Origin: Candidatus Woesearchaeota archaeon
GTDB taxonomy: Archaea; Nanobdellota; Nanobdellia; Pacearchaeales; GW2011-AR1
DNA: 64,000 nucleotides
Assembly (NCBI GenBank): GCA_964606775.1
Contig: CAZSGW010000002.1
Location: 16,129-80,128 of the forward strand
Direction: 5' to 3'
This document shows, one piece after another, positions 1-64,000 of this stretch (position 1 is the first letter of the stretch; the number at the start of each line of letters is the position of its first letter). A program made the translations under genes and the position numbers. The notes below the pieces were generated by a model. The model did no database searches and was not told where the DNA came from. It saw only the letters and a list, made by a program, of their open reading frames with translations.

Positions 1-922
1 TTTCTCCTGAAAGCATAATAGCATCCGCACCAAGATAAATAGCATTAGCAACATCCGAAACTTCTGCCCTTGTAGGACGAGGATTTTCTATCATTGTATG
101 GAGCATTTGCGTTGCGACAATAACTGGTTTCTTTTTTTCAATACATTTCTCAATCAAGTGCCTTTGGATTGAAGGAATTTTTTGGGCGTCAATTTCAATT
201 CCTAAATCCCCTCTTGCAATCATTATCCCATAAACATTATCTAAAATCTCTTCGATATTATCTACTCCCTCTTGATTTTCTATTTTAGCAATTATTTTTA
301 TATTGCTATTTTTTTCATCCAATATTTTTTGTATTTCTTTAACATCTTCCTTGTTTCTAACAAAAGAATGTGCGATAAAATCAATATCATTTTCTATTGC
401 AAAATCAATATAACCCCTATCTTTTTTATTTAATGCAGGAAGATTCATATGCCTGCTCGGAACATTAACACTTTTCTTTCCTTTTATCTTCCCAGAATTA
501 TTTGCCTTACATTTTAGTTTATTATCTTCTTTGCAGACAATTTCTAATTCTATATCTCCATCATCTACTAGTATTTTATCTCCTTTCTCAACATCTTCTA
601 CAAATTTATCGTGAGTTAAATATATACATTTCTTTGAAGATTCTTTCTTGCAATCCCCTTCCATAATTATCTCTTGATTCTTATCCAACTCAATTTCTTC
701 AGAACATTTTGTTGTCCTTATCTCTGGACCTTTTGTATCTAACAATAATGGAATCTTGTTTGAAACTTTTTTGACATTCTCAATAATTCTTTTTGTTCCT
801 TCAAAATCTTGATGTGCAGTATTTAGTCTTACGACATTCATTCCCTCCTCATGTAACTCTCGTATAAATTCCTCAGAGCAATTCAAATCCGAAATAGTAG
901 CAACAATTTTTGTATTTTTCAT
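1..922 (-). CDS. pyk: pyruvate kinase, N-terminal part (C-terminus lies beyond window start)
   Basis: rc translation from ATG at 920-922 reads [12 protein letters not shown]...[12 protein letters not shown]...[11 protein letters not shown], the classic PK N-terminus; reading frame is open to window edge. Confidence 0.8.
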
Positions 923-963
923 TTGAACCATTACAATCTAAAAACTAGTTTATAAATTTTATC

Positions 964-1392
964 TTAAAATAAATCATTTACTATTTCATAACCTAAATTC
1001 TTTGCTTCTTTCTCAAATTTGAAAAATTTATTTTCTTTTTTTGCAGGACATCTGGGAGATATCTTTATTTTCTTACCTAAAATAAATATCGGGAAGTCTT
1101 TACAAGTTAAAGGTCTTTTATCGTTCCCATGAATCTTACAACGAAACTTCGAATCGAGTGCAGGACATCTTCCTATGCTATTCCCGAAATTTAATGTGAA
1201 TTTCCCATTCCACATTTCTTTAACAGAACCCTCTTCAAGAAGTTTTTCTCGAATATTTTTGGTGATTAAATTCAACTCTTCATCTTGAACAATTAAGTAT
1301 CCTTTACGACAACAATAAGCTTTGCATTCGTTGATACAAAAATCACTCAAACTCTCTCGAGCTTCCTTAGCAAGTTTTTCAATTTTTTTCAA
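964..1392 (-). CDS. Cys-rich YkgJ/UPF0153-like putative Fe-S/zinc-binding protein
   Basis: CxxCxxxCC motif (CINECKAYCC) plus further Cys pairs; 142 aa. Confidence 0.45.
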   Translation of the reverse strand: MKKIEKLAKEARESLSDFCINECKAYCCRKGYLIVQDEELNLITKNIREKLLEEGSVKEMWNGKFTLNFGNSIGRCPALDSKFRCKIHGNDKRPLTCKDFPIFILGKKIKISPRCPAKKENKFFKFEKEAKNLGYEIVNDLF

Positions 1393-1547
1393 GTGTATAA
1401 ATAAATCCTATTACAGAAAATATCTTAGAATTATTTGATTCGGGATTATTTAAATTATTTGTTTCAAAAAGACTTAACTTTCCAAATTGATTTATCAAGA
1501 AATTTACATCCCCTCTTCATATTTTTTAAATAAAGATTTTTTGATAA

Positions 1548-1787
1548 TTATCCCTTTTTATTTAGATATTTTTTATACTTTTCAATATCTTTTTGTACTT
1601 CATAAGCGTTCACCCCTTTCCAATAACCTTTTCCATTATACTTTAACAAATCTTCAAGTTTTGAAACAATATTTTCTGCTAACTCGTTGGAAGGTTTTTC
1701 ATAATACTCTTTCTGTAAACCTCTAACATCCTTAACAAGTTCAACTATTTTCGCATCTTTAAACACCGCACTGATCCCATCCGACAT
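1548..1787 (-). CDS. hypothetical protein
   Basis: 79-aa ORF, protein-like composition; overlapping + strand ORF looks spurious. Confidence 0.3.
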   Translation of the reverse strand: MSDGISAVFKDAKIVELVKDVRGLQKEYYEKPSNELAENIVSKLEDLLKYNGKGYWKGVNAYEVQKDIEKYKKYLNKKG

Positions 1788-1823
1788 AATTGGAATAAGT
1801 GATATGCCTTTTAATAATTTTTC

Positions 1824-2609
1824 TCAATTCAATAATAAATTTTTCAAGAAATCTTTTTTTCTAGATTTCAATTTCTCAATTCCCTCTTTTTTTAATTGTC
1901 TCACTCTTTCAGGAGTCTTATTCATATTTTCTGATAACTTTTTTAACCTCTGTTTTTCCTTGCCTAAAAGTCCATGGTAATTTATTATGACATACGCTTC
2001 CCTTTCATTAAGTATACTAAGTGCTCTCTCAAGGGTTTTACTTATATGTTCTGTTTCAATGACTTCATGAAAATCATTTTCAGTCCAAAAACCTTTTGAG
2101 GGATTTATTTCATCTAGTGGACAAAATTCCAATTTTTCGCCTGGATTATAGAGTTCCACAGGGAATAAATCTTCTTCATATAGGGCGACCCCTCTTTTAA
2201 GAAAATAATCCGAAATATTTTTTTTAATTTTCTTGCTTGGATTTACTTCAAAACTTTCTATTTGAGAATAATAGATTGGATGTATTCCTAATTTTTTTGA
2301 AATTTGATTAACATTCATATCTAAATTTCTTCTAGCCTTTTCAAGAATTTCATTTTTTCTTGTCTCTTTTTTATAAGAATCATACATTCTTTTTGAAAAC
2401 ACTTTTTCTTTTTCTATTTTAATATTTTTTTGCTCCAATTTCCGAGTTATTATTTCTATGGATTTATTTCCAGGAATACGATTCAATGTTTCATAGCAAA
2501 TATAATTGGTGCGATCAATCCCAAGGTATTTGGAAAATTCTGTAAGATTCATCCCGAGTTTTTCTCTAACCTTTACAAGATAAGGATTTCTTTGTTTTTT
2601 TATTAACAT
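1824..2609 (-). CDS. DNA-binding protein with two XRE-type HTH domains and a sigma-70 region-4-like C-terminus
   Basis: two HTH segments (LTEFSKYLGIDRTNY; NQISKKLGIHPIYYSQIE) and C-terminal ...NKTPERVRQLKKEGIEKLKS resembling sigma region 4.2. Confidence 0.5.
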   Translation of the reverse strand: MLIKKQRNPYLVKVREKLGMNLTEFSKYLGIDRTNYICYETLNRIPGNKSIEIITRKLEQKNIKIEKEKVFSKRMYDSYKKETRKNEILEKARRNLDMNVNQISKKLGIHPIYYSQIESFEVNPSKKIKKNISDYFLKRGVALYEEDLFPVELYNPGEKLEFCPLDEINPSKGFWTENDFHEVIETEHISKTLERALSILNEREAYVIINYHGLLGKEKQRLKKLSENMNKTPERVRQLKKEGIEKLKSRKKDFLKNLLLN

Positions 2610-2659
2610 GAAAATTAATCCAAAAGATTCTTTTTAAGAATTATCTCATTTCAAAATAA

Positions 2660-4822
2660 CTATTGATTCTCACTCAATCCTTTTCTTTCTCTAATCTTCT
2701 TAATTACATCGTCTTGCATACCTGATGGTATCTTTTCGAATTGCTGTTCCATTAGAGAAGAAGTCCCTCTCCCTTCTGTTGTTGACCTTAAATCATTGCT
2801 CCAACCAATCATTTCAGCTACTGGAATTTTTGCTTTAATTTGAGCAACTCCGCTTTCCTGATTCATATCAAGCATTTGCCCTCTCTTACTTCCAACTAAC
2901 TTTGTAATCGACCCCATAAAGTCCTCCGGAGCGTCAATCATATGAACCTGAAGTGGTTCGAATATAGCAGGACCCGCTTTGTTCATTGCGCCCTTAATAC
3001 CATCTCTAACCGCAGGATAAACCTGGGCAGGACCTCTATGGATCGCGTCCTCATGAAGCTTAATATCAACCAACGTAACTTTCATTTTCATACACGGTTC
3101 TCTTGCTAAAGGACCCTCGTCCATAACCATTTCAAAAGAATCCATAATCATTTCAATAACTTCTTGTATATGAACCTCTCCCCGAGTTTCATCCAAGAAC
3201 ATATTTCCTTTGTAAATATCTCTAACATTTCTAATCTCATCAGAACCCCATCCTAATTTTTCAGAAAGTGCTTTCGTAACCGCTTCGGATTTCTTCTTAA
3301 CTCTTCCCTCGGGCAAATCTCCCGACTTTATTAAATCATAGATTTCCTCTTCCAAAGGTTCAACCTTTATAAAAAATCCATTGTGTTTATTCGGAGACCT
3401 TCCTTCCGCAGGAGGAGATTCCTTTGTAACCGTTTCTCTATAAACAATAATTGGAGGCGAGGTCTTAACTTCTAAACCTTTCTCCGTCTTAATTCTATTC
3501 TCAATAATTTCTAAATGTAATTCTCCCATACCTGAAATTAATGATTCTCCGGTTTGTTCATTAATTGTAACCTTTATTGAAGGATCTTCTTTTCCAATTT
3601 GTTTTAATGTATCAACAAGTTTTGGCAAGTCCGCAGCTTTGGTTGGTTCAATGGATTTTGTAACAACCGGTTCAAACAAATGAGTAATGGCCTCGAAAGG
3701 GGTCATTTCTTGTTTTGAAACTGTCTCACCTGCAACAACATCTTTTAATCCAACAACTCCTACAATATTTCCAGCACTAACAGAATCAACAACAACTCTT
3801 TGCGCTCCCTTGTAAACCGAAACCTGTTGGACTCTCACGTTTCTCTTTGCAAGATTCATATAAATCTCATCACCCTGTTTAATTGTTCCTGAAAATAATC
3901 TTCCCGCAGCAATTTCTCCCGCGTGTTTGTCAATAACAATTTTAGTCGGAACAAAAACTGGCTCTCCATCGGCATCGCACTCCATTAAGTCTTTTCCAAT
4001 CTCGGTATTTTCATCTCCTCTCCAAATTCTTGGAATTCTATATTTTTGAGCTTCTAATGGATTAGGATGATGTTTAATACTCATATTTAAAACAACATCA
4101 TGAAGAGGAGCTTTTTTCGCTAACTCTTTGTGGTTGTCATTTTCATAAGCATCAATTATGTCTTTGAATGTAATATTATTTTTTTGCATATATGGGAAAC
4201 TCAAAGCCCAATTATGGAATGCAGAACCAAAAGCAACAGTTCCCTCTCCAACACCAACCTTCCACTTTTCTTTATATCCTTCAGGAGCAATTTGTTCTAT
4301 TAATCTATTAACATGATCAATAATAGAAATAAATTTCTTTTGCATTTCTTCTGGAGTTAATTTAACTTCTTTGATTAATCTATCAACTTTATTAATGAAT
4401 AAAACAGGTTTAACTAATTCCTTCAAAGCTTGTCTAAGAACAGTTTCTGTTTGAGGCATAACACCTTCAACAGCACATGAAAGAACAACACAGCCATCAA
4501 CAGCTCTCATAGCCCTTGTAACATCTCCTCCAAAATCAACATGCCCTGGAGTATCAATCAAATTTATCAAGTAATCTTCGTCGTTTAATCTATGAAGCAT
4601 CGAAACAGACGCCGAATCAATTGTAATTCCTCTTGAAGATTCATCTTCATGGAAGTCTAAAGCTCTTTGTTTTCCCGCAGTCTCTTCTGAGAGCATACCT
4701 GCACCAGCCAAAAGATTATCTGAAAAAGTAGTCTTCCCGTGATCGATATGGGCAGCGATTGCTATGTTTCTAATCTTCTCTCTGTTCTTCATTAATTTAA
4801 CAAAATCAATTTTTTCAGCCAT
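2660..4822 (-). CDS. fusA: translation elongation factor aEF-2
   Basis: AHIDHGKTT G1 motif, DTPGHVDF, diphthamide-site HRG motif (DAIHRGPAQ); 720 aa. Confidence 0.95.
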   Translation of the reverse strand: MAEKIDFVKLMKNREKIRNIAIAAHIDHGKTTFSDNLLAGAGMLSEETAGKQRALDFHEDESSRGITIDSASVSMLHRLNDEDYLINLIDTPGHVDFGGDVTRAMRAVDGCVVLSCAVEGVMPQTETVLRQALKELVKPVLFINKVDRLIKEVKLTPEEMQKKFISIIDHVNRLIEQIAPEGYKEKWKVGVGEGTVAFGSAFHNWALSFPYMQKNNITFKDIIDAYENDNHKELAKKAPLHDVVLNMSIKHHPNPLEAQKYRIPRIWRGDENTEIGKDLMECDADGEPVFVPTKIVIDKHAGEIAAGRLFSGTIKQGDEIYMNLAKRNVRVQQVSVYKGAQRVVVDSVSAGNIVGVVGLKDVVAGETVSKQEMTPFEAITHLFEPVVTKSIEPTKAADLPKLVDTLKQIGKEDPSIKVTINEQTGESLISGMGELHLEIIENRIKTEKGLEVKTSPPIIVYRETVTKESPPAEGRSPNKHNGFFIKVEPLEEEIYDLIKSGDLPEGRVKKKSEAVTKALSEKLGWGSDEIRNVRDIYKGNMFLDETRGEVHIQEVIEMIMDSFEMVMDEGPLAREPCMKMKVTLVDIKLHEDAIHRGPAQVYPAVRDGIKGAMNKAGPAIFEPLQVHMIDAPEDFMGSITKLVGSKRGQMLDMNQESGVAQIKAKIPVAEMIGWSNDLRSTTEGRGTSSLMEQQFEKIPSGMQDDVIKKIRERKGLSENQ

Positions 4823-4867
4823 TTTTATAGAAGTTAATTGAAAAATTAGTTTTTAAAGATTTTGGAG

Positions 4868-5482
4868 TTATCGAGCACTATCTGCCTGCGCCTCAGCTTC
4901 TTTTTTCTTTTTTACAGCTAAACTTTCACCATTCTCTTCAGAAGCCATAATTATCTCGTCCGCCAAAGCTTGAGCAATAGTTTTCTTTTTATTGAAAGCT
5001 TTATCCGATGAACCATGAACAATATGCTTCAAAGCCAAATTAACTCTTCTAATTGGAGAGACATCTACAGCTTGAGGATATCTTGCACCACCATACTCAA
5101 TTATTGTAACTTCATCTCTCGGAGCAGAATTCTCAATTGCTTTAACCAAAACTTCAACAGGATTTTTATTCGTCCTTTTTTCAATCATTTCAAAAGCATC
5201 AAGAACAATTTTCATATTTTTAGAATATTTTCCCGTAACATCTCCTTTCTCAATTTTGTGTTTCTTACCTCTATGTCCCGTATTAGAAAGTTTGTTCATT
5301 AATCTTTCAATGATATTAACTTTCGTCTTTCCAAACTTTTGAGCGTGTCTCCCAGAACTTTTAACAACTAACTTAGGTTCTAAATTAATGGCCCTTTTTA
5401 ATCCAGGATCTTCAACCTGAATCTGCGAAATATCATATTTATCAAATACTTTAAATTCCATTTTATCTTCTACCTTTCTCAA
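4868..5482 (-). CDS. rps7: 30S ribosomal protein S7
   Basis: sequence family recognition; position between S12 and EF-2 as in archaeal operon. Confidence 0.9.
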
Positions 5483-5885
5483 TCTTTCCAGAAGCTAATC
5501 TGTCAAGAGGTTGATCATTTACTTTAGTTACTTCGAATCTGATTCCAGGAATATCTCCTTTTGAACGTCCCTGCTTTCCACCAATTCTTTGAATCATAAC
5601 TTCATCGTGTTCGTCAATATATTTTTGAGCCAAGTTCCCTGGAATAAAAGCTCCCACCTGTCTTCCGTTCTTAGTTAACTGAATTCTACAACATTTTCTC
5701 ATAGCTGAGTTTGGCTGTTTAGCCTCTTTTTCAAATTTTTTCAAAACAATTCCTTTAGCTTGATTAGCACCTTCCAAAGGATCTGATTTAGCATAAAGAT
5801 TTAGAGTTTTCACTTTGAATTTTCTATCTTTCCATCTAAATTTCTTTCTATCTTTCAACTTTTTCGTAGCTGCTTTTAATCCCAT
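5463..5885 (-). CDS. rps12: 30S ribosomal protein S12
   Basis: [15 protein letters not shown]...IPG motif typical of S12/S23. Confidence 0.92.
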
Positions 5886-6011
5886 AGTAAATTAAATTGG
5901 AAATTGATTTAAAAACTTTTGGTAAGCTCAAAAATAAGGAACTCCTCTCACATAGAACAATATCTCTTAATTATATTCAATTTTATGCAAGATAATGATG
6001 AATTAAACTCA

Positions 6012-6425
6012 TCACGCAACAACAAAATCTTTGTTAAAAAAAGTCCCAATAATTTTTTTCATTTCCTTTAATCGTCTTTTCTCTCTTCCAATAAGAGTTG
6101 CTTTATTTGTTCTTGTTGCATCAACAACGATGGAATCACCATCAACTTTTAATTCATTAATTGTGGCCCCCGAAATTTTTTCAATAAACGGCTTCGCATC
6201 TTTGATTGTTTTAGGCTCACCAATTATTTTAACTCTCTTATTTAAAATGCTTCTAATCTTATTCAAGTTTTTCAAATCTTCTCCAAGAGCTTTATTGACC
6301 AACCTTTTTGGAACGGCAAAAAAAATCGTATTATTATATTCAAAACAATATTTTGTATTTACCCTCGTAATCTTTGAGAATAAATTGAGCTGCCTCAATG
6401 TTCTCATATCTATGGTACTTATCAT
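6012..6425 (-). CDS. nusA: archaeal NusA-like (KH domains only) transcription termination factor
   Basis: 137 aa KH-type protein between rpoA and rps12 as in archaeal operons. Confidence 0.75.
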   Translation of the reverse strand: MISTIDMRTLRQLNLFSKITRVNTKYCFEYNNTIFFAVPKRLVNKALGEDLKNLNKIRSILNKRVKIIGEPKTIKDAKPFIEKISGATINELKVDGDSIVVDATRTNKATLIGREKRRLKEMKKIIGTFFNKDFVVA

Positions 6426-6465
6426 AAATTGGTTATAGAAAAATGTTTTATAAACTTATCGTCGA

Positions 6466-9400
6466 TTATTTGTTGCTTTGTTCAACAACTTCTTTCTTTG
6501 CAGTTTTCTTTTCCTCTTCTCTTTTAATCAACGGACCAATAATATTAACCAACAATCCTGGTAGCCCAGTTCCTACTGGTACTGGTTGGTTTAAGATTAT
6601 GTTCTCGATAACACTAATTAATTTTTCTTTACTTCCTTTTATAGTTGCGTTAACGAATTGTTTAACCGGAGTCTCGAAAGTAGCTCTCGCCAAAATAGAA
6701 GACTTCTGAGCAATAATCCCCATTCTTGTAACACCTTTTATCTCTCCAGTATTTGTCATTGCATCTGCAATAAGTTTAAGATGTCTTATATTAATATCCA
6801 ACCCTTGAGTATTAAGAACATGCATTATTTCATCGACAATTAGCTGTCTAGCAGCTTCAATACCAAAAATAGAAGCTGTCTCATATAAATCATTTGAAAC
6901 AATTTTATCCTTATTAACTTCTTTAAACTTAATAGTTTCTTTTAAGTTAGTTCCAAGAGTGTGTATTATGAAATTGCCTTCTTTCTTAATAACTAATACC
7001 TGTTTAACTCCCTTAACACCAGAAATAATCGTTTGTTTCAACTTTTCTTTAAGCTTATAGATTTCTTTGAAGTTCATTTCAGAAGCATTTAATACTATTG
7101 AATTTCCTTTTTCCTTGGCACTAAAGTTTAACTCATTTAATCTATCAACAACTTTCTTTAAAGTTATATGCGTCTGTCTCAACGCCGATGAATCAACTTT
7201 AATCTCAATATTCTTAGAACCAAAGTCCAAGTTTATCTCTGAAGAAATCTCTTTTAGAGTAACTTCCTTAATTTTTTCTGCGAACACTTTAGCATCTTTT
7301 TCATTGTTCTTTTCCTTCTCTAAATAGATTTTCATTTGAGGAGAAGAGGGTTTCTTTCTTGCGTCGAATATTTCTATAAGCCTTGCTAAACCTGATGTAA
7401 CCTGCATTTCCGAAACACCTGCGAAGTGGAACGCATTTAATGCCATCTGTGTAGAACTTTCACCAAAAGATTGAGCTGTAACAATTCCAACTGCTTCACC
7501 CGAATCAAGAGTCCCATTAGTATGAAGCTTTGCAACATCTATGTTATCGTCCCCATATTTGAATTGGATTAAATTGTTGTTACCATCTCTAACTGTTCCA
7601 TCATATTCTGACCTCAAATCTTGTAATGCATTAGCTAATCTTCGATATAGATAACCCGATTTAGGAATTCTCAATGCACTATCCATAAGAGAATCTCTAC
7701 CTGTAATGGCGCCAAAGAAAAATTCATCAGGTCTTAACCCTTTAATTAGCGAATTATTTATGAAACCTCTTGACTTTGGAGACAAATCTCCTTTTTTGAA
7801 TGAAGATAATGTTCTTCCAGTGTATCCAAAACTAATTCTTCCACCTTGTATTGCTTGCTGTCCAACACAACATGCCATCTGAGTTATATTCAAAATATTT
7901 CCTCCACTTCCTGATTTAATCATACTATAAACAGGGTTTGTCTTCGGGAAATTCTCTTTAACAATTCCTCCAATCTTCGTTCTTACATCGTTCAACACCT
8001 GAAGTATTCTTATTTCTCTAGATTCCTCTAAATTCTTTCCAGGTATAAGTTCCAGTTCACCTCTATTCGCTTCTTCAACAATATCCTGAGTTTTTTTCTC
8101 CGCCTTCTTAATTATCTCTTCACCTTGTTCAACAACCTTTTTGTTTAAGTCAAAATCTTCTACTGAAATACTCAATCCTTTATCTGTCAAATAAGTCTTA
8201 CCTAAATCGAATGCCTTCTTAATAGTCTCGAATGTTACATTTCTTCCAACTTCTTTATCCAACGCTTTGATTAATTCACCATCTTCATCACTAAAAGTTG
8301 TTTTATCAATAACTCCTTCGGTAATCTGTCCATCCTTTATCTTTATTGAATCATTCGAAAAATTTATCTTCGGAAGAATCATAGAAAATAATTCCGAACC
8401 AGAAATATTTTTTTTCTTAACTTCGTACTCGGTCAATCCAGCTCTATTCAATAATTGGTTTGCATCTTCTTTCGAGAATTCATCTAGGCCAACAAAATAG
8501 TTTCCAGTATTTGAATCTCGAATACATCCAATCCAGTTTATATTATTTTTAGGAGACATTAAATTCCTTTTAACGTCTAACAATATCTTAGCCTCTGCTC
8601 TCGCTTCCTCAGTCTGAGGAGAGTGAATATTCATCTCATCTCCATCGAAGTCCGCATTATACGGGAAACAAGCCGCAGGATGTAATCTGAACGTTCTTCC
8701 AGGAAGAATTCTTGCAAAGTGAGACATTAAACTACCCCTATGAAGACTTGGGTGCCTGTTGAATAAAACTACATCTCCATCTTGAAGATGTCTCTCCACA
8801 ACATAACCTGGAACTAACTCACTAATTATTTCTTCTTTAAGTTCATCTGTAATTTTCTTTTTCTTTCCATCAGGCCTCACAACATAATTTGCACCAGGAT
8901 ACTCGTCTCCTTGCTGAATTAGTTTCTTTAACTTGTTCATGTTTATATCATTAGCAATTTCTGCAACTGTTACAACTTTTGCAATTTCATACGGAACTCC
9001 AATTTCATTTATTCCCAAAAATGGATCCGGAGAAATAACCGTCCTACCCGAATAATTAACTCTTTTACCTGCAATGTTCTTCCTAATTCTTCCTTCTTTA
9101 CCTTTAATTCTTTCAGTAATTGTTTTTAACGGTTGACCACTTCTATGTCTTGCTGGAGGTATCTTAGTAACAGTGTTATCAAAGAATGTTGTAATGTGGA
9201 ACTGTAATAAATCCCATAAGTCCTCAATAATAACTTCTGGGGCACCTGCGTTCAAATTCTCCCAAAGTCTCTGGTTAGCTCTTATAATATCTGAAAGTTT
9301 ATGAGTCAAATCATCTTCCGATCTTTCTCCTGATTCAAGAATAATTGAAGGACGAACTGTTGCAGGAGGGACTAACAACATTGTTAAAACTGCCCATTCT

Positions 9401-9957
9401 GGACGACAACTATCTGTATTAACCGCAGCTTTTCTCAATTCTTCGTTAGGTATTTTTACAAGCATCTCTCTAATTTCAGTGGGAAAAATTCTTGTTTTCC
9501 CTTTGTAAAATGAAGTCGGTTTATCCAATTTTATTTTTTCTTGAGCGGCTTCACAATGAGGACATTTCTTGCTATCTTTAGCTTTCTTAATCCTATTGGT
9601 AGGAGAATTTTTCTCAAGGTCTTTATCACTAATCATTAATTTTCCACAATCTTGACAGAAACATCTCAAACACATTTCTATTAACGGAATATATTTAAGA
9701 TGAATTACAGGTCTTGCTAAATCAATACTTCCAGGATGTCCCAAACATTCTTTCAATCTTCCCCCACAAGTTCTACATCTAACTCCTGGATCAATTGCAC
9801 CCAATCTCAAATCCATTAAACCACCATCTACAGGATACCCATCTATATCATATAATTCTGGTGTAACCACTTTCGCAGCCGATAGTTTCTTAATTTGTCC
9901 CGGACTAATCAAGCCGAAACTTATTTCTCCGATTTTTTTACTTACTGGTTTGTGCAT
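6466..9957 (-). CDS. rpoA: DNA-directed RNA polymerase subunit A (A' and A'' regions in one continuous ORF)
   Basis: N-terminal zinc finger, NADFDGDEMN active site, bridge helix (GRDSLMDSALRIPKSGYLYRRL), trigger loop (AQSFGESSTQMALNAFHFAGV), A''-type C-terminus; no stop between A' and A'' parts. Confidence 0.9.
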   Translation of the reverse strand: MHKPVSKKIGEISFGLISPGQIKKLSAAKVVTPELYDIDGYPVDGGLMDLRLGAIDPGVRCRTCGGRLKECLGHPGSIDLARPVIHLKYIPLIEMCLRCFCQDCGKLMISDKDLEKNSPTNRIKKAKDSKKCPHCEAAQEKIKLDKPTSFYKGKTRIFPTEIREMLVKIPNEELRKAAVNTDSCRPEWAVLTMLLVPPATVRPSIILESGERSEDDLTHKLSDIIRANQRLWENLNAGAPEVIIEDLWDLLQFHITTFFDNTVTKIPPARHRSGQPLKTITERIKGKEGRIRKNIAGKRVNYSGRTVISPDPFLGINEIGVPYEIAKVVTVAEIANDINMNKLKKLIQQGDEYPGANYVVRPDGKKKKITDELKEEIISELVPGYVVERHLQDGDVVLFNRHPSLHRGSLMSHFARILPGRTFRLHPAACFPYNADFDGDEMNIHSPQTEEARAEAKILLDVKRNLMSPKNNINWIGCIRDSNTGNYFVGLDEFSKEDANQLLNRAGLTEYEVKKKNISGSELFSMILPKINFSNDSIKIKDGQITEGVIDKTTFSDEDGELIKALDKEVGRNVTFETIKKAFDLGKTYLTDKGLSISVEDFDLNKKVVEQGEEIIKKAEKKTQDIVEEANRGELELIPGKNLEESREIRILQVLNDVRTKIGGIVKENFPKTNPVYSMIKSGSGGNILNITQMACCVGQQAIQGGRISFGYTGRTLSSFKKGDLSPKSRGFINNSLIKGLRPDEFFFGAITGRDSLMDSALRIPKSGYLYRRLANALQDLRSEYDGTVRDGNNNLIQFKYGDDNIDVAKLHTNGTLDSGEAVGIVTAQSFGESSTQMALNAFHFAGVSEMQVTSGLARLIEIFDARKKPSSPQMKIYLEKEKNNEKDAKVFAEKIKEVTLKEISSEINLDFGSKNIEIKVDSSALRQTHITLKKVVDRLNELNFSAKEKGNSIVLNASEMNFKEIYKLKEKLKQTIISGVKGVKQVLVIKKEGNFIIHTLGTNLKETIKFKEVNKDKIVSNDLYETASIFGIEAARQLIVDEIMHVLNTQGLDINIRHLKLIADAMTNTGEIKGVTRMGIIAQKSSILARATFETPVKQFVNATIKGSKEKLISVIENIILNQPVPVGTGLPGLLVNIIGPLIKREEEKKTAKKEVVEQSNK

Positions 9958-9958
9958 T

Positions 9959-12900
9959 TTATTCGTATTTGTTTTTTAATCCAAAGTTTGTAGTGATATG
10001 TAATCCTTGAAGCTCTTCAACAAGTAATTTGAACCCGTATGAAACTTCTACTGGTTCTACTTCTTCCGAACTACAAACCGGACATGAAATTTTATTTCGA
10101 ACGTTATCTTCAATAGCAATTGAACCACACTTAGTGCATATTGGTAATTCAACTTTATCTGAATCGTATCTTTCTTTTAATAATAGCGACGCACCATGAG
10201 CAACCAACGCTTGTTGTTCCATTTCACCTAATCTTAATGCTCCTCCACGAGCCCTACCCTCGATTGGTTGCCTTGTCAATAAAGCAACTTTACCCGAAGC
10301 TCTACCATGCATCTTGTTACCAACCATGTACTTCAACTTTAAGTAATATAGGTTTCCAATAAAAATCTTTGCCTGCATCTTCTTACCGGTGATAGCATTG
10401 TGCATCGTTTCCTTACCATCAAATCTAAATCCTAAATTTTTCATTTGTTCTTCCAAATTCTCTTTACTTTCACCGGAGAAAGAAGTACCGTCAACAACAT
10501 CTCCCTTCAAACAACCCAATTTCCCTGCTAACAATTCTAATAAATATCCAACTGTCATACGTGAAGGCAAACCATGAGGATTAAAAATTACATCGGGTCT
10601 AAGACCATTAACACTGAAAGGAACATCTTCTTCCGGAACAACCATTCCAATAACACCCTTCTGCCCATGAGATGTCGCAAATTTATCTCCTAATTCAGGG
10701 ATTCTGTGATCACGAGTTTTAACTTGAACAATCTTATTACCCTCATCATCAGCCGTAACAAAAACACTTTCAACCGTCCCTTTTTCTTCCTGTCTTAACG
10801 TAACACTTGATTCTTTCTTAGACTTAACAGAAATTTCTCTTGCTTCCGATAAGAACTTAGGAGGAGAAATTTTTCCAATAACTACTTCACCTTCGCCAAT
10901 ATCTTCTTCAGGAATAGTAATACCATCACTTTCTAAATGTTCATACAATTTTTCCATTTTATACCCTGAAGTATCTTTTTCAGGTATCTTTATTTCGTCT
11001 TTTAACCCTCCTGCATAATTCATTTCTATCGCAGAATAAGGTCTAAAGTAGAAACTTCTTCCAACACCTCTATCTACACTTCCTTTGTTCAAAATCAATG
11101 CATCCTCCATATTGTAACCTTCATAAGTCATTATAGCAACACTCAAATTCTGTCCCGCAGGATAGGTTTCCAAAGTATCATAAATAAAACTTCTAACGAT
11201 TGGTTTTTGAGGATATTGTAAAATACTTACATCAGTATCTAATCTACATAAATAATTAGCAGCATAAAGACCCAAAGCTTGCTTCTGAGTTTTCGAACCA
11301 CGATTCAATCTTGAACTCTGGTCGTGATTTCCATAAGGAACTAAACTTGTAATAACTCCAAATAAATCAATACTGTCAATTTCTAAATGAGTAGTTTCTG
11401 GAGTAACTTCGTCTTCGTATAATGCAATTAAGCAGTTCTCTTCTTCTGAAGCATCAAGATATTCAATTAAACCTTTCTTAACTAAATCATTCCATGTTAA
11501 TTCCCCCTGTTCTATTTGAATTAATTCCTCATTCTTTATTTTGGGAACTCCATTCTCAACAACAATTAAAGGTCTTAAAATTCTTCCAGCCTCACTAGAA
11601 ATCCAAACAGAATTAAACCCTTCATCTTTTCTAATACTTATTTGTCCAGGAAGTTCACCCGCTCTTCTTTTTTCTTTAAGCTTCCCCACAAACTCTTCTA
11701 TGTTTCCTACTGTTCCCACATATATACCATTAAGAATTACTTCATTCTCTTCTGAATTCTCATCAGCCATTCCTTCAGTTTTCAAAACTGCGATTATCTT
11801 ATCTTCACTCAAACTAACCCTTGTAGACACTTTACTCAAAAGCGCAAGATTTTTTCTTAAACCAATTTGAGTTCCTTCCGGAGTCTCAATTGGACAGAAT
11901 CTCCCATAGTGTGTTGGGTGCAAGGTTCTTGCTTTAAAATTTTCCTGGTCAGCAGGAAGCATACTCGATACCCTTAATAATTGAGACATTGTAGCCAAAT
12001 AATTTGTCTTATCCATGTTCTGAGTAATACCGCTTCTCTCACCAGTCCAAGAACCAGTTGCAATTGCTGATTCAACTCTGTGCGAAAATAAAGTAGACTT
12101 AGCTAAAACTTTAATTGAAAAATAATTTCTCCTCTTCGCTGATTTTTGCAAAGAATACTGAATATCTCTAATTAAAATACCCAAATTAACTCTAAATAAC
12201 GAAGCTAACAAATCACCAGACAATCTAACTCTCTTATTAGCGTAATGATCTTTATCTGTTTTTAATTCTGGATTTTCCTTCGCTATCAAATATCTTTTAA
12301 TTAATTTACAAAGAGTGATTGCCTTCTTCATTCTATCTTCTTTTTTATTTCCTATGTGTGGAAACAAATATGAATCAATTCTGTTTTTAACCCTATCTAG
12401 AATTTCTTTCTTTGTACCTTGAAGATTTGTCTTTTCAGCGATGTACATCATTGCATCTTCTTGAGTAGCTATGTCAACAAACTCATAAAGATTAACAATA
12501 ACACTATCTGTCTCTTTCCCAATATATTGTGCAATTTCCGATTCTTTTGTCAAACCTAAAGCTTTCAACATAATCACTGCCGGAGTATCCTTAAATCTGC
12601 TGAATGAAACATCAATTAAACCTTCTTTACTCTCGTTAATTGTTATTGGAATTCTATAAGTTCCTTTCAAAGAAAATAGTTTTAACAAAGGACCATTCTT
12701 ATCCTCGTCTATGAAAGCCTGATTTTCCGCTAAATCTTCGGCCATAATCATAACTCTTTCATTACCTTTGATAATAAAATATCCTCCTGGATCTTTAGGA
12801 TCGTTATAGTTAGAAATCAATTCTCCTTCATTCATTCCGTGAGTATTACAAACACTACTCCCAACCATAACAGGAATCTTTCCAATTTCTACAACCTCCG

Positions 12901-13207
12901 AATCTACTTGCCCGTCCTTCTTAACAGTAACTTCTAACTTAACTGGGGCCGCGTACGTTAAGTTTCTCAATCTTGCCTCGTTAGGAGTAATATGCGACGA
13001 ACTTCCATCAGCCTCAACAATCACCGGTTTCTCTACATCTATTTTACCTAACTTAATCTCAAAATCATCTGAGTCAATAGTTTCATTAACCTCGTCCACA
13101 ATCTCTTGCATTCTGTGATTAACGAAATTATCAAAAGAAGTAACATTAGATTCAACTAAAGAATGACTCTTCAAATAATCCTTTACAATTATGTGGTTAT
13201 CTCTCAT
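9959..13207 (-). CDS. rpoB: DNA-directed RNA polymerase subunit B (unsplit)
   Basis: 1082 aa, RNAP beta-like motifs, C-terminal zinc ribbon CTKCGS...CPVC. Confidence 0.95.
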   Translation of the reverse strand: MRDNHIIVKDYLKSHSLVESNVTSFDNFVNHRMQEIVDEVNETIDSDDFEIKLGKIDVEKPVIVEADGSSSHITPNEARLRNLTYAAPVKLEVTVKKDGQVDSEVVEIGKIPVMVGSSVCNTHGMNEGELISNYNDPKDPGGYFIIKGNERVMIMAEDLAENQAFIDEDKNGPLLKLFSLKGTYRIPITINESKEGLIDVSFSRFKDTPAVIMLKALGLTKESEIAQYIGKETDSVIVNLYEFVDIATQEDAMMYIAEKTNLQGTKKEILDRVKNRIDSYLFPHIGNKKEDRMKKAITLCKLIKRYLIAKENPELKTDKDHYANKRVRLSGDLLASLFRVNLGILIRDIQYSLQKSAKRRNYFSIKVLAKSTLFSHRVESAIATGSWTGERSGITQNMDKTNYLATMSQLLRVSSMLPADQENFKARTLHPTHYGRFCPIETPEGTQIGLRKNLALLSKVSTRVSLSEDKIIAVLKTEGMADENSEENEVILNGIYVGTVGNIEEFVGKLKEKRRAGELPGQISIRKDEGFNSVWISSEAGRILRPLIVVENGVPKIKNEELIQIEQGELTWNDLVKKGLIEYLDASEEENCLIALYEDEVTPETTHLEIDSIDLFGVITSLVPYGNHDQSSRLNRGSKTQKQALGLYAANYLCRLDTDVSILQYPQKPIVRSFIYDTLETYPAGQNLSVAIMTYEGYNMEDALILNKGSVDRGVGRSFYFRPYSAIEMNYAGGLKDEIKIPEKDTSGYKMEKLYEHLESDGITIPEEDIGEGEVVIGKISPPKFLSEAREISVKSKKESSVTLRQEEKGTVESVFVTADDEGNKIVQVKTRDHRIPELGDKFATSHGQKGVIGMVVPEEDVPFSVNGLRPDVIFNPHGLPSRMTVGYLLELLAGKLGCLKGDVVDGTSFSGESKENLEEQMKNLGFRFDGKETMHNAITGKKMQAKIFIGNLYYLKLKYMVGNKMHGRASGKVALLTRQPIEGRARGGALRLGEMEQQALVAHGASLLLKERYDSDKVELPICTKCGSIAIEDNVRNKISCPVCSSEEVEPVEVSYGFKLLVEELQGLHITTNFGLKNKYE

Positions 13208-13410
13208 ACTACAACTCTAAAATATATGTTAATATTTTTATCCTCCTTACGCTCTATCTTAATTATATCTCCCACTTCACACCCTTCTGGAAGCGCAGAA
13301 TCTTTCGAAGAAATTTTAGGTAATTGTGCACGAGAAACATTTAGTTTAGCAAGTATTTCTTCAGACTCCTTTTCATTAAGCTTCGTGTGTTTGGGTTGTA
13401 GTATGTGCAT
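13204..13410 (-). CDS. rpoH: DNA-directed RNA polymerase subunit H (Rpb5 homolog)
   Basis: 68 aa, HILQPKH...LPKI...DP...GDIIKIER, overlaps rpoB start. Confidence 0.85.
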   Translation of the reverse strand: MHILQPKHTKLNEKESEEILAKLNVSRAQLPKISSKDSALPEGCEVGDIIKIERKEDKNINIYFRVVV

Positions 13411-13512
13411 CTTCTGGTAGGTTACATAGTTACGAATGACTTTAATAACTGCGTAATAATAAAACAGACAAAAATTTGGTTTAAAAATGTTTCGTATATT
13501 TGAGAATTTCCC

Positions 13513-13911
13513 TTATTTTCCACTTAAAACGAATTTCTCTAAATCATCCAAATCTATCAAGTTATCCAGGTCTAATTTTGCTTCAGAATCCATTTTTATT
13601 TCGAGACATAATTTATTTGTGTTTGGTTTTAATTTGCATTTTGTTTTAGTTCCCTCATGAAAAAAATAATCCAAATTTCTGTTTGAAAAGAATTTTGTTC
13701 CAGCAGAAAAATTTTTTCTAAAAAAATATTTAGCTATATTCTCTTCAAAAATATACCTTGGATCATCTTCTTCTGGATCATAGGTTATTCTTTCCTCAAC
13801 ACTTTCCCTATTCTCTGAAGTAACCTTCTTTTTGAAGTCAAGTCTAACTCTCAGGGAACTATAATATCCTCTCTTTTTAAGTTTTGAACACTTTTTGTAT
13901 TTTGTAATCAT
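13513..13911 (-). CDS. hypothetical protein
   Basis: 132-aa ORF. Confidence 0.35.
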   Translation of the reverse strand: MITKYKKCSKLKKRGYYSSLRVRLDFKKKVTSENRESVEERITYDPEEDDPRYIFEENIAKYFFRKNFSAGTKFFSNRNLDYFFHEGTKTKCKLKPNTNKLCLEIKMDSEAKLDLDNLIDLDDLEKFVLSGK

Positions 13912-13957
13912 ACTTCTAAAAATATTTGACTCTTTATAATAATTATTATATTAAAAT

Positions 13958-14030
13958 GGTCCCGACGGGATTTGAACCCGCGACACCATGGTTAAAAGCC
14001 ATGTGCTCTACCAAGCTGAGCTACGGAACC
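13958..14030 (-). tRNA. tRNA-Lys (anticodon TTT), CCA not encoded
   Basis: rc gives GGTTCCGTAGCTCAGCTTGGTAGAGCACATGGCTTTTAACCATGG...GGGTTCAAATCCCGTCGGGACCA with cloverleaf; anticodon loop CTTTTAA. Confidence 0.85.
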
Positions 14031-14070
14031 TTATTAATTTAGTTAATAGAATTAGTTTATAAAATTATCT

Positions 14071-14382
14071 TTATAGATGAGAATTAATTTTATTCTCTAA
14101 TTCTTCCTCGGTCATACCGCCAGAAAATTGTTCAATTAAATTCCCTTCCTTTAACAAAACAAAATTTGGAATCGAACTTACATTAAACTTTTTAGCAATT
14201 TCTTCATTATCTTCAACATTTGCCTTTCCAACCTTTATCTTTCCTTTAAACTTTTCAGAGATATCTTCAACAATAGGACCCATCATAACACAAGGCATAC
14301 ACCAATCAGCATAAAAATCAATCAACACAATTCCTTCTTTAACAAATTCATCAAAAGTATTATTAGTTAATTCCTCTACCAT
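14071..14382 (-). CDS. trx: thioredoxin
   Basis: 103 aa, WCMPC active-site variant in thioredoxin fold context. Confidence 0.8.
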   Translation of the reverse strand: MVEELTNNTFDEFVKEGIVLIDFYADWCMPCVMMGPIVEDISEKFKGKIKVGKANVEDNEEIAKKFNVSSIPNFVLLKEGNLIEQFSGGMTEEELENKINSHL

Positions 14383-14487
14383 AAAATTACATAGAATTAT
14401 TATTTTTAAGAGTTTGGGTTATTCAAAATTATATATTCTCAAACCACCTCATAAAAATTAAACACAATCACTTTAAAAGAATTTATA

Positions 14488-15096
14488 TTATAAAATATCC
14501 CAACTATCAATAACTCCCCTTCCTTTTTGATATTCTTCATCGGACCAAACATCAAACTTATTCCATTTTCTGTGAATATCAATCTCCCAATATCTTTTCA
14601 AACTTAAATCCAATTGATTCACTTCAATTCCCAAATCTAAGAATTTTTTGAGCGTTCGTTCAAATTCTTTATCTGAATAATTTTTCTTAAATACAATTCT
14701 TTCAATTCCATATGGCTCTAAATTTTTTCCACAATTCCCACAAGGAAAAATCGTAGTATAAAGTGTCAACCCTTCAGAATTGTTTTTATTCAAATGCCCT
14801 GCAGCATTCATTTCAGAATGTATTCCAATACACTCTCCAGAATTAAGAGATTCTTCATAGTCTAATCCTTTATTTTCTTTGGCACATCCATTTTCTAAAC
14901 AATTTTTCTCATGTCTTGAAGATGCCCCATTATATCCTGATGCAACAATCTGATTATCGTATACAATTTTGCTCCCAGAACTAACAAACCAACAAGAAGA
15001 ACGTCTTGAACTTTTTATTGCTTCACTCATAAATATTTCATCCCAATTGGGACGGGTCCCAAGAGGACTTTCCTTAAGAGTTGTATATTCAGCCAT
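14488..15096 (-). CDS. dCMP/CMP deaminase family zinc enzyme
   Basis: HSEMNA...PCGNCG zinc-binding deaminase motifs. Confidence 0.75.
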   Translation of the reverse strand: MAEYTTLKESPLGTRPNWDEIFMSEAIKSSRRSSCWFVSSGSKIVYDNQIVASGYNGASSRHEKNCLENGCAKENKGLDYEESLNSGECIGIHSEMNAAGHLNKNNSEGLTLYTTIFPCGNCGKNLEPYGIERIVFKKNYSDKEFERTLKKFLDLGIEVNQLDLSLKRYWEIDIHRKWNKFDVWSDEEYQKGRGVIDSWDIL

Positions 15097-15192
15097 AAAA
15101 TTTCAATCTCTCCAGAGCTTTTAAGAATTATTGCAAAGAATTGATTACATTAGAAACCATTTTTTCTAAATCATTAAAAGTAATTCCAAGAA

Positions 15193-15618
15193 TCATTTCA
15201 AACCACTACTCCCAAAGCCACCTTCACTCCTCTCACTTTCAGCAAGTTCTTCAACTTCTTCAACTTCAACTTTTGGATAAGGCATAACAATCACCTGCCC
15301 AATTCTTTCTCCAATATCATAAACATTTTCTCCATCTTTTTTGAATCTCAATTTTAATTCGCCTCTATAACCTGAATCTAAAACTCCAACAGAATTTTTC
15401 AAAATCAAATCTTTATTCGTAACGCTACTTCTTGAAAAAACCAACATCACATATCCTTCTGGAACTTCAAAAGCCAAACCAGTTCCATACTCAATATATT
15501 TGTCAGTCAACTCTATAGAAGTAGAATAAACATCCATTCCCGCATCTCCAACTTTTGCATAACTAGGAATTTTTGCATTAGAATTTAATTTCTTTACCTT
15601 AATTTTCATCATCCACAC
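15193..15618 (-). CDS. dut: dUTP diphosphatase (dUTPase)
   Basis: 141 aa, trimeric dUTPase motifs incl. C-terminal GGFGSSG. Confidence 0.85.
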   Translation of the reverse strand: MWMMKIKVKKLNSNAKIPSYAKVGDAGMDVYSTSIELTDKYIEYGTGLAFEVPEGYVMLVFSRSSVTNKDLILKNSVGVLDSGYRGELKLRFKKDGENVYDIGERIGQVIVMPYPKVEVEEVEELAESERSEGGFGSSGLK

Positions 15619-18149
15619 TTACTAAAACCACAAGAACACTTCATACAACCTTCTTGATAAAGTAATTTTTGCTCTATTCCATTCTCTTTGCAATCTGGAC
15701 AAAGCTCTTTCGATTCAGCCCCATTAGGAATATATTTTCTTAACGCTCTCTCAACACCTTTTATCCAAGTGTTTATATTATCTTCTTTAACACTTAATGA
15801 AGAAACTATCTCAACAGCTTCTTGTGGAGGCATTTTGTATCTCAATAAACCAGAAATCAACTTAGAATAATTCCAAAATTCTGGATTGAATTGATGAGAT
15901 ATTCCCGGAACAACCGCATTAGGATATCCATGACTTGTTGTAAAGTGAAAGTCGTAATGTTTTCTTCCATCTTCATCTTTTTCTCTAACAATTTCGCCTT
16001 TTTCTACTTTCTTTGGGACAGCTAAAACATCTTCGTCTTGTTTTCCAGTAAAAATTTCATAAGGGGAACCATCTTCTCTTAAGCCAACAAAAGCAATCCA
16101 ATCTTCATCGTTATTTTTGAATCTCAAAACTTCTGCTTCTAAGGATTTCGGACGTTCAATTTTTTTATTTTTTTCTTTTCCAGTCAATAATACTCCGTCT
16201 CTGCAACCATCTCTATAAACAGTAACACCTTTACATTCAGCTTTCCAAGCTTCCAAATAAACTTCACCTACCAAATCTTTTGAAGCATCTGAAGGAAGAT
16301 TAACGGTACAACTTATTGAGTGGTCAACCCATTTTTGAATAGAGCCCTGCATTTTAACCTTTGAAATCCAATTGATATCATTAGCAGTAGCCCCATTGTA
16401 AGGAGATTTTTTTATCAATTCCTCGATTTCCTTATCAGAATATTTTTTTGAAGGATTGTGCCCATTTTTTTCCATCCAAGTTACGAACTTGTGATGAAAT
16501 ATATTATATTCTTCCCAGGAATCACCTACTTCATCAGTGAATGTAACTTCTACATCCTTATCATTAGGATTAACTTTTCTTCTTCTTTTATAAACTGGCG
16601 AAAAAGCAGGTTCAATTCCCGAAGTTGTTTGAGTCATTTGTGAAGTAGTCCCAGTTGGAGCAATAGTCAACAAAGCAATATTTCTTCTTCCATATTTTTT
16701 CATATCTTCGATTAATTGTGGGTCTTCCGCTCCCAATCTTTGAATAAAAGGATTATCTTTCTCTCTTTCAAAATCGTAAATCTCAAATGCCCCTCTTTCT
16801 TTAGCCAATTCTACCGAACCTCTGTATGCCTCAATTGCAAGTGTTTTATGAATTTCTGTTGCAAAATCAATAGCATCTTTACTTCCGTATTGTAATCCCA
16901 AAGCTGCAAGCATATCTCCCTCGGCGGTTATGCCCATTCCCATTCTTCTTCCAGTTTTTGCAGTTTGTTTTATATTTTCCCAAAGTTTTTTTTCTGTTCT
17001 TCTTGTTTCAGCGCTTTCAGGATCCTTTGAAATCTTCTCTAATATTCCTTCAATTTTTTCAACTTCCGCATCAATTATATCATCAGAAAATCTTTGTGAC
17101 ATCCGGACATCTCTTTTGAATTTTTCAAAATTGAATTCTGCATTTTTCTCAAAAGGATTTTCGACGTAACTGTATAAATTCATTGCTGTCAATCTACAAC
17201 TATCGTAGGGACACAAAGGAATTTCCCCACAAGGATTTGTTGAAACAGTCTTAAATCCCAAATCCGCATAAGAATCTGGAATAGACTCATTTATTACATT
17301 ATCCCAAAATAAAATTCCTGGCTCTGCGGATTTCCAAGCGTTATTCACTATTTTATACCATAGTTTATTTGCATCAATCTCTTTAGTTACTTCCGGATTT
17401 TCTGAATTAACTGGATATTGTTGAATATATTTTCCTCCGTTACACACAGCTTCCATAAATTCATCATCTATTTTTACGGAGATATTAGCTCCTGTAACTT
17501 TTCCCTGTTCTAATTTTGCATCAATAAAAGATTCTGCATCTGGATGTTTAATGGAAAGACTCAACATTAATGCTCCCCTTCTTCCATCTTGAGCAACTTC
17601 TCTAGTTGAATTAGAATACCTTTCCATGAAGGGAACAACTCCTGTAGATGTTAATGCAGAATTTAAAACAGGACTCCCTTTAGGCCTGATATGAGATAAA
17701 TCATGCCCAACGCCTCCACGACGCTTCATTAATTGTACCTGTTCCTCATCAGTTTTCATTATATTCGAATAAGAATCTTCTTCCCTCCCAATTACAAAAC
17801 AATTTGATAATGAAACAATTTGGTTGTCGTTTCCCATACCAGACATGGGTCCTCCTTGAGGAACAAAATAATCAAAATTTTTTATCAAATCATATATCTC
17901 TTTTTTCTGAACTGGATTTTCATATTTGCTTTCAATTCTAGAAATCTCTCCAGCTAATCTTTCATGCATTTGGTTTGGATTTGATTCATATATCTTTCCT
18001 TCTGAATCTTTTAATGCATATTTATTTACCCAATTTCTCGCAGCCATGATATCTCCTCCAAAATACTCGGTAGATTCTTTAACCGCTTCTTCAAAAGAGT
18101 AAATTTTCAAGTCTTTACTTACCTTTTTTTCCAAATTATTTTTAACCAT
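15609..18149 (-). CDS. nrdJ: class II (adenosylcobalamin-dependent) ribonucleotide reductase
   Basis: 846 aa, SNPCGEIPL active-site motif, C-terminal Cys zinc ribbon. Confidence 0.88.
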   Translation of the reverse strand: MVKNNLEKKVSKDLKIYSFEEAVKESTEYFGGDIMAARNWVNKYALKDSEGKIYESNPNQMHERLAGEISRIESKYENPVQKKEIYDLIKNFDYFVPQGGPMSGMGNDNQIVSLSNCFVIGREEDSYSNIMKTDEEQVQLMKRRGGVGHDLSHIRPKGSPVLNSALTSTGVVPFMERYSNSTREVAQDGRRGALMLSLSIKHPDAESFIDAKLEQGKVTGANISVKIDDEFMEAVCNGGKYIQQYPVNSENPEVTKEIDANKLWYKIVNNAWKSAEPGILFWDNVINESIPDSYADLGFKTVSTNPCGEIPLCPYDSCRLTAMNLYSYVENPFEKNAEFNFEKFKRDVRMSQRFSDDIIDAEVEKIEGILEKISKDPESAETRRTEKKLWENIKQTAKTGRRMGMGITAEGDMLAALGLQYGSKDAIDFATEIHKTLAIEAYRGSVELAKERGAFEIYDFEREKDNPFIQRLGAEDPQLIEDMKKYGRRNIALLTIAPTGTTSQMTQTTSGIEPAFSPVYKRRRKVNPNDKDVEVTFTDEVGDSWEEYNIFHHKFVTWMEKNGHNPSKKYSDKEIEELIKKSPYNGATANDINWISKVKMQGSIQKWVDHSISCTVNLPSDASKDLVGEVYLEAWKAECKGVTVYRDGCRDGVLLTGKEKNKKIERPKSLEAEVLRFKNNDEDWIAFVGLREDGSPYEIFTGKQDEDVLAVPKKVEKGEIVREKDEDGRKHYDFHFTTSHGYPNAVVPGISHQFNPEFWNYSKLISGLLRYKMPPQEAVEIVSSLSVKEDNINTWIKGVERALRKYIPNGAESKELCPDCKENGIEQKLLYQEGCMKCSCGFSKCG

Positions 18150-18150
18150 T

Positions 18151-18588
18151 TCACAACTCCCTTATTTCTTTTTTGAAATCTTTTAAATCTTCAAAGTCTC
18201 TGTAAACAGAGGCGAATCGTATATATGCAACCTTATCTAACCCTTTTATTCTTTTAGATACTAAATTGCCTATAATCGAACTCTTTACTTCCTTTTTACC
18301 TTTTTTTCTCAATTGTTCTTCGACTTCTTTTGCAAGTCTCTGAATTTTCTCAACCGAAATCGGACGCTTCTCAAAAGCTCTTTCAATCCCAGCAAGTAAC
18401 TTTTCTGGAATGAATTTTTCTCTTTTATCATCTTTCTTTATCACATACAAATCACCTCTTTCTATTCTCTCGTACGTGGTAAATCTTTTCTCACACTTTA
18501 GACACTCTCTTCTTCTCCGTATACCTGAAGGAGAGTCCCTTTTATCCGTGACACGAGATTTTGTATGTGAACAGTATGGACAATCCAT
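18151..18588 (-). CDS. nrdR: transcriptional repressor NrdR (zinc ribbon + ATP-cone)
   Basis: MDCPYCSHTKSRVTDKR...CLKCEKRFTTYERIE then ATP-cone; directly upstream of nrdJ. Confidence 0.85.
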   Translation of the reverse strand: MDCPYCSHTKSRVTDKRDSPSGIRRRRECLKCEKRFTTYERIERGDLYVIKKDDKREKFIPEKLLAGIERAFEKRPISVEKIQRLAKEVEEQLRKKGKKEVKSSIIGNLVSKRIKGLDKVAYIRFASVYRDFEDLKDFKKEIREL

Positions 18589-18601
18589 TATTTTAACCTA
18601 T

Positions 18602-18617
18602 ACACAATATCTTGTAT
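18602..18617. promoter_or_regulatory. candidate NrdR box
   Basis: ACACAATATCTTGTAT matches NrdR-box consensus acaCwAtATaTwGtgt at 14/16 positions, 14 bp upstream of nrdR start; weaker second site 18633-18649. Confidence 0.4.
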
Positions 18618-18744
18618 GTATGCTTCATCTTTACACCCAGTTATTGTATAATAAAAATTTTTAGACCAAATAGTATTTAAATATTTACAACCATCAAACA
18701 AAAGTAACAAGATTTTTAAATGAAATCTACTTTAGATTTAAAAG

Positions 18745-19053
18745 ATGGATGGATATTTAGCTGAACTTTCAGCACAATTGGGAATTTCTACTTGGTTATT
18801 AATTGTAATTTTAATTTGGACTGCAGTCTGGAAATTATATGGGATGTGGAAATCCGCACGTAAAGGACATATAGCATGGTTTATTATAATTGCATTCTTA
18901 AATACAGTCGGAATAATCCCGATTCTTTATATTTATGTATTTGCAGACAGATTAAAATCTTTGAAAAAAGAAAATACTAAAAAGAAGGCGATAAAGAAAA
19001 AATCTTCTAAGAAGAAAACTTCGAAGAAAAAAGTTAGCAAGAAGAAAAAATAA
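18745..19053 (+). CDS. small membrane protein with Lys/Ser-rich C-terminal tail
   Basis: two predicted TM helices then KKKSSKKKTSKKKVSKKKK. Confidence 0.45.
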   Translation: MDGYLAELSAQLGISTWLLIVILIWTAVWKLYGMWKSARKGHIAWFIIIAFLNTVGIIPILYIYVFADRLKSLKKENTKKKAIKKKSSKKKTSKKKVSKKKK

Positions 19054-19881
19054 TTATTCTACCAGTTGACATTTCTTACAAACTTTTCCTCTTGAAGGTT
19101 CTCCACAAATTTCACAATACTTAACTTCAGAACTTTTCATCCTCTCCAATCTAGGATAAACTCTTTCAAAATTTTTAACAATATTTTGTTTTTCTTTGTT
19201 TGAAACTGTATTCAAAAATTTTCTTAATTGAATCCTATAAGAATCCAGTGCACAAGGGCAACCTTCATAGTTAACCGGCAATTTTTTATCATGGGTGTAT
19301 TTTCTAATTTCATCTTCGGGAATAAAAAACAAAGGTTTTATTCGGGTAATGAATTTTTTGTCGTTTATATTCTTCGTTATCGGTCCAGTATTTGAACTTA
19401 AACTAGGACTCCCTTTAAGTATATTCAAGAGAAATGTTTGAGCTTCATCATCGAGATTATGCCCCGTTGCTATTTTCTTAAACTTTAATCTCCTTGCTTC
19501 TTTATTTAAAATCCATTTCTTAATAACTCCACAAATTGCACAATTTTTTATCTGACCTTTTGTATTTTTAGATTGGATAGCACTCCGAAGATAACACATA
19601 CTAGAACCCATCTCCTTCTTCATATCATATAAATGCAATTTAATACCTAACTCCTTGCAAAGTTCTTCAATTTTTATCTTGCACGTTTCACTATACTTTC
19701 CAATTTTTAAATCAATATGCAGGCCCTCTATTTTATACCCAAATTTTTTCAATAAATAAGCAACGAGCGTGGAATCCTTTCCTCCCGAAAGAGCTACAAG
19801 AATTTTTTCACCTTTTTTCAATCCAATATCTCTCAAAGTTTGTTTTACTTTTTTCTCAATTTCCATTTCTATAATCCTCAA
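19054..19881 (-). CDS. TtcA/NcsA-family PP-loop ATPase (tRNA thiolation)
   Basis: SGGKDS PP-loop, GHNLDDEAQT motif, Cys clusters incl. C-terminal CEICGEPSRGKVCKKC. Confidence 0.75.
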   Translation of the reverse strand: MRIIEMEIEKKVKQTLRDIGLKKGEKILVALSGGKDSTLVAYLLKKFGYKIEGLHIDLKIGKYSETCKIKIEELCKELGIKLHLYDMKKEMGSSMCYLRSAIQSKNTKGQIKNCAICGVIKKWILNKEARRLKFKKIATGHNLDDEAQTFLLNILKGSPSLSSNTGPITKNINDKKFITRIKPLFFIPEDEIRKYTHDKKLPVNYEGCPCALDSYRIQLRKFLNTVSNKEKQNIVKNFERVYPRLERMKSSEVKYCEICGEPSRGKVCKKCQLVE

Positions 19882-20224
19882 TAGCCTTTTTCAAAGTTTT
19901 AGTGGCCATAGCTGAGCAATGGAATTTTAATTGAGGTAATTCTCCAAGCTCTTTTACCACGTCTTTCATCGTAACTTTTTCAGCCTCTTCTAATGTCTTG
20001 CCCTTAACCATCTGAGTTAACATAGAAGTAGATGCAATTGCAGCCCCACATCCAAATGTCTGAAATTTTATGTCTTTGATTCTGTTATCTTTAACTTTAA
20101 TAAAAACTTTCATAATGTCCCCACAAGTAGGATTTCCCATCTCACCAACTCCATCTGGATTTTTTATTTCTCCCATATTTTTTGGACGAAGAAAATTCTC
20201 CATCACTTTTTTGCTATATTTCAT
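19856..20224 (-). CDS. iscU: Fe-S cluster assembly scaffold IscU/NifU-like
   Basis: NPTCGD, GCGAAIAS, HCS conserved Cys motifs. Confidence 0.88.
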   Translation of the reverse strand: MKYSKKVMENFLRPKNMGEIKNPDGVGEMGNPTCGDIMKVFIKVKDNRIKDIKFQTFGCGAAIASTSMLTQMVKGKTLEEAEKVTMKDVVKELGELPQLKFHCSAMATKTLKKAIEDYRNGN

Positions 20225-20436
20225 TTTTTATTCAATTCCTCAACTAATCCGTTTATTTCTTTATCACTTAAACCATGGGCTTTACAACCCTGTTCAATCG
20301 ACTCTCCAGAAGACATAGGGCAACCTACACACGCCATCCCTGCCTCAAAAAACTTTTCAGCAGCTTCTGGCTTTTCCTCTAAAACTTTTCCAATAATTGA
20401 TTTCTTTGTTACTTTCATTCTATTTCTTATTTGCAT
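20221..20436 (-). CDS. DUF1858-type small redox disulfide protein
   Basis: 71 aa, MACVGCP motif. Confidence 0.55.
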   Translation of the reverse strand: MQIRNRMKVTKKSIIGKVLEEKPEAAEKFFEAGMACVGCPMSSGESIEQGCKAHGLSDKEINGLVEELNKK

Positions 20437-20528
20437 TCTTCATCACATTCTACTTGCTCTTGAAGTTCTTTACAATCACACTCTTTGCCGTCACAAGAAC
20501 ACTTTTCTTCTTCTCTAAATTCTTCCAT
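20427..20528 (-). CDS. candidate 33-aa Cys-rich peptide (MEEFREEEKCSCDGKECDCKELQEQVECDEECK)
   Basis: unannotated small ORF between iscS and DUF1858 gene; 7 Cys in 33 aa. Confidence 0.2.
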   Translation of the reverse strand: MEEFREEEKCSCDGKECDCKELQEQVECDEECK

Positions 20529-20593
20529 TTTTAACCTCTGCCCCTAGTAATGATTTTAGTTAAAATCTTTCGGGGTACGCACATAGTGTGCAT

Positions 20594-21748
20594 TTAATTC
20601 ACTAACGGAGATAATCTCCGTAATTTAATTACTACCTTATTCAATTTATCCAAAACATAATCAATTTCTTCTTCAGTTGTATACTTACTTAAACTAATTC
20701 TCAATGAACTATTTGATTCTAACGCACTTAATTTCATCGCTTTCAAAACATGGCTAGACTTCAAAGTATTAGACATACAAGCACTTCCAGTCGACGCAAA
20801 AATTCCTTCTCTTTCCAAATAACCTCCGATTGCCTCGCCTTCAATATTCATAAAAGAAATATTAACATTATTACATAGTCTTTCTCGAGGACCATTTAAT
20901 TTTGTATCTTTAATCTCCAAAATCCCCTCGATTAATTTATCCCTTAAATTCTCCATTCTCTTAACATCTTTTGAACTTGCAACCTTCACAGATTCTGCAA
21001 AACCAACAATTCCCGGAATATTTTCAGTTCCACTCCTCAACTTATTTTCGTGTCCTCCTCCATGTATTAATGAATTTATCTTGATTCCATCCCGAACATA
21101 CAAAGCACCAATTCCCTTCGGCCCATGAATCTTGTGAGCGTTCAAAGTCATCAAATCAATATTTTGTTTCTTAACATTCAAAGGAACTTTTGTAAAGCTC
21201 TGACAAGCATCAACATGAAATAAAACACCTTTTTCTCTACACATTTTCCCAATCTTTTCTAAATCTTGAATTGTTCCAACCTCATTGTTTGCATGAATAA
21301 CTGAAACAACAATAACACTTTCATCTAACTCACGTTCTAATTGATTTAAGTCAACATAACCTTCTGAATCTACATCCAAGTAAATAACTTCAACCCCTTT
21401 TTTTCCGAGCCACTCACAAACTTTCAAAATAGAATCATGCTCAATTTTTGTCGTAATTATTTTTTTTCTTTCAGGATAATTTTCAAAAAACAAACCTTTC
21501 AATGCAAAATTATTTGATTCTGTTCCTCCCGAGGTAAAAACTATCTCCCACGACTTAGAATTAATTGCTTTGCTTATAACTTTCCTTGATTTATCTAAAG
21601 CTTGTTTTGCTTCCTGTCCAACCTGATGTTGAGATGACGCATTCCCAAATTTCCCGCCAAAATACGGAAGCATAGCTCTCAAAACCTCTTCATCAACTCT
21701 TGTCGTTGCCGCATTATCTAAATATACTTTCATATTCGCTCTCCACAC
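20594..21748 (-). CDS. iscS: cysteine desulfurase IscS/NifS
   Basis: 384 aa class V aminotransferase, PLP-lysine motif NAHKIHGPKG, active Cys SACMS. Confidence 0.9.
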   Translation of the reverse strand: MWRANMKVYLDNAATTRVDEEVLRAMLPYFGGKFGNASSQHQVGQEAKQALDKSRKVISKAINSKSWEIVFTSGGTESNNFALKGLFFENYPERKKIITTKIEHDSILKVCEWLGKKGVEVIYLDVDSEGYVDLNQLERELDESVIVVSVIHANNEVGTIQDLEKIGKMCREKGVLFHVDACQSFTKVPLNVKKQNIDLMTLNAHKIHGPKGIGALYVRDGIKINSLIHGGGHENKLRSGTENIPGIVGFAESVKVASSKDVKRMENLRDKLIEGILEIKDTKLNGPRERLCNNVNISFMNIEGEAIGGYLEREGIFASTGSACMSNTLKSSHVLKAMKLSALESNSSLRISLSKYTTEEEIDYVLDKLNKVVIKLRRLSPLVN

Positions 21749-22050
21749 TTTCTACTCCCACAACTTTTGCAGTCACAAAATGTTGAAGCATGTTTATCAA
21801 TCAATTTCAAGATAGGAACAATAGTTTTCTTATTCAAAGAATAAATTCTAGATTTTCCATTTTGTTTTGATTCAACAATTTTACATTTCTTTAAACAAGC
21901 CAAAGAATGAGATACTTTACTTTGCTCAATATTTAGCTTTTCACTTAATTCTCCGACAGAACTTGCCTTTTCTCTTAGAGCTGTAACTATATTAATCCTC
22001 AAAGGATTCGCCAAATTCTTAAAGAAAATATGATATGTCGATTCGAACAT
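21730..22050 (-). CDS. ArsR-family wHTH regulator with C-terminal Cys cluster
   Basis: HTH ArsR-like core, C-terminal CDCKSCGSRKC; head of isc operon. Confidence 0.65.
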   Translation of the reverse strand: MFESTYHIFFKNLANPLRINIVTALREKASSVGELSEKLNIEQSKVSHSLACLKKCKIVESKQNGKSRIYSLNKKTIVPILKLIDKHASTFCDCKSCGSRKCGERI

Positions 22051-22133
22051 ATGAAAAATATTTCATATAACTATTTAAACCTTTTCCTAACTTACTTGGA
22101 TAAATTTATAATCTTTAATATACTGATTATTTT

Positions 22134-22802
22134 ATGAACCACATTGATGTAAAAAATAGTTTGGGAAAACATATTTGTGTAGGATTTTTTTCAATAGGTC
22201 TAGCAATACTTCTTAATTATTTATTTTCAGTTGGATGGTCTACCTCTTTTGCAAGAGTTTCTTTTTTACTATTATTTTTTGTTTTAATAATTGGCCCAAT
22301 AATGAGATTAATAAAACCCAAAGAATCCTTTTCAATATTCAAATATCCTTGGACTTGGAGAGGAGAGCTTGGAATTTGGTTTGTTATAACAGGTTTATTG
22401 CATTTTTATTTTGCCATGAGTAAAGGTTTCATAAATTGGAATTTTCTTAATGCTTTAGGAGGAGGTATTGGCGGTGGAGGATTAGGTTTAGCAAATCTTT
22501 TAGGTTTAGTAGCTTTAGTTCTTTCATTAGTTTTAGCAGTAACATCATTCAACAAAATAATAAAGTTTCTAGGAATTGAATCATGGAAATGGGTACAGTC
22601 TTTTGCTTATGTTGTTTTCTATTTAGTAACAGCACATTTAATTTATTTCCAATTTTTCACAACACACGGGAGTGGACCTGACTGGTTTGGATATACTTCA
22701 ATAATAATATTTTTTATTATTTTAATTCTACAAATTTCGGCATTTGTAAAAACTGTGAATGAATCTAGGACAGAAAAACAAAAGAAAACAATCAAACACT
22801 AA
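22134..22802 (+). CDS. polytopic membrane protein
   Basis: multiple hydrophobic helices, Gly-rich loop. Confidence 0.55.
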   Translation: MNHIDVKNSLGKHICVGFFSIGLAILLNYLFSVGWSTSFARVSFLLLFFVLIIGPIMRLIKPKESFSIFKYPWTWRGELGIWFVITGLLHFYFAMSKGFINWNFLNALGGGIGGGGLGLANLLGLVALVLSLVLAVTSFNKIIKFLGIESWKWVQSFAYVVFYLVTAHLIYFQFFTTHGSGPDWFGYTSIIIFFIILILQISAFVKTVNESRTEKQKKTIKH

Positions 22803-22843
22803 ATATTTTTTATTAATGTCTCTTTTATATTTTATAATAAAAA

Positions 22844-22914
22844 TGGGCACGGAGGGAATCGAACCCCCAGCTGCCGGTCTGGAGCCGGCTATTTTACCAC
22901 TAAACTACGCACCC
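22844..22914 (-). tRNA. tRNA-Trp (anticodon CCA), CCA tail not encoded
   Basis: rc GGGTGCGTAGTTTAGTGGTAAAATAGCCGGCTCCAGACCGGCAG...GGGGGTTCGATTCCCTCCGTGCCCA; anticodon loop CTCCAGA. Confidence 0.85.
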
Positions 22915-22951
22915 GTTACTTATTAAACATTCATTTTCTTTTTAATATTTT

Positions 22952-23572
22952 CTACCTAAGAATAAAATAAAGAATTGAACCAAGAACAACAATCCCAAAT
23001 AATCTATAAAGTATTTTCAAAAAATTAATTTTCCTCAGTGGTTTTGTCCATTCAATTTTTGATACATGAACAGGATCTTTAACACCTTTAAATTCCATCA
23101 ATCCAACAAAAGAAAACGGAAACTCATTTTTATTCATCGCAAAATAAACAGCTTTCGTAAAATAGATATTAGTAGTAGGGGTTTTTCCAGCCAATCTTGA
23201 AACCAAATTTACCACGTCTCCGTAAATATCCTTCTCTTTAATCATAACCTCTCCAGTATGCAACGCAATCTTTATTTTCAATGGAATTTTTGGCTTAGTC
23301 TTCTTGTTATAATCCTTGAATTTTTTCTGCAATTCAATAGAACATCGCATCGCATCACTCGCAGACTTAAAAGTAACTAAAAAGGCATCGCCCATCTTTT
23401 TTATGATTTTTCCAGAGCACTCCTTGCACAAAGGTTTACACATAGAATCAAATTCATCATGCATTTTTTCAAAATCTTCTCTGCCTAAAATAGAAGAAAT
23501 TTGTGTATAATTAGTCAAATCAACAAACATAATTGTCAAAACTTCAGATTTTGTTTTTGCCATATATTTCAC
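22952..23572 (-). CDS. class III adenylate/guanylate cyclase catalytic domain protein with C-terminal TM anchor
   Basis: FVDLTNYT...GDAFLVTF...ALHTGEV cyclase core; hydrophobic C-terminus. Confidence 0.65.
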   Translation of the reverse strand: MKYMAKTKSEVLTIMFVDLTNYTQISSILGREDFEKMHDEFDSMCKPLCKECSGKIIKKMGDAFLVTFKSASDAMRCSIELQKKFKDYNKKTKPKIPLKIKIALHTGEVMIKEKDIYGDVVNLVSRLAGKTPTTNIYFTKAVYFAMNKNEFPFSFVGLMEFKGVKDPVHVSKIEWTKPLRKINFLKILYRLFGIVVLGSILYFILR

Positions 23573-23652
23573 ATTTATTCTTACTTTAAAAGCATTGTTG
23601 AATTAAATCTAAGTGTACAAATCTTTAAATAAAGAAACAACACTCAATAATT

Positions 23653-23901
23653 ATGGAAAAATACAATGTAATTGGAGAAGGTTTAGATTTGGGATATTTA
23701 CATAATGTTCTTTCTGCAATAGATAATCCTATAACTCATGTAAAAAAATCTCGAGGAAATCTAATAACTTATAAATCAAAAAACAAAGGCGATTTCACAA
23801 TCTCTCAAAACAATGAAAGTTTTGAATTATCTGGGAAAATTTCTACGGGCTTAGTAAAAAGACTAAAAGAATATGGGATAGAACTAAAGGAATCTAATTA
23901 A
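23653..23901 (+). CDS. hypothetical protein
   Basis: 82-aa ORF. Confidence 0.35.
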   Translation: MEKYNVIGEGLDLGYLHNVLSAIDNPITHVKKSRGNLITYKSKNKGDFTISQNNESFELSGKISTGLVKRLKEYGIELKESN

Positions 23902-24571
23902 TTTTCTTAATTTTCTCTATTTCTTCATTAGAAACAGCACAACCTTTAAACTTCAGGGCCCATAAAACAGCATCCAAAATTTTTGGACTCTTCCATCTAA
24001 ATAGTTTTTTCTTAAACGCAACATACATAAACTCACAAGAACGAATTACTTTAAATCCTCTAAAAAATTTAAAATTCTTCTGCTTCAATCTAACGTTAAC
24101 ATGCAATTTCTTAGATAAAAGTTTTTGCAAATTCTCTGGTTTTTCAATCAACATTCTAGTAGTTCTTTCATCAATACACAAAACATTTTCAACCCCTTTT
24201 TCATCCAAAATTCTACTCAATCCTAAACACGAAGCTTCACCTTTATGAATCATATTAACATTCTTTCCTCTACCAACAAACATAGAATTCGCTAAATCAA
24301 TAATTTCAGAAGTCTTCAAATCAATTTCCTCGCTTCTAACATCTAAAGAATCTGGCAATTCCAAAACCTTTTCTTCAATCAATGTTTTTGCTCTCAAAGC
24401 TTCAAACTCAAATCTCTTTGTCTTCAACGGCCTATCAATAACTTCATATTTCACATCTTCTGTAATAATAAATTTTCCATTAAAGTGTTCTTTTAATTTT
24501 TTAAACTCAGGTAACAAACCATTCATTGACATACTTATCAAACTACTTGAATCAAAAATTAATGCTTTCAT
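23894..24571 (-). CDS. PIN-like domain protein
   Basis: N-terminus MKALIFDSSSLIS resembles PIN; start overlaps upstream gene stop (ATGA). Confidence 0.4.
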   Translation of the reverse strand: MKALIFDSSSLISMSMNGLLPEFKKLKEHFNGKFIITEDVKYEVIDRPLKTKRFEFEALRAKTLIEEKVLELPDSLDVRSEEIDLKTSEIIDLANSMFVGRGKNVNMIHKGEASCLGLSRILDEKGVENVLCIDERTTRMLIEKPENLQKLLSKKLHVNVRLKQKNFKFFRGFKVIRSCEFMYVAFKKKLFRWKSPKILDAVLWALKFKGCAVSNEEIEKIKKIN

Positions 24572-25128
24572 TTAAAAAACCTCTCGGCTAATTTAACTCT
24601 CTGTTTAACATTCATGGTCCTGCTTTCTGGAACATCTGAAATTCCTGTCTTTCCCACGTAATCTGCAAGTTCATATTGAGTAATTCCTAACAATTTCGCA
24701 GTCTGTTCCATTGAAATTCCATGCTCATAAATACGGGACGCCTTGTTTATCGATGCTCTTCTAAAAACTTCCTGAATATACTCTTTCAATTTTCCAGACA
24801 ACTTTCCAATAGCTCTACGAATAGCTTCAAAATCCTGTCTAAATTTTTTTTCATCTTTTTTCTTAATATCTTCAATAGATTTTTTCAAAGAATTAATAAT
24901 AATTTTATAGAAATTATTCCAGCCTGGATATTTTTTATAACTCTCCCTTTCTAAAATCTTACTCAAAGAATAAACTCCTACGGCAACTAAAATATTGTCT
25001 GGGTCTTGGGTATATGAAGCAGTATTGATTGTTTGATTACTTAAAGTTTTAATCTCAGCAGGATCATCTCTTTCAACGGCTGCCTTTGTCTCCTCGAGAA
25101 TCCTTAAAATATTATCACTCTCCTTCAT
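24568..25128 (-). CDS. hypothetical protein with C-terminal HTH
   Basis: 186 aa; TAKLLGITQYELADYVG HTH-like. Confidence 0.4.
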   Translation of the reverse strand: MKESDNILRILEETKAAVERDDPAEIKTLSNQTINTASYTQDPDNILVAVGVYSLSKILERESYKKYPGWNNFYKIIINSLKKSIEDIKKKDEKKFRQDFEAIRRAIGKLSGKLKEYIQEVFRRASINKASRIYEHGISMEQTAKLLGITQYELADYVGKTGISDVPESRTMNVKQRVKLAERFFK

Positions 25129-25178
25129 ATTAAATCAAATAGAAAAGATTATTTAAATGTTAAGATACTTATTAAAAT

Positions 25179-25526
25179 ATGAAACAAGCAATCTTAGATA
25201 CAAACTTCATTTTAACTTGTGCAAAACAAAAAATAGATTTTTTCGAGGAATTAAAATTGCTGGGAATTAATCCAGTAGTTCCAAAACAAGTTATTCGAGA
25301 AATTGAAGGCATTAAAAAACCTGAAGCAGAACTTGCACTAAAAATATTGGATAAAAATAATTTTGATAAAATAGATTTTGGGAAAGGTCATGTAGACGAT
25401 AAAATTGTAAATTATCTCAAAGACAACAAAGAAATTCTTCTTGCAACGCTCGATTCAGCATTAAAAAATAGGGTAACCAACCCAAAAATAGTCATCAGAG
25501 GAAAAAAGAGATTAGAGATTATTTAA
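25179..25526 (+). CDS. PIN-domain protein
   Basis: MKQAILDTNFIL... acidic residues typical of PIN nucleases. Confidence 0.5.
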   Translation: MKQAILDTNFILTCAKQKIDFFEELKLLGINPVVPKQVIREIEGIKKPEAELALKILDKNNFDKIDFGKGHVDDKIVNYLKDNKEILLATLDSALKNRVTNPKIVIRGKKRLEII

Positions 25527-25569
25527 GAAAAGCTTTAAAAAGCAAATTTTATTCTATCTTTCAGATAAA

Positions 25570-26169
25570 ATGTTCTATTTAGCCGAAGTCGAAGACTATG
25601 TGAGAGTAGAGCCAAAATTGTTTGGTTTGCCTACTGCCGAAGCCGTTGAAAAACAGCTTAAAGAAACATATTCTGACTATTACAGCAAAGAGTTAGGAAA
25701 GACAATTTCTGTAATCGAGATTTTAGATATAGGGGAAGGAGTAATAATTCCTGGAGATGGTGCAGCTTACTATAATTCAAAATTCAAACTATTGGTTTGG
25801 AAACCAGAACTACATGAATTAGTTTATGGAGAAATATCTGAAATAACAAATTTTGGAGCATTTATAGACATGGGTTCAATTCGAGGGATGATTCACATTT
25901 CACAAACAATGGACGACTACGTTTCATTCTCAAAATCAAATTCTCTTGCTGGGAAAGCTTCAAATAGAACACTAAAAGTAGGCGACGAATGTCTTGCAAG
26001 AATTGTTGCTATCTCTCATAAAGGACAAGATTCAAAGATTGGTCTAACAATGAGACAACCAGGGTTGGGAAAATTAGAATGGATAAAAGAAGATGCTATT
26101 AAAAAACAAAAAGAAGCTGAGAAATCTACGAAGGCAGAAGCTAAATCAGCAAAGGGAGGAAAGAAATGA
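25570..26169 (+). CDS. rpoE: DNA-directed RNA polymerase subunit E' (Rpb7 homolog, S1 domain)
   Basis: MFYLAEVEDYVRVEP N-terminus, S1 domain GEISEITNFGAFIDMG. Confidence 0.85.
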   Translation: MFYLAEVEDYVRVEPKLFGLPTAEAVEKQLKETYSDYYSKELGKTISVIEILDIGEGVIIPGDGAAYYNSKFKLLVWKPELHELVYGEISEITNFGAFIDMGSIRGMIHISQTMDDYVSFSKSNSLAGKASNRTLKVGDECLARIVAISHKGQDSKIGLTMRQPGLGKLEWIKEDAIKKQKEAEKSTKAEAKSAKGGKK

Positions 26170-26414
26170 ATCTTCTTTACAATACAATGAAGACAATGGC
26201 AGTTATCCCTGCTTATACCTTTTCATTAGTTTCTGAAAAACTTTCCCTAGAAGAAAACGACCTTGAATTTAAAAGAAAATGTAGAAAAACTTTCGAAGGT
26301 ATTTTATACAACAATATAGGAAAAATATCTGGAAATCAAAAGCTTCAGAATAAAGGATTAAAAAAATTAAGTGAACTAGAACATTTACCTAAGGAGGAAA
26401 GAAGTAATGCCTAA
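26166..26414 (+). CDS. hypothetical protein
   Basis: 82-aa ORF between rpoE and spt4; uncertain. Confidence 0.25.
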   Translation: MNLLYNTMKTMAVIPAYTFSLVSEKLSLEENDLEFKRKCRKTFEGILYNNIGKISGNQKLQNKGLKKLSELEHLPKEERSNA

Positions 26415-26598
26415 ATCAAAAGCTTGTAGATTATGTAATACTATCTTTGAAGTTGGAGAAAAATGTCCTAATTGTGCGTCTAAGGAATATACTGACTCCT
26501 TCAAGGGAAGAATCGAAATTTTGAATCCAGAAAAATCTGAATTATCTGAAAAATTAAATTTAAAAGAAAAAGGAAATTTTGCAATTAAAACAAGGTAA
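26407..26598 (+). CDS. spt4: Spt4 / RNA polymerase subunit E''
   Basis: 63 aa C4 zinc ribbon CRLC...CPNC immediately after rpoE. Confidence 0.8.
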   Translation: MPKSKACRLCNTIFEVGEKCPNCASKEYTDSFKGRIEILNPEKSELSEKLNLKEKGNFAIKTR

Positions 26599-26603
26599 AT
26601 AAA

Positions 26604-27056
26604 ATGAATATAATTGAAGAAAAACAAAGCCCTTTATTCTCGAGAAAAGAATTAATATTAGAAATAGAAGAGAAGGTAATTCCAAAAAAAGAGGATGTAG
26701 AAAAGAGGGTTTCAGAAAAGTTTTCGGCTTCTCCAGACTCGGTAGTTATTAGAAAAATTGAGAGTAAATTCGGAACTCAAAAGTTTAAGATTTACGCGTA
26801 TATTTATGAATCTAAAGAAGAAAAAGATAATACTGAAACTAAAACCAAAAAACAAAGAGAGGCTGAAAAGAAAGCTGAAGAGGAGAGACTAAAGAAAGAG
26901 GCTGAAGAGAGAAAGGCTGCTAAAGAAGCTGAAGAAGCTGCAAAAGCTGAAGCCGAAAAAGCAGAAGAATCTCCTGCGGAAAGCGAGGAAAGTAAAGAGG
27001 AGCCTGCTCCTGAGGAAAAGTCAGAGGAACCTAAAGAAGAGGAGAAGAAAGAATAA
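26604..27056 (+). CDS. rps24e: 30S ribosomal protein S24e with K/E/A-rich C-terminal extension
   Basis: S24e core (SPLFSRKELILEIE...) then low-complexity tail. Confidence 0.85.
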   Translation: MNIIEEKQSPLFSRKELILEIEEKVIPKKEDVEKRVSEKFSASPDSVVIRKIESKFGTQKFKIYAYIYESKEEKDNTETKTKKQREAEKKAEEERLKKEAEERKAAKEAEEAAKAEAEKAEESPAESEESKEEPAPEEKSEEPKEEEKKE

Positions 27057-27298
27057 TGGCAAAGAAGAAGATTGTAAAAAAGGGAAAGAAAGCACACAAG
27101 AACAAACCCACTAGTAAGAAATATACAAAATACAAAATCGACGGAGACAAGATTACACGAGAACAATGTTGTCCAAGATGTGGTCCTGGAACTTTCTTAA
27201 TGATTTCTCAAGGAAGAAAATATTGTGGTAAATGTGGATACTCCGAATTCGAAGGTAAAACAAAATCTGAAGAACCTAAAGAAGAGAAGAAAGAATAA
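27056..27298 (+). CDS. rps27ae: 30S ribosomal protein S27a (S27ae)
   Basis: CPRCGPGTFLMISQGRKYCGKCGY zinc ribbon. Confidence 0.85.
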   Translation: MAKKKIVKKGKKAHKNKPTSKKYTKYKIDGDKITREQCCPRCGPGTFLMISQGRKYCGKCGYSEFEGKTKSEEPKEEKKE

Positions 27299-27859
27299 TT
27301 AATCAAAGTCTTCTGCACCAATTATTTTTTCTGGTAAATTGTAATAACAAGATTCAATCATTGAGGTAAGAGAAGAATTCCAATAAAATCTTCCAGGTTT
27401 ATTCTTTTCTACATATCTATCAAACAATCTTTTTGATTCTTCTGTATACGGATTGATTAAGAGCTCTGAACTTACACATGGTCTCAGTTCAATTTCTTTG
27501 TATCTATCATCATCAATCAACCTTCCAATAGCTTGTAACTCGTTGCCCTGCCTTATTTCAACATTCTTTCCCATTAGTTCCAAACCCCTTATTTTGTTTG
27601 ATTTATTCACTTCATAAAAATTAGATTCAACCATAGAAGTAATGTGGTCTTTGTAAAATCTTCCTACCTTTTCAAGTTTGGCATATTTCTCCAATAATTT
27701 TTTAGATTTTTCTGTATATGGCTTTCCAATTAAATCAACATGGACACAAGGACTCAATTCAATTTCTTTAAACCCATCATCTTTTACAAGAATTCCTACT
27801 GCTTGCAATTTAGAATATTGTTTGATTTCCACGACCTTATTACTTAGCTTTATTCCCAT
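27299..27859 (-). CDS. hypothetical protein with internal two-fold duplication
   Basis: two ~85-aa repeats (ELSPCVHVDLIGKPYTEKSKKLLEKY... / ELRPCVSSELLINPYTEESKRLFDRY...). Confidence 0.45.
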   Translation of the reverse strand: MGIKLSNKVVEIKQYSKLQAVGILVKDDGFKEIELSPCVHVDLIGKPYTEKSKKLLEKYAKLEKVGRFYKDHITSMVESNFYEVNKSNKIRGLELMGKNVEIRQGNELQAIGRLIDDDRYKEIELRPCVSSELLINPYTEESKRLFDRYVEKNKPGRFYWNSSLTSMIESCYYNLPEKIIGAEDFD

Positions 27860-28051
27860 TTAAATAAAATATTCAGTTACTTGATTATATATTGCCCCAT
27901 ATAATGAATTTTTTTGTTCTTTTTGTTTGCAGTAAGTTTTGAATAATTCCATAACTTCTCCACGAGGAAGCCTATTTTTAATAGCACTCAAAACTTTTTG
28001 TCCAATTTCATTCTCTAGTTTATTTATTTTATCCGCCATTTTATAGAACAT
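27860..28051 (-). CDS. hypothetical protein
   Basis: 63-aa ORF. Confidence 0.3.
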   Translation of the reverse strand: MFYKMADKINKLENEIGQKVLSAIKNRLPRGEVMELFKTYCKQKEQKNSLYGAIYNQVTEYFI

Positions 28052-28267
28052 GAACCCTGGGAGATTCTTCAGATCACATCAAATAGTAGACCTGAAGCCT
28101 CTCCTGGGGAAAAAGAGGTGATATAAAATTGATGCATCACTAGTATTTAAATGTTTCGATTATGTTACCTCTTGAGAATGACAAGCGCTATTCAACATAA
28201 AGTAGTAAATCCTTAGGACTACTATATAATTTATTTATACACTACATATTATTTCTTATACACTACA

Positions 28268-29104
28268 TTATAAATTATCTAAAGGGCTTCGAGTGTTGAT
28301 TAAATTCGGCGAAGCAATATGAGTATAAATTAAAGTTGTCTCAGGAGATTTGTGCCCGAGCATTGCCTGAACATTCTGAACATCATAACCATTTTCAACT
28401 AAATGAGTAGCAAAACTATGTCTTAATGTATGCGGATGAACGTTCTTTTTTATTCCTGCTTTTTTAGTCGCGTTTAAAACAATTTTCTGCAAACTTCTTA
28501 TATTGTACTTTGTCCCACGATTACTTTGAAACAAATAATCTTTATCTTCCAAATTTTCGATTTCAATCAAATTCTTTATTTTTTCTCTAACAATTTTTGG
28601 TAATGTGATTAACCTATCTTTTCCGCCCTTTCCATTTCGCACATATCCATAATTTTTATCCAGTTCCAAATCTTTGATTTTGACATTAGTTAACTCCGAC
28701 ACTCTTAATCCCGAACCATACAAAAATTCAATCATCAATCTGTGTTTCCAATTTGAAATGGCATTTAATAATTTTCTAACTTCTTCTTTAGACAAAACTT
28801 CAGGTAATTTTTTTGGAGTTTTAGAATATTTTATATCTATCCACATTCTTTTTTCTAAAACATTTTCAAAAAGGAATCTAATTGCCATATGGCAAGTATT
28901 CATTGTACTTCCAGCTAAATTTTTCTCAGACAAATATTCAAGAAACAAACGAACATCCTTTTTCGAAATATATCTTAAATCTTTTTTTGACCAATTCAAA
29001 AACGAATGAATGCAATGCAAATAAGTTTTAGCTGTTTTTGGAGATAATCTTCTCCTTTTACACTCTTTAATTATTTTAGAATCAATGTCTACAAAAGTCT
29101 TCAT
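28268..29104 (-). CDS. tyrosine recombinase/integrase (XerC/D/A-like)
   Basis: catalytic motifs R...HPHTLRHSFATHLVENGYD...LGHKSPETTLIYTH with terminal Tyr. Confidence 0.9.
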   Translation of the reverse strand: MKTFVDIDSKIIKECKRRRLSPKTAKTYLHCIHSFLNWSKKDLRYISKKDVRLFLEYLSEKNLAGSTMNTCHMAIRFLFENVLEKRMWIDIKYSKTPKKLPEVLSKEEVRKLLNAISNWKHRLMIEFLYGSGLRVSELTNVKIKDLELDKNYGYVRNGKGGKDRLITLPKIVREKIKNLIEIENLEDKDYLFQSNRGTKYNIRSLQKIVLNATKKAGIKKNVHPHTLRHSFATHLVENGYDVQNVQAMLGHKSPETTLIYTHIASPNLINTRSPLDNL

Positions 29105-29242
29105 AGTTATTATTTAAAATATATGTTTAAATATATATTTTGAAACTCTAGAATAAAAACAAAAAAGTTTGAGGCTGAACCAAAATTTACTTCTTTTAAC
29201 CAACTTAAATGCTCAAATTTAAAGGAGTTCGTTAAAAGTCTG

Positions 29243-29482
29243 TTATATTCAATTTTCCTTAACAGGAAAACTTTGCTCAAACATTTTTATAGTTAACTCA
29301 CAACTTTATGGAAGTCGCTCAGATTGACTTCGCTCCATTCTCAAAAAGGAATATAACACTGATTATATTCAATTTTCCTTAACAGGAAAACTTTGCTCAA
29401 ACATTTTTATAGTTAACTCACAACTTTATGGAAGTCGCTCAGATTGACTTCGCTCCATTCTCAAAAAGGAATATAACACTGA
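29243..29482. repeat. perfect tandem duplication, 2 x 120 bp, plus degenerate start of a third copy
   Basis: 29243-29362 identical to 29363-29482; unit contains palindrome GAAGTCgctcagattGACTTC. Confidence 0.95.
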
Positions 29483-29598
29483 TTAGTTTCAATTGCAAAT
29501 TCTCTAAATTGTTGAGTTTGAAAATAGGAGAGGACACTTTAAAACCCCGACCACCCACCCCTGTTAGGAGATGTGTGCTTGGTTTTATCTTCGATAAA

Positions 29599-29627
29599 AC
29601 AGATAGTCAAAACTTTCAGTTTTGAGA
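29599..29627. promoter_or_regulatory. 29-nt motif ACAGATAGTCAAAACTTTCAGTTTTGA with 8-bp palindrome arms (copy 1)
   Basis: identical copy at 34960-34988; each upstream of a + strand membrane/secreted-protein gene. Confidence 0.5.
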
Positions 29628-29800
29628 TTTAATTGAAATAATCTTCCCCCAAAAATTGAAAAAACTTCTTTTATCGGACCAGAAAAATCTCTCGAAATTT
29701 CTTCAAAATTTCGCCTAACAAACGATAAAAGGTTCGCTCTGCTCTCCCAAATTTTTTCAAAAATGAAAAGCTTTTTATATTATGCTTTTTAATATATATT

Positions 29801-31240
29801 ATGAAAAGATTAATGGTGTTAATGAGTGTAGTATTAATTTTTAGTATGGTTAGTTTGGTTTCTGCAGATACTTGTACAGATACAGATGGATTAAATTTAT
29901 ATTCAAAAGGGATGATTTCAGGATACGAAGATGAAAATTATGGAGAGTTTGAAGATAGATGTACTATTAATCCTGGTTCAGATTATACTGTTCTTCAAGA
30001 AGGCTATTGTAAAGAAGATGGAAGTTCTGCAATTTTAACAATTACTTGTTCTAGTGAATGTGTTGAGGGAACATGTGTTGGAGAACAACAAAGTGTACCT
30101 AGTTGTTCTGATTCTGATGGAGGATTAGATTTTTATGAAAAAGGTTCTATATCTGGACCAAAATTTACAGGCAAAGAAGAGGATATTGTGAGTTCAAAAA
30201 CTTATGAGGATAGTTGCACAACTAAAGGAGATATGAATCAATTAGAATATTATTGTGATAGTGGGTTAATTGTTTCAGTAAGTCATTGGTGTCCGCAAGG
30301 GTGTAGTGATGGAGCTTGTTTGCCTGAACCTGTTTGTTATGATTCAGATGGTTTAGACTATTATAATAAAGGGTATACTCAAAAAGATGATGACCCTAAA
30401 ACTTATGATGGATGTAAATCACCACATGACGGGACTCTTTATGAAAGATTTTGTAGGGATGACGGCATTCCGTATATTGAAGATTTTTATTGTGAGTTTG
30501 GTTGTAAGGATGGAGCTTGTTTAGAAGAACCTAGTGAAGAAAATGAAACCTGTGTGGAAACAGATAAAGGTAAGGATAGATATTTGAAGGGTAGAACTTA
30601 TATTGGAAAAGATACTCATACTGATTCTTGTTATCAAGATTCTTTAGTTGAGTATTATTGTTCTTTTGATTTAGAAACTCAAAAAGATTTTATTAAAAAA
30701 GATACTCTTGAGTGTACTCAAGGATGTGAGGATGGAGCATGCGTCCAATTAGAATGTTCTGAAACAGATAATGGGAAAGATGGTTTTGTTAAAGGAACAA
30801 CATGGATTGGAGAAGACACTCACACAGACGCTTGTTATAATAACAATGTTGTTGAGTACTATTGTTCTTTTGATTCTGAATTAGATAAACCTTTTATTAA
30901 AAAAGATGAGATAATTTGTGAAGCGGGATGTGAAGATGGGGCTTGTTTAAATAAAACAATAATAAAACCAGATTTAGATGAAGGTCCAGAAGAAATAAAT
31001 GACTTTAACAAATATTTTTGTTATGGGTGTTTAGTGGAGAAGTCATGTTATCCATTAGGATATAGAAAAGGTGGAGATTATTGTTCTGATGAAAATAATG
31101 AATTTATAGTTCAATTAGAAGCAGAATCTTCTTGCGAAAATAATTTTGAATGTGATAGTAATCTTTGTATAAATGATGAGTGTGTAAGTGGAAGCTTATG
31201 GGCTAAATTTATAAGATGGTTAAGTAAGATTTTTGGTTAA
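29801..31240 (+). CDS. secreted Cys-rich protein with five tandem ~70-aa repeats
   Basis: N-terminal signal/TM, repeats each ending GC(E/S/K)DGAC(L/V); C-terminal WAKFIRWLSKIFG motif. Confidence 0.7.
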   Translation: MKRLMVLMSVVLIFSMVSLVSADTCTDTDGLNLYSKGMISGYEDENYGEFEDRCTINPGSDYTVLQEGYCKEDGSSAILTITCSSECVEGTCVGEQQSVPSCSDSDGGLDFYEKGSISGPKFTGKEEDIVSSKTYEDSCTTKGDMNQLEYYCDSGLIVSVSHWCPQGCSDGACLPEPVCYDSDGLDYYNKGYTQKDDDPKTYDGCKSPHDGTLYERFCRDDGIPYIEDFYCEFGCKDGACLEEPSEENETCVETDKGKDRYLKGRTYIGKDTHTDSCYQDSLVEYYCSFDLETQKDFIKKDTLECTQGCEDGACVQLECSETDNGKDGFVKGTTWIGEDTHTDACYNNNVVEYYCSFDSELDKPFIKKDEIICEAGCEDGACLNKTIIKPDLDEGPEEINDFNKYFCYGCLVEKSCYPLGYRKGGDYCSDENNEFIVQLEAESSCENNFECDSNLCINDECVSGSLWAKFIRWLSKIFG

Positions 31241-31269
31241 AAAATTTTCCACCCCCAAGATTATTTCTT

Positions 31270-31290
31270 CTTCTTTTTAGAAAAAAGAAG
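31270..31290 (+). terminator. A/T palindromic hairpin with T-tract just after stop codon
   Basis: CTTCTTTTT-AG-AAAAAGAAG; same kind of element after stops at 33436-33454, 33475-33495, 36433-36451. Confidence 0.4.
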
Positions 31291-31750
31291 CAAAAAGACG
31301 CACACATCTCTTATTTAATGGGTTTTACAGACGGAACCCACCGTCCTAAAGTGTCCTCTCTAATTATATGACGAGAATTTGCAACTTTGATTTTTTGCCT
31401 TCGGCATCGTTGCACTAAAAATCAATCCTCACTTTGTTCGGAGAAACTAACAAGAATTCCCAGCGTCGATAAATCGACCAAATTTAAAATTTCATTTTTT
31501 GCCCACCCGACATAGGAGAAAAAAGCCTGCGTCCTTCGGGCAGATAGCTGAAACAAGTTTCAGAGAAAAACTTCTTTTACCCGACCGACGAGAAAACAAA
31601 CAAAATGCTTCGCACTTTGTATAACAAAGGGTAAAAGGTTTCACTCCGTTACACCCAAATTTTTCATTTAACTTGAGGGGTTCTTAGTCCTTCGGACAAA
31701 TTGTCGGCTCACGCCGAAATGATTAAAAGGTTTAAATTTTTTATTTTCTT

Positions 31751-32491
31751 ATGAATGAAAAAACTTCCCAAGAAGAATTGTTTAATTATATTCTTAACTT
31801 AACTCCAATAATTGAAATTGAAGAAGTAAAAAAAGATTTAACAACTTCAATGAAGAGAAGAGAATATATTAAAATAAATGGAAATAAAATTAATTTTTAT
31901 AATCTTAAAGCTCATTTAGATACAATACAAAGAAGAAAATATCTTAATAATTTCTGCCTTTATGAAATATCAAAAGATTGTGATAACAAAGATAATATAA
32001 CTAAAAAAGAAGTAGAATTTTTAGACAAAGAAAAAAATAATTATCTTCCAAACTTTCTTATTCAATGCGAATATTTTTTATTCTCAACAAAAACTATTTT
32101 TGATACAATTCTAAAAATGATAAATTACATTTTTCCAGAGGAATCTCAACCAACATCTTTTAGGAGAATGGAAAATTGGACAGATGAAATAAAAATTAAA
32201 TCTCTGATTTCTAGTAATTGGGATTGGTTTACTAAATTCAATGAATTAAGAAATAGCTTGACTCATGATGCTATTGCTGGAATAACAACACAAATAAAAA
32301 GCAAACCTCAAGAAGGAATAATTAATTATTCGAAGAGAAACCTAAAGATTTGGAATGAAAAAAGACAGGAGGAGGATATACTACAATTGCCCAATTATTT
32401 TGAAGAATGTTTTTCAAAAACTAAACAATTCATAAATAATTTTTATGAACTTTTACTAAAACAGAAAATAGAAGGAAATTCTATTTCTTGA
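31751..32491 (+). CDS. hypothetical protein (possible HEPN-like Rx4H motif)
   Basis: 246 aa; ELRNSLTHD motif. Confidence 0.45.
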   Translation: MNEKTSQEELFNYILNLTPIIEIEEVKKDLTTSMKRREYIKINGNKINFYNLKAHLDTIQRRKYLNNFCLYEISKDCDNKDNITKKEVEFLDKEKNNYLPNFLIQCEYFLFSTKTIFDTILKMINYIFPEESQPTSFRRMENWTDEIKIKSLISSNWDWFTKFNELRNSLTHDAIAGITTQIKSKPQEGIINYSKRNLKIWNEKRQEEDILQLPNYFEECFSKTKQFINNFYELLLKQKIEGNSIS

Positions 32492-32753
32492 TTAATTCTT
32501 TTGCGACCTTTTCACCTTCTTTTGTCCTCTTGTAAATCCTTCCCGTTCTATCTTCAGGATTTACAACTTCAACAAGTTTTTTATCTCTCAATTCAGATAA
32601 AGCACGAGAAACAAGATTAAAATAAGTGTTGCTGTTACTTTTGTAAATTTTCATAACTAATTCCGAAGGCATCATAGGTTTATCCAAATTCATAAAAACT
32701 TCTTTTCTATTTTTGCCTCTCTTTACAAAACCTATGGCTTTTAGCAATTCCAT
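32481..32753 (-). CDS. small winged-helix transcriptional regulator
   Basis: 90 aa wHTH-like. Confidence 0.5.
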   Translation of the reverse strand: MELLKAIGFVKRGKNRKEVFMNLDKPMMPSELVMKIYKSNSNTYFNLVSRALSELRDKKLVEVVNPEDRTGRIYKRTKEGEKVAKELIKK

Positions 32754-32846
32754 AGCAATCTATATACAAAGAAATTTAAGAAGCAAATTCAACAATCTAT
32801 TAGCAAAAGGAAAAGGTTTATAAAATAGTTTTCTCTATATTTTATT

Positions 32847-33425
32847 ATGGATAAAAAAGTGACTATTGGAATTGTTGTGGCAGTTATAGTTATCGTTGCA
32901 GGATATTTTATTTTCTTTAATCAATCATCTTCTACAATTTTACCTTCTAAACCTCAAACTTATAGCGGAGATGTTTCTAGTTTAGTTTTTAGTCTAGAAG
33001 AATTACCTGAAGGATACAAAATTGCCGAAAGAACTCCAAGAACAAAATCAGATGTTTCCGAAGAAGGTTTAAGTTGGGGATGGAGCGAAGGTTATTACAT
33101 AAGATATCTTAAAGGTGGAGAAGAAAGTTTATTTGATGTAAGCCGTATTGAGTTATATGTTTCAAGATATCCTTTAGAAAATGTAAGTAAGGGTATTGAA
33201 AATGGGGCTCCAGAATATGAAGGTTATACTATGGAAGAATTGCCAAATCCAAATATTGGCGAAATGTCTTTGGCGACAAGATACACAGATGATGATTTAG
33301 GTTTAAGAGAATATCAAATTGAATTTTATGATAAAGATATTTATATTACTCTTATGAATGGTGGTTCAGCAACAGATTATGAATTGTTAAAAGAACTCGC
33401 TAAAAAAATTGAAGGTAAGATTTAA
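32847..33425 (+). CDS. N-terminally membrane-anchored extracytoplasmic protein
   Basis: single N-terminal TM helix then soluble domain. Confidence 0.5.
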   Translation: MDKKVTIGIVVAVIVIVAGYFIFFNQSSSTILPSKPQTYSGDVSSLVFSLEELPEGYKIAERTPRTKSDVSEEGLSWGWSEGYYIRYLKGGEESLFDVSRIELYVSRYPLENVSKGIENGAPEYEGYTMEELPNPNIGEMSLATRYTDDDLGLREYQIEFYDKDIYITLMNGGSATDYELLKELAKKIEGKI

Positions 33426-33645
33426 TTCTGAAAACTTCTTTTAGAAAAAGAAGGCAAAATAAGAACCCCTCATTTTCTTTTTTAGAAAAAAAGAAACAAA
33501 AAAGGGCAGGCTTTTTTCTCTAATTATTTGGTCGTCGGAAACAACCATCCTCCTCCCCCACCCTAAAATGAAATTTTAAACTCACGAGGAAACTTTTTGT
33601 TTCAGCTCGTGCCCTTCGGGTCTGGGAACAGCAGATTAATTGCAA

Positions 33646-33820
33646 TTCTAAAACCTGCCTTTCTCGACGAGAAAGTAACCATAAATCCTAAAAGTTGTCG
33701 CCTTCGTTAAACGGACAAACGAGGAGAAAAAAAGAAATGCTTCGCACTTTCTTATAACAATCGTTTAACGGTTCGCTTCGCTCTCCCAAATTTTTTCTTG
33801 ATTGAAAGTTGGGGGGCTAA
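33646..33820. repeat. left arm of long imperfect inverted repeat
   Basis: TTCTAAAACCTGCC...AGTTGTCGCC...TTTTTTCTTGATTGAAAGTTGGGGGGCTAA matches rc of 34724-34830. Confidence 0.8.
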
Positions 33821-33822
33821 AA

Positions 33823-34059
33823 CTATTTTTTCCCAGACAGCCAAGAATTAATATGTTCTCTAACTTTTTTATTTGTGGCATAAAGAAAAATTCCTCCCAA
33901 TCCCACAATTACAGAACCAACATACGCAGGAACATCACCAATCAAAGATTTAATCACAAGAAAAACAACAACAATCATTATTGCTGCGACAATGATCAAT
34001 TTTCCTAAATCCAAAATGTCTTCTGTTAATTGTCTTGTTTCTCTGCTCATGTTAACCAA
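33823..34059 (-). CDS. small two-TM membrane protein
   Basis: 78 aa, hydrophobic core. Confidence 0.5.
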   Translation of the reverse strand: MVNMSRETRQLTEDILDLGKLIIVAAIMIVVVFLVIKSLIGDVPAYVGSVIVGLGGIFLYATNKKVREHINSWLSGKK

Positions 34060-34681
34060 ATACCTTTTTTAAGAATCCTTTTTTCTTAGGGGTAATTTTA
34101 GGCATACCATTCTCTTCCATTATCTTAATAACTGCTTCTGCCTGTGCTTTTGCCTCTTCTCCAATAAAGAGTTTTCCCAATTCGTTTATTTTTTCTTCAT
34201 ACCATTTACGTAAAGAAACGCCAAAAGCTTTCTTAGATAAATTTGGATTTTCAATTTCCATCTTTATTAATTTTTTTAATTCAACATCAATAAAAAATAC
34301 TTCTGCATAAACTATGTTAATCCTGTCTTTTTTATCTTCTCCTTTGTATGGAGTCCAAGAAATTGAAACTCTTTCGGGCAATTCATCCATTCTTCCAGCA
34401 TAAATCACATCTCTTAATATTGAAATTGCAAACCCATCAATTAAATCTCTTTTGTCCCTTAATTCTTCAGGACTACATTTCTTTCCTTTTGGGATTACTT
34501 TTATTTCAAACATCCTACTTCCTTCTTCGTTAATATGTCCTTTTTTATCTACATCTACATCCCAACCTAATTCCTCTGAATAATGGGATAATTCTTTTTT
34601 AGCATTAACAATCCCACTAGAAGTAGCACTAATTGTAAAATAGGTTTCAATCCATTTATAATTCTCTAAATCTTCTGCCAT
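34052..34681 (-). CDS. hypothetical protein
   Basis: 209-aa ORF overlapping downstream small membrane-protein gene. Confidence 0.5.
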   Translation of the reverse strand: MAEDLENYKWIETYFTISATSSGIVNAKKELSHYSEELGWDVDVDKKGHINEEGSRMFEIKVIPKGKKCSPEELRDKRDLIDGFAISILRDVIYAGRMDELPERVSISWTPYKGEDKKDRINIVYAEVFFIDVELKKLIKMEIENPNLSKKAFGVSLRKWYEEKINELGKLFIGEEAKAQAEAVIKIMEENGMPKITPKKKGFLKKVFG

Positions 34682-34723
34682 ATTATATAGATTAGAGAGA
34701 ACATATTTATAAAATTATCTATC

Positions 34724-34830
34724 TTAGCCCCCCAACTTTGTCTTTCAGACATTTAGTCTGCCTACGGCAGAGATATATAAAATCAAGAAAAAACTACGGC
34801 GACAACTGGATTTACGGCAGGTTTTAGAAC
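34724..34830. repeat. right arm of inverted repeat (shorter, deleted version of left arm)
   Basis: TTAGCCCCCCAACTT...GGCGACAACT...GGCAGGTTTTAGAA. Confidence 0.8.
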
Positions 34831-34959
34831 TTCTTCGGAAAACTTCGTTTTCCTCGACCACGCTGCGCTCTCGCCTTCGGCTCGGGGCAATTAACAGCGA
34901 TTATATTCAATCGTCGTGTAGATTTATTAAAAGGGGATTGCCGCCTTAGTCCCTTTGGG

Positions 34960-34988
34960 ACAGATAGTCAAAACTTTCAGTTTTGAAG
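34960..34988. promoter_or_regulatory. 29-nt palindromic motif copy 2
   Basis: identical to 29599-29627. Confidence 0.5.
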
Positions 34989-35035
34989 ATTTATTTACAA
35001 AGATTTTTATATCTCCATTTATATTTATATTCATA

Positions 35036-35515
35036 ATGGCAAGACATTATGATGACGGATATGAAATGTATGTTCCAGGAAAAAAGAAACATCATTCACA
35101 TCACTATTCCTCAAGAGGACATTTGAACTTTAAAAATTTCCTTAGAAGATATGTTTATTTTAGAATTCAAAATGATGTTGAACCCCATCTAAAACAATTT
35201 GGCATAATATTTATTATTGGACTTGTTTTGAATTATGTATATTATCAAACTCTTTCATTAAGATACCTCTTTATTGGAGGAGTAAATGAATGGTTTAATG
35301 TTCTAATGCCAACATTAAATTATGGTTTTGGGACAGGTTATAATTTATTTTATCTGATTATTAACGGAATTTTTTATGCCTATTTTTATTATAGTTTTAT
35401 ATTAGTTATTTACAATACGATAACTAATTTAGATGATAGAGATACATGGGTTATGATTGGATGGTTTGCATTAATAATATGGATAATAACAAAGATATTT
35501 CCGCAAATAATATAA
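35036..35515 (+). CDS. membrane protein, His-rich N-terminus (start placed at internal ATG)
   Basis: TATA-like ATTTATATTTATAT ~20 nt upstream of ATG 35036; ORF-track start 34955 would read through the conserved palindromic motif. Confidence 0.45.
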   Translation: MARHYDDGYEMYVPGKKKHHSHHYSSRGHLNFKNFLRRYVYFRIQNDVEPHLKQFGIIFIIGLVLNYVYYQTLSLRYLFIGGVNEWFNVLMPTLNYGFGTGYNLFYLIINGIFYAYFYYSFILVIYNTITNLDDRDTWVMIGWFALIIWIITKIFPQII

Positions 35516-35541
35516 ACAAATATTAACAATCAATTATAAAG

Positions 35542-36414
35542 ATGAAAGATAAAATCCTAAATCAAACAAAACATTTCTGTAAAAAGAAATGGAATCAGTT
35601 TACTTTTTGGTTTACAAAAAAAGAGCATCCAAGAAGTATATTAAATAAAAATGTGTTCTTTCATGATTTACTAAAAATTATCGGTTTAATTTTAGTATTC
35701 TTGATTGTTTATTCAAATGTTGATAAGCTAAATCAAATTGTTTTGATATTTATAAAAATAGGTTCACTATTACAACTCGTATTGCTTTTCTTTATTTTAA
35801 GAAAAGCATGGCATTTGACAATTAACTTGAAATACTTTTTTCGTGGACTAAACCATGGAACAAAAGCTATAATTGCTATCGCTTTGGTTTTATTACTCTT
35901 TATGGCTTTTCAAAATCAAGAAAAAGTAGTTGATTCGGTAGTTGAATCTTACGAAAAAGCAGAATTTCAAAAATTTAATCCTATTAATGCCAATCTAAAT
36001 TTATCTTCATTAAATCTTAAAGGAATAACAAAGCAACTTAACACTTGTCCACAAATTGATGTTCCTATTAATTTTCCTAAATATGGAGACCCTAATATCA
36101 AAAGTCAAACCTATGATGGATGGAAAGTTAAAGGAAGTGCAACTTGTAGAAAGGGAACAAAAGAAGGAGAAAATCTAAATAGATATTATTGTGGTGGATA
36201 TGAAAGTTTTATGGGAATAGGAAGTGTTAATGCTTATGTTGAAAAAACAACAATTTCTGATGACGGAGATATCGGAAAAACTTACAAATATGTTATATGG
36301 AATATTTATGATGAAGATAAAAACTTTGTAGAAACAAGATGTATCGGAGATCCTGACGAGTTTGATAAAAAACAAGCTGAAGCATTTTATAATGAAATGC
36401 TAAAATGGAGCTAA
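35542..36414 (+). CDS. membrane-anchored protein with Cys-containing extracytoplasmic domain
   Basis: N-terminal TM helices, C-terminal soluble domain. Confidence 0.5.
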   Translation: MKDKILNQTKHFCKKKWNQFTFWFTKKEHPRSILNKNVFFHDLLKIIGLILVFLIVYSNVDKLNQIVLIFIKIGSLLQLVLLFFILRKAWHLTINLKYFFRGLNHGTKAIIAIALVLLLFMAFQNQEKVVDSVVESYEKAEFQKFNPINANLNLSSLNLKGITKQLNTCPQIDVPINFPKYGDPNIKSQTYDGWKVKGSATCRKGTKEGENLNRYYCGGYESFMGIGSVNAYVEKTTISDDGDIGKTYKYVIWNIYDEDKNFVETRCIGDPDEFDKKQAEAFYNEMLKWS

Positions 36415-36633
36415 AAATCTAATTCTAATTTTCTTTTTTAAAAAAAAGAAACAAAAAAGGCGGCGGCAATCCCCAGAAAAAAAACTATACACACGACGAC
36501 TTTGAGTTTTCCCTTCGGGACGTTGCACTAAAACTCAATCCCTAACGGGAGAATATAACAAGGATTACATTCAATTTCTTCACTCCATTTAACAGCACAA
36601 AAGCAATAAAAACCCTCGACTCTTCACTCTTAA

Positions 36634-37437
36634 ATGGAAAAAGAAGTGAAACCAAATATAAAACAAGAACAAATTCACGACATTCTTTTCAATCGTGAAA
36701 TAGGTTGGCAAGAAATAATCTATGATTTAATCAACACTGAACAACTTGATCCTTGGGACGTAAATATTTCAATACTCGCCGAAAAGTATTTGGAAAAAAT
36801 AAAGGAACTTGAAGAGGCAGATTTCTTCGTATCTTCAAAAGTACTCCTCGCAGCTTCACTTTTACTAAGAATTAAATCCGAAATACTTCTAAACAAATAT
36901 ATCAAATCAATAGACGAAATACTTTTCGGAAAAGAAGAAAAAAAGAAATACGAAATGGAAAGGATAGAACTAGATGAACAAATACCCGAGCTAATACCAC
37001 GAAGCCCAATGCCCAGATTCAAAAAAGTTACTTTAAAAGAATTGATGGAGTCCCTAAATAAAGCAATATCAACAGAAAATAGAAGGATAAAAAAAGAAAT
37101 AATCAAGAAAAACGCATTAAGGGAATCCTCAATCTCTCTTCCAAAGAAAAATACAAGCATAAAAGACAAAATAAAAATAATCTACGAGAAAATAACAGGA
37201 CATTTTCTAAATAGCAAGACCCACAAAAAAGTACCTTATTCTCATTTGACTGGAGAAAAAAGAGAAGAAAGGATACACTCTTTCGGACCTTTACTACAAT
37301 TAGAAAACCAAAAGAAACTCTGGTTACATCAAGAAAATCACTTCGAAGAAATCCACATCTGGGAAAGAAAATCTTTTTGGAAACACAAAGGAGACCCTTT
37401 TGCAGATTTGCGTGAAGAGGAAGTTAAAAAAGAATAA
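36634..37437 (+). CDS. ScpA-like kleisin (segregation and condensation protein A), tentative
   Basis: N-terminal ...EQLDPWDVNISILAEKYLEKIKEL resembles ScpA N-terminal motif; 267 aa. Confidence 0.45.
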   Translation: MEKEVKPNIKQEQIHDILFNREIGWQEIIYDLINTEQLDPWDVNISILAEKYLEKIKELEEADFFVSSKVLLAASLLLRIKSEILLNKYIKSIDEILFGKEEKKKYEMERIELDEQIPELIPRSPMPRFKKVTLKELMESLNKAISTENRRIKKEIIKKNALRESSISLPKKNTSIKDKIKIIYEKITGHFLNSKTHKKVPYSHLTGEKREERIHSFGPLLQLENQKKLWLHQENHFEEIHIWERKSFWKHKGDPFADLREEEVKKE

Positions 37438-37467
37438 TCTTATAACCCTCTTTTTCTCATTTAAATT

Positions 37468-38139
37468 ATGAAACTAGCAGTTCTACTTTCAGGAGGAAAA
37501 GATTCAGTCTATGCAGCTTATCTAGCAAAAAAATACAAACACGAATTAGTTTGCAACATCTCAATATTCTCAGAAAATAAAGATTCCTACATGTTCCACA
37601 CACCTTCAGTAGAAAAAACAAAAAAGCAATCTGAAGCAATGCAACTGCCTTTAATAATTCAAGAAACAAAGGGAAAAAAAGAAATTGAACTAAAGGACTT
37701 AGAAAAAGCAATCAAAAAAGCAAAAAAAGAGTATAAAATTGAAGGAGTCATAACTGGCGCAATTCAATCTGTTTATCAAGCATCAAGAATTCAAAAAATC
37801 TGCAACAAATTAAAATTAGAATGTTTTAATCCACTTTGGCAGAAGGATGAAGAAGAATATTTAAAAGAATTAATTAAATCAAAATTCAAGGTAATTATTG
37901 TAGGCGTTTTCGCTTATCCTTTAAATCAATCCTGGCTCGGAAAAGAAATAAACAAAGATTTCATAAAAGAAATAACTGAATTAAATAAAAAATATCAAAT
38001 CCATGTGGCTGGAGAAGGAGGGGAGTTCGAAACATTTGTTCTTGATTGCCCTTTATTCAAAAAACCTCTAAAAATAAAATCCTTCAAAGATTCAAAAGAA
38101 GGCGAAAATTCTTTCCGAAGAGAGATAGAAATTCAATAA
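37468..38139 (+). CDS. diphthine-ammonia ligase Dph6-like PP-loop ATPase (MJ0570 family)
   Basis: LSGGKDS and GEGGEFETFVLDCP motifs. Confidence 0.8.
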   Translation: MKLAVLLSGGKDSVYAAYLAKKYKHELVCNISIFSENKDSYMFHTPSVEKTKKQSEAMQLPLIIQETKGKKEIELKDLEKAIKKAKKEYKIEGVITGAIQSVYQASRIQKICNKLKLECFNPLWQKDEEEYLKELIKSKFKVIIVGVFAYPLNQSWLGKEINKDFIKEITELNKKYQIHVAGEGGEFETFVLDCPLFKKPLKIKSFKDSKEGENSFRREIEIQ

Positions 38140-38197
38140 CTTCAATCGAAATTGAACTCTTCAAATCTTTTATAAATAATATTTTCTTAAATAATCC

Positions 38198-38785
38198 ATG
38201 GAAAATGATAACTATCTTTTAGTTTCGCTAGACGATGAAAAATCTAAATCAATAGCAGAGGTTCTTTCAAGTAAAACCTCAAAGAAAATAATTGAATATC
38301 TTTCAAATAACAAAGAAGCAAGCCAAAAAGATTTATCTGATGAATTAAAAATACCTCTAAATACAATAGGAAATAACATAAAAAAACTTTTGGCAGCAGG
38401 ATTCATAAAGAAAAGAAAAAACTTCTTCTGGAGTAAAAAAGGAAAGAAAATAATTATGTATGAATTATCAAAGAAGTCAATCATAATTTCGCCAAAAAAA
38501 TCAAACCTTAAAAAAATAAAATCAATCCTCCCTGCATTTATATTAACTTTGGCAGGAACATTTGCAATCGGAGTATTCCAAAAGATAAGAAATTCCTCTT
38601 CCAAAATACCTGAATCTCAAATAATGTATTCAATGGGGGATTCAGCAATAAAAACAGGGTCAATAATGCCTGAAGCTACACAAACTATTGCTTCATCAAC
38701 GGGAAACCCTCTCTGGCCTTGGTTTTTACTAGGCTCACTAATGGCAATAGCAATAATATCAATTGTAAATTGGAGAAAATTATAG
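38198..38785 (+). CDS. winged-helix regulator with C-terminal transmembrane segments
   Basis: ArsR/TrmB-like wHTH then two TM helices. Confidence 0.5.
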   Translation: MENDNYLLVSLDDEKSKSIAEVLSSKTSKKIIEYLSNNKEASQKDLSDELKIPLNTIGNNIKKLLAAGFIKKRKNFFWSKKGKKIIMYELSKKSIIISPKKSNLKKIKSILPAFILTLAGTFAIGVFQKIRNSSSKIPESQIMYSMGDSAIKTGSIMPEATQTIASSTGNPLWPWFLLGSLMAIAIISIVNWRKL

Positions 38786-38805
38786 AAATGAAAGGAGGAA
38801 ATAAA

Positions 38806-39555
38806 ATGAAAAAAGATAATAAAGCAATAATTATAACTTCAATTATTTCTGGAGTTATTTTGATTATTGCACTTCTTGCATTATCTGTCTTGAATCCAGC
38901 AAGCTCACAAAAGAACAGTGTTACTGTTCAAGGCCTCGCAGAAGTTCAGGTAGAGCCAGACTTGATGGGAATTTATTTCAACATTCAGACAACTGGAAAT
39001 ACTTCTTCTAAAGCAAAAGATGAAAACAATGAAATTTACAACAACCTTGTTTCAGAGCTTTCAATAGATGGATTTGATCAAAGTAGACTAAAAACACAAT
39101 CTTTCAATGTTTACCCCAATTATGTTTGGGAAGATGATGAAAGAATCGAAAATGGTTACCAAGCGAGTCACTCTCTAAAACTTGAACTAAGTTCTGATGA
39201 GTTTAATAAGGTAACAGAGGTTATTGATGCAGGTGTTGATTCGGGCTCTGGAATTAGTTACATAAACTATGAATTGTCTCAAGAATCTCAATCTGAATAC
39301 AAGGCCCAAGCTTTAGAACTAGCATCAAAGGACGCAAAAGTTAAAGCGGAAGCGGTTGCATCAGGTTTCAACAAAAAAGTTGGAAAATTGGTTTCAGTGC
39401 AAGTTAATGATTTCGGATACTATCCTTGGGTAGCTTATTCTGGAGGTTACGAAGATGGTGCTGTTGCAAGCGTAGCAAAAGAATCTGTTGCAGAATTCAA
39501 CCCTTCTGAACAATCTGTAAATGCAAGAGTAAGTGCAACCTACAAACTAAGATAA
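38806..39555 (+). CDS. SIMPL/DUF541-like secreted protein
   Basis: start chosen at ATG preceded by GGAGG; signal/TM then SIMPL-like domain ending ...VSATYKLR. Confidence 0.5.
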   Translation: MKKDNKAIIITSIISGVILIIALLALSVLNPASSQKNSVTVQGLAEVQVEPDLMGIYFNIQTTGNTSSKAKDENNEIYNNLVSELSIDGFDQSRLKTQSFNVYPNYVWEDDERIENGYQASHSLKLELSSDEFNKVTEVIDAGVDSGSGISYINYELSQESQSEYKAQALELASKDAKVKAEAVASGFNKKVGKLVSVQVNDFGYYPWVAYSGGYEDGAVASVAKESVAEFNPSEQSVNARVSATYKLR

Positions 39556-39596
39556 TTTTTAGTTAATTTTTTAACCTATTTTTTCTTTTTTATTTT

Positions 39597-40118
39597 ATGA
39601 TACTAATAATCAAAACAAATTCAAATGAATTACACGATTTGGAATTTGTAAAACCTATAGAAAATATTCTCAAAAAAGATTTCAAGACAGTTCACTACTC
39701 AAAACTTTCCAAAAAAGATCTTGAAATGGCAGAAAAGATAATAATAACTGGAACATCCTTACAAGATAATAAATTCCTAAAAAATATAAAACAGTTTGAA
39801 TGGATAAAAAATTTCAAAAATCCCATTCTAGGAATTTGTGCTGGACATCAAATTATCTCTTTAATTCACGGAGCAAAAATAAAAACAAAAACCGAAATTG
39901 GATTTTACAAAGAAACATTCAAAAAAGAATTTTTAGGACTAAAAGGAGAACAACAAGTTTACCACTTACATAATAACTATACAACTTTACCTAAAAAATT
40001 TGAAAAATTTACAAATTCAAAAATTCCTCAAGCAATAAAATACAATGAAATTTATGGGATACTATTCCACCCGGAAGTTAGAAATAAAGAATTAATTGAA
40101 AATTTTATAAACACCTAA
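39597..40118 (+). CDS. class I glutamine amidotransferase (possibly GMP synthase subunit A)
   Basis: GICAGHQ nucleophile-elbow motif, conserved His/Glu near C-terminus. Confidence 0.65.
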   Translation: MILIIKTNSNELHDLEFVKPIENILKKDFKTVHYSKLSKKDLEMAEKIIITGTSLQDNKFLKNIKQFEWIKNFKNPILGICAGHQIISLIHGAKIKTKTEIGFYKETFKKEFLGLKGEQQVYHLHNNYTTLPKKFEKFTNSKIPQAIKYNEIYGILFHPEVRNKELIENFINT

Positions 40119-40177
40119 CTTCATATTAAATAATTCAAAAGTTTATCCTAAAACAAAAGCTGGTAAAAATTACTAAT

Positions 40178-40666
40178 TTAATTCTTACTTATTTTAGATA
40201 GATTCAGCGCTCGGTCATAGACCATTTCCGTTATTTTATCTATCGCACGAATATAACTTCTTCTTGAAATATAATCTTTAGTATTCTTTAAAGGAATCTT
40301 CCCCCGATTTTCCCTCTGAATTCTCTTAACCCGAGAAATATATTCATCAAATTTTTCTCTCAATTCTTGATTACTTCTCTTATAGTTATAATTAGTTTCA
40401 GGCAATATCCTGCCTCTCTTAAAAAACATTTCATCAACTACTCCTTTCAGCTTAGACCCTCTAATTTCAATATTTTCTTGTAATGCTTTTTTAGAAAAAA
40501 TTTCGGGAGAATCCAAGTTTCTAGTAAAGGAATCATACGAGTATTTTAAAAAAAGATACTCGCTATCCAACTCTTTATTTCTCATTTCTTTCAACTCCCT
40601 AGAAAACGAATCTAGCATTTCTGTATTTCTTAATTTACACCTTTCTTTAAGATTAAAAATTTCCAT
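40178..40666 (-). CDS. hypothetical protein (paralog of next gene)
   Basis: RRSYIRAIDKITEMVYDRAL vs RHSYIERMKCLEKILHERFF. Confidence 0.4.
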   Translation of the reverse strand: MEIFNLKERCKLRNTEMLDSFSRELKEMRNKELDSEYLFLKYSYDSFTRNLDSPEIFSKKALQENIEIRGSKLKGVVDEMFFKRGRILPETNYNYKRSNQELREKFDEYISRVKRIQRENRGKIPLKNTKDYISRRSYIRAIDKITEMVYDRALNLSKISKN

Positions 40667-40707
40667 TACTTCTCGAGGGAAAAATACTTTATAAGAATTA
40701 TTATATT

Positions 40708-41169
40708 TCAGTATGTAAAGAATCTCTCATGCAGGATTTTCTCAAGACATTTCATTCTTTCAATGTAACTATGTCTAAGCTCCCCATCACTGCTACCTCT
40801 ACGAGGTATTTTTTTGTGTTTGTCCCAAAGTCTTTTTACTTCATTTGAAATGTACTTGTATCTACTAAGCAATTTTGCAGTCGGTTCTTTTACATTCTCT
40901 TTAATTTCAGGTATTTGACCGTTCCTATTAAAGCTCAAATATTCATAATAAAGTTCTTTCAGCCTAAAATTAGCTTCATTCGCCAATGTAAAATATTTTT
41001 TAGATATTCTCATGAAAGTTTGAATTCTACCTTTTTGTTCCACTTTAGATTCGGAGAGTATTCTGTTCTTTAGCTCAAAATTTTTAGAATAATAGTCATA
41101 TTTTCTCTTAATAACTACAAGTTCATTATCCAATTCTTTCTTATTTAGTTCAGAGTATTTCGTAACCAT
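40708..41169 (-). CDS. hypothetical protein (paralog of previous gene)
   Basis: see above. Confidence 0.4.
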   Translation of the reverse strand: MVTKYSELNKKELDNELVVIKRKYDYYSKNFELKNRILSESKVEQKGRIQTFMRISKKYFTLANEANFRLKELYYEYLSFNRNGQIPEIKENVKEPTAKLLSRYKYISNEVKRLWDKHKKIPRRGSSDGELRHSYIERMKCLEKILHERFFTY

Positions 41170-41208
41170 ATACTAAGGAATTTGCATTTATTTATAAGAA
41201 TTATTATA

Positions 41209-42378
41209 CTACTTCCTCTGGAAGATAACATTTTTCTTAGAGATTTTTTCTAAGGTTACAAATTTTTCTTTTCCTGTTTTCATATCTTTAACTTTAACTT
41301 TCTTCTGCTTAACTTCTTGCGCTCCAACAAAAATAACTTGCGCAACGTCATAAGAGTTTGCATAATCTAACGCTTTTGACGGCTTGCCATAAAAAATCAA
41401 AACCCTATTATCTTTATCTCTTAGCTTCTCAGCAATCTTAATAGCTTGCTTATCCTCATTCAAAGAAACCACTAAAATCTTATTTTTTTTATCTACAATT
41501 TTTGCCAAGGAACTCAATCTTTCCAAACCAAAACTAATTCCCGCACACTGAATATTATTAAATTCATAGCTTCCACCACCAACAATCGTCTCTTTCATTT
41601 CGGAAGTTTTAATTTCCCAAACATTTCCATTATAATAACTTAAACCTCTAACTAAAGAAGGTTGAAATTCAAATTTAATTCCATACATTTTACAATATCT
41701 TTCCAATTCTTTAACCTCTGAGAAAGCAGGATATTTTTCAAAATTCTCTTTCTTAAAAACATTCAGAATCTTTTCAGCACCATACCTTTTCAAATTATTT
41801 CTGACCTCCTTCTCGGACAATTTATCTAGTTTATCAATTTCTCTCAAAACTTCCTCCCTGTTTTTTACTCCTTGTTCTCCCAATATTTGATTAACTAATT
41901 TTCTATTTCCAACACAAATTTTAAAATCAATCTTTAAACTCCCTAAAATTTCTTTTACTAGTTTCAAAATCTCTGCCTCATCTTTTATCGAACTTCCAAC
42001 TATGTCTGCATCTGCCTGAAAGAATTGTCTAAATCTGTTTCCTGAAACTGGCTCATCTCTAAAAACAGGCCCAATTTGGTAACGTCTAAATGGAAGCTTC
42101 TTGTTTTGCATTAACCTTTTCAACTGAAATGTAAACTCATATCTCAATGCTAAATTTCTTTTACCTTTATCTTGCAACTTAAAAATATCTGAAATAACCT
42201 CGTCCCTCTTCTGTTCAGGAGAACCTTTCACAAATTCTTCATACTCTACAACAGGAGTCTCAACAGAATTAAAACCATATTTTTCAAAAGTCTCAACTAA
42301 TAATTTCTTAATCTCTGTTCGTTTATCAGCTTCTTCTCCAGCATAATCCTTGAATCCTTTCACCAAATCTGTTTTCAT
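41209..42378 (-). CDS. hisS: histidyl-tRNA synthetase
   Basis: class II aaRS motifs (RYQIGPVFRDE...RFRQFFQADADIVG), C-terminal anticodon-binding domain; adjacent tRNA-His. Confidence 0.8.
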   Translation of the reverse strand: MKTDLVKGFKDYAGEEADKRTEIKKLLVETFEKYGFNSVETPVVEYEEFVKGSPEQKRDEVISDIFKLQDKGKRNLALRYEFTFQLKRLMQNKKLPFRRYQIGPVFRDEPVSGNRFRQFFQADADIVGSSIKDEAEILKLVKEILGSLKIDFKICVGNRKLVNQILGEQGVKNREEVLREIDKLDKLSEKEVRNNLKRYGAEKILNVFKKENFEKYPAFSEVKELERYCKMYGIKFEFQPSLVRGLSYYNGNVWEIKTSEMKETIVGGGSYEFNNIQCAGISFGLERLSSLAKIVDKKNKILVVSLNEDKQAIKIAEKLRDKDNRVLIFYGKPSKALDYANSYDVAQVIFVGAQEVKQKKVKVKDMKTGKEKFVTLEKISKKNVIFQRK

Positions 42379-42438
42379 TTTATACCTCCTTTATTTTGAA
42401 ATTTATTAAAATTTCCGTTTGTAATTCATATTGTAAAG

Positions 42439-42511
42439 GGCGGAAGGAGGGAATTGAACCCTCTTCTCGCGGACCACAACCACACGTCATAACCATTAGA
42501 CCACAACCGCC
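42439..42511 (-). tRNA. tRNA-His (anticodon GTG) with genome-encoded G-1
   Basis: rc G-GCGGTTGTGGTCTAATGGTTATGACGTGTGGTTGTGGTCCGCGAGAAGAGGGTTCAATTCCCTCCTTCCGCC-C; anticodon stem TGTGG/CCGCG, loop TTGTGGT; G-1 pairs discriminator C73; two U-U mismatches in acceptor stem. Confidence 0.7.
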
Positions 42512-42617
42512 ATAATTTAATTCAGAAGCCAAGCTATTAAAACTTTTCCTAATGATGAATACATTGACCAATTTTAATCGCCATAATTTTTTCAAAGGAT
42601 AAGTATTTTTAAATGTT

Positions 42618-43763
42618 TCAATCCAAACTATTAACACTCTTTTTTACTAAATCCATTAAATCTTTTTTCTCATCTTCCAACCTTTTTTTTCTTTTTTCTT
42701 TTGAAACCCTTGTTTTTTCTAAACCTTCAATATCAGCTTCCTCTTTTTCAATTTCTTTGTAATGCATTTCTGTTTTATCTTCTTTGATTTTATTTTTTAA
42801 TTCTTCCAATAATTTCTCTTTTTTCTGAATTTCTTCTAATTTATTTTTAATCTCGGGAGTTTTAAGATTAGCTTCCGTCAACAAATTAATTATTTTATCT
42901 TTATTCTCATTGAAACTATCTAAAAAATTTTCCTTGTATTCCTTGATAATTTTAATTTTTTCAGGAAAAACATGCATAAAATTAGATAATTTCTTAAAAT
43001 CAATTTTTTCTTTTAGATTTTTAATAAGAATCTCCCGTTCCCTTTTTATAGAATAAACTTCCTTCTTTTTTTCCAAATTTTTTAAATAATCTTCAGATTC
43101 TTTAATCTCCTTTATTTTATCTAAGACATCTTGTTTTTTATTCTCTTTTTGCAATAATTTCTCCTGTAATTCTTTTAAATAATCTTCAATTTCTTTAATC
43201 TCTTTCTCAGATTCTTTTATTTTATCTAACTTTGGTTTTACAAAATCTATCTTCTTTGTTTTTTCAGCTAAGCTTCTATTTCCACTAAAAACATTTATAA
43301 TTTCCTTAGAAAATTCTCCCAAACTGTTTTTTATTTCATTCAATTCTTTCCCTATAAAATAATTTGCTTTTTGATAACTTTTATCTGTTTTTTTATAAAA
43401 ATCCGCAAAAAGTTCATTTATCTTACTCACATAATTTTCAAGATTATGCTCTTTTATATTTTTTATATCCGAAATTAATCTTTGTGTTTTTTCGATATAA
43501 TCTATTTTTCCTTGTTTTACAATTGATTTTTCTTTTTCGCCGGATTTGCAAGAATCTACATCAAAGTTACTTAAAACTTCTAATTTCTCTTTTAGATTTT
43601 CAGTAAATTTATTTGTTTTTTCATCAAGATTGCTTAGAATTTCTTTTTCAGGATTATTTTTTAATTCTCCATTAACCCAGTCTTCAATTTCAGAAAAATC
43701 TAGCTTCTTTTTGGTTTCTTCTTTAATTTTTTTCTTCTTTTTAAGAAAGTTAAACAACCCCAT
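42618..43763 (-). CDS. K/E-rich coiled-coil protein, N-terminus MGLFNFLKKKKK
   Basis: 381 aa, low-complexity heptad-like repeats. Confidence 0.45.
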   Translation of the reverse strand: MGLFNFLKKKKKIKEETKKKLDFSEIEDWVNGELKNNPEKEILSNLDEKTNKFTENLKEKLEVLSNFDVDSCKSGEKEKSIVKQGKIDYIEKTQRLISDIKNIKEHNLENYVSKINELFADFYKKTDKSYQKANYFIGKELNEIKNSLGEFSKEIINVFSGNRSLAEKTKKIDFVKPKLDKIKESEKEIKEIEDYLKELQEKLLQKENKKQDVLDKIKEIKESEDYLKNLEKKKEVYSIKREREILIKNLKEKIDFKKLSNFMHVFPEKIKIIKEYKENFLDSFNENKDKIINLLTEANLKTPEIKNKLEEIQKKEKLLEELKNKIKEDKTEMHYKEIEKEEADIEGLEKTRVSKEKRKKRLEDEKKDLMDLVKKSVNSLD

Positions 43764-43834
43764 GGATAATTTAAAAGAAGCAATTATATAAATCTTTTAG
43801 ATAGAATTTTAAATCAAGTTATTTTTTACTTATT

Positions 43835-45010
43835 ATGGAAAAACGAGAATTACTATCTCCCGCAGGAAATTTTGCAACATTGCAAACAGCAATAAACGCT
43901 GGAGCGGACGCAATTTATTTCGGATTAAAAGAATTCTCTCTAAGAGCTGGAGCAAAGAATTTTGAATTAAAAGATTTAGACAAGATAAATTCAATTTGTA
44001 AAGAATCAAAAATAAAAAAATATCTTACTTTAAATTCAGTGATTTACAATGAAGAACTAAAAAAATTAGAAAAAATATTTAAAAAAATAAAAGGAAAAAT
44101 CGACGCCGTGATTTGTTGGGATTTAGCAGTTATTCAATTATGTAAAAAACATAAAATTCCATTTCATATTTCGACTCAGGCTTCTGTTTCAAATTTAGAG
44201 TCCGCAAAATTTTATAAAAAACTCGGAGCGGAAAGAATAGTCTTAGCAAGAGAATTAACCCTAAAACAAATCAAAGAAATATCAAAAATAATTGATGTAG
44301 AATGTTTTGTCCACGGAGCAATGTGCATTGCAGTTTCAGGAAGATGTCTAACCTCCCAATTTCTTTTTAATAAATCGGCGAATAGGGGACAATGTATTCA
44401 CCCTTGTAGAAGAAGTTACATAGTAAAAGATAAACAAGAAGGTTATGAATTAGAAGTTCAAAATGACAAAATTTTATCTGCAAAAGATTTGTGCACTCTG
44501 CCTTTTATCGAGAAATTAAAAAAGGCGGGAATAGTCTCTTTCAAAATTGAAGGAAGAAATCGTGACCCTCGTTATATAGATACTATCACTCGAATTTACA
44601 AAAAAGCGCTAACTAAAAAATTAACAAAACAAGAGATAGAATCTTCTTTAGGAGAACTAAAAAAGGTTTACAATAAAGGATTTTCTTCAGGATTTTACCT
44701 TGGTTTACCTACCTCTGATGATTTATCAAAAGCAGAACACTCTCAAGCTATCGAAAAGAAACATTTTGTTGGAAAAGTAACACACTATTATCCAAAAATA
44801 AAAGTTGCAACAATTAAGTTAGTATCAGAACTAAAAACCGGAGATAAAATCATTGTAATTGGAAAAACAACTGGATTAAAGAAATCTAAAATTGAAAAGC
44901 TGGAAATAAAAAATAAGTCTGTTAAAAAAGCAATTAAGGGACAAGAAGTCGGAATAAAACTTCCAAACGTTAAGAAAAATGACGAGATTTATTTAATAAA
45001 GAAAAATTAA
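43835..45010 (+). CDS. peptidase U32 family protein
   Basis: N-terminal ELLSPAGNFATLQTAINAGADAIYFG... signature. Confidence 0.8.
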   Translation: MEKRELLSPAGNFATLQTAINAGADAIYFGLKEFSLRAGAKNFELKDLDKINSICKESKIKKYLTLNSVIYNEELKKLEKIFKKIKGKIDAVICWDLAVIQLCKKHKIPFHISTQASVSNLESAKFYKKLGAERIVLARELTLKQIKEISKIIDVECFVHGAMCIAVSGRCLTSQFLFNKSANRGQCIHPCRRSYIVKDKQEGYELEVQNDKILSAKDLCTLPFIEKLKKAGIVSFKIEGRNRDPRYIDTITRIYKKALTKKLTKQEIESSLGELKKVYNKGFSSGFYLGLPTSDDLSKAEHSQAIEKKHFVGKVTHYYPKIKVATIKLVSELKTGDKIIVIGKTTGLKKSKIEKLEIKNKSVKKAIKGQEVGIKLPNVKKNDEIYLIKKN

Positions 45011-45471
45011 AAATTTAAAGAACTTCCACCTTCACAAACATATTTATCTCCTTTCTCAGTAATAAAATAAACATGTATTTCAACTTGAGCAGGTGTAAAA
45101 CTAAATCCTGAAACATCGATATTTTTCAAAGTAGTTGTTGCAAGTGGCGCAATAGTATTATCCTTGTCAATTATTTCACTATTTTCATTATCAACATCTA
45201 AAAAAATCATTCTAATTCCATCAATTTCTCCACCAGAAGCACTTCGAGATAACGTAACTTGGCACATTCCCTCGTTACATGAAGCCTTGATGGGTTCAAC
45301 ACTTACCTCCATACATGATGTTCCATATTCAACATTACTCGCACTTTTTGAAACAGTATTATTAATCACAACCCAAACAACACCAGCCGCAACTAAACCT
45401 AATAAAATTACAATAAGAATCGTAACAATTCCACTCAACCCCTTCTTGTTTTTCATAGTTTCATTAGTCAT
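45007..45471 (-). CDS. archaeal type IV pilin-like protein (class III signal peptide)
   Basis: KKG-LSGIVTILIVILLGLVAAG prepilin-like N-terminus. Confidence 0.4.
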   Translation of the reverse strand: MTNETMKNKKGLSGIVTILIVILLGLVAAGVVWVVINNTVSKSASNVEYGTSCMEVSVEPIKASCNEGMCQVTLSRSASGGEIDGIRMIFLDVDNENSEIIDKDNTIAPLATTTLKNIDVSGFSFTPAQVEIHVYFITEKGDKYVCEGGSSLNF

Positions 45472-45480
45472 TTTTTATTT

Positions 45481-46701
45481 TTAAAGTTTGTTACAATTGT
45501 CCAATAAATAAAAATATTCTTTTTTATCTAAAATCTTATCACTCTCAGAAAGTCCAATATTCTCTGCAAGTTTCAAAAATGCCTCCGGCTTGTATCTCTG
45601 TTTTTTTAATGCTTGAATAGTCGGCAATTTTGAATCATCCCACCCAGAATATTTTCCTTCCTCAATTCCTTTCCTAAATTCACTCGTAGATAAAGTCAAA
45701 TCCTTAAAATGCAATCTTCCTAAAAATCCTGTCCAGGGAATTTTATTTTCAAATCCTAAAGCCTTGTAAATAATTTCCTGTCTCTTCGCATTATCTCTAT
45801 GGTCTTTCCCTCTGATAATATGGGTGATTCCCGTTTCTAAATCATCAATTGCAACAGATAAGTTCATCAATGGCCAGACTTTATGTTTTTCCTTAATATA
45901 TGGATGTTCTTCCTCATTTATTCTCGCCAAAGGAAAATCCCTCATTGCAGGATTCTTATGTTGCATCCCTCCCAAATCTTCGGGAGTCTTAATTCTTAGA
46001 ACAGCTTCGCCAGATTTAAATCCATCAGAAGCAATCATCTTTTCCCAATCTTGAATGTTCTCCTCAACACTTTTACTTCTACATGGGCACTCTTTTTTCT
46101 TTTTAGAAAACTCCCTAAAATCATCACCAGAACAAGTGCAAACATAAGCAGAATCTTTCTCAACCAATGAAACGGCATAACCATAATACAAATCCAATCT
46201 CTCTGACTGAACCATAATCTCAGCTTCTCCATTAGAAAGCCATTCAGAATCTTCTTTTAATAAATCATAAGCTTCAGTAAAAACATTTTCAGGATTAGTA
46301 TCTTCAATTCTAAAATACATCTTTCCTCCATACTTTCTAACATAAGCCAGATTCAAACAATAAACTAAAGCATGACCAATGTGCAAAGGCCCAGAAGCCG
46401 AAGGAGCAAACCTCATGACAACCCCTTTCTCAGTATTAGGTAATTCAACTAAACCTTCACGAACTTCTCTTTCAGAAATTAAATCACTAAATTTTTCAAA
46501 ATCCTTTTCTTGTTCTTCTAAAGATAACTTTTCAACTTCTTTAACTATTTCTTGGATTTTAGGCATAATATCTTTAACTTTATCTTTCTCCAACCCCTCA
46601 TTGAACAATGCAGAAACCACTGCTCCAGGATTTGCCTTTCCATTGTAAGCAATTGAATTTTTCAAAACATAAGCCCGAATTTTATCTTTTGATATCTCCA
46701 T
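45481..46701 (-). CDS. gltX: glutamyl-tRNA synthetase-like class I aaRS (short form)
   Basis: MRFAPSASGPLHIGH HIGH motif; 406 aa, apparently lacking the long C-terminal anticodon-binding region. Confidence 0.6.
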   Translation of the reverse strand: MEISKDKIRAYVLKNSIAYNGKANPGAVVSALFNEGLEKDKVKDIMPKIQEIVKEVEKLSLEEQEKDFEKFSDLISEREVREGLVELPNTEKGVVMRFAPSASGPLHIGHALVYCLNLAYVRKYGGKMYFRIEDTNPENVFTEAYDLLKEDSEWLSNGEAEIMVQSERLDLYYGYAVSLVEKDSAYVCTCSGDDFREFSKKKKECPCRSKSVEENIQDWEKMIASDGFKSGEAVLRIKTPEDLGGMQHKNPAMRDFPLARINEEEHPYIKEKHKVWPLMNLSVAIDDLETGITHIIRGKDHRDNAKRQEIIYKALGFENKIPWTGFLGRLHFKDLTLSTSEFRKGIEEGKYSGWDDSKLPTIQALKKQRYKPEAFLKLAENIGLSESDKILDKKEYFYLLDNCNKL

Positions 46702-46735
46702 AGTTAAACCCCGAAAAATGAGTTAATAAAATTAT

Positions 46736-47119
46736 CTAGAAAACTCCATAAGGAGTCTCTCCTGAAGTTCCAACACCACCTTTCTTTTCAAGAACCTCGA
46801 TTCTTTGTTGCAAATGATAAATTTGATTAGATAAATCTTCAATTTTTTCAGTCATATCACTTAACCTCTTTGCCAATCTTCTCCTTTTTTCATCAACATC
46901 CATAGTAGAATCGCCAGAACTATAATCTACATATCCCGATGTTTCAGAGCTACTCTCAGGAGTGTTGGAACCAGCATTAAAAAAATTACCAAAAGGGCTA
47001 GCAGGTTCTGAATTGCTCGCCATAGGCGTTTCATTTTTAGTGTCTACTCTTTTCCTAGGATACGCTCTTGTTAAATCAACAACTTCACTTCTCTTTTTCT
47101 TAAATAAACCCATAATCAA
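46736..47119 (-). CDS. hypothetical protein, N-terminus GLFKKK, C-terminal coiled coil
   Basis: 127-aa ORF. Confidence 0.35.
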   Translation of the reverse strand: MIMGLFKKKRSEVVDLTRAYPRKRVDTKNETPMASNSEPASPFGNFFNAGSNTPESSSETSGYVDYSSGDSTMDVDEKRRRLAKRLSDMTEKIEDLSNQIYHLQQRIEVLEKKGGVGTSGETPYGVF

Positions 47120-47192
47120 CTAACACAAATATTGTTTTTAAGGATTTCTAAGGTTACAAACATTTTTTAAAGATTAAAATATTTTCAATTGT

Positions 47193-48602
47193 ATGGAAAC
47201 AATTTCAGAAATAATTGAAAGAATAAGTCCATATTATAAAAAGAAAAAGGGGCCAGAAGGAGAACATAAACTTATTTATGACTCAGGTTCTGAGACTCTA
47301 GAACCAATTTATTTTTTCATCTTAGATTTAATGAGAGATTTTGGACTAAATGTCGATAAATTAGTTGACAATTTCACTTCATCTCCTGGTTCGGGGCACT
47401 TCGGGGAACTAGGACAGAAAGCAACTATGATGCAACAACAAGGTTCAAAACTTCTCGGAGACATGAATACCGTCCTAAGAAGTGTTCTGAATATTCTATA
47501 TGATTTAAAAGATTTCAAGATAAGATTGGACCATTACACGAATTTAAGATCAGATGATAAAAACAAACGCGAAGCAGCAAATCTATCTCTAAAACAAATA
47601 TGGATGGACAAAGTAGATATGCAAAAAGGAAACTCAGCACTTAAAGCAATGGCTTTCGGACAAGGAGGTTTTGTAACTTTAATCGATGCATTTCTAGCAG
47701 CAAAAGACGAAAAAGATGTTGAAAATTTAGACATCAATGACAGGGTTAAAAGAGTTTTAAGACCAAGACTACAAGAATACAATCTTTGGTTAAAAGAGTC
47801 AGAAAGAGAATTAAAAAAAAGATATGAACTAGAAAAGAATTATTTAAGAAGTCAGGTAAATAGTTTAGAAATGTACTCTCGTTGGGCAAAACCTTATCTA
47901 AAAGCCGCGTTCCAATTAGAACAAAAAGAGCAGGGAAGAAGCCCAGATTTAATTAAAACTTTTAACACAATTATTTTGGAGTTAACTATTTTAGGAAAAC
48001 AAAAAATAAAATTAAAAGATTCTGCAATCGCAGGAGATTTACCCAAAGAATTCTCCGATGAGAAATTCCTTAAAAATTTCAAAAGAGGTTACAATGTTTG
48101 TATTTTAGTGGACTTTAATTTTAGAGGCATCCCTCAAAAAATAAGTCAGAGAGGAGATTATTCCTTTGGAGGTAAAACCGAAGTAATCTTCAAAGCATAC
48201 GCTCTAAATGACGACGAACTAAAAAAACTAGACCAAGAATTAAAACAGTCAGACATCTCTAACGCATTACAATTGATTGAGGGAACAACCGAACAAAGCA
48301 TGAAACAAATACAAGACGAAATTAATTTCTATCTTGATGAAAAAGACGAATCTTCTGGAAGCGAAAAAAAAGAAAAAAGTGACTCATCAAACCCTTTCTT
48401 AGCTTTAATTGGAGGATACAATAAATCTTCTAAATCCAAACCAAAACCTAAAAAGAAAGACGAACCAATAAAAGAGATAAATAAGGACTCTTGGCTTGAG
48501 GCAAAACACATTCGTCCTCTTGCAGCAACAAATGCAGAAGATCTCACATTCAACCTATTTGATGTTTACAAAAAAAGCCACGGAATGGCAAGTTATACTT
48601 AA
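47193..48602 (+). CDS. hypothetical protein
   Basis: 469-aa ORF, coiled-coil segments. Confidence 0.45.
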   Translation: METISEIIERISPYYKKKKGPEGEHKLIYDSGSETLEPIYFFILDLMRDFGLNVDKLVDNFTSSPGSGHFGELGQKATMMQQQGSKLLGDMNTVLRSVLNILYDLKDFKIRLDHYTNLRSDDKNKREAANLSLKQIWMDKVDMQKGNSALKAMAFGQGGFVTLIDAFLAAKDEKDVENLDINDRVKRVLRPRLQEYNLWLKESERELKKRYELEKNYLRSQVNSLEMYSRWAKPYLKAAFQLEQKEQGRSPDLIKTFNTIILELTILGKQKIKLKDSAIAGDLPKEFSDEKFLKNFKRGYNVCILVDFNFRGIPQKISQRGDYSFGGKTEVIFKAYALNDDELKKLDQELKQSDISNALQLIEGTTEQSMKQIQDEINFYLDEKDESSGSEKKEKSDSSNPFLALIGGYNKSSKSKPKPKKKDEPIKEINKDSWLEAKHIRPLAATNAEDLTFNLFDVYKKSHGMASYT

Positions 48603-48664
48603 TGTTACTTTTATATAATTACAACAAAGTAAAGCTTTTTAAAGAAAATTCTATTTGATACCCT

Positions 48665-48964
48665 ATGAAAAAAGATTATTATATGTGCGATTGCCCAGAA
48701 CTAAAAAAACTCTACAAGCTAAAAAGATTGGTAAAAATAAGGGAAGAAAAATACGAAGGCCTACAAAAAGATTTTATTGAGAATGAAGTTTCCATAACCG
48801 CTCTTAATAGATACATGCACAGATTTGAAAATGCAATTAACTTTTACGAAGAAGAGCTAACAAATTTGGTTCACAAAAAAAACTTAGTTCTAGAAAAATC
48901 AGGATTAGAAACAAAAATTAATTGTGCAAATTGCAGTAAGAAAATTGATCTCCAAGAAGTTTAG
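48665..48964 (+). CDS. hypothetical Cys-containing protein
   Basis: CDC...CANC pairs. Confidence 0.35.
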   Translation: MKKDYYMCDCPELKKLYKLKRLVKIREEKYEGLQKDFIENEVSITALNRYMHRFENAINFYEEELTNLVHKKNLVLEKSGLETKINCANCSKKIDLQEV

Positions 48965-49416
48965 GCGTATAGTTTTTTGTAATCGTGATCTGAAATGTAC
49001 CTATCCAAAATTATGTCTCCTTTATACTTATCAAAAACAATCCTTCCCCCTTTTGAGGCTTTAATTGAGTATTTAGACTTGTATCCCTTTAGAGGATGTT
49101 CCTTACCTAAACCAGTTCCAATTTTTTCAACGGCTCTATTGATTGCATCTAATTCGCTTTTATGTTTTTTCAAGGACTTTCTGAAAGTTTTAGATCTTAT
49201 TATTTCTGGCTCTACTCTTCTTTCTAAACCCCCTTCATTTTCAACTAAAAATATCGTCAAACCTAACGCAACGAAAACCATCCCCAAAATCGAACCAATC
49301 TTTGCTTGACCTTCTGAGAAGATTACATTTCCTGTTATAGAAACCGCTGTAGCATTAACTATCAAAACAAATCCTAACAACAATAACAAAATTCCTGCAA
49401 ATCTCTCTTTTTTCAT
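48961..49416 (-). CDS. membrane protein
   Basis: two TM helices. Confidence 0.4.
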   Translation of the reverse strand: MKKERFAGILLLLLGFVLIVNATAVSITGNVIFSEGQAKIGSILGMVFVALGLTIFLVENEGGLERRVEPEIIRSKTFRKSLKKHKSELDAINRAVEKIGTGLGKEHPLKGYKSKYSIKASKGGRIVFDKYKGDIILDRYISDHDYKKLYA

Positions 49417-49449
49417 AATTTTTATATATTAGAGCAACTTATATATTTT

Positions 49450-49974
49450 ATGGAAAATGAAGAAAAACTAGAAGAAGCTATTTCTGAAGAAGAACAAGAA
49501 GATTCTGAAAACGAAGAAGAAATAAGAAACAAAGTAAGCGATAAAGATTTTGACTCGGTGGCTTTAGGTTGGAAGATGCAAAATTTCTCTCCAATTCTAA
49601 ATCAAATTGCCGAATCAGAAATAGTTCCAACAAGTCTTGAGACTTTTGTAGAAGATTCTCCAAATACCTCTGTAAATAAAAAAGAAGTAAATTCTTTCAG
49701 TTATCTTCCCTCTCAAGATGAAAACAACGAAGCACAATATATTTCTTCTGAAAATATTTCAACTCAAAATTTTCATACCCAATCTTTATTGGAACAGCAA
49801 AGAGCATTAATAGAAACAATGCCCTCTGCTCAAACTCAATTTAAACCCCCACAAAATTTCGAATCACAAACAATCGAAAAGTATGTCGCTCCAAAAAAGG
49901 TTTCAGAAAGAGATTTAGGTAAAAACCCTTTCGAACAAAAAACTTCTGAGATAAAATATACTCCCTCTAAATGA
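49450..49974 (+). CDS. acidic hypothetical protein
   Basis: 174 aa, E/D/Q/S-rich. Confidence 0.35.
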   Translation: MENEEKLEEAISEEEQEDSENEEEIRNKVSDKDFDSVALGWKMQNFSPILNQIAESEIVPTSLETFVEDSPNTSVNKKEVNSFSYLPSQDENNEAQYISSENISTQNFHTQSLLEQQRALIETMPSAQTQFKPPQNFESQTIEKYVAPKKVSERDLGKNPFEQKTSEIKYTPSK

Positions 49975-50895
49975 TTATTCTTTTATTCCTGTTTCATAAG
50001 TTTTAAACGGGTCTTTGATTGTAACTTCGTAAGCTTCTGCATCTCCAACACCAACATATAATTTTGCGTTCTCACCCTCTCTAATAATTCCTCCCGGAAA
50101 AATAACATTATACAGACCAGGAGTCTTAGCCTCACCTTCCGGAAGTTCCGCTCGTCTCAAGATAATTTTCAGGGGAGTCTTTTCCCACCTAAAATAATCA
50201 AAGCAGAAAACCACTGGATAATAAAATCTATTTTTCTTATCTTTCGAATATCTGGCTATATGTCCCAGAATTCCCAACTTTCCATTATCCAAAACCATTG
50301 CTTGATTAACTCCTCCCCACTCTCCCCGATAAAATTGTCCTCGTATTAGCTCCGCACTACTTAATTTTCTTGGAGTTAGTTTGCTTAAAGAATCTATAAT
50401 TGTAAAACCTATCTTCCCTCTCCTTCCTTTCTTGCCTTGGGGTCGTGTAAAAACTCCTATGCCATCATTGGGCAATTCTACAAGTCTTATATCTTTCATC
50501 CCCCACGGACCATAAGCAAATCTTTTCAATGAATGGATCTCCTTCCCTCTATAAAATGCAGTTCTATATCTAAGTTTTTCATTCTTCTTTTCAACTTCGA
50601 CACCTCCTAAGACAAATAAATCACCAATTGTAGTAAAAAAAGGATCTTCTAAAAAAAGTTCTTTAAATTTTTCATCAGGCACCCAATAGTTTTTTCTCTT
50701 TCTAAACAAAACAATCTTTGAATTAGGAAATTCATGAGGTTCTACTCTTCCGAAGAGATATTCTGTTTTTTTAATTTTAAATGGGGCGGTAATATTGTAA
50801 ACATCATTTCTTCCAATACCTCTAAACTTTAATTTTTTAGCTCTAATAAAAAATGCCGATTTATAATTTTTCAATAACTCTTTCACCCCTCGCAT
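49975..50895 (-). CDS. hypothetical protein
   Basis: 306-aa ORF. Confidence 0.45.
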   Translation of the reverse strand: MRGVKELLKNYKSAFFIRAKKLKFRGIGRNDVYNITAPFKIKKTEYLFGRVEPHEFPNSKIVLFRKRKNYWVPDEKFKELFLEDPFFTTIGDLFVLGGVEVEKKNEKLRYRTAFYRGKEIHSLKRFAYGPWGMKDIRLVELPNDGIGVFTRPQGKKGRRGKIGFTIIDSLSKLTPRKLSSAELIRGQFYRGEWGGVNQAMVLDNGKLGILGHIARYSKDKKNRFYYPVVFCFDYFRWEKTPLKIILRRAELPEGEAKTPGLYNVIFPGGIIREGENAKLYVGVGDAEAYEVTIKDPFKTYETGIKE

Positions 50896-50980
50896 AAATT
50901 TTCTAAAACACTCTAACTAATAAACTTTACTATAAAATGTCAAGAGTTAAATTAATAAATATCAATTAATTAAAATAATT

Positions 50981-52858
50981 ATGGAAAAAGAGGGTTATCA
51001 AATTAATGAAATTTATCAAGGAGGATATTCTTCTCTCGATCCAAATAAAGGTCACGGAACCCCATTTACAGGCTACCATACAAAATTTTCTGACATGGCT
51101 CTAACAACAGATCCTCGAAATGCAAATCAACTTAAAGAAACTTCAGATAAACTTTCAACAGGTGTCAAAAAAATAGAATTAGCTTTAGTTTCTCCCGAAA
51201 CTTTTGACGCAATGCCAAACACTCAACTAAAAGAAATAAATCAATTAAGTAAACTAACTGGAATCGATGTTTCTGTTCATGCTCCTGTTATGGATTCAGC
51301 TGGAATGTCTCAGCAAGGTTTTAGTGAAGTTGAAAGAAGAAACTCAGAAAGAAAAATAGCAAATGCAATTCTACGAAGCAATGAAGTTAACCCTTCTGGA
51401 AATGTACCTGTGGTGTTCCATTCCTCAGAAGGATTGCCAAGTTCACAACTAAAGAAAACAAAAGACGGAATTGGTTACGAAAAATTAATTGCAGTGAATC
51501 AAGAAGACGGAAAAATGATTCCCTTGGAAGAAGAACAGAGATTCAATGTTCAAAGATCCTTAAGACCAGAAATTCGTGAAAAGCTTCGTTCAGGACAAAT
51601 GAAACAATCTGAATTAAAAAAAGAACATTTAATGCCTCTCGAAAAGGGGAAAATATTGACCCCTCAAGAAAGACTTGATTCCTACAATCAGACACAATGG
51701 GACAACTCTCTTTCACAATTAATTTTCAATCAAGAAAGAGTCCAAGAAATAATGCAAAGAAGTGCACCTTTATTAAATCATGTAGAACAAGAAATAAGTG
51801 AAAAGATAAAAAAGGGAGAAGATTTAGATAAAATCAAATCTTCTTTTGAAAGAGACCCCGAACAAAAAAGAGCCTTCGAGGAATACAGGTTGGCCCGTTC
51901 TTATTTAGATGACATAGAACAAAATTTAAACAGTATTTTTAGTAACGCTTACAAATATGGAGACGATACACAAAAAGTTCAACTTAAAAAAATCTCAGAG
52001 AATTTTGAAAAAAACTTAGATAATGGAGGAGGATTAATGACTTCCGCAAATGCTCTTCAAGGATTATTGGGAGATTTAAAAAATCCTGCACTTGCTCCGG
52101 AACTTTTTGTTCCGGTTGAAGAATTTGCGGTAAAAAAATCTTCAGAATCCTTCGGTAATGCTGCATTCAAGGCATACCAAAAATATAAAGATAAAGCGCC
52201 TATTATTGCTATTGAGAATCCTCCTGTTGGTCAGGCACTATCTACTGGAGAAGATTTAAGAAATCTAGTTGTTGAATCCAGAAAAAAATTTGTAGAAAAT
52301 GCAGTTAATGAAGGATTAAGCAAAAAGCAAGCTGAAAAAACAGCCGAAAAATTAATCGGGGCAACTTGGGATGTGGGACATATTAATATGCTTAGAAAAC
52401 AAGGTTTTACAGACGAAGATATAATTAAAGAAACAGAAAAAGTAAAACCTTTCGTTAAACACGTGCACCTTTCAGATAATTTTGGATTTGAACATACTGA
52501 ACTTCCAATGGGAATGGGAAATGTTCCAATGAAAGAGATAATGGAAAAATTAGGGGAAAAAGGCTACAGCGCAAGAAAGGTTATCGAAGCTGCACAATGG
52601 TGGCAACATTTCAAAACAGCGCCTGTTGCAGAATCTGCAGAAGGGATGGGAAGCCCAATGTATCTAGGAGGAGGAGCTCCTTACTGGAATCAAAGAATGG
52701 GATTATATCAAGGCTATTCATCAGGAATGTCAGGACCATGGCTACCTCAAATTAATTATGAAACATTTGGTGCAGGATTTTCACAACTTCCAACAGAACT
52801 CGGAGGACAAAGACCTGGCGCACAAGGAAGCCGAATGTCTGGAAGAGGTATGGAATAA
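50981..52858 (+). CDS. xylose-isomerase-like TIM-barrel (AP endonuclease 2 / sugar-phosphate isomerase fold) protein with large insertion and G/M/Q-rich C-terminal tail
   Basis: HAPV..., VVFHSSEG, then after ~300 aa WDVGHINM and HVHLSDNFG metal-binding motifs. Confidence 0.45.
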   Translation: MEKEGYQINEIYQGGYSSLDPNKGHGTPFTGYHTKFSDMALTTDPRNANQLKETSDKLSTGVKKIELALVSPETFDAMPNTQLKEINQLSKLTGIDVSVHAPVMDSAGMSQQGFSEVERRNSERKIANAILRSNEVNPSGNVPVVFHSSEGLPSSQLKKTKDGIGYEKLIAVNQEDGKMIPLEEEQRFNVQRSLRPEIREKLRSGQMKQSELKKEHLMPLEKGKILTPQERLDSYNQTQWDNSLSQLIFNQERVQEIMQRSAPLLNHVEQEISEKIKKGEDLDKIKSSFERDPEQKRAFEEYRLARSYLDDIEQNLNSIFSNAYKYGDDTQKVQLKKISENFEKNLDNGGGLMTSANALQGLLGDLKNPALAPELFVPVEEFAVKKSSESFGNAAFKAYQKYKDKAPIIAIENPPVGQALSTGEDLRNLVVESRKKFVENAVNEGLSKKQAEKTAEKLIGATWDVGHINMLRKQGFTDEDIIKETEKVKPFVKHVHLSDNFGFEHTELPMGMGNVPMKEIMEKLGEKGYSARKVIEAAQWWQHFKTAPVAESAEGMGSPMYLGGGAPYWNQRMGLYQGYSSGMSGPWLPQINYETFGAGFSQLPTELGGQRPGAQGSRMSGRGME

Positions 52859-52898
52859 TTTTATAAACTAAAATATATATTATAATATATAAAAGAGT

Positions 52899-54077
52899 GT
52901 GATGATGGCAAAGAAAAAATCTTCCAAAAGAAAATCTAGTAAAAAGACCCCCCATAAAAAAAGTTCAAGTAATTCTAAGTCAGTTAACAAAGCAGACTTT
53001 GAAACATTTAAATTTGGAGTTGAGCGATTAAAGGAATTAAAAAAGGAACTAAATTCTTTAGATACAAAAGGATTCTCTTTGGAAGAGGAGTCAATAAAAT
53101 CGAAATTAAAAGATGTAACTCAAATACCTACGATTGAGAAAGAATTAAAACTACTTAAACAAAAAATAAAAAACAAACCAAAAAAATCTTCCAAAAAAAA
53201 GTCTAGCAAAAAATCTTCACATAAGAAAACTTCTAAAAAATTCACGTCTCACAAAAAATCAAAAAAGATTACAAAAGCGGACAAAGAAAAAGCACCAACT
53301 CTAAAATTAAAAACTGATGAAGATATAGCAAGAGATTTTGCAGTTAAGATTTCTCAGAAATTCAATAAAATCGTTAAATCAATAGTATTATTTGGTTCAA
53401 CAATTAAAAAAGACAAGGTTTCAGGTTCAGATATTGATGTAATGATATTGATTGATGATGCTTCAATAAAATGGGACCAAGAGTTAATTGCATGGTATAG
53501 AGAAGAACTTGAAAAAATACTAAGAGCAAACCCTTACAATAAGGAACTTCACGTTAACACCGTTAAACTAAGTACTTGGTGGGAAGATTTAATGAGGGGA
53601 GACCCTGTTGTAATCAACGTTTTAAGATATGGGGAAGCAATGGTTGATTTAGCAGGTTTCTTTAATCCATTAAAACATTTATTAATACAAGGAAAAATAA
53701 AAGCAACCCCCGAAGCAATTCATAGTTGTTTGCAAAGAGCTCCATTACATTTAACCAGAAGTAAAGCGGCGGAACTTGGAGCCGTAGAAGGTTTATACTG
53801 GTCAATGGTAGATTCAGCTCATGCAGCACTTATAGCAGCAAACGTGCTACCTCCTTCTCCAGAGCATATTTCTGAAGAATTAAAGAAAACTTTTGTTAGC
53901 AGAGGAAAACTCAATTCAAAATATCCAAAATGGTTTGGAGAATTGTTAGAGCTTCATAAAAAAATAGAACACAGGGAAATTTCTGACCTCAAAGGAGTTG
54001 AGATAGATGATTGGCAGAAAAAAACTGAAGACTTCATGATGGTCATGACAAAACTAGTAGATGAAATGGTTAGTTAA
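52899..54077 (+). CDS. Pol-beta superfamily nucleotidyltransferase with K/S-rich N-terminal region and helical C-terminal domain
   Basis: LFGSTIKKDKVSGSDIDVMILIDD NTase motif; paralogous to 56192-57973 product. Confidence 0.6.
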   Translation: MMMAKKKSSKRKSSKKTPHKKSSSNSKSVNKADFETFKFGVERLKELKKELNSLDTKGFSLEEESIKSKLKDVTQIPTIEKELKLLKQKIKNKPKKSSKKKSSKKSSHKKTSKKFTSHKKSKKITKADKEKAPTLKLKTDEDIARDFAVKISQKFNKIVKSIVLFGSTIKKDKVSGSDIDVMILIDDASIKWDQELIAWYREELEKILRANPYNKELHVNTVKLSTWWEDLMRGDPVVINVLRYGEAMVDLAGFFNPLKHLLIQGKIKATPEAIHSCLQRAPLHLTRSKAAELGAVEGLYWSMVDSAHAALIAANVLPPSPEHISEELKKTFVSRGKLNSKYPKWFGELLELHKKIEHREISDLKGVEIDDWQKKTEDFMMVMTKLVDEMVS

Positions 54078-54331
54078 TTGGTCATTCCTAGTACTTTGTC
54101 GTCTAAATTTCGCAAATGTTTCGGAAATTTTGAAGTATTAACTCCAAGTTCTTTCGCTTTCATTCTTGCGAATTCGTACCTTTTTTCACAAATTTCTTTC
54201 AAATTTTCATTTCCCTTTTCAATAGATTCAGCGTGCTTTTTCTGATAGAAATCAATAGCTATCTCTGCAGTTTCAGGTATGCTATAATTCAAACAATCTG
54301 TTCCTTTGTAATTTACAACTTTGTTCTTCAT
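54074..54331 (-). CDS. hypothetical protein
   Basis: 85-aa ORF. Confidence 0.35.
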   Translation of the reverse strand: MKNKVVNYKGTDCLNYSIPETAEIAIDFYQKKHAESIEKGNENLKEICEKRYEFARMKAKELGVNTSKFPKHLRNLDDKVLGMTN

Positions 54332-54939
54332 TTTTTCTTATCCTCTCCATTCGGATTATATTTTTTTCCTAAATCCTGAGCCATAGCGTTAACATCTGCA
54401 TAAGCTTGTTTATTCACCGAATTAAGAGTTACAGCTTTCCAAAATGTTTCATTAAGCAAACCATAATATTGAGCAACTCCTTTTTCAAAATTATTTAGGT
54501 CTTTCTCAGATTTTCCAGCAATAGAATATATTCCATGATCCTTCATAGCATCCGGAACTTCCACTTTTACGCCCGAAACATCCTTCACAATTTTTTCTAA
54601 ATCATTTAGAGTTAATATCTGCATATTTGAGCCAATTGATCTTGCAATTCTCAAAGAATAATCATTTAAATCTTCCCTACGCGCTTCACCGGGTAAACCA
54701 TATCTTTCAATATCTTCCTTCTCTTGATTATATCTCCCTTCTATATCTTTTTGAATTTCTTCATTTCCATTTAGAGATTCATACTGATAATCTGCAACTC
54801 CAGGATTAACTAATTGCGAAAATTTCTCAGAAGATTGTTTAACCCTCGCATTACCTAATACTTCATGATAAAGTTTGTGGCTAAGTGTCTTCTTTGCATT
54901 TTCTCTTTGTTCTTTTGATATTTGATTTTCGTCACCCAT
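54328..54939 (-). CDS. hypothetical protein
   Basis: 203-aa ORF. Confidence 0.4.
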   Translation of the reverse strand: MGDENQISKEQRENAKKTLSHKLYHEVLGNARVKQSSEKFSQLVNPGVADYQYESLNGNEEIQKDIEGRYNQEKEDIERYGLPGEARREDLNDYSLRIARSIGSNMQILTLNDLEKIVKDVSGVKVEVPDAMKDHGIYSIAGKSEKDLNNFEKGVAQYYGLLNETFWKAVTLNSVNKQAYADVNAMAQDLGKKYNPNGEDKKK

Positions 54940-54944
54940 TTATC

Positions 54945-55163
54945 TTATTCCTCAAATTTATTCGCTAAATTTTTTTTAGATTGTTCTTGTGCAACTGGAT
55001 CTTCCGAGTATACATACCCTTCTTTCAATCCATTCCAACTTTTATTTAAACCATTCCAAGTTTCATAATTAACTTTTCTTGGAGTGATTTGATTTGTTTG
55101 ATATTTTATTTTCATAGAAATTCTAAAAATCCAATGTTTATAAATCTTTCTATTTGTTACCAT
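54945..55163 (-). CDS. hypothetical protein
   Basis: 72-aa ORF. Confidence 0.3.
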   Translation of the reverse strand: MVTNRKIYKHWIFRISMKIKYQTNQITPRKVNYETWNGLNKSWNGLKEGYVYSEDPVAQEQSKKNLANKFEE

Positions 55164-55178
55164 TTTAAAAAAGTAACA

Positions 55179-55715
55179 TTATTTCTTTTCATAAAGAATT
55201 TTCGTTTTGCAAGGAAGCTTTGGCTTTATTTGCTTTAACGTATTTCTCACAAATGCCACAGACTTTTCATCCGCAACAGCTACGTGAAAAATAGTATCGC
55301 CTTCTTTCAATATAGCGGCTTTTCCAGAAGATTTACCGAAAGATAACTGCATACCAGTCTGCATTCTATCTGCACCTGCACCAGTAAGCATTTTGTTTTC
55401 TCTTTGAATATGGTGTGGAAATGGAACTACATTTAAAACAAAAATTCCGTTTAGTTCTTTAGCAATTTTTTTATTAACAAACTGACGACAAGCTTCCATT
55501 GCATTATGTCTTATCTGACATTTCTCCGAAGTAATAAGCCTCAATTCATGAGTAAGTTTGCCTGCATTATACATTGCTGGTTTGCCCATCGTAAATTTTA
55601 CAATTTTTTGTGGAGGAACCGTTTTAATAAACGACTTACTCCTTTTTTTAGAAACACGAGTAAACGGAACTACTTTCTTTTTTGAATAAGCTCGAGCTTT
55701 TCTTAACGCGGCCAT
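55179..55715 (-). CDS. rpl10e: 50S ribosomal protein L10e (uL16)
   Basis: MAALRKARAYSKKK...GAGADRM... family signature. Confidence 0.9.
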   Translation of the reverse strand: MAALRKARAYSKKKVVPFTRVSKKRSKSFIKTVPPQKIVKFTMGKPAMYNAGKLTHELRLITSEKCQIRHNAMEACRQFVNKKIAKELNGIFVLNVVPFPHHIQRENKMLTGAGADRMQTGMQLSFGKSSGKAAILKEGDTIFHVAVADEKSVAFVRNTLKQIKPKLPCKTKILYEKK

Positions 55716-55716
55716 T

Positions 55717-55893
55717 TTATCCCAAGTAATAATCAGAAAGTCTTGCTTCCTTTTCTAATTTATTTGTTGATTTTTCGTCCTTCACGTTTTCCTTCTTTTC
55801 TTCAATACAAGAAGAACAACTAACGTTATAATATATACAATCCATAGGACGTTCTTTCGAACTTACAAATTTTTGATAATCTTTACAACTCAT
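55717..55893 (-). CDS. candidate 58-aa Cys-containing small protein
   Basis: ATG overlaps L35Ae stop as ATGA; MSCKDYQKFVSSKERPMDCIYYNVSCSSCIEEKK...; below ORF-track length cutoff. Confidence 0.3.
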   Translation of the reverse strand: MSCKDYQKFVSSKERPMDCIYYNVSCSSCIEEKKENVKDEKSTNKLEKEARLSDYYLG

Positions 55894-56168
55894 TTTATTT
55901 CTACCTCTGTTGTAACCGCCTGCCCAGGAAGACCTTTTTCAAAAATAGCTCTAACAACTCCATTATTTCCATGAGCTCCAGAGACTTTTCCTTTAATTTG
56001 CTTCTTCTCCTTTCCTGGAGAAGTCCAAATAACCTCCTTCCCAACAAATTTTTCAGCAGCTCCTTTATCCGAAACTCCATCTATCTCAATTAACATATGT
56101 CTTTCTGTTATAGTATGTCTCCCACGTCTAAATTGTACAACTTTTCCTTTAACCATATAGAATATCAA
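55890..56168 (-). CDS. rpl35ae: 50S ribosomal protein L35Ae
   Basis: 92-aa family signature. Confidence 0.85.
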   Translation of the reverse strand: MIFYMVKGKVVQFRRGRHTITERHMLIEIDGVSDKGAAEKFVGKEVIWTSPGKEKKQIKGKVSGAHGNNGVVRAIFEKGLPGQAVTTEVEIK

Positions 56169-56191
56169 TAAAATTAGTTTAAAAAACTTTC

Positions 56192-57973
56192 TTAGATGAA
56201 AACTTCGTAATTCCCAAGTTCTTTTTTCAACAATTCGAACAATTTAGGGCTAATCACAACATCTTTATTCTTCTTTGAATCTTCAATTGCCTTAGAAAAC
56301 TCGTCCATATTACTCTCTTCAATATTATTTGTTAATTTGAAAATCTTTTTATCCTTAAATAAAAAAGCAACATCCTTAAAATTAACCAACTCGGCTTCCT
56401 TCGTATTTCCACCTTCTTTATATTTCAATCTCATTTTTCCTTTCTCAACCAGAGCTAAATCACATCTCTGATTATATTCAACTAAATCATTTATCAGGAT
56501 TCCGGCATTCTTACGTGCTTCATCAACTTTATGCGCGTTTAATTTTCCTTTCTTAAAATCTCCTCTCGCTGAAACAATATTTTTCAAAATCCTCAAATCT
56601 TGCGGAGAAAATTTATTTGAATTAATAAAATCTTTCTCAAAAGATTCAATAATGGCAACCTGCGACTTCTTTCCTGTTAAATCCTTCAATAAATTAAACA
56701 CATCTTTGTAAATCTCTTCAATAGTCTTTTCCTGAACCTTCTTCTCAATTTGTTCTCTCAATTCTTTCATCCTCTTTAAATAATCCTCCATATTGCTCAA
56801 CATCTTATCTATCTCCTTACCTGAAATCTCTTTTATTTTTCCATGCTCGTAATCTCTCCATGTACTAATAACATTTTCGATAAAATCAACATACTTCTTT
56901 TCGACCATTTTCGTGTTATAAAATTCTTTCTTAAAATGGTGAAGTAATTCTTTCTTCGCATTTGGGGGAGGCAAACCATAAAGCATCAGCAAAGCCTGTG
57001 CAGGCGTTGTAACGCCCCAAAATATGTTAGTAAAAACCTCAGATAATAACATTCTCTTACTTCGAGGAATAACTTCATCTCCCATAGACATAAACATATC
57101 AATCGCCTCTGGAGAAGGTTTCAATTTACCCATCTTTAAAAGAGATTTCCATGGCATGAAAGTTCCCCTATCGTAAATAGGAACACCATCACGAATAAAA
57201 GTAAACATTACAGGATGAGCATCTTTAACGGCATCCCAAAAATCGGTCAACAAATAAATCTGAGGCTCCAGTTTGTTTTTAACACCTGCTAATTCAGAAG
57301 CTTGAACAACATACTGGTAAATAATTCCTCTTAACCTCTCTTTTAATTCTAAACGAGGCATTCTTTTAACATCTGTATCATTAATAATCACAAAAACATC
57401 AACATCTGAAGTCTTAGTCGCATCTCCTCTAACCAAACTTCCCCCCATAACATAAGAAACAACATATTTCTCAAATTTTTGTAAAACTAAAGACTTATGG
57501 ATTTCCGCAACTCTCAAAGCCCCTAAAAATCCTTTATCATAAAGCGGATAAGACATAGCAATAGCAGAAGATAACTCAAACTTTTGGTCCAAACAAATTT
57601 CCCAAATTTCCGCAGGCGTTCTAATATGAAGCCAAACATTCTGTTTTGTTTTTTCAATTTCCGAAATTAATTCTTTCTTTATCTTAGGAATCTCTTTATC
57701 TTTATTATTCGGAACAATGACATTTAAATGTAGGGCCTTCTCCGATTCTTTTGGAACTTCCTCTTCTTCAATAAAAAACTTCAAAGACTGAGGAGGTAAA
57801 ACACCGATTGCCTGAACATATTTATATTTTTTAAGGATAAACTCCTTTAATTTCTCAACCTCTTTTTTAGTCTTCTCCATCTCTTTTTGAGCATCTTCAG
57901 GATTAGGGCTTTCTTGAGAAGATTTTTTGTAACTATCATTCAAATCCATACCAGGAATATTTTGCCCAACCAT
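56192..57973 (-). CDS. Pol-beta superfamily nucleotidyltransferase paralog (593 aa; CCA-adding enzyme candidate)
   Basis: YVMGGSLVRGDATKTSDVDVFVIIND NTase motif followed by helical region alignable with the 52899-54077 product. Confidence 0.55.
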   Translation of the reverse strand: MVGQNIPGMDLNDSYKKSSQESPNPEDAQKEMEKTKKEVEKLKEFILKKYKYVQAIGVLPPQSLKFFIEEEEVPKESEKALHLNVIVPNNKDKEIPKIKKELISEIEKTKQNVWLHIRTPAEIWEICLDQKFELSSAIAMSYPLYDKGFLGALRVAEIHKSLVLQKFEKYVVSYVMGGSLVRGDATKTSDVDVFVIINDTDVKRMPRLELKERLRGIIYQYVVQASELAGVKNKLEPQIYLLTDFWDAVKDAHPVMFTFIRDGVPIYDRGTFMPWKSLLKMGKLKPSPEAIDMFMSMGDEVIPRSKRMLLSEVFTNIFWGVTTPAQALLMLYGLPPPNAKKELLHHFKKEFYNTKMVEKKYVDFIENVISTWRDYEHGKIKEISGKEIDKMLSNMEDYLKRMKELREQIEKKVQEKTIEEIYKDVFNLLKDLTGKKSQVAIIESFEKDFINSNKFSPQDLRILKNIVSARGDFKKGKLNAHKVDEARKNAGILINDLVEYNQRCDLALVEKGKMRLKYKEGGNTKEAELVNFKDVAFLFKDKKIFKLTNNIEESNMDEFSKAIEDSKKNKDVVISPKLFELLKKELGNYEVFI

Positions 57974-57991
57974 AACTTAAAAATGATTCAT

Positions 57992-58576
57992 TCACTTATA
58001 AAAGTTTCTCATTTCCTTTAAAATTTTTTGTTTACTTCTCCACAAAATTTGTTTAACATTATCTTCCGAGATGTTAAGTTTCTCTCCAATTTCTTTGTAT
58101 TTCAATCCCTTCCAATGTCTTAATGAAAAAACTTCTAAACTTCTATTACTAAGTTTCTTAACTATGTTCTCTAATATCTCCTTTTTTTCTTTTTTGATTA
58201 ACAATTTTTCTGGGTTTTCATGATTTTTCAAATAGTTACTCTCAAAAGCCTCTTGTATAGAGGATTTAATTCCCCATCTCTTCAATTTTAATTTTTCCCT
58301 TCTCTTTTTATCAATAAGATGGTTTTTTGCAATGCCATATATCCAAGATTTTGCACAGGGATAAAAAGAATCATAATTTGAAATATTCTTAATTACTTTT
58401 ATGAAGGTGTCATGAATTATGTCCTCCCTTTCTTTTTCACAAGAAGTATATTTTTTCAAAAACCCTGAAAGACCTAAAAAATATTTTAAGTATAACCTTT
58501 CAGTTGCATTTTTTAGATTATTATTTTTCTGGGCATCAAAAATTATTTCTCGGTCTGTCAATCTAGATAAACCCAT
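57992..58576 (-). CDS. ECF-type sigma-70 family protein
   Basis: region 2 (DIIHDTFIKVIKNI...SWIYGIAKNHLIDKKRR) and region 4 HTH (LSNRSLEVFSLRHWKGLKYKEIGEKLNISEDNVKQILWRSKQKI). Confidence 0.7.
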   Translation of the reverse strand: MGLSRLTDREIIFDAQKNNNLKNATERLYLKYFLGLSGFLKKYTSCEKEREDIIHDTFIKVIKNISNYDSFYPCAKSWIYGIAKNHLIDKKRREKLKLKRWGIKSSIQEAFESNYLKNHENPEKLLIKKEKKEILENIVKKLSNRSLEVFSLRHWKGLKYKEIGEKLNISEDNVKQILWRSKQKILKEMRNFYK

Positions 58577-58626
58577 TAAATTTATTGTATGGCCTATTTT
58601 TTAAGTATTGTTATACTCCTTAAAAT

Positions 58627-59262
58627 TCACTTCCTCGAAATTTTATTTCTTAAACTATTTTCAAGTCTTTTTTTTCTAGATTTTAAAGTATTCTCATTTA
58701 TGTCTAATTTTTCCTGAACTTCCTTGTACTTCAATTCTTCTTTAATCACTAAATTATAAATCTCTCGGTACTTTTGTGGAAGTTTTTTTACCGCACTATC
58801 TAACGCATCAATTTTTTGTTTATGGATAAGAATTTCCTCTGGATTTTTAAAACCTCCATAGTCAATATGAGTTACTTCAATAGATTCATCAAATTTTATC
58901 TCTCTAATACTTTTTTCCAATTTCCTACTTTTAGAATTATCTCTTCTAAATTTATCTACTCCCCTATTATACGCCATTTTAAAAAACCAAGTACTTGGTT
59001 TAGAAAATTCCTTTTTATATTTTCCAATTTTTTCAGTAAAATTAATGAGAGTCTCCTGAACTATATCTTCTCTATCTTCTTTACTATAATTAAAAGATTT
59101 TATTAAAAACCCATTCAAATTTCTCTTATGTCTTTCATAAAATATTTGTATTGCTTTGTCCCGGAAATTCTTGTCCTTTGCTTTCTCAACTAAATCATAA
59201 TCATCTAATTCTTTCAAACCTTTATATCTCATATTTTCCATTTTAATTTTCGAAAAACCCAT
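58627..59262 (-). CDS. ECF-type sigma-70 family protein (paralog)
   Basis: DIVQETLINFTEKIGKYKKEFSKPSTWFFKMAYNRGVDKFRR (region 2) and LPQKYREIYNLVIKEELKYKEVQEKLDINENTLKSRKKRL (region 4). Confidence 0.75.
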   Translation of the reverse strand: MGFSKIKMENMRYKGLKELDDYDLVEKAKDKNFRDKAIQIFYERHKRNLNGFLIKSFNYSKEDREDIVQETLINFTEKIGKYKKEFSKPSTWFFKMAYNRGVDKFRRDNSKSRKLEKSIREIKFDESIEVTHIDYGGFKNPEEILIHKQKIDALDSAVKKLPQKYREIYNLVIKEELKYKEVQEKLDINENTLKSRKKRLENSLRNKISRK

Positions 59263-59320
59263 TATTTAAATTTTCCTAATTAATAACATTTAAAAATTAA
59301 AAAATATAACAATTATAATC

Positions 59321-59392
59321 GGTCCCATAGTCCAGTGGTTAAGACGATTCGTTTACACCGAATAAACCCAAGTTCGATTCTTGGTGGGACCA
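59321..59392 (+). tRNA. tRNA-Val (anticodon TAC), CCA not encoded
   Basis: GGTCCCATAGTCCAGTGGTTAAGACGATTCGTTTACACCGAAT...CCAAGTTCGATTCTTGGTGGGACCA; anticodon loop TTTACAC. Confidence 0.85.
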
Positions 59393-59394
59393 TT

Positions 59395-60132
59395 ATGACT
59401 TTTATTGACATTCATTCTCATTTAGATTTAATGAAAGACTTAGATTCAGTAATTGAAAATGCTTCTGTAAAAAATGTGCGAATTGTGACTGCCTCGACAA
59501 CTAAAAAATCAATTGGAAAAACGCTTGAAATTTCTAAAAAATATGAAAATGTGTTTTGCACGCTCGGATTATATCCGATAGATGCCCTTAAATTGTCAGA
59601 TTCAGAAGTAGATCAAGCGATAGAATTAATCAGGGAAAAAAAGAACTCAATAGCTGGAATCGGGGAAGTCGGTCTTGATTTAAAACACTCCTATGAACTG
59701 GAAAAACAAAAAACCAATCTAAAAAAATTTATAGAACTAGCTAAAGAACTAAATAAACCTTTAATTGTACACTCAAGAAGGGCAGAAAAAGAGGCAATAG
59801 AATATTTAGAATCATTCAATTATAATAAGATAATAATGCACTGTTTTTCGGGAAATTTCAAACTAGTGAATAGGATAATTGAGAATGGATGGTTTTTTTC
59901 AATTCCAACAAGCGTGAAAAGTTCGGAACATTTTCAGAAAGTGATAGAAATAACTCCTCTCGAACAATTATTTTGTGAAACAGATTCCCCCTACTTACAT
60001 CCAGATAGAAAATTTCCAAATGAACCCTCAAATGTTTTGGAGTCTTATAAAAAAATCGCAGAAATAAAAAATATCTCCTTAGAAAAAGTCGAGAAAAGAA
60101 TTGAAGAAAACTATAAAAATCTCTTTGAATAA
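59395..60132 (+). CDS. tatD: TatD-family metal-dependent hydrolase/DNase
   Basis: MTFIDIHSHLD N-terminus; start moved from 59335 because that ORF-track start lies inside tRNA-Val. Confidence 0.8.
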   Translation: MTFIDIHSHLDLMKDLDSVIENASVKNVRIVTASTTKKSIGKTLEISKKYENVFCTLGLYPIDALKLSDSEVDQAIELIREKKNSIAGIGEVGLDLKHSYELEKQKTNLKKFIELAKELNKPLIVHSRRAEKEAIEYLESFNYNKIIMHCFSGNFKLVNRIIENGWFFSIPTSVKSSEHFQKVIEITPLEQLFCETDSPYLHPDRKFPNEPSNVLESYKKIAEIKNISLEKVEKRIEENYKNLFE

Positions 60133-60142
60133 TGAAGAACAA

Positions 60143-60214
60143 GCGTGAGTAGTTCAGCGGTTAGAATACGTCGTTGCCAACGATGTGACCCGGGTTCGAT
60201 TCCCGGCTCGCGCA
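60143..60214 (+). tRNA. tRNA-Gly (anticodon GCC), CCA not encoded
   Basis: GCGTGAGTAGTTCAGCGGTTAGAATACGTCGTTGCCAACGATG...CCGGGTTCGATTCCCGGCTCGCGCA. Confidence 0.85.
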
Positions 60215-60373
60215 TAATAAGGGATGAAAACCCAGTAGTTAAACATTAAGAATTTCCGTCGGAAAACATGAAACATCAAAAGATAACTCCCCGATAATTA
60301 CATCAAATGTGTTTAACTCTGGAATAACAACAAAATAGAAAGATTTATAAACCCCTTTTTTCTACATCTAATC

Positions 60374-61909
60374 ATGAAACAAAACTCAAAAAACTTAATT
60401 CAAAAATTAGGAGACAGTAAGTTCGGAAGTGCTATGAAAAAAGCTGCACTATACACTGCAATTCCTTTCGCACTTGCAACAGGTTATTCACAAAAAGCTG
60501 ATGCTCAAGATATTGATTTTACAACATCTGGAAAGAAAGGAGGAATCAGTACATTGCCAGCAATCGTTGAACATGGAACTCCATATCTTTATCAGAATGT
60601 TAATACTTCAAATGATAACCCTCTTGGAATTGAAAAATACCCAGTAGACAAATTGAAAGGGAAAAGTCCAAGCGTTATTTATGAACCTTACGAAATGGAA
60701 GGAAATAAACTTATTTTTACAAATAATGGTGTTTTAGGGAATAAACCTGAAGACGATGAACCTTCATATAACATAAAAGATGCGGAAGATGTTATGGGAG
60801 GACAAATTGATGTTAAAGTAAAAGATTTCTCAAACTTATTCAAAACTCTTGTAATAAAAGGAAACGATGGATATAACGATACAATATATTACCCTCACTA
60901 CCCTCAAGGAACAGGAGAAAAACAAAATAGTGTTTGGTTCTACAAAGATGATATGTTAGAATTCGGAGTAACAGATGATGGAAATAACTACTATGTATTA
61001 TTGGATAAAAAAGGAGATTTCTATGGTTGGCAAATTGATAAAGATAGATCAACTGGTAGCGGAGATGGAATAGTAAATCCAAATTATCCTAAAGGCTATA
61101 AAGACCAATTAAAAGATAAAATAAATACTGGAGAAGTTGAAAAAATAATCACATCAGAGGAAGAAAAAGAACCCTCTTACGCAGTTCTTAGAGATACAAG
61201 AGTTTCTCCTTCAAGAAGAAGAGGAAACGGTCCAAACGTAAGATTGGAATTAGCTCTTGCTGGAAATATTCACGACTTTGAAAACTTAGAAAAAAATTCA
61301 GCAGACGCTATTGCATACTTAGGAATTGGAGACAACAAAGGAAATTTCCACGTAGGTCCAATGGCTTGGTACAACTTTACAAATTCTGGAATCAAAGATG
61401 TAGAAAGAACAAACGATTATTCTCTTGAAGAAATTTCAAATAGCACTACAGATTTAGGATACGGCGTTACAAGAACTAAACAAGGATTGGTTGAAGTTGA
61501 AAAAGACAAAGTAATTGAAACTATAAACAACTACTTGTGGGGTGCAGGACTTCAATTCGACTTTAAACTTGCAAAGGGTTTAGAACTAAAACTTGCAGGT
61601 GGACTTGCTGAAAAGAAATTCCAACAAGAAACGACTGAAAACAAAACAGAAACAGGTTATGATGTTGTAACTGTTCAAAGAGATGGAAATGTTTTGTTCA
61701 ATGATACTCTTACAAACACTTCTCACCACACTAATACAGATATAGAAAAATACGTTGTTGATTTTAAATCTGGAAAACTATTCTTCGGAGATATAAGTCT
61801 TGATTTTTACCCAACAAAAGAACTTGCAATCTCTTTAGGTGGAAGATTAATTGACAATAAATTTTACCCTAATCTTAAGTTCGGGGTTTCAATAAATAAC
61901 AAGGAATAA
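60374..61909 (+). CDS. secreted protein (N-terminal signal peptide), unknown function
   Basis: 511 aa; hydrophobic signal ...AALYTAIPFALATGYSQKADA. Confidence 0.5.
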   Translation: MKQNSKNLIQKLGDSKFGSAMKKAALYTAIPFALATGYSQKADAQDIDFTTSGKKGGISTLPAIVEHGTPYLYQNVNTSNDNPLGIEKYPVDKLKGKSPSVIYEPYEMEGNKLIFTNNGVLGNKPEDDEPSYNIKDAEDVMGGQIDVKVKDFSNLFKTLVIKGNDGYNDTIYYPHYPQGTGEKQNSVWFYKDDMLEFGVTDDGNNYYVLLDKKGDFYGWQIDKDRSTGSGDGIVNPNYPKGYKDQLKDKINTGEVEKIITSEEEKEPSYAVLRDTRVSPSRRRGNGPNVRLELALAGNIHDFENLEKNSADAIAYLGIGDNKGNFHVGPMAWYNFTNSGIKDVERTNDYSLEEISNSTTDLGYGVTRTKQGLVEVEKDKVIETINNYLWGAGLQFDFKLAKGLELKLAGGLAEKKFQQETTENKTETGYDVVTVQRDGNVLFNDTLTNTSHHTNTDIEKYVVDFKSGKLFFGDISLDFYPTKELAISLGGRLIDNKFYPNLKFGVSINNKE

Positions 61910-61911
61910 AG

Positions 61912-63345
61912 ATGAAAACTCAAAAACTAATCTTAACTTTTGCACTACTTTTCTTAGTTCTTGCCCCATTTGTTGCAGCAGACAATTCAGTTGCAGGTTT
62001 ATTAGTTTACGAAGATACAGATGATACTACTATAACAGTTGAAACAGGAGATTCAACAGGTTTTTTAGTATGGGGTTATGGATTTTTAGAAGATTATATT
62101 TTAGTAAGCGTTGATTTACTTGATGATTCAGGAAATCAAATAACAAATATTCATTCTGGAAAATACAACAGACAATCAGAAAACTATGATGTTGAATTTT
62201 CAGATACTTTATCTCTTTCAGCCGGAACTGCTGGAACATACACTCTTGAATTAACTGTAATTGGGGAGAGTGGAGCAAAAACAACTCACGATTTAACATT
62301 AATTGTTGAAAGCACTACAACTACAACAGGTTCAGCACCTACAATTGCAATAAGTAGCCCACAAAATGGAAATACTTACGACTCTCTTTCAACTCTTTTC
62401 TACTCTGCAAACGATGTAGATGGAGATTTAGACACTTGTTGGTATTCTGATGGAAGTACAACTTCAGACCCAGTATCATGTTCAGAAGGTTCAAACGCCT
62501 TTACAATAAATCCTTCAGAAGGTTCAAATACTTACACTGTTTACGCTCAAGATTTTGAAGGAAACACAGCTCAAGATGAAGTAACATTCACAATTGACTC
62601 AACAATGCCGGACACAACAGCGCCAGCAGTTTCAATTTCAAATCCACTAGAAGGAAATGTATACACATCAGAAATAACAAACTTATACTACTCAGCAACT
62701 GATGAAAATTTAGATACTTGTTGGTATTCAACAGATGAAGGAGAAACAAATTCAACACCAGTATCTTGTTCAAGTTCTTTCGCAGTAACTTCAGATGAAG
62801 GAATAAATATCTGGACTGTTTATGCTCAAGACACAGCTGGAAACGTTGGAAGTGACAGCGTTACTTTTGTGGTAAATACATTAGGAGATACAACAGCCCC
62901 AACAATCTCAATTGCTTCGCCATCTGACGAAGAAGAACTAGATTTCACGGAAGTAGATTTTAGAGTATATGTAAATGAAGATGTTTCAAGTGTTGTTTAT
63001 AGCATTAACGACGGAGAAAATAAATCAATGACTGAAACTTCAGCATGGACATACGAAGCTACTGAAGAATTAGAAGACGAATCAGATTACACTTTAACTG
63101 TTTATGCTACTGATATGTACGGAAACACGGCAAGCAAGACAATCACATTCACAATTGATGAAGTAGCTGATTCAGACGACGAAAGTAGAGCTTCAGTTAC
63201 GGTTGACGATAAAAAATGGAAAGAACAATTTGACCATAAAAAACCAAAAATAACACTAGAAGAAGACGATGAAAAGGAACTTAACTGGTGGCAAAAATTC
63301 ATCAACTGGTTATGTAGAGTTTTCGGATTAACAGAAATCTACTAA
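61912..63345 (+). CDS. secreted protein with tandem Ig-like repeats and C-terminal WQKFINWLCRVFG motif
   Basis: signal peptide; three or more ~95-aa repeats with (D/E)xxLDTCWYS...TVYAQD...GN...VTF. Confidence 0.6.
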   Translation: MKTQKLILTFALLFLVLAPFVAADNSVAGLLVYEDTDDTTITVETGDSTGFLVWGYGFLEDYILVSVDLLDDSGNQITNIHSGKYNRQSENYDVEFSDTLSLSAGTAGTYTLELTVIGESGAKTTHDLTLIVESTTTTTGSAPTIAISSPQNGNTYDSLSTLFYSANDVDGDLDTCWYSDGSTTSDPVSCSEGSNAFTINPSEGSNTYTVYAQDFEGNTAQDEVTFTIDSTMPDTTAPAVSISNPLEGNVYTSEITNLYYSATDENLDTCWYSTDEGETNSTPVSCSSSFAVTSDEGINIWTVYAQDTAGNVGSDSVTFVVNTLGDTTAPTISIASPSDEEELDFTEVDFRVYVNEDVSSVVYSINDGENKSMTETSAWTYEATEELEDESDYTLTVYATDMYGNTASKTITFTIDEVADSDDESRASVTVDDKKWKEQFDHKKPKITLEEDDEKELNWWQKFINWLCRVFGLTEIY

Positions 63346-63363
63346 AATTTCTTCTTTATTAAA

Positions 63364-63666
63364 ATGAAAAGTAACCAAGAACACTTGAACGCAGTAAAGG
63401 CATACGGAGAAATGATTAAGTTATACTACGAAAATCTGGAATCATTAGAAACTGCTCAAAAAAAATCTTTTTTTGAAAACTTAAAATCAAAAGTTGATAA
63501 TCATAAGAAAGTAATCCCTTCTTATCTTTTAGAGGACAAAGATATAAATTTTACTGTAAAACAACTTGATTCAAAGTTAGAACACGCACTAAAAAATCTT
63601 TCAATACCCGACGATAAATATCATTTATTAAAAGGGTATAATTCAAGAAACAAAACTAGGGAATAA
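63364..63666 (+). CDS. hypothetical protein
   Basis: 100-aa ORF. Confidence 0.35.
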   Translation: MKSNQEHLNAVKAYGEMIKLYYENLESLETAQKKSFFENLKSKVDNHKKVIPSYLLEDKDINFTVKQLDSKLEHALKNLSIPDDKYHLLKGYNSRNKTRE

Positions 63667-64000
63667 TTTCAGGACCAAAATATTTCTCATAACAAAAATC
63701 ATTTAAATCTACAATGTTACCTTTAATATATTCTTTTATTTCATTCATGCGTTCTTTTATTGAATCGATAAGATAAATAATAGTTTCACAAATTAATTTT
63801 TGCCCCTCTTCAGGCCAAAGTTTTGCATAATTCGAATACAAACATCTTCCGCCGCAAATATCTAAATGCTCACAAGAACTACAAGGCTCAATAACATCAA
63901 TTTCTTTAAGCTCATTGGAATTCAAATGCCCACACTGAAAATTCTTAATATTATTCATAATCGGACAAGCAACAATTTTTCCATTTGTAGTAATAGTATA
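63656..64000 (-). CDS. C-terminal part of a probable radical SAM/SPASM-domain protein (N-terminus beyond window end)
   Basis: Cys cluster CSSCEHLDICGGRC; reading frame open to window edge. Confidence 0.4.
   Translation of the reverse strand, partial: YTITTNGKIVACPIMNNIKNFQCGHLNSNELKEIDVIEPCSSCEHLDICGGRCLYSNYAKLWPEEGQKLICETIIYLIDSIKERMNEIKEYIKGNIVDLNDFCYEKYFGPEIIP

Follow-up and report, generated by a model that had tools for sequence, protein, structure and literature searches.

The closest described counterparts of the element analyzed here are the attC sites of integrons. An attC site is recognized by IntI as a folded bottom strand. It shares with the element a folded, single-stranded-DNA-like hairpin with covarying stems, a position at the 3' side of genes, and a place in arrays that begin with a tyrosine recombinase pointing away from them. 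Integrons have been found in MAGs of Nanoarchaeota, Woesearchaeota, and Pacearchaeota, archaeal cassettes are enriched in secreted proteins, and the IntI-specific region defines integron integrases, archaeal ones included (Ghaly et al. 2022, PMC9668308). The element, too, occurs in Nanoarchaeota MAGs, and secreted proteins are again among the products of its cassette-like genes. Several features nevertheless set it apart. The boundary boxes of attC sites, R'' (RYYYAAC) and R' (GTTRRRY), are absent from the element; attC sites have two to three unpaired bases, whereas the element has an invariant bulge of 10 nt; attC sites usually vary between genomes, whereas the core of the element is nearly identical across genera; and the integron integrase carries an IntI-specific domain around patch III, which the recombinase encoded next to the element lacks.

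Other known systems share part of this plan. The archaeal XerA/dif system resembles it in its enzyme, the recombinase here also being XerA-like (NF040815; continuous with Pyrococcus XerA, 5hxy), but dif is a palindrome of ~28 bp found once per genome at the replication terminus, whereas the element is structured, occurs in several copies, and sits at gene 3' ends. The attP(+) hairpin of CTXphi is a folded-DNA site recognized by the Xer-type recombinases XerC and XerD (as cited in PMC5495485); it serves a bacterial phage for integration, once per element, in contrast to the multicopy site in archaeal gene arrays described here. REP/BIME sequences are likewise short conserved hairpins at gene 3' ends and are moved by a tyrosine-family enzyme, RAYT, but REPs are far more numerous per genome and RAYTs are IS200-like (HUH) enzymes, whereas the element is of low copy number and its associated enzyme is a tyrosine recombinase.

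Architecture of the two copies in the window

The stretch of DNA analyzed (the window; 64,000 nucleotides) belongs to a DPANN archaeal genome, G000, of 563 kb in 9 contigs with a GC content of 31.7%. Two copies of the element were read from the window sequence, B (31385-31454) and E (36500-36563), both on the plus strand, in direct orientation and 5.1 kb apart. In B, the 5' arm of the outer stem, TTGATTTTT (31387-31395), pairs with the 3' arm AAAAATCAA (31417-31425) around a 4-bp inner hairpin, TGCC-TTC-GGCA (31396-31406), and the bulge TCGTTGCACT (31407-31416); the tail motif GAAACTAACAAG follows at 31443-31454. In E, TTGAGTTTT (36502-36510) pairs with AAAACTCAA (36530-36538) around the inner hairpin CCC-TTC-GGG (36511-36519) and the bulge ACGTTGCACT (36520-36529), and the tail AACGGGAGAATATAACAAGG (36539-36563) carries GAATATAACAAGG, the counterpart of the tail motif of B.

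In the common plan, an AT-rich outer stem of ~9 bp encloses a small inner hairpin capped by a UUC loop, together with a bulge of 10 nt, (N)CGTTGCACT; in B and E this bulge separates the inner hairpin from the 3' arm of the outer stem. The whole folded element comprises ~100 letters and ends in a conserved GAA(A/T)(C/T)TAACA motif. Set against the attC plan, an imperfect palindrome that forms R and L stems with two to three unpaired bases, an open central spacer, and a variable top, the fold offers a stem, an internal loop, and a variable, covarying top hairpin, with the 10-nt bulge as its unpaired part. Where the top strand of an attC site has R'' ending in AAC at the 5' end and R' starting with GTT at the 3' end, most copies of the element close their 5' flank with A/G-AC; no GTT stands at the 3' end, and GTT occurs only inside the bulge.

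A first-pass annotation of the DNA had described B and E as look-alike hairpins with paired substitutions, and the sequence at these places agrees. Both compensatory changes are real, a U-A pair replaced by G-C in the outer stem and a G-C pair replaced by C-G in the inner stem. The inner hairpin was given correctly for E (CCC/GGG) and one base pair too short for B, where the proposed GCC/GGC is actually TGCC/GGCA. The single-stranded segment that had been called unchanging, the bulge, proved to be constant or nearly so across copies.

Occurrence in other genomes

An exact search of GTDB contigs for the 17-mer CGTTGCACTAAAAMTCA matched at least 118 contigs, ~85 of which bear the full element; the remainder are chance matches to the 17-mer. 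A profile built from 21 copies and run over the collected loci recovered ~100 copies, ~96 of them distinct, in DPANN archaea, which excludes a chance similarity limited to two sites. The carriers are mostly MAGs of Woesearchaeota, Pacearchaeota, and other Nanoarchaeota. A few are labelled Methanosarcinales, Thermoplasmatales, or CPR bacteria, and these are probably mis-binned episymbiont contigs. Within the order of the host, 48 of 151 genomes contain the element, with 1 to 4 copies each. G000 itself has only B, E, and one divergent third copy, located on the 3.3-kb contig C9 (~201-277, minus strand), which retains the CGTTGCACTA bulge with rearranged stems, followed by GCAACTAACAGGAATTTAACGG. 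In a search of sequencing runs with 9 sampled words, the holders had 2 to 3 words each.

Compensatory changes and sequence constancy

Covariation was computed in Python on a structure-anchored alignment of 75 distinct copies, with the UUC loop and the outer arms as anchors. The loop-closing C-G pair was not counted as evidence, because it is fixed by the construction of this alignment. Pairing in the inner stem amounts to 95%, and its three pairs beyond the loop-closing one, each 89 to 99% paired, show 57 two-sided changes between them. The first occurs as CG in 51 copies, GC in 13, TA in 7, and AT in 3; the second as GC in 46 and CG in 14; and the third as TA in 35, GC in 13, and CG in 5. The covariation score was 0.61, compared with at most 0.20 in 200 column shuffles, and pairing in those shuffles reached 73.5% at most; when the pairs were slid by 1 to 3 columns, pairing fell to 16 to 39%. 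Strong as this margin over the shuffles is, the copies are related and the shuffle control therefore overstates their independence, so that a count of the different kinds of pair is the sturdier measure. Variants of the inner stem that retain the hairpin include GCC/GGC, CCC/GGG, GCTC/GAGC, CGGC/GCCG, CGGAC/GTCCG, and GGGC/GCCC. MAFFT alignments set the inner hairpin wrongly, and RNAalifold applied to them returned weak or partial structures.

The outer stem, also 95% paired, is nearly invariant, with a single covarying pair (TA in 48 copies versus GC in 13). Some variants (TAAAATTTT) disrupt the lower pairs of the outer stem. Across genera, the sequences of the bulge and of the outer stem hardly change, and the 45-nt core is 98 to 100% identical. 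Both sequence and structure are thus under selection, because the inner stem compensates while the bulge and outer stem stay nearly constant. The earlier view of selection on a fold rather than on primary sequence is borne out as regards the fold and has to be given up as regards the sequence.

Gene arrays and the linked recombinase

The element sits at the 3' ends of cassette-like genes in arrays, as attC sites do. About 45 of the ~96 copies follow a same-strand gene by 35 to 230 nt; the others lie between convergent genes. Arrays contain 1 to 4 copies in direct orientation, spaced 0.5 to 7 kb apart, and many loci have two or three.

In the window, a gene for a XerA-type tyrosine recombinase (28268-29104, minus strand) has its start codon facing the array. 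The protein scores above the cut-off of NCBIfam model NF040815 (archaeal XerA, annotated as "site-specific tyrosine recombinase/integron integrase") and below that of TIGR02249 (integron integrase). Its top PDB match is IntI4 of V. cholerae (2a3v; E value, 2e-43), and XerA is also among the best matches. The alignment to XerA (Pyrococcus 5hxy; 4a8e) is continuous, whereas that to IntI4 leaves residues 202 to 242 unmatched, a gap of 41 amino acids, and the recombinase therefore lacks the IntI-specific region. Of the four tyrosine recombinases encoded in G000, one on contig C7 (26932-27729) shares 43% identity with the element-linked enzyme and is probably the housekeeping XerA.

Close homologs of the recombinase (phmmer E values of 1e-48 to 1e-138) were found in 9 of ~90 element loci. 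In all nine, the recombinase gene is situated upstream and on the opposite strand, and points away from the element, at a distance of 0.9 to 6.6 kb. The genomes G145 and G084 are arranged like G000, with a recombinase that heads the array, points away, and lies 0.6 to 1.4 kb from the element. The placement expected of an integron, with the integrase gene beside attI and the array and transcribed away from them, is thus seen in G000, in the nine loci, and in G145 and G084, with attI as a candidate only. The layout of G000 is retained in G007, where a homologous recombinase is followed by a gene for a 1091-aa protein, whose C terminus matches the product of the Cys-rich gene of G000, and then by the element; both genomes also have a 29-nt motif in the interval from the recombinase start to the first gene. 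This order of recombinase, possible attI-like region, and genes with the element resembles the integron layout of intI, attI, and cassettes oriented away from intI. Across the 151 genomes of the order, the close recombinase clade is present in only ~6, compared with 48 for the element, a small comparison in which co-occurrence is suggestive only.

Flanking DNA changes at the element when loci are compared with B. In pairwise comparison, locus L003 matches B through the upstream DNA and the entire element, and the likeness stops just past the 3' arm; locus L002 is alike in the bulge, the 3' arm, and ~300 nt downstream and differs in the 5' half; and in locus L005 the likeness is limited to the element. 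The changes fit recombination at the element, although homologous recombination between identical cores could give the same pattern.

Our preferred reading, to which we assign a probability of about one-half, is that B and E are folded single-stranded DNA recombination sites of an integron-like cassette system in DPANN archaea that uses a XerA-family recombinase. Each copy would mark the 3' end of a gene unit, or cassette, within an array. The recombinase at the array head, pointing away, would recognize the folded site and catalyze strand exchange, which would allow genes to be captured and excised and to pass from one array or genome to another. This reading draws directly on the conserved fold, the gene-3'-end arrays, the linkage to the recombinase, and the exchange of flanks at the element; from these we infer that the element, as single-stranded DNA, is a substrate of the recombinase. 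The first-pass annotation had left the choice between an RNA and an attC-like single-stranded DNA site. The recombinase-headed arrays, the position at gene 3' ends, and the exchange of flanking DNA favor the latter, even though the attC boxes and the IntI domain were looked for and are missing; the element would be attC-like in mechanism and at most a candidate member of the attC class. Two further observations weigh against an integron-like system. A cassette running from B to E would be unusual, with 4.7 kb and six genes on two strands, and many element-bearing genomes have no close homolog of the recombinase.

Archaeal integrons having been described already (PMC9668308), what would be new is a XerA-driven system whose site combines sequence and structure. 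The near-identical core across genera suggests sequence-specific recognition, and we tentatively raise the further possibility, itself doubtful, of a separate DPANN cassette system of second, independent origin, using a XerA-family enzyme rather than IntI and a structured, sequence-specific site, with the CGTTGCACT bulge on a hairpin.

Genomic island around copies B and E

In relatives from many genera, the genes to the left of the G000 recombinase sit directly upstream of ScpA, and the intervening segment of G000 is therefore an island. It spans ~8.4 kb (~28200-36600) and comprises the recombinase, the Cys-rich gene, B, six genes, and E, all missing from the relatives; it begins on the left near 28200 and is bounded on the right by E.

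A possible attI-like region (29105-29800) separates the recombinase start from the first cassette-like gene. It includes a perfect 120-bp tandem repeat (29243-29482), each unit of which has a GGAATATAACA motif resembling the element tail, and the repeat may be an attI-like site. A 53-nt motif (29529-29580) is found again in three other loci, close to recombinases and elements. The first cassette-like gene (29801-31240, plus strand) encodes a secreted, Cys-rich protein of 479 aa with no match in Pfam, and B lies 145 nt past its end. The segment between B and E holds six open reading frames (31751-36414), mostly of unknown function. E is 86 nt past the gene for a 290-aa membrane protein and 70 nt ahead of ScpA (36634).

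Two further motifs recur within the island. The T-rich TTTTCTTTTTTAGAAAAAAAGAAACAAAAAAGG immediately follows the stop codon of each of three genes of the island, at 31269-31296 (plus strand), 33469-33511, and 36425-36467, and may be part of a cassette 3' boundary unit; the copy at 33469 is not followed by an element. A motif of ~73 nt just upstream of the first cassette-like gene (29696-29768) is found again within the B-E segment (33735-33807) and may be a promoter or a marker of cassette 5' ends.

The island also bears on a different account, in which the element is the end of a nonautonomous mobile element, or the attL/attR of integrated elements, moved by a XerA-type recombinase and left as direct repeats at island borders. 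Directly oriented copies do bracket DNA segments, as B and E do over 5.1 kb, and E lies beside ScpA, exactly at the right border of the island that relatives lack. The element was not found among IMG/VR viral contigs, which also agrees with this account, as does a weak likeness to E in the relatives' own sequence at the island site. However, no element copy was found at the left border of the island (~28200), B lies inside the island, and the copies have neither inverted terminal repeats nor target duplications and are often single at gene 3' ends. The account keeps its footing because E is exactly at the island border, although the left border is unmarked; overall we consider it improbable. 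The sequence of the relatives in question, GACTAGGCTTTTCCCTAATAGAGTAGTGACCTT, is located upstream of ScpA (e.g., locus L140, 1300-1400) and may be a degenerate target site.

Transcribed RNA as an alternative

The element could instead be a structured RNA that is transcribed either within the 3' untranslated region of the gene before it or as a small RNA; its bulge would bind a protein or a target RNA, and it would have spread between loci on mobile DNA. The plus-strand RNA folds of B and E beat dinucleotide shuffles (z of about -2.2), but the two strands score alike when folded with DNA parameters. The core of the element occurs with diverse flanks in aquatic, salt-lake, and marine metatranscriptome contigs, which show neither strand nor ends; its presence there could reflect DNA carry-over. 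An invariant bulge would suit a sequence-specific binding site, and known attC sites double as mRNA structures that modulate translation. Against it, TATA-like boxes stand upstream of only some copies, making a promoter inconsistent, no terminator follows the element, and the linkage to the recombinase and the placement at gene 3' ends are left unexplained. We judge an RNA function unlikely.

Rfam searches at gathering and E-value thresholds gave no match at the element, and other candidates were ruled out: RNase P RNA and SRP RNA (those of G000 lie elsewhere), a leader specific to a single family of genes (different genes follow the copies), a viral element (none in IMG/VR), the dif site of the housekeeping XerA (the element has multiple copies, is structured, and is not a 28-bp palindrome), and C/D or H/ACA box sRNAs, the hammerhead ribozyme, split-tRNA halves, and TnpB/IS200 omega RNA (their motifs are absent).

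Implications and other features of the window

If the integron-like cassette reading is correct, DPANN archaea own a means to collect and shuffle genes. Because the cassette genes code in many cases for secreted or unknown proteins and DPANN archaea are symbionts with tiny genomes, such a system could shape contact with their hosts. Gene transfer between archaea and co-occurring bacteria would also be possible, and the near-invariant site would point to a mode of recognition unlike the structure-only reading by IntI.

Elsewhere in G000, the archaeal SRP RNA and RNase P RNA are found on contigs C4 and C5 as divergent DPANN versions that score below the Rfam gathering thresholds. The window also contains tRNA genes at 13957-14030, 22844-22914, and 42439-42510 on the minus strand, the last with a weaker score, and at 59321-59392 and 60143-60214 on the plus strand, as well as a gene with lysine-rich coding repeats of the D2/D5 family (52914-53288).

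Follow-up and report, generated by a model that had tools for sequence, protein, structure and literature searches.

The window analyzed here is a 64,000-nucleotide stretch of a DPANN (Woese-/Pacearchaeota) chromosome that is AT-rich (32% GC) and carries archaeal genes, including those for S24e, an Rpb7-like subunit, diphthamide synthase and ScpA. Between approximately 29.1 and 36.6 kb, it contains an array of gene cassettes whose intergenic regions have recurring motifs in common, and one of these units (hereafter cassette C) comprises a pair of genes enclosed by long imperfect inverted repeats. What kind of element is this module? An initial sequence-only reading proposed an invertible or mobile segment that a nearby tyrosine recombinase could flip or excise, resulting in phase variation or module shuffling, or, alternatively, a small mobile element bounded by terminal inverted repeats (TIRs). 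The module is neither a TIR transposon nor a demonstrated phase switch. Rather, comparison with related loci (denoted by L numbers) suggests that it is probably one cassette of an integron-like array attached to a xerA/dif module in the DPANN chromosome, with a cargo that is invertible on the evolutionary scale.

The inverted repeats are real and more extensive than originally described. Each of the four shared motifs that were noticed at the outset (blocks A to D in the table) has one copy per side, the two copies being exact reverse complements, and the order of the blocks does not differ between the arms; two further blocks, TAAATCC and the outermost block O, extend the inverted repeat to 33636-34894. 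Gapped local alignment of one arm with the other, reverse-complemented arm yields a score of 92.6, compared to 50.9 +/- 5.9 (maximum, 67.7) for 300 shuffles, that is, about 7 SD. The description of the right arm as a shortened version of the left one is only half of the picture: the right arm does lack a 16-nt hairpin and the element X of about 98 nt, in place of which it has GTAG, but C and D are separated in it by a private 41-nt insertion with two hairpins, and GC-rich hairpins that span about 57 nt lie between A' and the outermost block. All the private insertions between the blocks of both arms are hairpins.

Features of the cassette array, with positions in the window; matched ends and inverted blocks of the other cassettes are listed at the bottom
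Feature	Position	Strand	Details
XerA-family tyrosine recombinase gene, 278 aa	28268..29104	-	divergent from the cassette array; Pfam Phage_integrase and SAM_4
Recombinase-proximal, attI-like site	29226..29253	+	CGTTAAAAGTCTG followed by TTATATTCAAT; relatives' homology upstream of the recombinase gene ends at 29244
Two tandem 120-bp cargo-less units	29243..29482	+	each ends in a dif-like site (29347-29373, 29467-29493)
Junction site s4	33619..33646	+	left arm CTGGGAA (cassette B end), spacer CAGCAGA, right arm TTAATTGCAAT (cassette C start)
Left ("long") arm	33636..33820	+	O 33636-43, A 33646-59, hairpin 33660-75, TAAATCC 33682-88, B 33693-702, X 33702-99, C 33791-803, D 33805-20
Block O, outermost	33636 and 34887		TTAATTGC/GCAATTAA
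Block A	33646 and 34816(-)		TTCTAAAACCTGCC
Block TAAATCC	33682 and 34808
Block B	33693 and 34798(-)		AGTTGTCGCC
Block C	33791 and 34781(-)		TTTTTTCTTGATT
Block D, innermost	33805 and 34724(-)		AAAGTTGGGGGGCTAA; 16 bp
X element	33702..33799	+	conserved two-level hairpin with an oligo-T end; replaced by GTAG in the right arm
Cargo segment, 903 bp	33821..34723	-	TATA box, 209-aa gene, 75-aa gene
75-aa two-TM protein gene	33823..34050	-	78 aa with TTG at 34059
209-aa protein gene	34052..34681	-
TATA box	34704..34713	-	TTTATAAATA; 22 nt upstream of ATG, within the invertible segment; read from the sequence
Right ("short") arm	34724..34894	-	D' 34724-39, two-hairpin insertion 34740-80, C' 34781-93, CTAC, B' 34798-807, GGATTTA 34808-14, A' 34816-29, hairpins 34830-86, O' 34887-94
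Junction site s5	34885..34911	+	left arm GGGCAATTAA (cassette C end), spacer CAGCGA, right arm TTATATTCAAT (cassette D start)
Last dif-like site, s6	36549..36575	+	chromosomal scpA gene next
Matched ends, 120-bp units			start TTATATTC, end GAATATAA
Matched ends, cassette A			start TTAGTTTC, end GAAACTAA
Matched ends, cassette B			start TTCCCAG, end CTGGGAA
Matched ends, cassette C			start TTAATTGC, end GCAATTAA
Matched ends, cassette D			start TTATATTC, end GAATATAA
Inverted blocks, cassette A			12/12, 14/14, 13/14, 11/11
Inverted blocks, cassette B			16/16, 15/16, 14/15
Inverted blocks, cassette D			8/8, 13/13

Such arms are not peculiar to cassette C. Collinear, cassette-specific inverted blocks flank the cargo in all four cassettes of the window and in about half of those at other loci; the end-to-end complementarity reaches 35-190 nt inward, and the blocks are broken by hairpin insertions. 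These comparisons show that the arms noticed at first are cassette C's version of a general complementarity of cassette ends. In L012, the left and right arms are 98.9% and 94.4% identical, respectively, to those in the window, compared with 79.8% for the 209-aa gene; in L002, all six arm blocks differ in sequence from their counterparts in the window, and yet the blocks are complementary within each genome. Given that the blocks diverge between genomes whereas complementarity is kept, the arms are constrained as a pair, which suggests that they either would act in a folded form (hairpin or cruciform), like attC and the attP of CTX, or could be homogenized by recombination between the two halves. 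The reconstructed junction of a cassette C circle (about 400 nt, single-stranded DNA) folds at -81 to -86 kcal/mol, compared to -35 +/- 4.5 kcal/mol for shuffles, whereas the real junctions of the integrated cassette C fold at -47 to -49 kcal/mol only.

The key recurring motif of the array is a dif-like site. Alignment of 31 such sites of 26-28 bp gives the consensus left arm GGGAAYWTAA, spacer CANNGA and right arm TTAWRTTCAAT, that is, the 11-6-11 layout typical of dif, with two inverted arms of about 10-11 bp around a 6-bp spacer; in the same alignment, a cassette-specific hairpin precedes the site. The motif TAACANNGATTANNTTCAAT has four exact matches in the window, compared with 0.01 expected, all of them on the plus strand and inside the array. 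Some of the sites are irregular, namely s4, with a 7-nt spacer, and s3b, with a degenerate right arm. Linkage of archaeal xerA genes with their own dif site is already known (PMC5357621, PMC11840125), and the verified dif of Thermococcus kodakarensis, TTTTGATATAA-TGTACC-TTATATGACAA (PMC11840125), shares the inner arm bases ATATAA/TTATAT with the window site GGAATATAA-CACTGA-TTATATTCAAT.

The same arrangement recurs in the relatives of this archaeon. At least 10 related MAGs repeat the layout in which a recombinase gene is accompanied by an array, and the order and content of the array vary between relatives. In L031, 11 sites on the same strand, including those of 111-bp tandem units, are located directly upstream of, and divergent from, the recombinase gene; several same-strand sites are found upstream of this gene in L023, L021, L035 and L041, and a single site in L026, L028, L029 and L024, and the motif likewise lies upstream of the gene in L012. 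In the window, L031, L023, L021, L035, L041 and L024, the array adjoins and diverges from the recombinase gene, as is typical of integrons. The homology upstream of the recombinase gene in L012, L022 and L024 runs up to position 29244 of the window and then breaks down (the L029 alignment covers 29115-29163 only, the upstream flank of this locus being short). The tandem 120-bp units that follow in the window form a 132-nt direct repeat with 98.5% identity.

Comparison of the window with L012 delineates cassette C, which extends from about 33636 to 34900. The edges of homology fall between G(A) and TTAATTGC on one side and after TTCAAT on the other side, that is, exactly at s4 and within s5, an exact match to the array motif; the right arm of s4 is the reverse complement of the left arm of s5. 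In L012, cassette C occupies the recombinase-proximal junction itself, with AAAGTCTG joined directly to TTAATTGCAATTC. In the window, AAAGTCTG is followed at this junction by TTATATTCAAT, and TTAATTGCAATTC is found, preceded by CAGCAGA, 4.4 kb further; accordingly, the window has 4.4 kb of extra sequence between the recombinase-proximal site and cassette C. The insertion breakpoints between related genomes are located in or beside the spacer. The proposal that the module is mobile stands to the extent that the cassette is bounded by direct dif-like sites and its position relative to the recombinase gene differs between L012 and the window.

Another regularity in the array concerns the cassette ends. 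In each cassette of the window, the start arm is the reverse complement of the end arm, and this rule also applies to L002 (TTATGCTC/GAGCATAA), L012, L035 and L041, whereas the two arms inside one junction site often mismatch, with 2-7 of 8 positions in agreement. Overall, the arms match at 7.1 of 10 positions when paired by cassette versus 6.25 of 10 when paired within their own site, a difference that is modest outside the window; L031 is uninformative in this respect because most of its left arms are identical. Given that every cassette opens with the reverse complement of its own closing arm, the junction sites are hybrids of neighboring cassettes, and the inserted elements are flanked by direct dif-like sites with hybrid arms, as in integrative mobile elements exploiting Xer (IMEX). 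The combination of matched cassette ends with mismatched arms within sites implies a crossover in the spacer and one near-palindromic site per cassette. Matched ends of this kind are the apparent signature of once-circular units that were integrated by site-specific recombination.

A plausible enzyme for the integration and excision of cassettes is encoded next to the array. The product of the recombinase gene passes the cutoff of the XerA_Arch equivalog model of NCBIfam (NF040815; 228.5 bits, cutoff 220), and its matches in PDB include IntI4, in two stretches, and XerA (5hxy and 4a8e; E-values of 1e-40 to 1e-42). The scores against the integron integrase models TIGR02249 (212, below the cutoff of 265) and PRK15417 (135, below the cutoff of 435) come from two stretches each, the best of which cover query residues 11-187 and 19-175, respectively. 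Because these models match in two pieces and below their cutoffs, the recombinase lacks the additional domain that is specific to IntI; the integron integrases are proteins of about 320 aa that contain this domain, whereas the 278-aa protein of the window scores as XerA. The nearest relatives of the recombinase in GTDB genomes belong to MAGs of Woesearchaeota, Pacearchaeota and Nanoarchaeota; the protein encoded in L012 is 77% identical to that of the window, and the one next to the L002 module, which is encoded in the opposite direction, is only 41% identical. Among the 22 contigs with the closest recombinases, 17 stop less than 5 kb upstream of the gene and 8 stop less than 250 bp upstream, as would be expected if assembly were disrupted by a repeat-rich array that varies between strains.

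Taken together, these features fit the following scheme. Cassettes would be excised as circles, each carrying one near-palindromic dif-like site, and XerA-type strand exchange within the spacer would then insert the circles anew. Integration would split the long imperfect palindrome of the cassette, so that its halves come to flank the cargo, and the innermost repeats, D, would be the place where the cargo is flipped or exchanged. Integration and excision at dif-like sites by a XerA-type enzyme is the best-supported step of this scheme and a plausible one. The recombinase may also be a plain housekeeping XerA, in which case the array would have arisen by passive build-up of elements at dif.

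The proposal that the module is invertible is borne out at the evolutionary level. In L011 and L002, the 903-bp cargo segment is flipped relative to both arms. In blastn comparisons, positions 384-502 of L011 correspond to 33699-33820 of the window on the plus strand, positions 489-1422 to 34738-33806 on the minus strand, and positions 1408-1498 to 34724-34814 on the plus strand again; the strand switches fall into overlaps of 14-15 nt that represent the D block, and L002 follows the same pattern. Both breakpoints, therefore, lie inside the innermost 13-16-bp perfect repeat D, the left copy of which is 33805-33820. In the flipped loci, the genes are accompanied by the TATA box and by the inner bases beside D, and neither X nor the C-D insertion has moved. 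The cargo is inverted in two of the four related loci: its direction is opposite to that of the array in the window and L012 but coincides with it in L011 and L002. In the window, L012 and L002, the recombinase-proximal side is taken by the long arm, which contains X, and the distal side by the short arm (the L011 contig is too short to place the recombinase gene). Considering these orientations along with the nucleotide similarity of the cargo to that of the window, which is 93.8% in L011, about 80% in L012 and about 76% in L002, at least two independent flips are required. The cargo also recombines as a unit, given that the arms of the window are closest to those of L012 and the 209-aa gene is closest to that of L011. 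In L023, four of the five cargo open reading frames (ORFs) point against the array, which indicates that cargo orientation is generally free in these arrays.

The question, then, is whether cassette C is a phase-variable inverton, in which a linked tyrosine recombinase would frequently flip the segment within the population and switch expression, in the manner of fimS or the invertible promoters of Bacteroides. Perfect 16-bp inverted repeats at the exact breakpoints, the occurrence of both orientations in relatives with up to 95% protein identity (L011), the repeated flips, and the linkage to a tyrosine recombinase gene in the window, L012 and L002 all fit this explanation; both orientations are seen between genomes only. 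However, the segment that is flipped encompasses the TATA box and the whole operon, so that the promoter remains joined to its genes and inversion is not a simple on/off switch; the phase variation suggested in the sequence-only reading does not fit the classic scheme of promoter inversion. The Logan contig L001, from the one sample in which the identical sequence is present (SRR15425353), is 100% identical to 33772-34812 of the window, and the k=31 assembly of this data set passes both D blocks, by 33 and 73 nt, with no branch that would betray a mixture of orientations. Furthermore, D (GGGGGGCTAA) falls short of a complete dif-like site with two arms, its resemblance being to the left arm of the core site only (GGG...YTAA); the recombinase, encoded 4.7 kb away in the window, belongs to the XerA type, that of dimer resolution, and its recognizable sites are direct repeats rather than D. 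With this evidence, a phase-variable inverton appears unlikely. The inversions might be due to the XerA-like recombinase or to recombination between the arms by host pathways, either homologous or replicative (template switching).

Under another explanation, the arms would be cis-regulatory or RNA elements (insulators, terminators or small RNAs) that chanced to be duplicated in inverted orientation. Inversions would then arise now and then as a side effect of homologous or replicative recombination between them, and the arms would have no function dedicated to recombination. The arms are indeed better conserved than the coding sequence, and the X hairpin, with its oligo-T end directly upstream of the cargo promoters, is supported by covariation: eight copies from five loci retain full (100%) pairing of the 10-bp outer stem, with compensatory changes in 6 pairs, a level of pairing and covariation that was reached by none of the 500 shuffles. 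Another element, F, has a 29-nt core that is identical in distant genomes. A purely regulatory role leaves unexplained why the outermost blocks are arms of recombination sites, why the start and end arms covary, and why blocks that diverge between genomes stay complementary. In addition, a search of Rfam with gathering and E-value thresholds recovered tRNAs and sub-threshold chance matches only, with no family at the arms, and each arm folded alone as RNA is no better than shuffles (z = -0.1 to -1.5), with no convincing stand-alone structured RNA. We consider this explanation quite improbable. Finally, a TIR transposon or MITE-like element inserted into the array, which would account for the long imperfect inverted repeats at both ends and for the presence of the gene pair without the arms elsewhere, can be dismissed as extremely improbable, given that there is no target-site duplication outside the repeats, no transposase-like protein, and only a single copy in the window.

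The cargo itself offers few functional clues. The reported overlap between the two ORFs is an artefact of the TTG start; with the ATG at 34050, the start that all the homologues use, the smaller gene encodes 75 aa and starts 1 nt past the stop of the 209-aa gene. The homologous loci L002, L004, L011-L014, L100 and L101 likewise carry a gene for a protein of 74-76 aa downstream of the 209-aa homolog, and L018 has a matching 75-aa ORF. Nor are these the only minus-strand genes in the array, as had been stated: an ORF for a 90-aa wHTH protein at 32481-32753 is in the same orientation. The TATA box is retained in L011, L012, L013 and L002 and moves with the genes. The 209-aa protein has only nine detectable homologues (about 79% identity for that of L012) and a confident structure model with a generic ferredoxin-like fold. 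Searches for protein families, defense systems and phage families gave no match for this or the other cargo proteins, and scanning of genome contigs and viral contigs with the 209-aa family gave none either.

The gene pair is also found without the arms, in L004, L013, L016-L018, L100 and L101; L100, L101 and L016-L018 therefore add no data on orientation. The conserved arm pair of cassette B (frame B) is present in L023 and L024, and frame D in L021, with cargo that has no detectable homology to that of the window; in L023, frame B encloses a gene for a 273-aa protein with a HExxH-type motif (as read from the L023 sequence).

How does this system compare with those already described? The resemblance to integrons, including the archaeal integrons (Ghaly et al. 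2022, PMC9668308), is extensive: a recombinase gene diverges from an array of short, mostly ORFan cassettes with a single site orientation, the insertion point is recombinase-proximal, cassette order and content differ between relatives, some units are cargo-less, and each cassette has its own imperfect palindrome, the halves of which covary and the sequence of which differs between cassettes. There are dissimilarities as well. The cargo has its own promoter and can occur in either orientation. The attC sites of integrons are imperfect palindromes of 57-141 nt, R''(RYYYAAC)...R'(GTTRRRY), that are recombined between G and TT of R'. In attC, 50-140 nt separate the R'' box from the R' box and recombination takes place at one end, whereas the 28-bp dif-type sites of the window have arms of 10 bp that are 6 bp apart, with the crossover in or beside the spacer; it is this crossover at the center of the palindrome that, unlike the case of attC, leaves its halves on both sides of the cargo. 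The X hairpin was considered as a candidate attC and rejected: only in some of the copies does GTTAAAC...GTTTAAC match the R boxes, and the position of X is away from the cassette boundaries.

With IMEX, the array shares a housekeeping-type Xer recombinase, direct dif-like sites with hybrid arms and the stacking of elements at one locus; the CTX-type elements use a folded palindromic attP of about 150 nt. However, IMEX are phages, plasmids and islands that range in size from several kb to 57 kb and bring along genes for replication or transfer, whereas the units in the window, which belong to an archaeon, measure 0.1-2 kb and consist of one to three ORFan genes between long complementary arms that are specific to each cassette; no archaeal IMEX appears in the 2017 review or in the literature searched. 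The pdif modules of Acinetobacter plasmids are also small, bounded by Xer sites and shuffled between replicons in both orientations, with Xer-mediated inversions reported (PMC9947245, PMC13141974). The flanks of these modules are XerC/D and XerD/C sites in opposite orientations, whereas all sites of the array are on one strand, as direct repeats, and inversion occurs at a separate inner repeat. The classic inversion switches (fimS/FimBE, Bacteroides invertons and the R64 shufflon/Rci) similarly involve perfect inverted repeats of 13-16 bp at the breakpoints and a nearby tyrosine recombinase gene, but the flipped segment of the window holds a complete promoter and operon, and its repeats are unlike the full sites of the recombinase. 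The system thus resembles both an integron and an IMEX stack at dif and is a member of neither as defined, given that the IntI domain and the attC geometry are lacking and that the units are not phages or islands but very small ORFan cassettes.

A literature search, which was not exhaustive, for archaeal IMEX, integron-like Xer arrays and DPANN cassettes yielded no prior description; archaeal integrons with IntI and attC were found (PMC9668308), and a XerA-linked cassette array was not. We therefore put forward, as a proposition that could be either right or wrong with about equal reason, that Woese- and Pacearchaeota among the DPANN possess a hitherto undescribed integron-like platform for gene capture that is run by XerA and dif instead of IntI and attC. 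The near-palindromic dif-like site that each cassette carries, embedded in a long, covarying, hairpin-forming attachment region, would be the functional analogue of attC, and integration at its center would leave the two halves flanking a cargo open to flipping or exchange at the innermost repeats.

If this proposition is correct, a housekeeping Xer recombinase and dif would have been turned into a platform for cassette capture and shuffling in ultra-small archaea, in parallel to the integrons of bacteria. Covarying palindromic attachment regions, ORFan cargo and cargo-less units would then characterize a second, independent route to modular gene acquisition, and the hypervariable, assembly-breaking locus in DPANN genomes would be accounted for. 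The array would also yield a concrete pair of a 28-bp site and a protein that is open to in vitro work and would bear on the evolution of attC-like, structure-dependent sites from dif.

The frames of the array, the conserved arm pairs around cassette cargo, recur in other genomes with other contents. Homologues of the cassette B and cassette D frames of the window, retaining both arms, were found in three related loci (see the table); their cargo differs in length from the window cargo, with no detectable homology to it, and their array rank differs, the frame of L024 being the first.

Two non-coding elements likewise recur, within the window and in related loci. The X element, about 95 nt long, forms a two-level hairpin whose 10-bp outer stem is backed by covariation (6 compensatory pairs), with a conserved YTAACAA in the internal loop and an oligo-T tail; in every case, the cargo promoter lies downstream of it. 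Candidate identities for the X element are an insulator or terminator, a small RNA, and a DNA-level structure. The F element directly precedes the left arm at several dif-like sites, and its 29-nt core, TTTTTGCCTTCGGCATCGTTGCACTAAAA, shows 100% identity across genomes whose recombinases share just 41-78%; the element may serve as an accessory sequence or as a binding site.

Features of the cassette array and of related loci in other genomes
Feature	Locus	Positions
X element	window	29665-29760, 31571-31666, 33702-33799
X element	L002, L011, L023, L024, L066	
F element	window	31384-31460, 36499-36565
F element	L002	10977-11005
F element	L021, L017, L081	
Frame	L023	5461-4129
Frame	L024	2694-161
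Frame	L021	5328-3793
D-block G/C run	window	33811-33816, 34728-34733
Left-arm replacement	L011	290-384
120-bp units	window	29243-29494
65-aa ORF	window	29428-29625
Repeat in 479-aa protein	window	30557-30703, 30761-30907
186-aa ORF	window	34955-35515
scpA	window	36634-37437
Recombinase gene	L002	8902-9735

The arms of cassette C themselves vary. The G/C run of the D block, the innermost arm repeat, is a homopolymer of variable length sited at the inversion breakpoint, with 6 bases in the window versus 5 in the related loci L011 and L012. In L011, other sequence replaces the outer left arm (blocks O and A, the hairpin and block B) as far as the left edge of X, where the breakpoint lies, and B' is still present in the right arm; this adds to the signs of mosaic recombination in the arms.

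Among the other window cassettes, a 479-aa cargo protein contains an internal repeat of about 147 nt (74% nucleotide identity), and the 186-aa ORF opens with a TTG inside conserved non-coding arm sequence, its true start likely being the ATG at 35036 (159 aa). Adjoining the recombinase gene are 2.1 copies of a 120-bp unit that lacks an ORF and is bounded by dif-like sites; these, and four 111-bp units at the same position in L031, look like cargo-less cassettes. The called 65-aa ORF spanning the 120-bp units is probably spurious.

The recombinase beside the L002 module copy, just 41% identical to that of the window, represents a second type of recombinase or a second arrangement: its gene is co-directional with the array and ends about 40 nt ahead of an attI-like site, GCGTAAAAG-CAGTAG-TTATGCTCAAT.

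Immediately after the last dif-like site of the window lies scpA, encoding the kleisin of Smc-ScpAB. Because dif regions of euryarchaea are Smc-ScpAB domain boundaries (PMC11840125), this adjacency may not be accidental.

Follow-up and report, generated by a model that had tools for sequence, protein, structure and literature searches.

The initiation of transcription is defined by sigma factors in bacteria, while archaea rely on TBP, TFB, and TFE. What role, then, could two adjacent genes for ECF-type sigma-70 proteins play on a 64-kb stretch of archaeal DNA (in its full length referred to as the window)? Where complete sigma proteins have persisted over long evolutionary times in an archaeal lineage, a concrete question of mechanism arises: a sigma protein either is able to talk to an archaeal-type polymerase, or it can be turned into a free-standing regulator. 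The locus offers a clean test case, with two divergent paralogues, a defined chromosomal slot, and RNA polymerase genes on the same contig, while relatives with intact, decayed, or absent sigma copies in the slot serve as natural controls.

The sighting as such is not new, and the surprise that a preliminary description of this DNA attached to sigma-70 genes in an archaeon was overstated, as they had been reported for DPANN archaea, and for Woesearchaeota in particular, in 2013 and 2021. Castelle et al. (2021, PMC8204110) found them to be prevalent in Woesearchaeota, excluded mis-binning, and detected no anti-sigma factor; their sigma-70 family, fam00359, is mostly from Woesearchaeota. The earlier report of DPANN sigma factors is credited to Rinke et al. 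(2013) in a passage of PMC6126073. All features discussed here are listed in Table 1.

Table 1. Position, strand, and basis of assignment of the features discussed in the text (window coordinates).
Feature	Position	Strand	Description	Basis
sigA	58627–59262	−	211 aa, ECF-type sigma-70 family protein	Pfam, TIGR02937, PDB matches, AlphaFold2, Foldseek
sigB	57992–58576	−	194 aa, ECF-type sigma-70 family protein	Pfam, TIGR02937, AlgU/sigmaE match, AlphaFold2, Foldseek
sigA spacer	59263–59320	−	58 nt, sigA to divergent tRNA-Val	AT-rich TATA-like boxes
sigB upstream box	58599–58612	−	weak archaeal BRE/TATA-like box AACAATACTTAAAA	starts exactly 36 nt before the sigB ATG
NT593	56192–57973	−	593-aa nucleotidyltransferase-domain protein	PF01909, 34.4 bits
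L35Ae and L10e genes	55179–56168	−	downstream of NT593, 58-aa ORF between them	PF00252, PF01247
tRNA-Val(TAC)	59321–59392	+	divergent from sigA	ARAGORN
tRNA-Gly(GCC)	60143–60214	+		ARAGORN
rpoH-rpoB-rpoA-nusA	6012–13410	−	archaeal RNA polymerase operon	Rpb5_C, Rpb2, Rpb1 domains (Pfam); TIGR01952 nusA_arch
RpoH	13204–13410	−		PF01191
RpoB	9959–13207	−	unsplit	Pfam Rpb2 domains
RpoA	6466–9957	−		Pfam Rpb1 domains
Xre–region 4 protein	1824–2609	−	261 aa, Xre-type HTH and RpoS/RpoD-type sigma region 4	PF01381, 38.7 bits; PF04545, 31.4 bits (cut-off 24.1)

Identity and Predicted Fold of the Two Sigma Proteins

Both genes lie on the minus strand as a tandem, as the preliminary description had proposed, and encode intact, full-length ECF-type (group 4) sigma-70 family proteins. 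Pfam and NCBIfam scores were judged against curated cut-offs. In this profile search, which had been suggested as a check, Sigma70_r2 (PF04542) reached 42.6 bits for sigB and 37.3 bits for sigA (cut-off 24), and Sigma70_r4_2 (PF08281) reached 41.4 and 37.2 bits, respectively (cut-off 25.7); the motifs quoted beforehand are present in sigA. Additionally, sigB matched Sigma70_r4 (PF04545, 37.2 bits) and Sigma70_ECF (31.6 bits, cut-off 21.1). The highest scores were obtained with the NCBIfam model TIGR02937 (sigma70-ECF), at 93.6 bits for sigB and 83.3 bits for sigA (cut-off 42.9). The Sigma70_r3 model only reached 13.3 bits for sigB (cut-off 25.3) and gave nothing for sigA. Without regions 1.1 and 3, and with 194 and 211 aa, both proteins have the layout and the size (about 170–220 aa) of ECF sigma factors.

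Among the PDB sequences, the solved ECF sigmas AlgU, sigmaE, and SigW align to both proteins from end to end with E-values down to 1.5e-12, which is the value of the best sigB match (AlgU/sigmaE); sigA matches SigW and sigmaE. With regard to finer classification, no NCBIfam model for a described ECF subgroup or equivalog reached its cut-off for either protein and all scores stayed far below, e.g., 80.9 against 147.95 bits for the SigM family and 63.5 against 236 bits for RpoE.

The AlphaFold2 models of sigA and sigB (pLDDT of 80.4 and 82.8, respectively) consist of two helical domains with a disordered linker between them, and the top Foldseek matches of both are ECF sigmas only. In sigA, region 2 covers approximately residues 41–109, the linker residues 114–139, and region 4 approximately residues 152–199. 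The modelled region 2 of the two proteins superposes on region 2 of E. coli sigmaE at 1.9–2.8 Å, the lower value being the rmsd for sigA. The hallmark residues D66, Q69, W92, N99, D103, R106, L161, E181, and K194 are kept in sigA. The same residues are found in sigB, except that the DxxQ motif of the core-binding helix has His where Gln is nearly invariant. The two proteins share 32% identity overall and 52% in the HTH. As this is no higher than their identity to unrelated ECFs, a recent tandem duplication was not supported.

Taken together, the window proteins resemble bacterial ECF sigmas such as E. coli sigmaE/RpoE, P. aeruginosa AlgU, and B. subtilis SigW in their sigma2-linker-sigma4 architecture of about 190–210 aa, in the DxxQE and W..IA.N...D..RR motifs, in the region 4.2 HTH, and in the predicted fold. 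They differ in their setting, an archaeon with only an archaeal polymerase in view, no anti-sigma gene next to them, and archaeal TATA-type boxes upstream.

Archaeal Residence of the Sigma Segment

Both genes belong to the chromosome of a Pacearchaeota/Woesearchaeota-type DPANN archaeon. The archaeal RNA polymerase that had been noticed on the contig was found with RpoH, RpoA, and an unsplit RpoB, and its operon ends in an archaeal-type NusA; the window also encodes S12, S7, aEF-2, L10e, and L35Ae. No bacterial polymerase gene is present in the 64 kb, which leaves the archaeal enzyme as the only one in view. The nearest relatives of the L10e protein belong to Pacearchaeota/Woesearchaeota MAGs, with identities of at most 75%.

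An independent Logan assembly was 100% identical over 11,107 bp and spanned both junctions of the sigma segment. The tetranucleotide consistency, which had been recommended for inspection, is typical of the window (z of at most 1.4 against the rest of it), and so is the codon usage of the two sigma genes (z of −0.65 and +1.03). The composition of the sigma genes is fully ameliorated to that of the host. The two tRNA genes were confirmed beside the sigma pair, but the idea that they acted as an integration hot spot was not supported: neither att-like repeats around the locus and the tRNAs nor an integrase within 28 kb were found, the surroundings are free of viral genes, and none of the viral contigs encodes a close relative of sigA or sigB. 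Phage sigma families only matched weakly (PHROG 1740 and crAss-like phage sigmas). These phage ECF-like proteins are small sigma2-sigma4 proteins outside a bacterial chromosome as well, but the similarity is generic, at 28–32% identity.

The adjoining tRNAs, the bacterial nature of the sigma family, and the weak phage matches might have raised the suspicion of a bacterial fragment brought in by misassembly or mis-binning, or of a mobile element or provirus that had recently integrated next to the tRNAs. This is refuted by the identical independent assembly, the host-like composition and codon usage, the lack of att repeats, nearby integrase, and viral relatives, and the related archaeal MAGs and metagenome contigs in which the slot is filled as well. 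Of the interpretation given in the preliminary description, the chimera and the tRNA insertion thus fell, while true ECF genes stood and a bacterial origin with subsequent repurposing is the best reading.

A Conserved Slot With Variable Sigma Occupancy

Homologue searches with the sigma proteins themselves yielded little. Word-indexed searches returned only self-matches plus three matches at approximately 30% identity, and in an exhaustive HMMER search against 1.84 billion representatives, the best non-self relatives only reached an E-value of 1e-25 at approximately 30% identity. The closest matches on long contigs (P0163, P0166, P0161) lie in bacterial contexts (MutS; PolA/GidB/L34; HtrA/RpoH) and are uninformative on an archaeal clade. 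Since the alignment of 10 sigma sequences held no sufficiently conserved stretch, relatives were gathered via the L10e and NT593 anchors instead.

NT593 lies 18 nt downstream of sigB in the same orientation and has no relative in the PDB. Found in about 77 of 80 related genomes at 52–75% identity, it belongs to the core genes of the lineage and anchors the sigma slot. The L35Ae and L10e genes are part of the same block, the synteny of which is conserved in 78–80 of the 80 relatives, and the complete order reads tRNA-Gly/tRNA-Val, sigma, NT593, L35Ae, L10e. Several related archaea have a sigma gene in the same slot. It lies directly upstream of NT593, co-oriented and with gaps under about 60 nt, in L014, L029, L086, L089, and L090, while the slot of L112 contains a degenerate sigma gene, that of L061 a region 4 remnant, and that of L013 a DUF134-like gene. 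As in the window, tRNA-Gly(GCC) and tRNA-Val(TAC) adjoin the slot in L089 and L112, with tRNA-Gly(GCC) next to the sigma gene in both and, in L112, tRNA-Val(TAC) immediately upstream of the sigma-like gene. Because the same tRNA neighbours recur in relatives, the synteny at the slot appears to be old and inherited. In L014, the order is rpoB-rpoA-nusA-sigma-NT593-L35Ae-L10e, with the polymerase operon directly abutting the sigma gene and an RpoB that is 76% identical to that of the window.

Altogether, a sigma gene occupies about 6–7 of the 80 related loci (~8%). With this low occupancy, one degenerate copy, and one region 4 fragment, the sigma gene seems to be dispensable and sometimes decaying. 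The slot sigmas share only 24–36% identity and diverge very fast compared with the neighbouring genes. Intact copies are nevertheless found in six or more lineages with flanking proteins that are down to 59–76% identity, and eight of nine archaeal slot sigmas retain the columns typical of ECF proteins (DxxQ, W, N, D, and R, plus the region 4.2 HTH). A sequence-defined, monophyletic clade of archaeal sigmas was not supported: with an HMM built from five positional counterparts, sigA ranked 189th and sigB 167th of 256, and the BLAST ranks agreed. Given these low ranks, it is synteny alone that argues for common descent of the slot sigmas.

An anti-sigma gene beside the sigma gene is typical of ECF sigmas, if not universal. 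The genes next to the pair (tRNA-Val, TatD, NT593) include no anti-sigma gene, and no slot partner is conserved besides NT593, which occurs with or without a sigma gene in the slot. NT593 was rejected as a dedicated anti-sigma factor or partner, since nearly all relatives without a sigma gene carry this core gene as well. Co-transcription of NT593 with the sigma gene is possible.

The locus comes from the same Pacearchaeota/Woesearchaeota group as the DPANN sigma-70 genes of Castelle et al. (2021) and, like these and those credited to Rinke et al. (2013) in the above passage of PMC6126073, stands on a contig with archaeal markers, with no anti-sigma gene found. It differs in being a tandem pair. 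Beyond the reported cases, the present comparison defines the slot in front of a core nucleotidyltransferase gene and adds the adjacency to the RNA polymerase operon in L014, the promoter context, the retention of hallmark residues, and the decayed copies.

Upstream Promoter Signals

A promoter PWM was learned from 33 other genes of the window and corresponds to RAWARNTTTWWAAA, starting at −35/−36 from the ATG; the median score of the other genes is 10.3 bits. AT-rich archaeal TATA-type boxes are present upstream of the sigma genes, with a weak match in the window and clearer ones in relatives. The box upstream of sigB (AACAATACTTAAAA) scored 4.9 bits, and the chance of such a score within six positions is about 0.02; its location at −36 is the canonical distance for this genome. 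The spacer upstream of sigA contains the TATA-like boxes TATATTTTTTAATT at −46 and TTTAATTTTTAAAT at −39, with PWM scores of 5.7 and 3.0 bits, respectively, and neither a clear canonical archaeal box by the PWM nor an ECF-type promoter was seen in its 58 nt. In relatives, the sigma genes are preceded by CTTTAAAAA or TTTTTAAAA boxes near −35.

A scan with the sigma-70 consensus gave 14 sites compared with 12.1 ± 3.8 in shuffled sequences, which is the chance level. ECF sigma genes commonly, though not always, have an autoregulatory ECF-type promoter of their own. By eye, the 58-nt and 50-nt upstream spacers hold no bipartite ECF-like motif, although the cognate motif of these proteins may differ.

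Possible Roles Alongside the Archaeal Transcription Machinery

In archaea, the polymerase depends on TFB and TFE for promoter recognition and DNA melting, and TFE uses the clamp coiled-coil. This coiled-coil of RpoA is structurally conserved, docking sigma region 2 in bacteria and TFE and Spt5 in archaea. TFB and TFE are functional analogues of sigA and sigB and not their relatives, as no search revealed a relationship in sequence or fold.

At a probability of roughly 0.55, we favor an old acquisition from bacteria that was domesticated into promoter-specific regulators acting with the archaeal machinery. The sigma genes would descend from an old bacterium-to-archaeon transfer. Since then, they would have diverged quickly and been lost from time to time, while being retained to regulate the transcription of a small regulon in a promoter-specific manner. 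A bipartite DNA site would be read by region 4 and region 2, and the protein would act on the archaeal pre-initiation complex, built on the only RNA polymerase in view. By analogy with the bacterial enzyme, the most likely contact would be that of region 2 with the RpoA clamp coiled-coil. Acquisition from a bacterium and subsequent repurposing had already been offered in the preliminary description and is the best reading.

Possible, although we would not bet on it, is that sigA and sigB are ordinary DNA-binding transcription factors, the HTH of which binds near TATA boxes and represses or activates without any sigma-like contact with the polymerase. Archaea commonly encode region-4-like HTH proteins that have no region 2, as illustrated by the LuxR/region 4 proteins (PMC5413776), the DUF134-like gene in the L013 slot, and the Xre–region 4 protein of the window, and the loss of the core-binding-helix Gln in sigB fits this alternative as well. 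However, while such regulators (DUF134, LuxR/Tfx-type, and Xre–region 4) share the region-4-type HTH with sigA and sigB, they lack region 2, which is complete with its hallmark residues in the two window proteins. That the region 2 hallmarks persist in eight of nine archaeal copies in spite of the low mutual identity would not be expected if the HTH alone were needed.

More doubtful is the proposal that sigA and sigB genuinely act as specificity or melting factors of the archaeal RNA polymerase, with region 2 placed on the RpoA clamp coiled-coil. There, region 2 might dock alongside or in place of TFE, and regions 2 and 4 might read a bipartite promoter. If this were true, some DPANN archaea would possess a hybrid bacterial–archaeal initiation pathway. 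Both domains and the hallmark residues have been retained, and in L014 the gene directly follows rpoB-rpoA-nusA, all of which is compatible with such a role.

It is improbable that the genes are functionless relics of horizontal transfer that drift toward loss. The patchy occurrence, the degenerate and region-4-only copies, the very fast divergence, and the weak promoter matches in the window (4.9 and 5.7 bits against the median) point in this direction. However, both window ORFs are intact and of full length, score 83–94 bits on the ECF superfamily model, are predicted to fold with confidence (pLDDT of 80–83), and keep their hallmark residues, and intact copies persist in the at least six lineages with far-diverged flanking proteins.

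Very unlikely, finally, is a service to a bacterial RNA polymerase, encoded elsewhere in the genome or in a bacterial host or partner that receives the protein. It would account for the retained determinants of sigma-like function, but only an archaeal polymerase is encoded in the window, neither sigA nor sigB carries a signal peptide, and no gene related to secretion adjoins them. The known DPANN hosts are archaea, which also counts against it. DPANN archaea are indeed thought to be symbionts (PMC8204110), yet for these genomes, that study reports the archaeal factors that are to be expected and no bacterial polymerase.

Apart from the tandem pair, a region-4-like motif at the end of the product of 1824–2609 had been pointed out and was borne out by the Sigma70_r4 profile (Table 1). 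The ECF profile gave no match to this protein at E≤1, and since region 2 is absent, it is regarded as sigma-derived and not as a sigma factor. Its NCBIfam matches are confined to approximately residues 178–250 and come from RpoS, RpoD, and RpoH models.

Identity of the two sigma proteins

The tandem genes sigA and sigB, preliminarily described as encoding ECF-type sigma factors with regions 2 and 4, were both found as ORFs on the minus strand (see table), and by every testable criterion their products belong to the ECF group of the sigma-70 family. In Pfam, both proteins scored above the gathering cut-offs of Sigma70_r2 and Sigma70_r4_2, which confirmed the two regions, and sigB also scored above those of Sigma70_r4 and Sigma70_ECF. 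The NCBIfam sigma70-ECF superfamily model TIGR02937 returned 93.6 bits for sigB and 83.3 bits for sigA, approximately twice its curated cut-off of 42.9. Region 3 and region 1.1 were absent from both proteins according to Pfam, and neither matched any of the described ECF subgroups in NCBIfam. End-to-end alignments were obtained with the solved ECF sigmas AlgU, sigmaE, and SigW (E-values down to 1.5e-12), and the two proteins share 32% identity with each other.

AlphaFold2 models, computed from 120-sequence alignments, reached pLDDT values of 80.4 (sigA) and 82.8 (sigB), each with two helical domains and a disordered linker. When both models were compared with the PDB by Foldseek, ECF sigmas ranked first, followed by other sigma-70-family factors, and the modelled region 2 could be superposed on that of E. 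coli sigmaE at 1.9-2.8 A.

Table. Features of the window and of related loci (L numbers), with positions on the sequence named
Feature	Sequence	Position	Strand	Remarks
sigA	window	58627-59262	-	211 aa, ECF-type sigma-70
sigB	window	57992-58576	-	194 aa, ECF-type sigma-70
NT593	window	56192-57973	-	593 aa, nucleotidyltransferase-domain protein
Xre-type HTH fused to RpoS/RpoD-type sigma region 4	window	1824-2609	-	261 aa, without region 2
RNA polymerase largest subunit	window	6466-9957	-	single 1163-aa ORF, Rpb1 domains 1-5
RNA polymerase largest subunit	L014	2538-6026		same one-ORF form, 1162 aa
Ribonucleotide reductase large subunit	window	15609-18149	-	
NrdR repressor	window	18151-18588	-	bacterial-type, Zn ribbon and ATP cone
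Tyrosine recombinase	window	28268-29104	-	phage-integrase family, Xer-like
Secreted Ig-like repeat protein	window	60374-63345	+	477 aa
Tetranucleotide outlier	window	42001-45000		z 3.0-3.7; unannotated 381-aa ORF and peptidase U32 gene, 27% GC
Tetranucleotide outlier	window	61001-63000		z 2.5; Thr/Ser-rich secreted Ig-like repeat protein
Region-4-only sigma remnant	L061 slot	5386-5637		83 aa
DUF134-like protein	L013 slot	6647-6922		unrelated; sigma-region-4-like HTH

Archaeal host and integrity of the segment

The window contains archaeal rpoH (PF01191), unsplit rpoB, rpoA, archaeal nusA, S12, S7, aEF-2, L10e, and L35Ae, which bears out the earlier statement that the contig encodes an archaeal RNA polymerase. 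When one genome per GTDB species was scanned with the L10e protein, Pacearchaeota/Woesearchaeota ("Nanoarchaeota") MAGs came out as the nearest relatives, with 75% identity or less. The host is thus a DPANN archaeon of this group, and the window's own genome is not among the species representatives.

Chimeric binning, or a misassembled bacterial fragment, had been considered as an explanation and was excluded. An independent assembly (Logan, run SRR15425353) has a contig of 11,107 bp that matches window positions 52862-63968 with 100% identity and spans both junctions of the sigma segment. The tetranucleotide distance of this segment from the window mean was not unusual (z at most 1.4, similar to the rpoB region), the codon usage of the two sigma genes was typical (z of -0.65 and +1.03), and related archaeal contigs hold a sigma gene in the corresponding position. 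On these grounds, the artefact reading was rejected. Two other parts of the window were tetranucleotide outliers (see table).

A conserved slot upstream of NT593

The block NT593 - L35Ae - L10e ... NT392(-) - p625(-) was kept in approximately 77 of 80 related genomes, with NT593 at 52-75% identity. NT593, to which no function was assigned and for which no solved relative was found, always came first in the L35Ae-L10e block. In two GTDB MAGs (L014 and L029) and three metagenome contigs (L086, L089, and L090), a sigma-like ORF adjoins NT593 upstream in the same orientation, with a gap of less than about 60 nt. Six of the 79 loci with sufficient upstream sequence held a sigma-like ORF in this slot, and L029 is a seventh of 80. 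In L014, the genes run rpoB-rpoA-nusA-sigma-NT593-L35Ae-L10e, and the RpoB encoded there shares 76% identity with that of the window. Decay was seen as well: the copy in L112 is degenerate and has lost the W/N/D hallmarks, and L061 retains a region-4-only remnant. A DUF134-like protein fills the slot of L013, and in species lacking a sigma gene the position is occupied by many unrelated genes.

Taken together, sigA and sigB were shown to be genuine, intact ECF-family genes that have long resided in the chromosome of a DPANN archaeon, in a slot common to related archaea, which confirmed the presence of sigma-type genes in an archaeal genome.

Divergence and constraint

An exhaustive HMMER search with a sigA and sigB profile against 1.84 billion representatives gave 53,087 relatives at E<=1e-3. 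Besides the two proteins themselves, the best match was no better than 3e-25, and BLAST identity to anything was approximately 30-35%. The next-best matches on long contigs had plainly bacterial surroundings. P0018, among the very best matches, is encoded by L086, so that at least some of the best matches are archaeal positional counterparts. The sigmas of L014 and L029 are reciprocal best matches (36% identity), but are just 23-29% identical to sigA and sigB, and an HMM from five positional counterparts placed sigA at rank 189 and sigB at rank 167 of 256 ECF sequences. In contrast, the flanking NT593, L10e, and RpoB share 59-76% identity between the same genomes. Given these low identities and ranks, common descent of the slot sigmas is backed by synteny, but not by sequence. 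An inherited gene may have diverged very quickly, or the gene may have been replaced repeatedly at a hot spot, and the comparisons are compatible with either.

Hallmark columns were taken from 247 other ECF sigmas, with a minimum conservation of 55%. Most of these residues were kept in eight of the nine archaeal slot sigmas, L112 being the exception. They comprise the DxxQ[ED] helix and the W-x3-I-A-x-N-x3-D-x2-R motif (regions 2.3-2.4) in region 2, and the L-P of region 4.1 and the Y-x-E-I...T-V-K HTH of region 4.2 in region 4. The full set is present in sigA; in sigB, His replaces a Gln that is near-invariant across 120 aligned sequences. Known sigma structures place the DxxQ helix opposite the beta' clamp helices and assign the -10 element to the W/N/D/R cluster. 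Slot sigmas can degenerate, as L112 illustrates, and for sigA and sigB with their largely retained hallmarks a functionless relic is a less likely reading.

Promoters and neighbouring genes

A motif search covering 80 nt upstream of each of 33 other window genes yielded a RAWARNTTTWWAAA box, with its start at position -35 or -36 relative to the ATG in approximately 20 of them. This implies that most mRNAs are leaderless, and it is the pattern that would be expected of archaeal BRE/TATA promoters on such transcripts. A weak match of this type (4.9 bits) lies exactly at -36 of sigB (probability approximately 0.02 within a window of six positions). The TATA-like boxes of sigA are at -46 (5.7 bits) and -39 (3.0 bits), and a 5.5-bit match at -35 of NT593 falls within the 3' end of sigB. 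The sigma genes of relatives carry CTTTAAAAA or TTTTTAAAA boxes near -35. A scan for the bacterial sigma-70 consensus remained at chance level, and no ECF-like bipartite motif was apparent in the short upstream spacers. From these sequence features, sigA and sigB look wired into the archaeal transcription system. Action on a bacterial polymerase is a less likely reading, the window showing an archaeal polymerase only.

No anti-sigma candidate adjoins the two genes, whose neighbours are tRNA-Val, TatD, and NT593; the anti-sigma context usual for ECF sigmas is thus lacking, and no autoregulatory one is apparent. NT593 was ruled out as a dedicated partner, since this core gene is present with or without a sigma gene. 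The tRNA genes reported beside the sigma genes were confirmed; tRNA-Gly(GCC) and tRNA-Val(TAC) both adjoin the sigma-like gene in L112, as in the window, and tRNA-Gly(GCC) does so in L089. Their suggested role as an integration site did not hold: tRNA-derived att-like repeats were not found, the nearest recombinase is approximately 29 kb away, viral contigs yielded no close relative, and the likeness to phage sigmas is merely generic, which leaves a mobile element less likely.

Five relatives without a sigma gene (L076, L101, L106, L114, and L115) have homologues of the secreted Ig-like repeat protein (28-35% identity) upstream of the NT593 block, in all but L076 beyond TatD. That this protein is encoded close to the sigma genes thus reflects inherited synteny and is no evidence of a sigma regulon.

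Proposed role

Sigma genes in DPANN archaea are already published, and their mechanism was left unexplained. They were described as "particularly prevalent in Woesearchaeota" by Castelle et al. 2021; in that study, mis-binning was excluded, an anti-sigma was looked for without success, and the mechanism was termed unclear (PMC8204110). In a passage of a review (PMC6126073), the first description of archaeal sigma factors is credited to Rinke et al. 2013. In the literature searched, no archaeal sigma had been studied experimentally. The present analysis adds the conserved slot (with the RNA polymerase operon next to it in one relative), an archaeal promoter context, the hallmark residues retained in both domains, and naturally occurring variants, whether intact, decayed, or absent, that open the question to experiment.

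In line with the preliminary description, we infer an old acquisition from bacteria, after which a minority of lineages would have retained the sigmas for promoter-specific regulation, necessarily in concert with the archaeal machinery. A free-standing DNA-binding regulator is the chief competing reading; however, a plain HTH regulator would have no need of region 2, which is missing from the region-4-only proteins described in this work. Our favoured hypothesis is a role that still uses region 2 and may involve docking on the RpoA clamp coiled-coil, single-stranded DNA binding, or both, given that this region and its hallmarks have persisted through very deep divergence.

Other regulators and related bins

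ECF profiles detected no further sigma-like ORF in the window. The 1824-2609 product, previously noted for a region-4-like end, indeed has a C-terminal RpoS/RpoD-type region 4; its gene comes last after rpoH-rpoB-rpoA-nusA-S12-S7-aEF2 and encodes the second sigma-derived protein of the genome. NrdR, encoded directly upstream of the ribonucleotide reductase large subunit, is another bacterial-style regulator in this archaeon. In archaea, A' and A'' are usually described as split; the single ORF with Rpb1 domains 1-5 means that they are unsplit here. Finally, three GTDB species representatives labelled 'bacterium', 'Bacillota bacterium', and 'Fusobacteriaceae bacterium' (L027, L077, and L084) carry an archaeal L35Ae-L10e block 67-71% identical to that of the window and are therefore contaminated or mislabelled; L027 and L077 contain nucleotidyltransferase genes too, and L084 comprises 1156 bp only.
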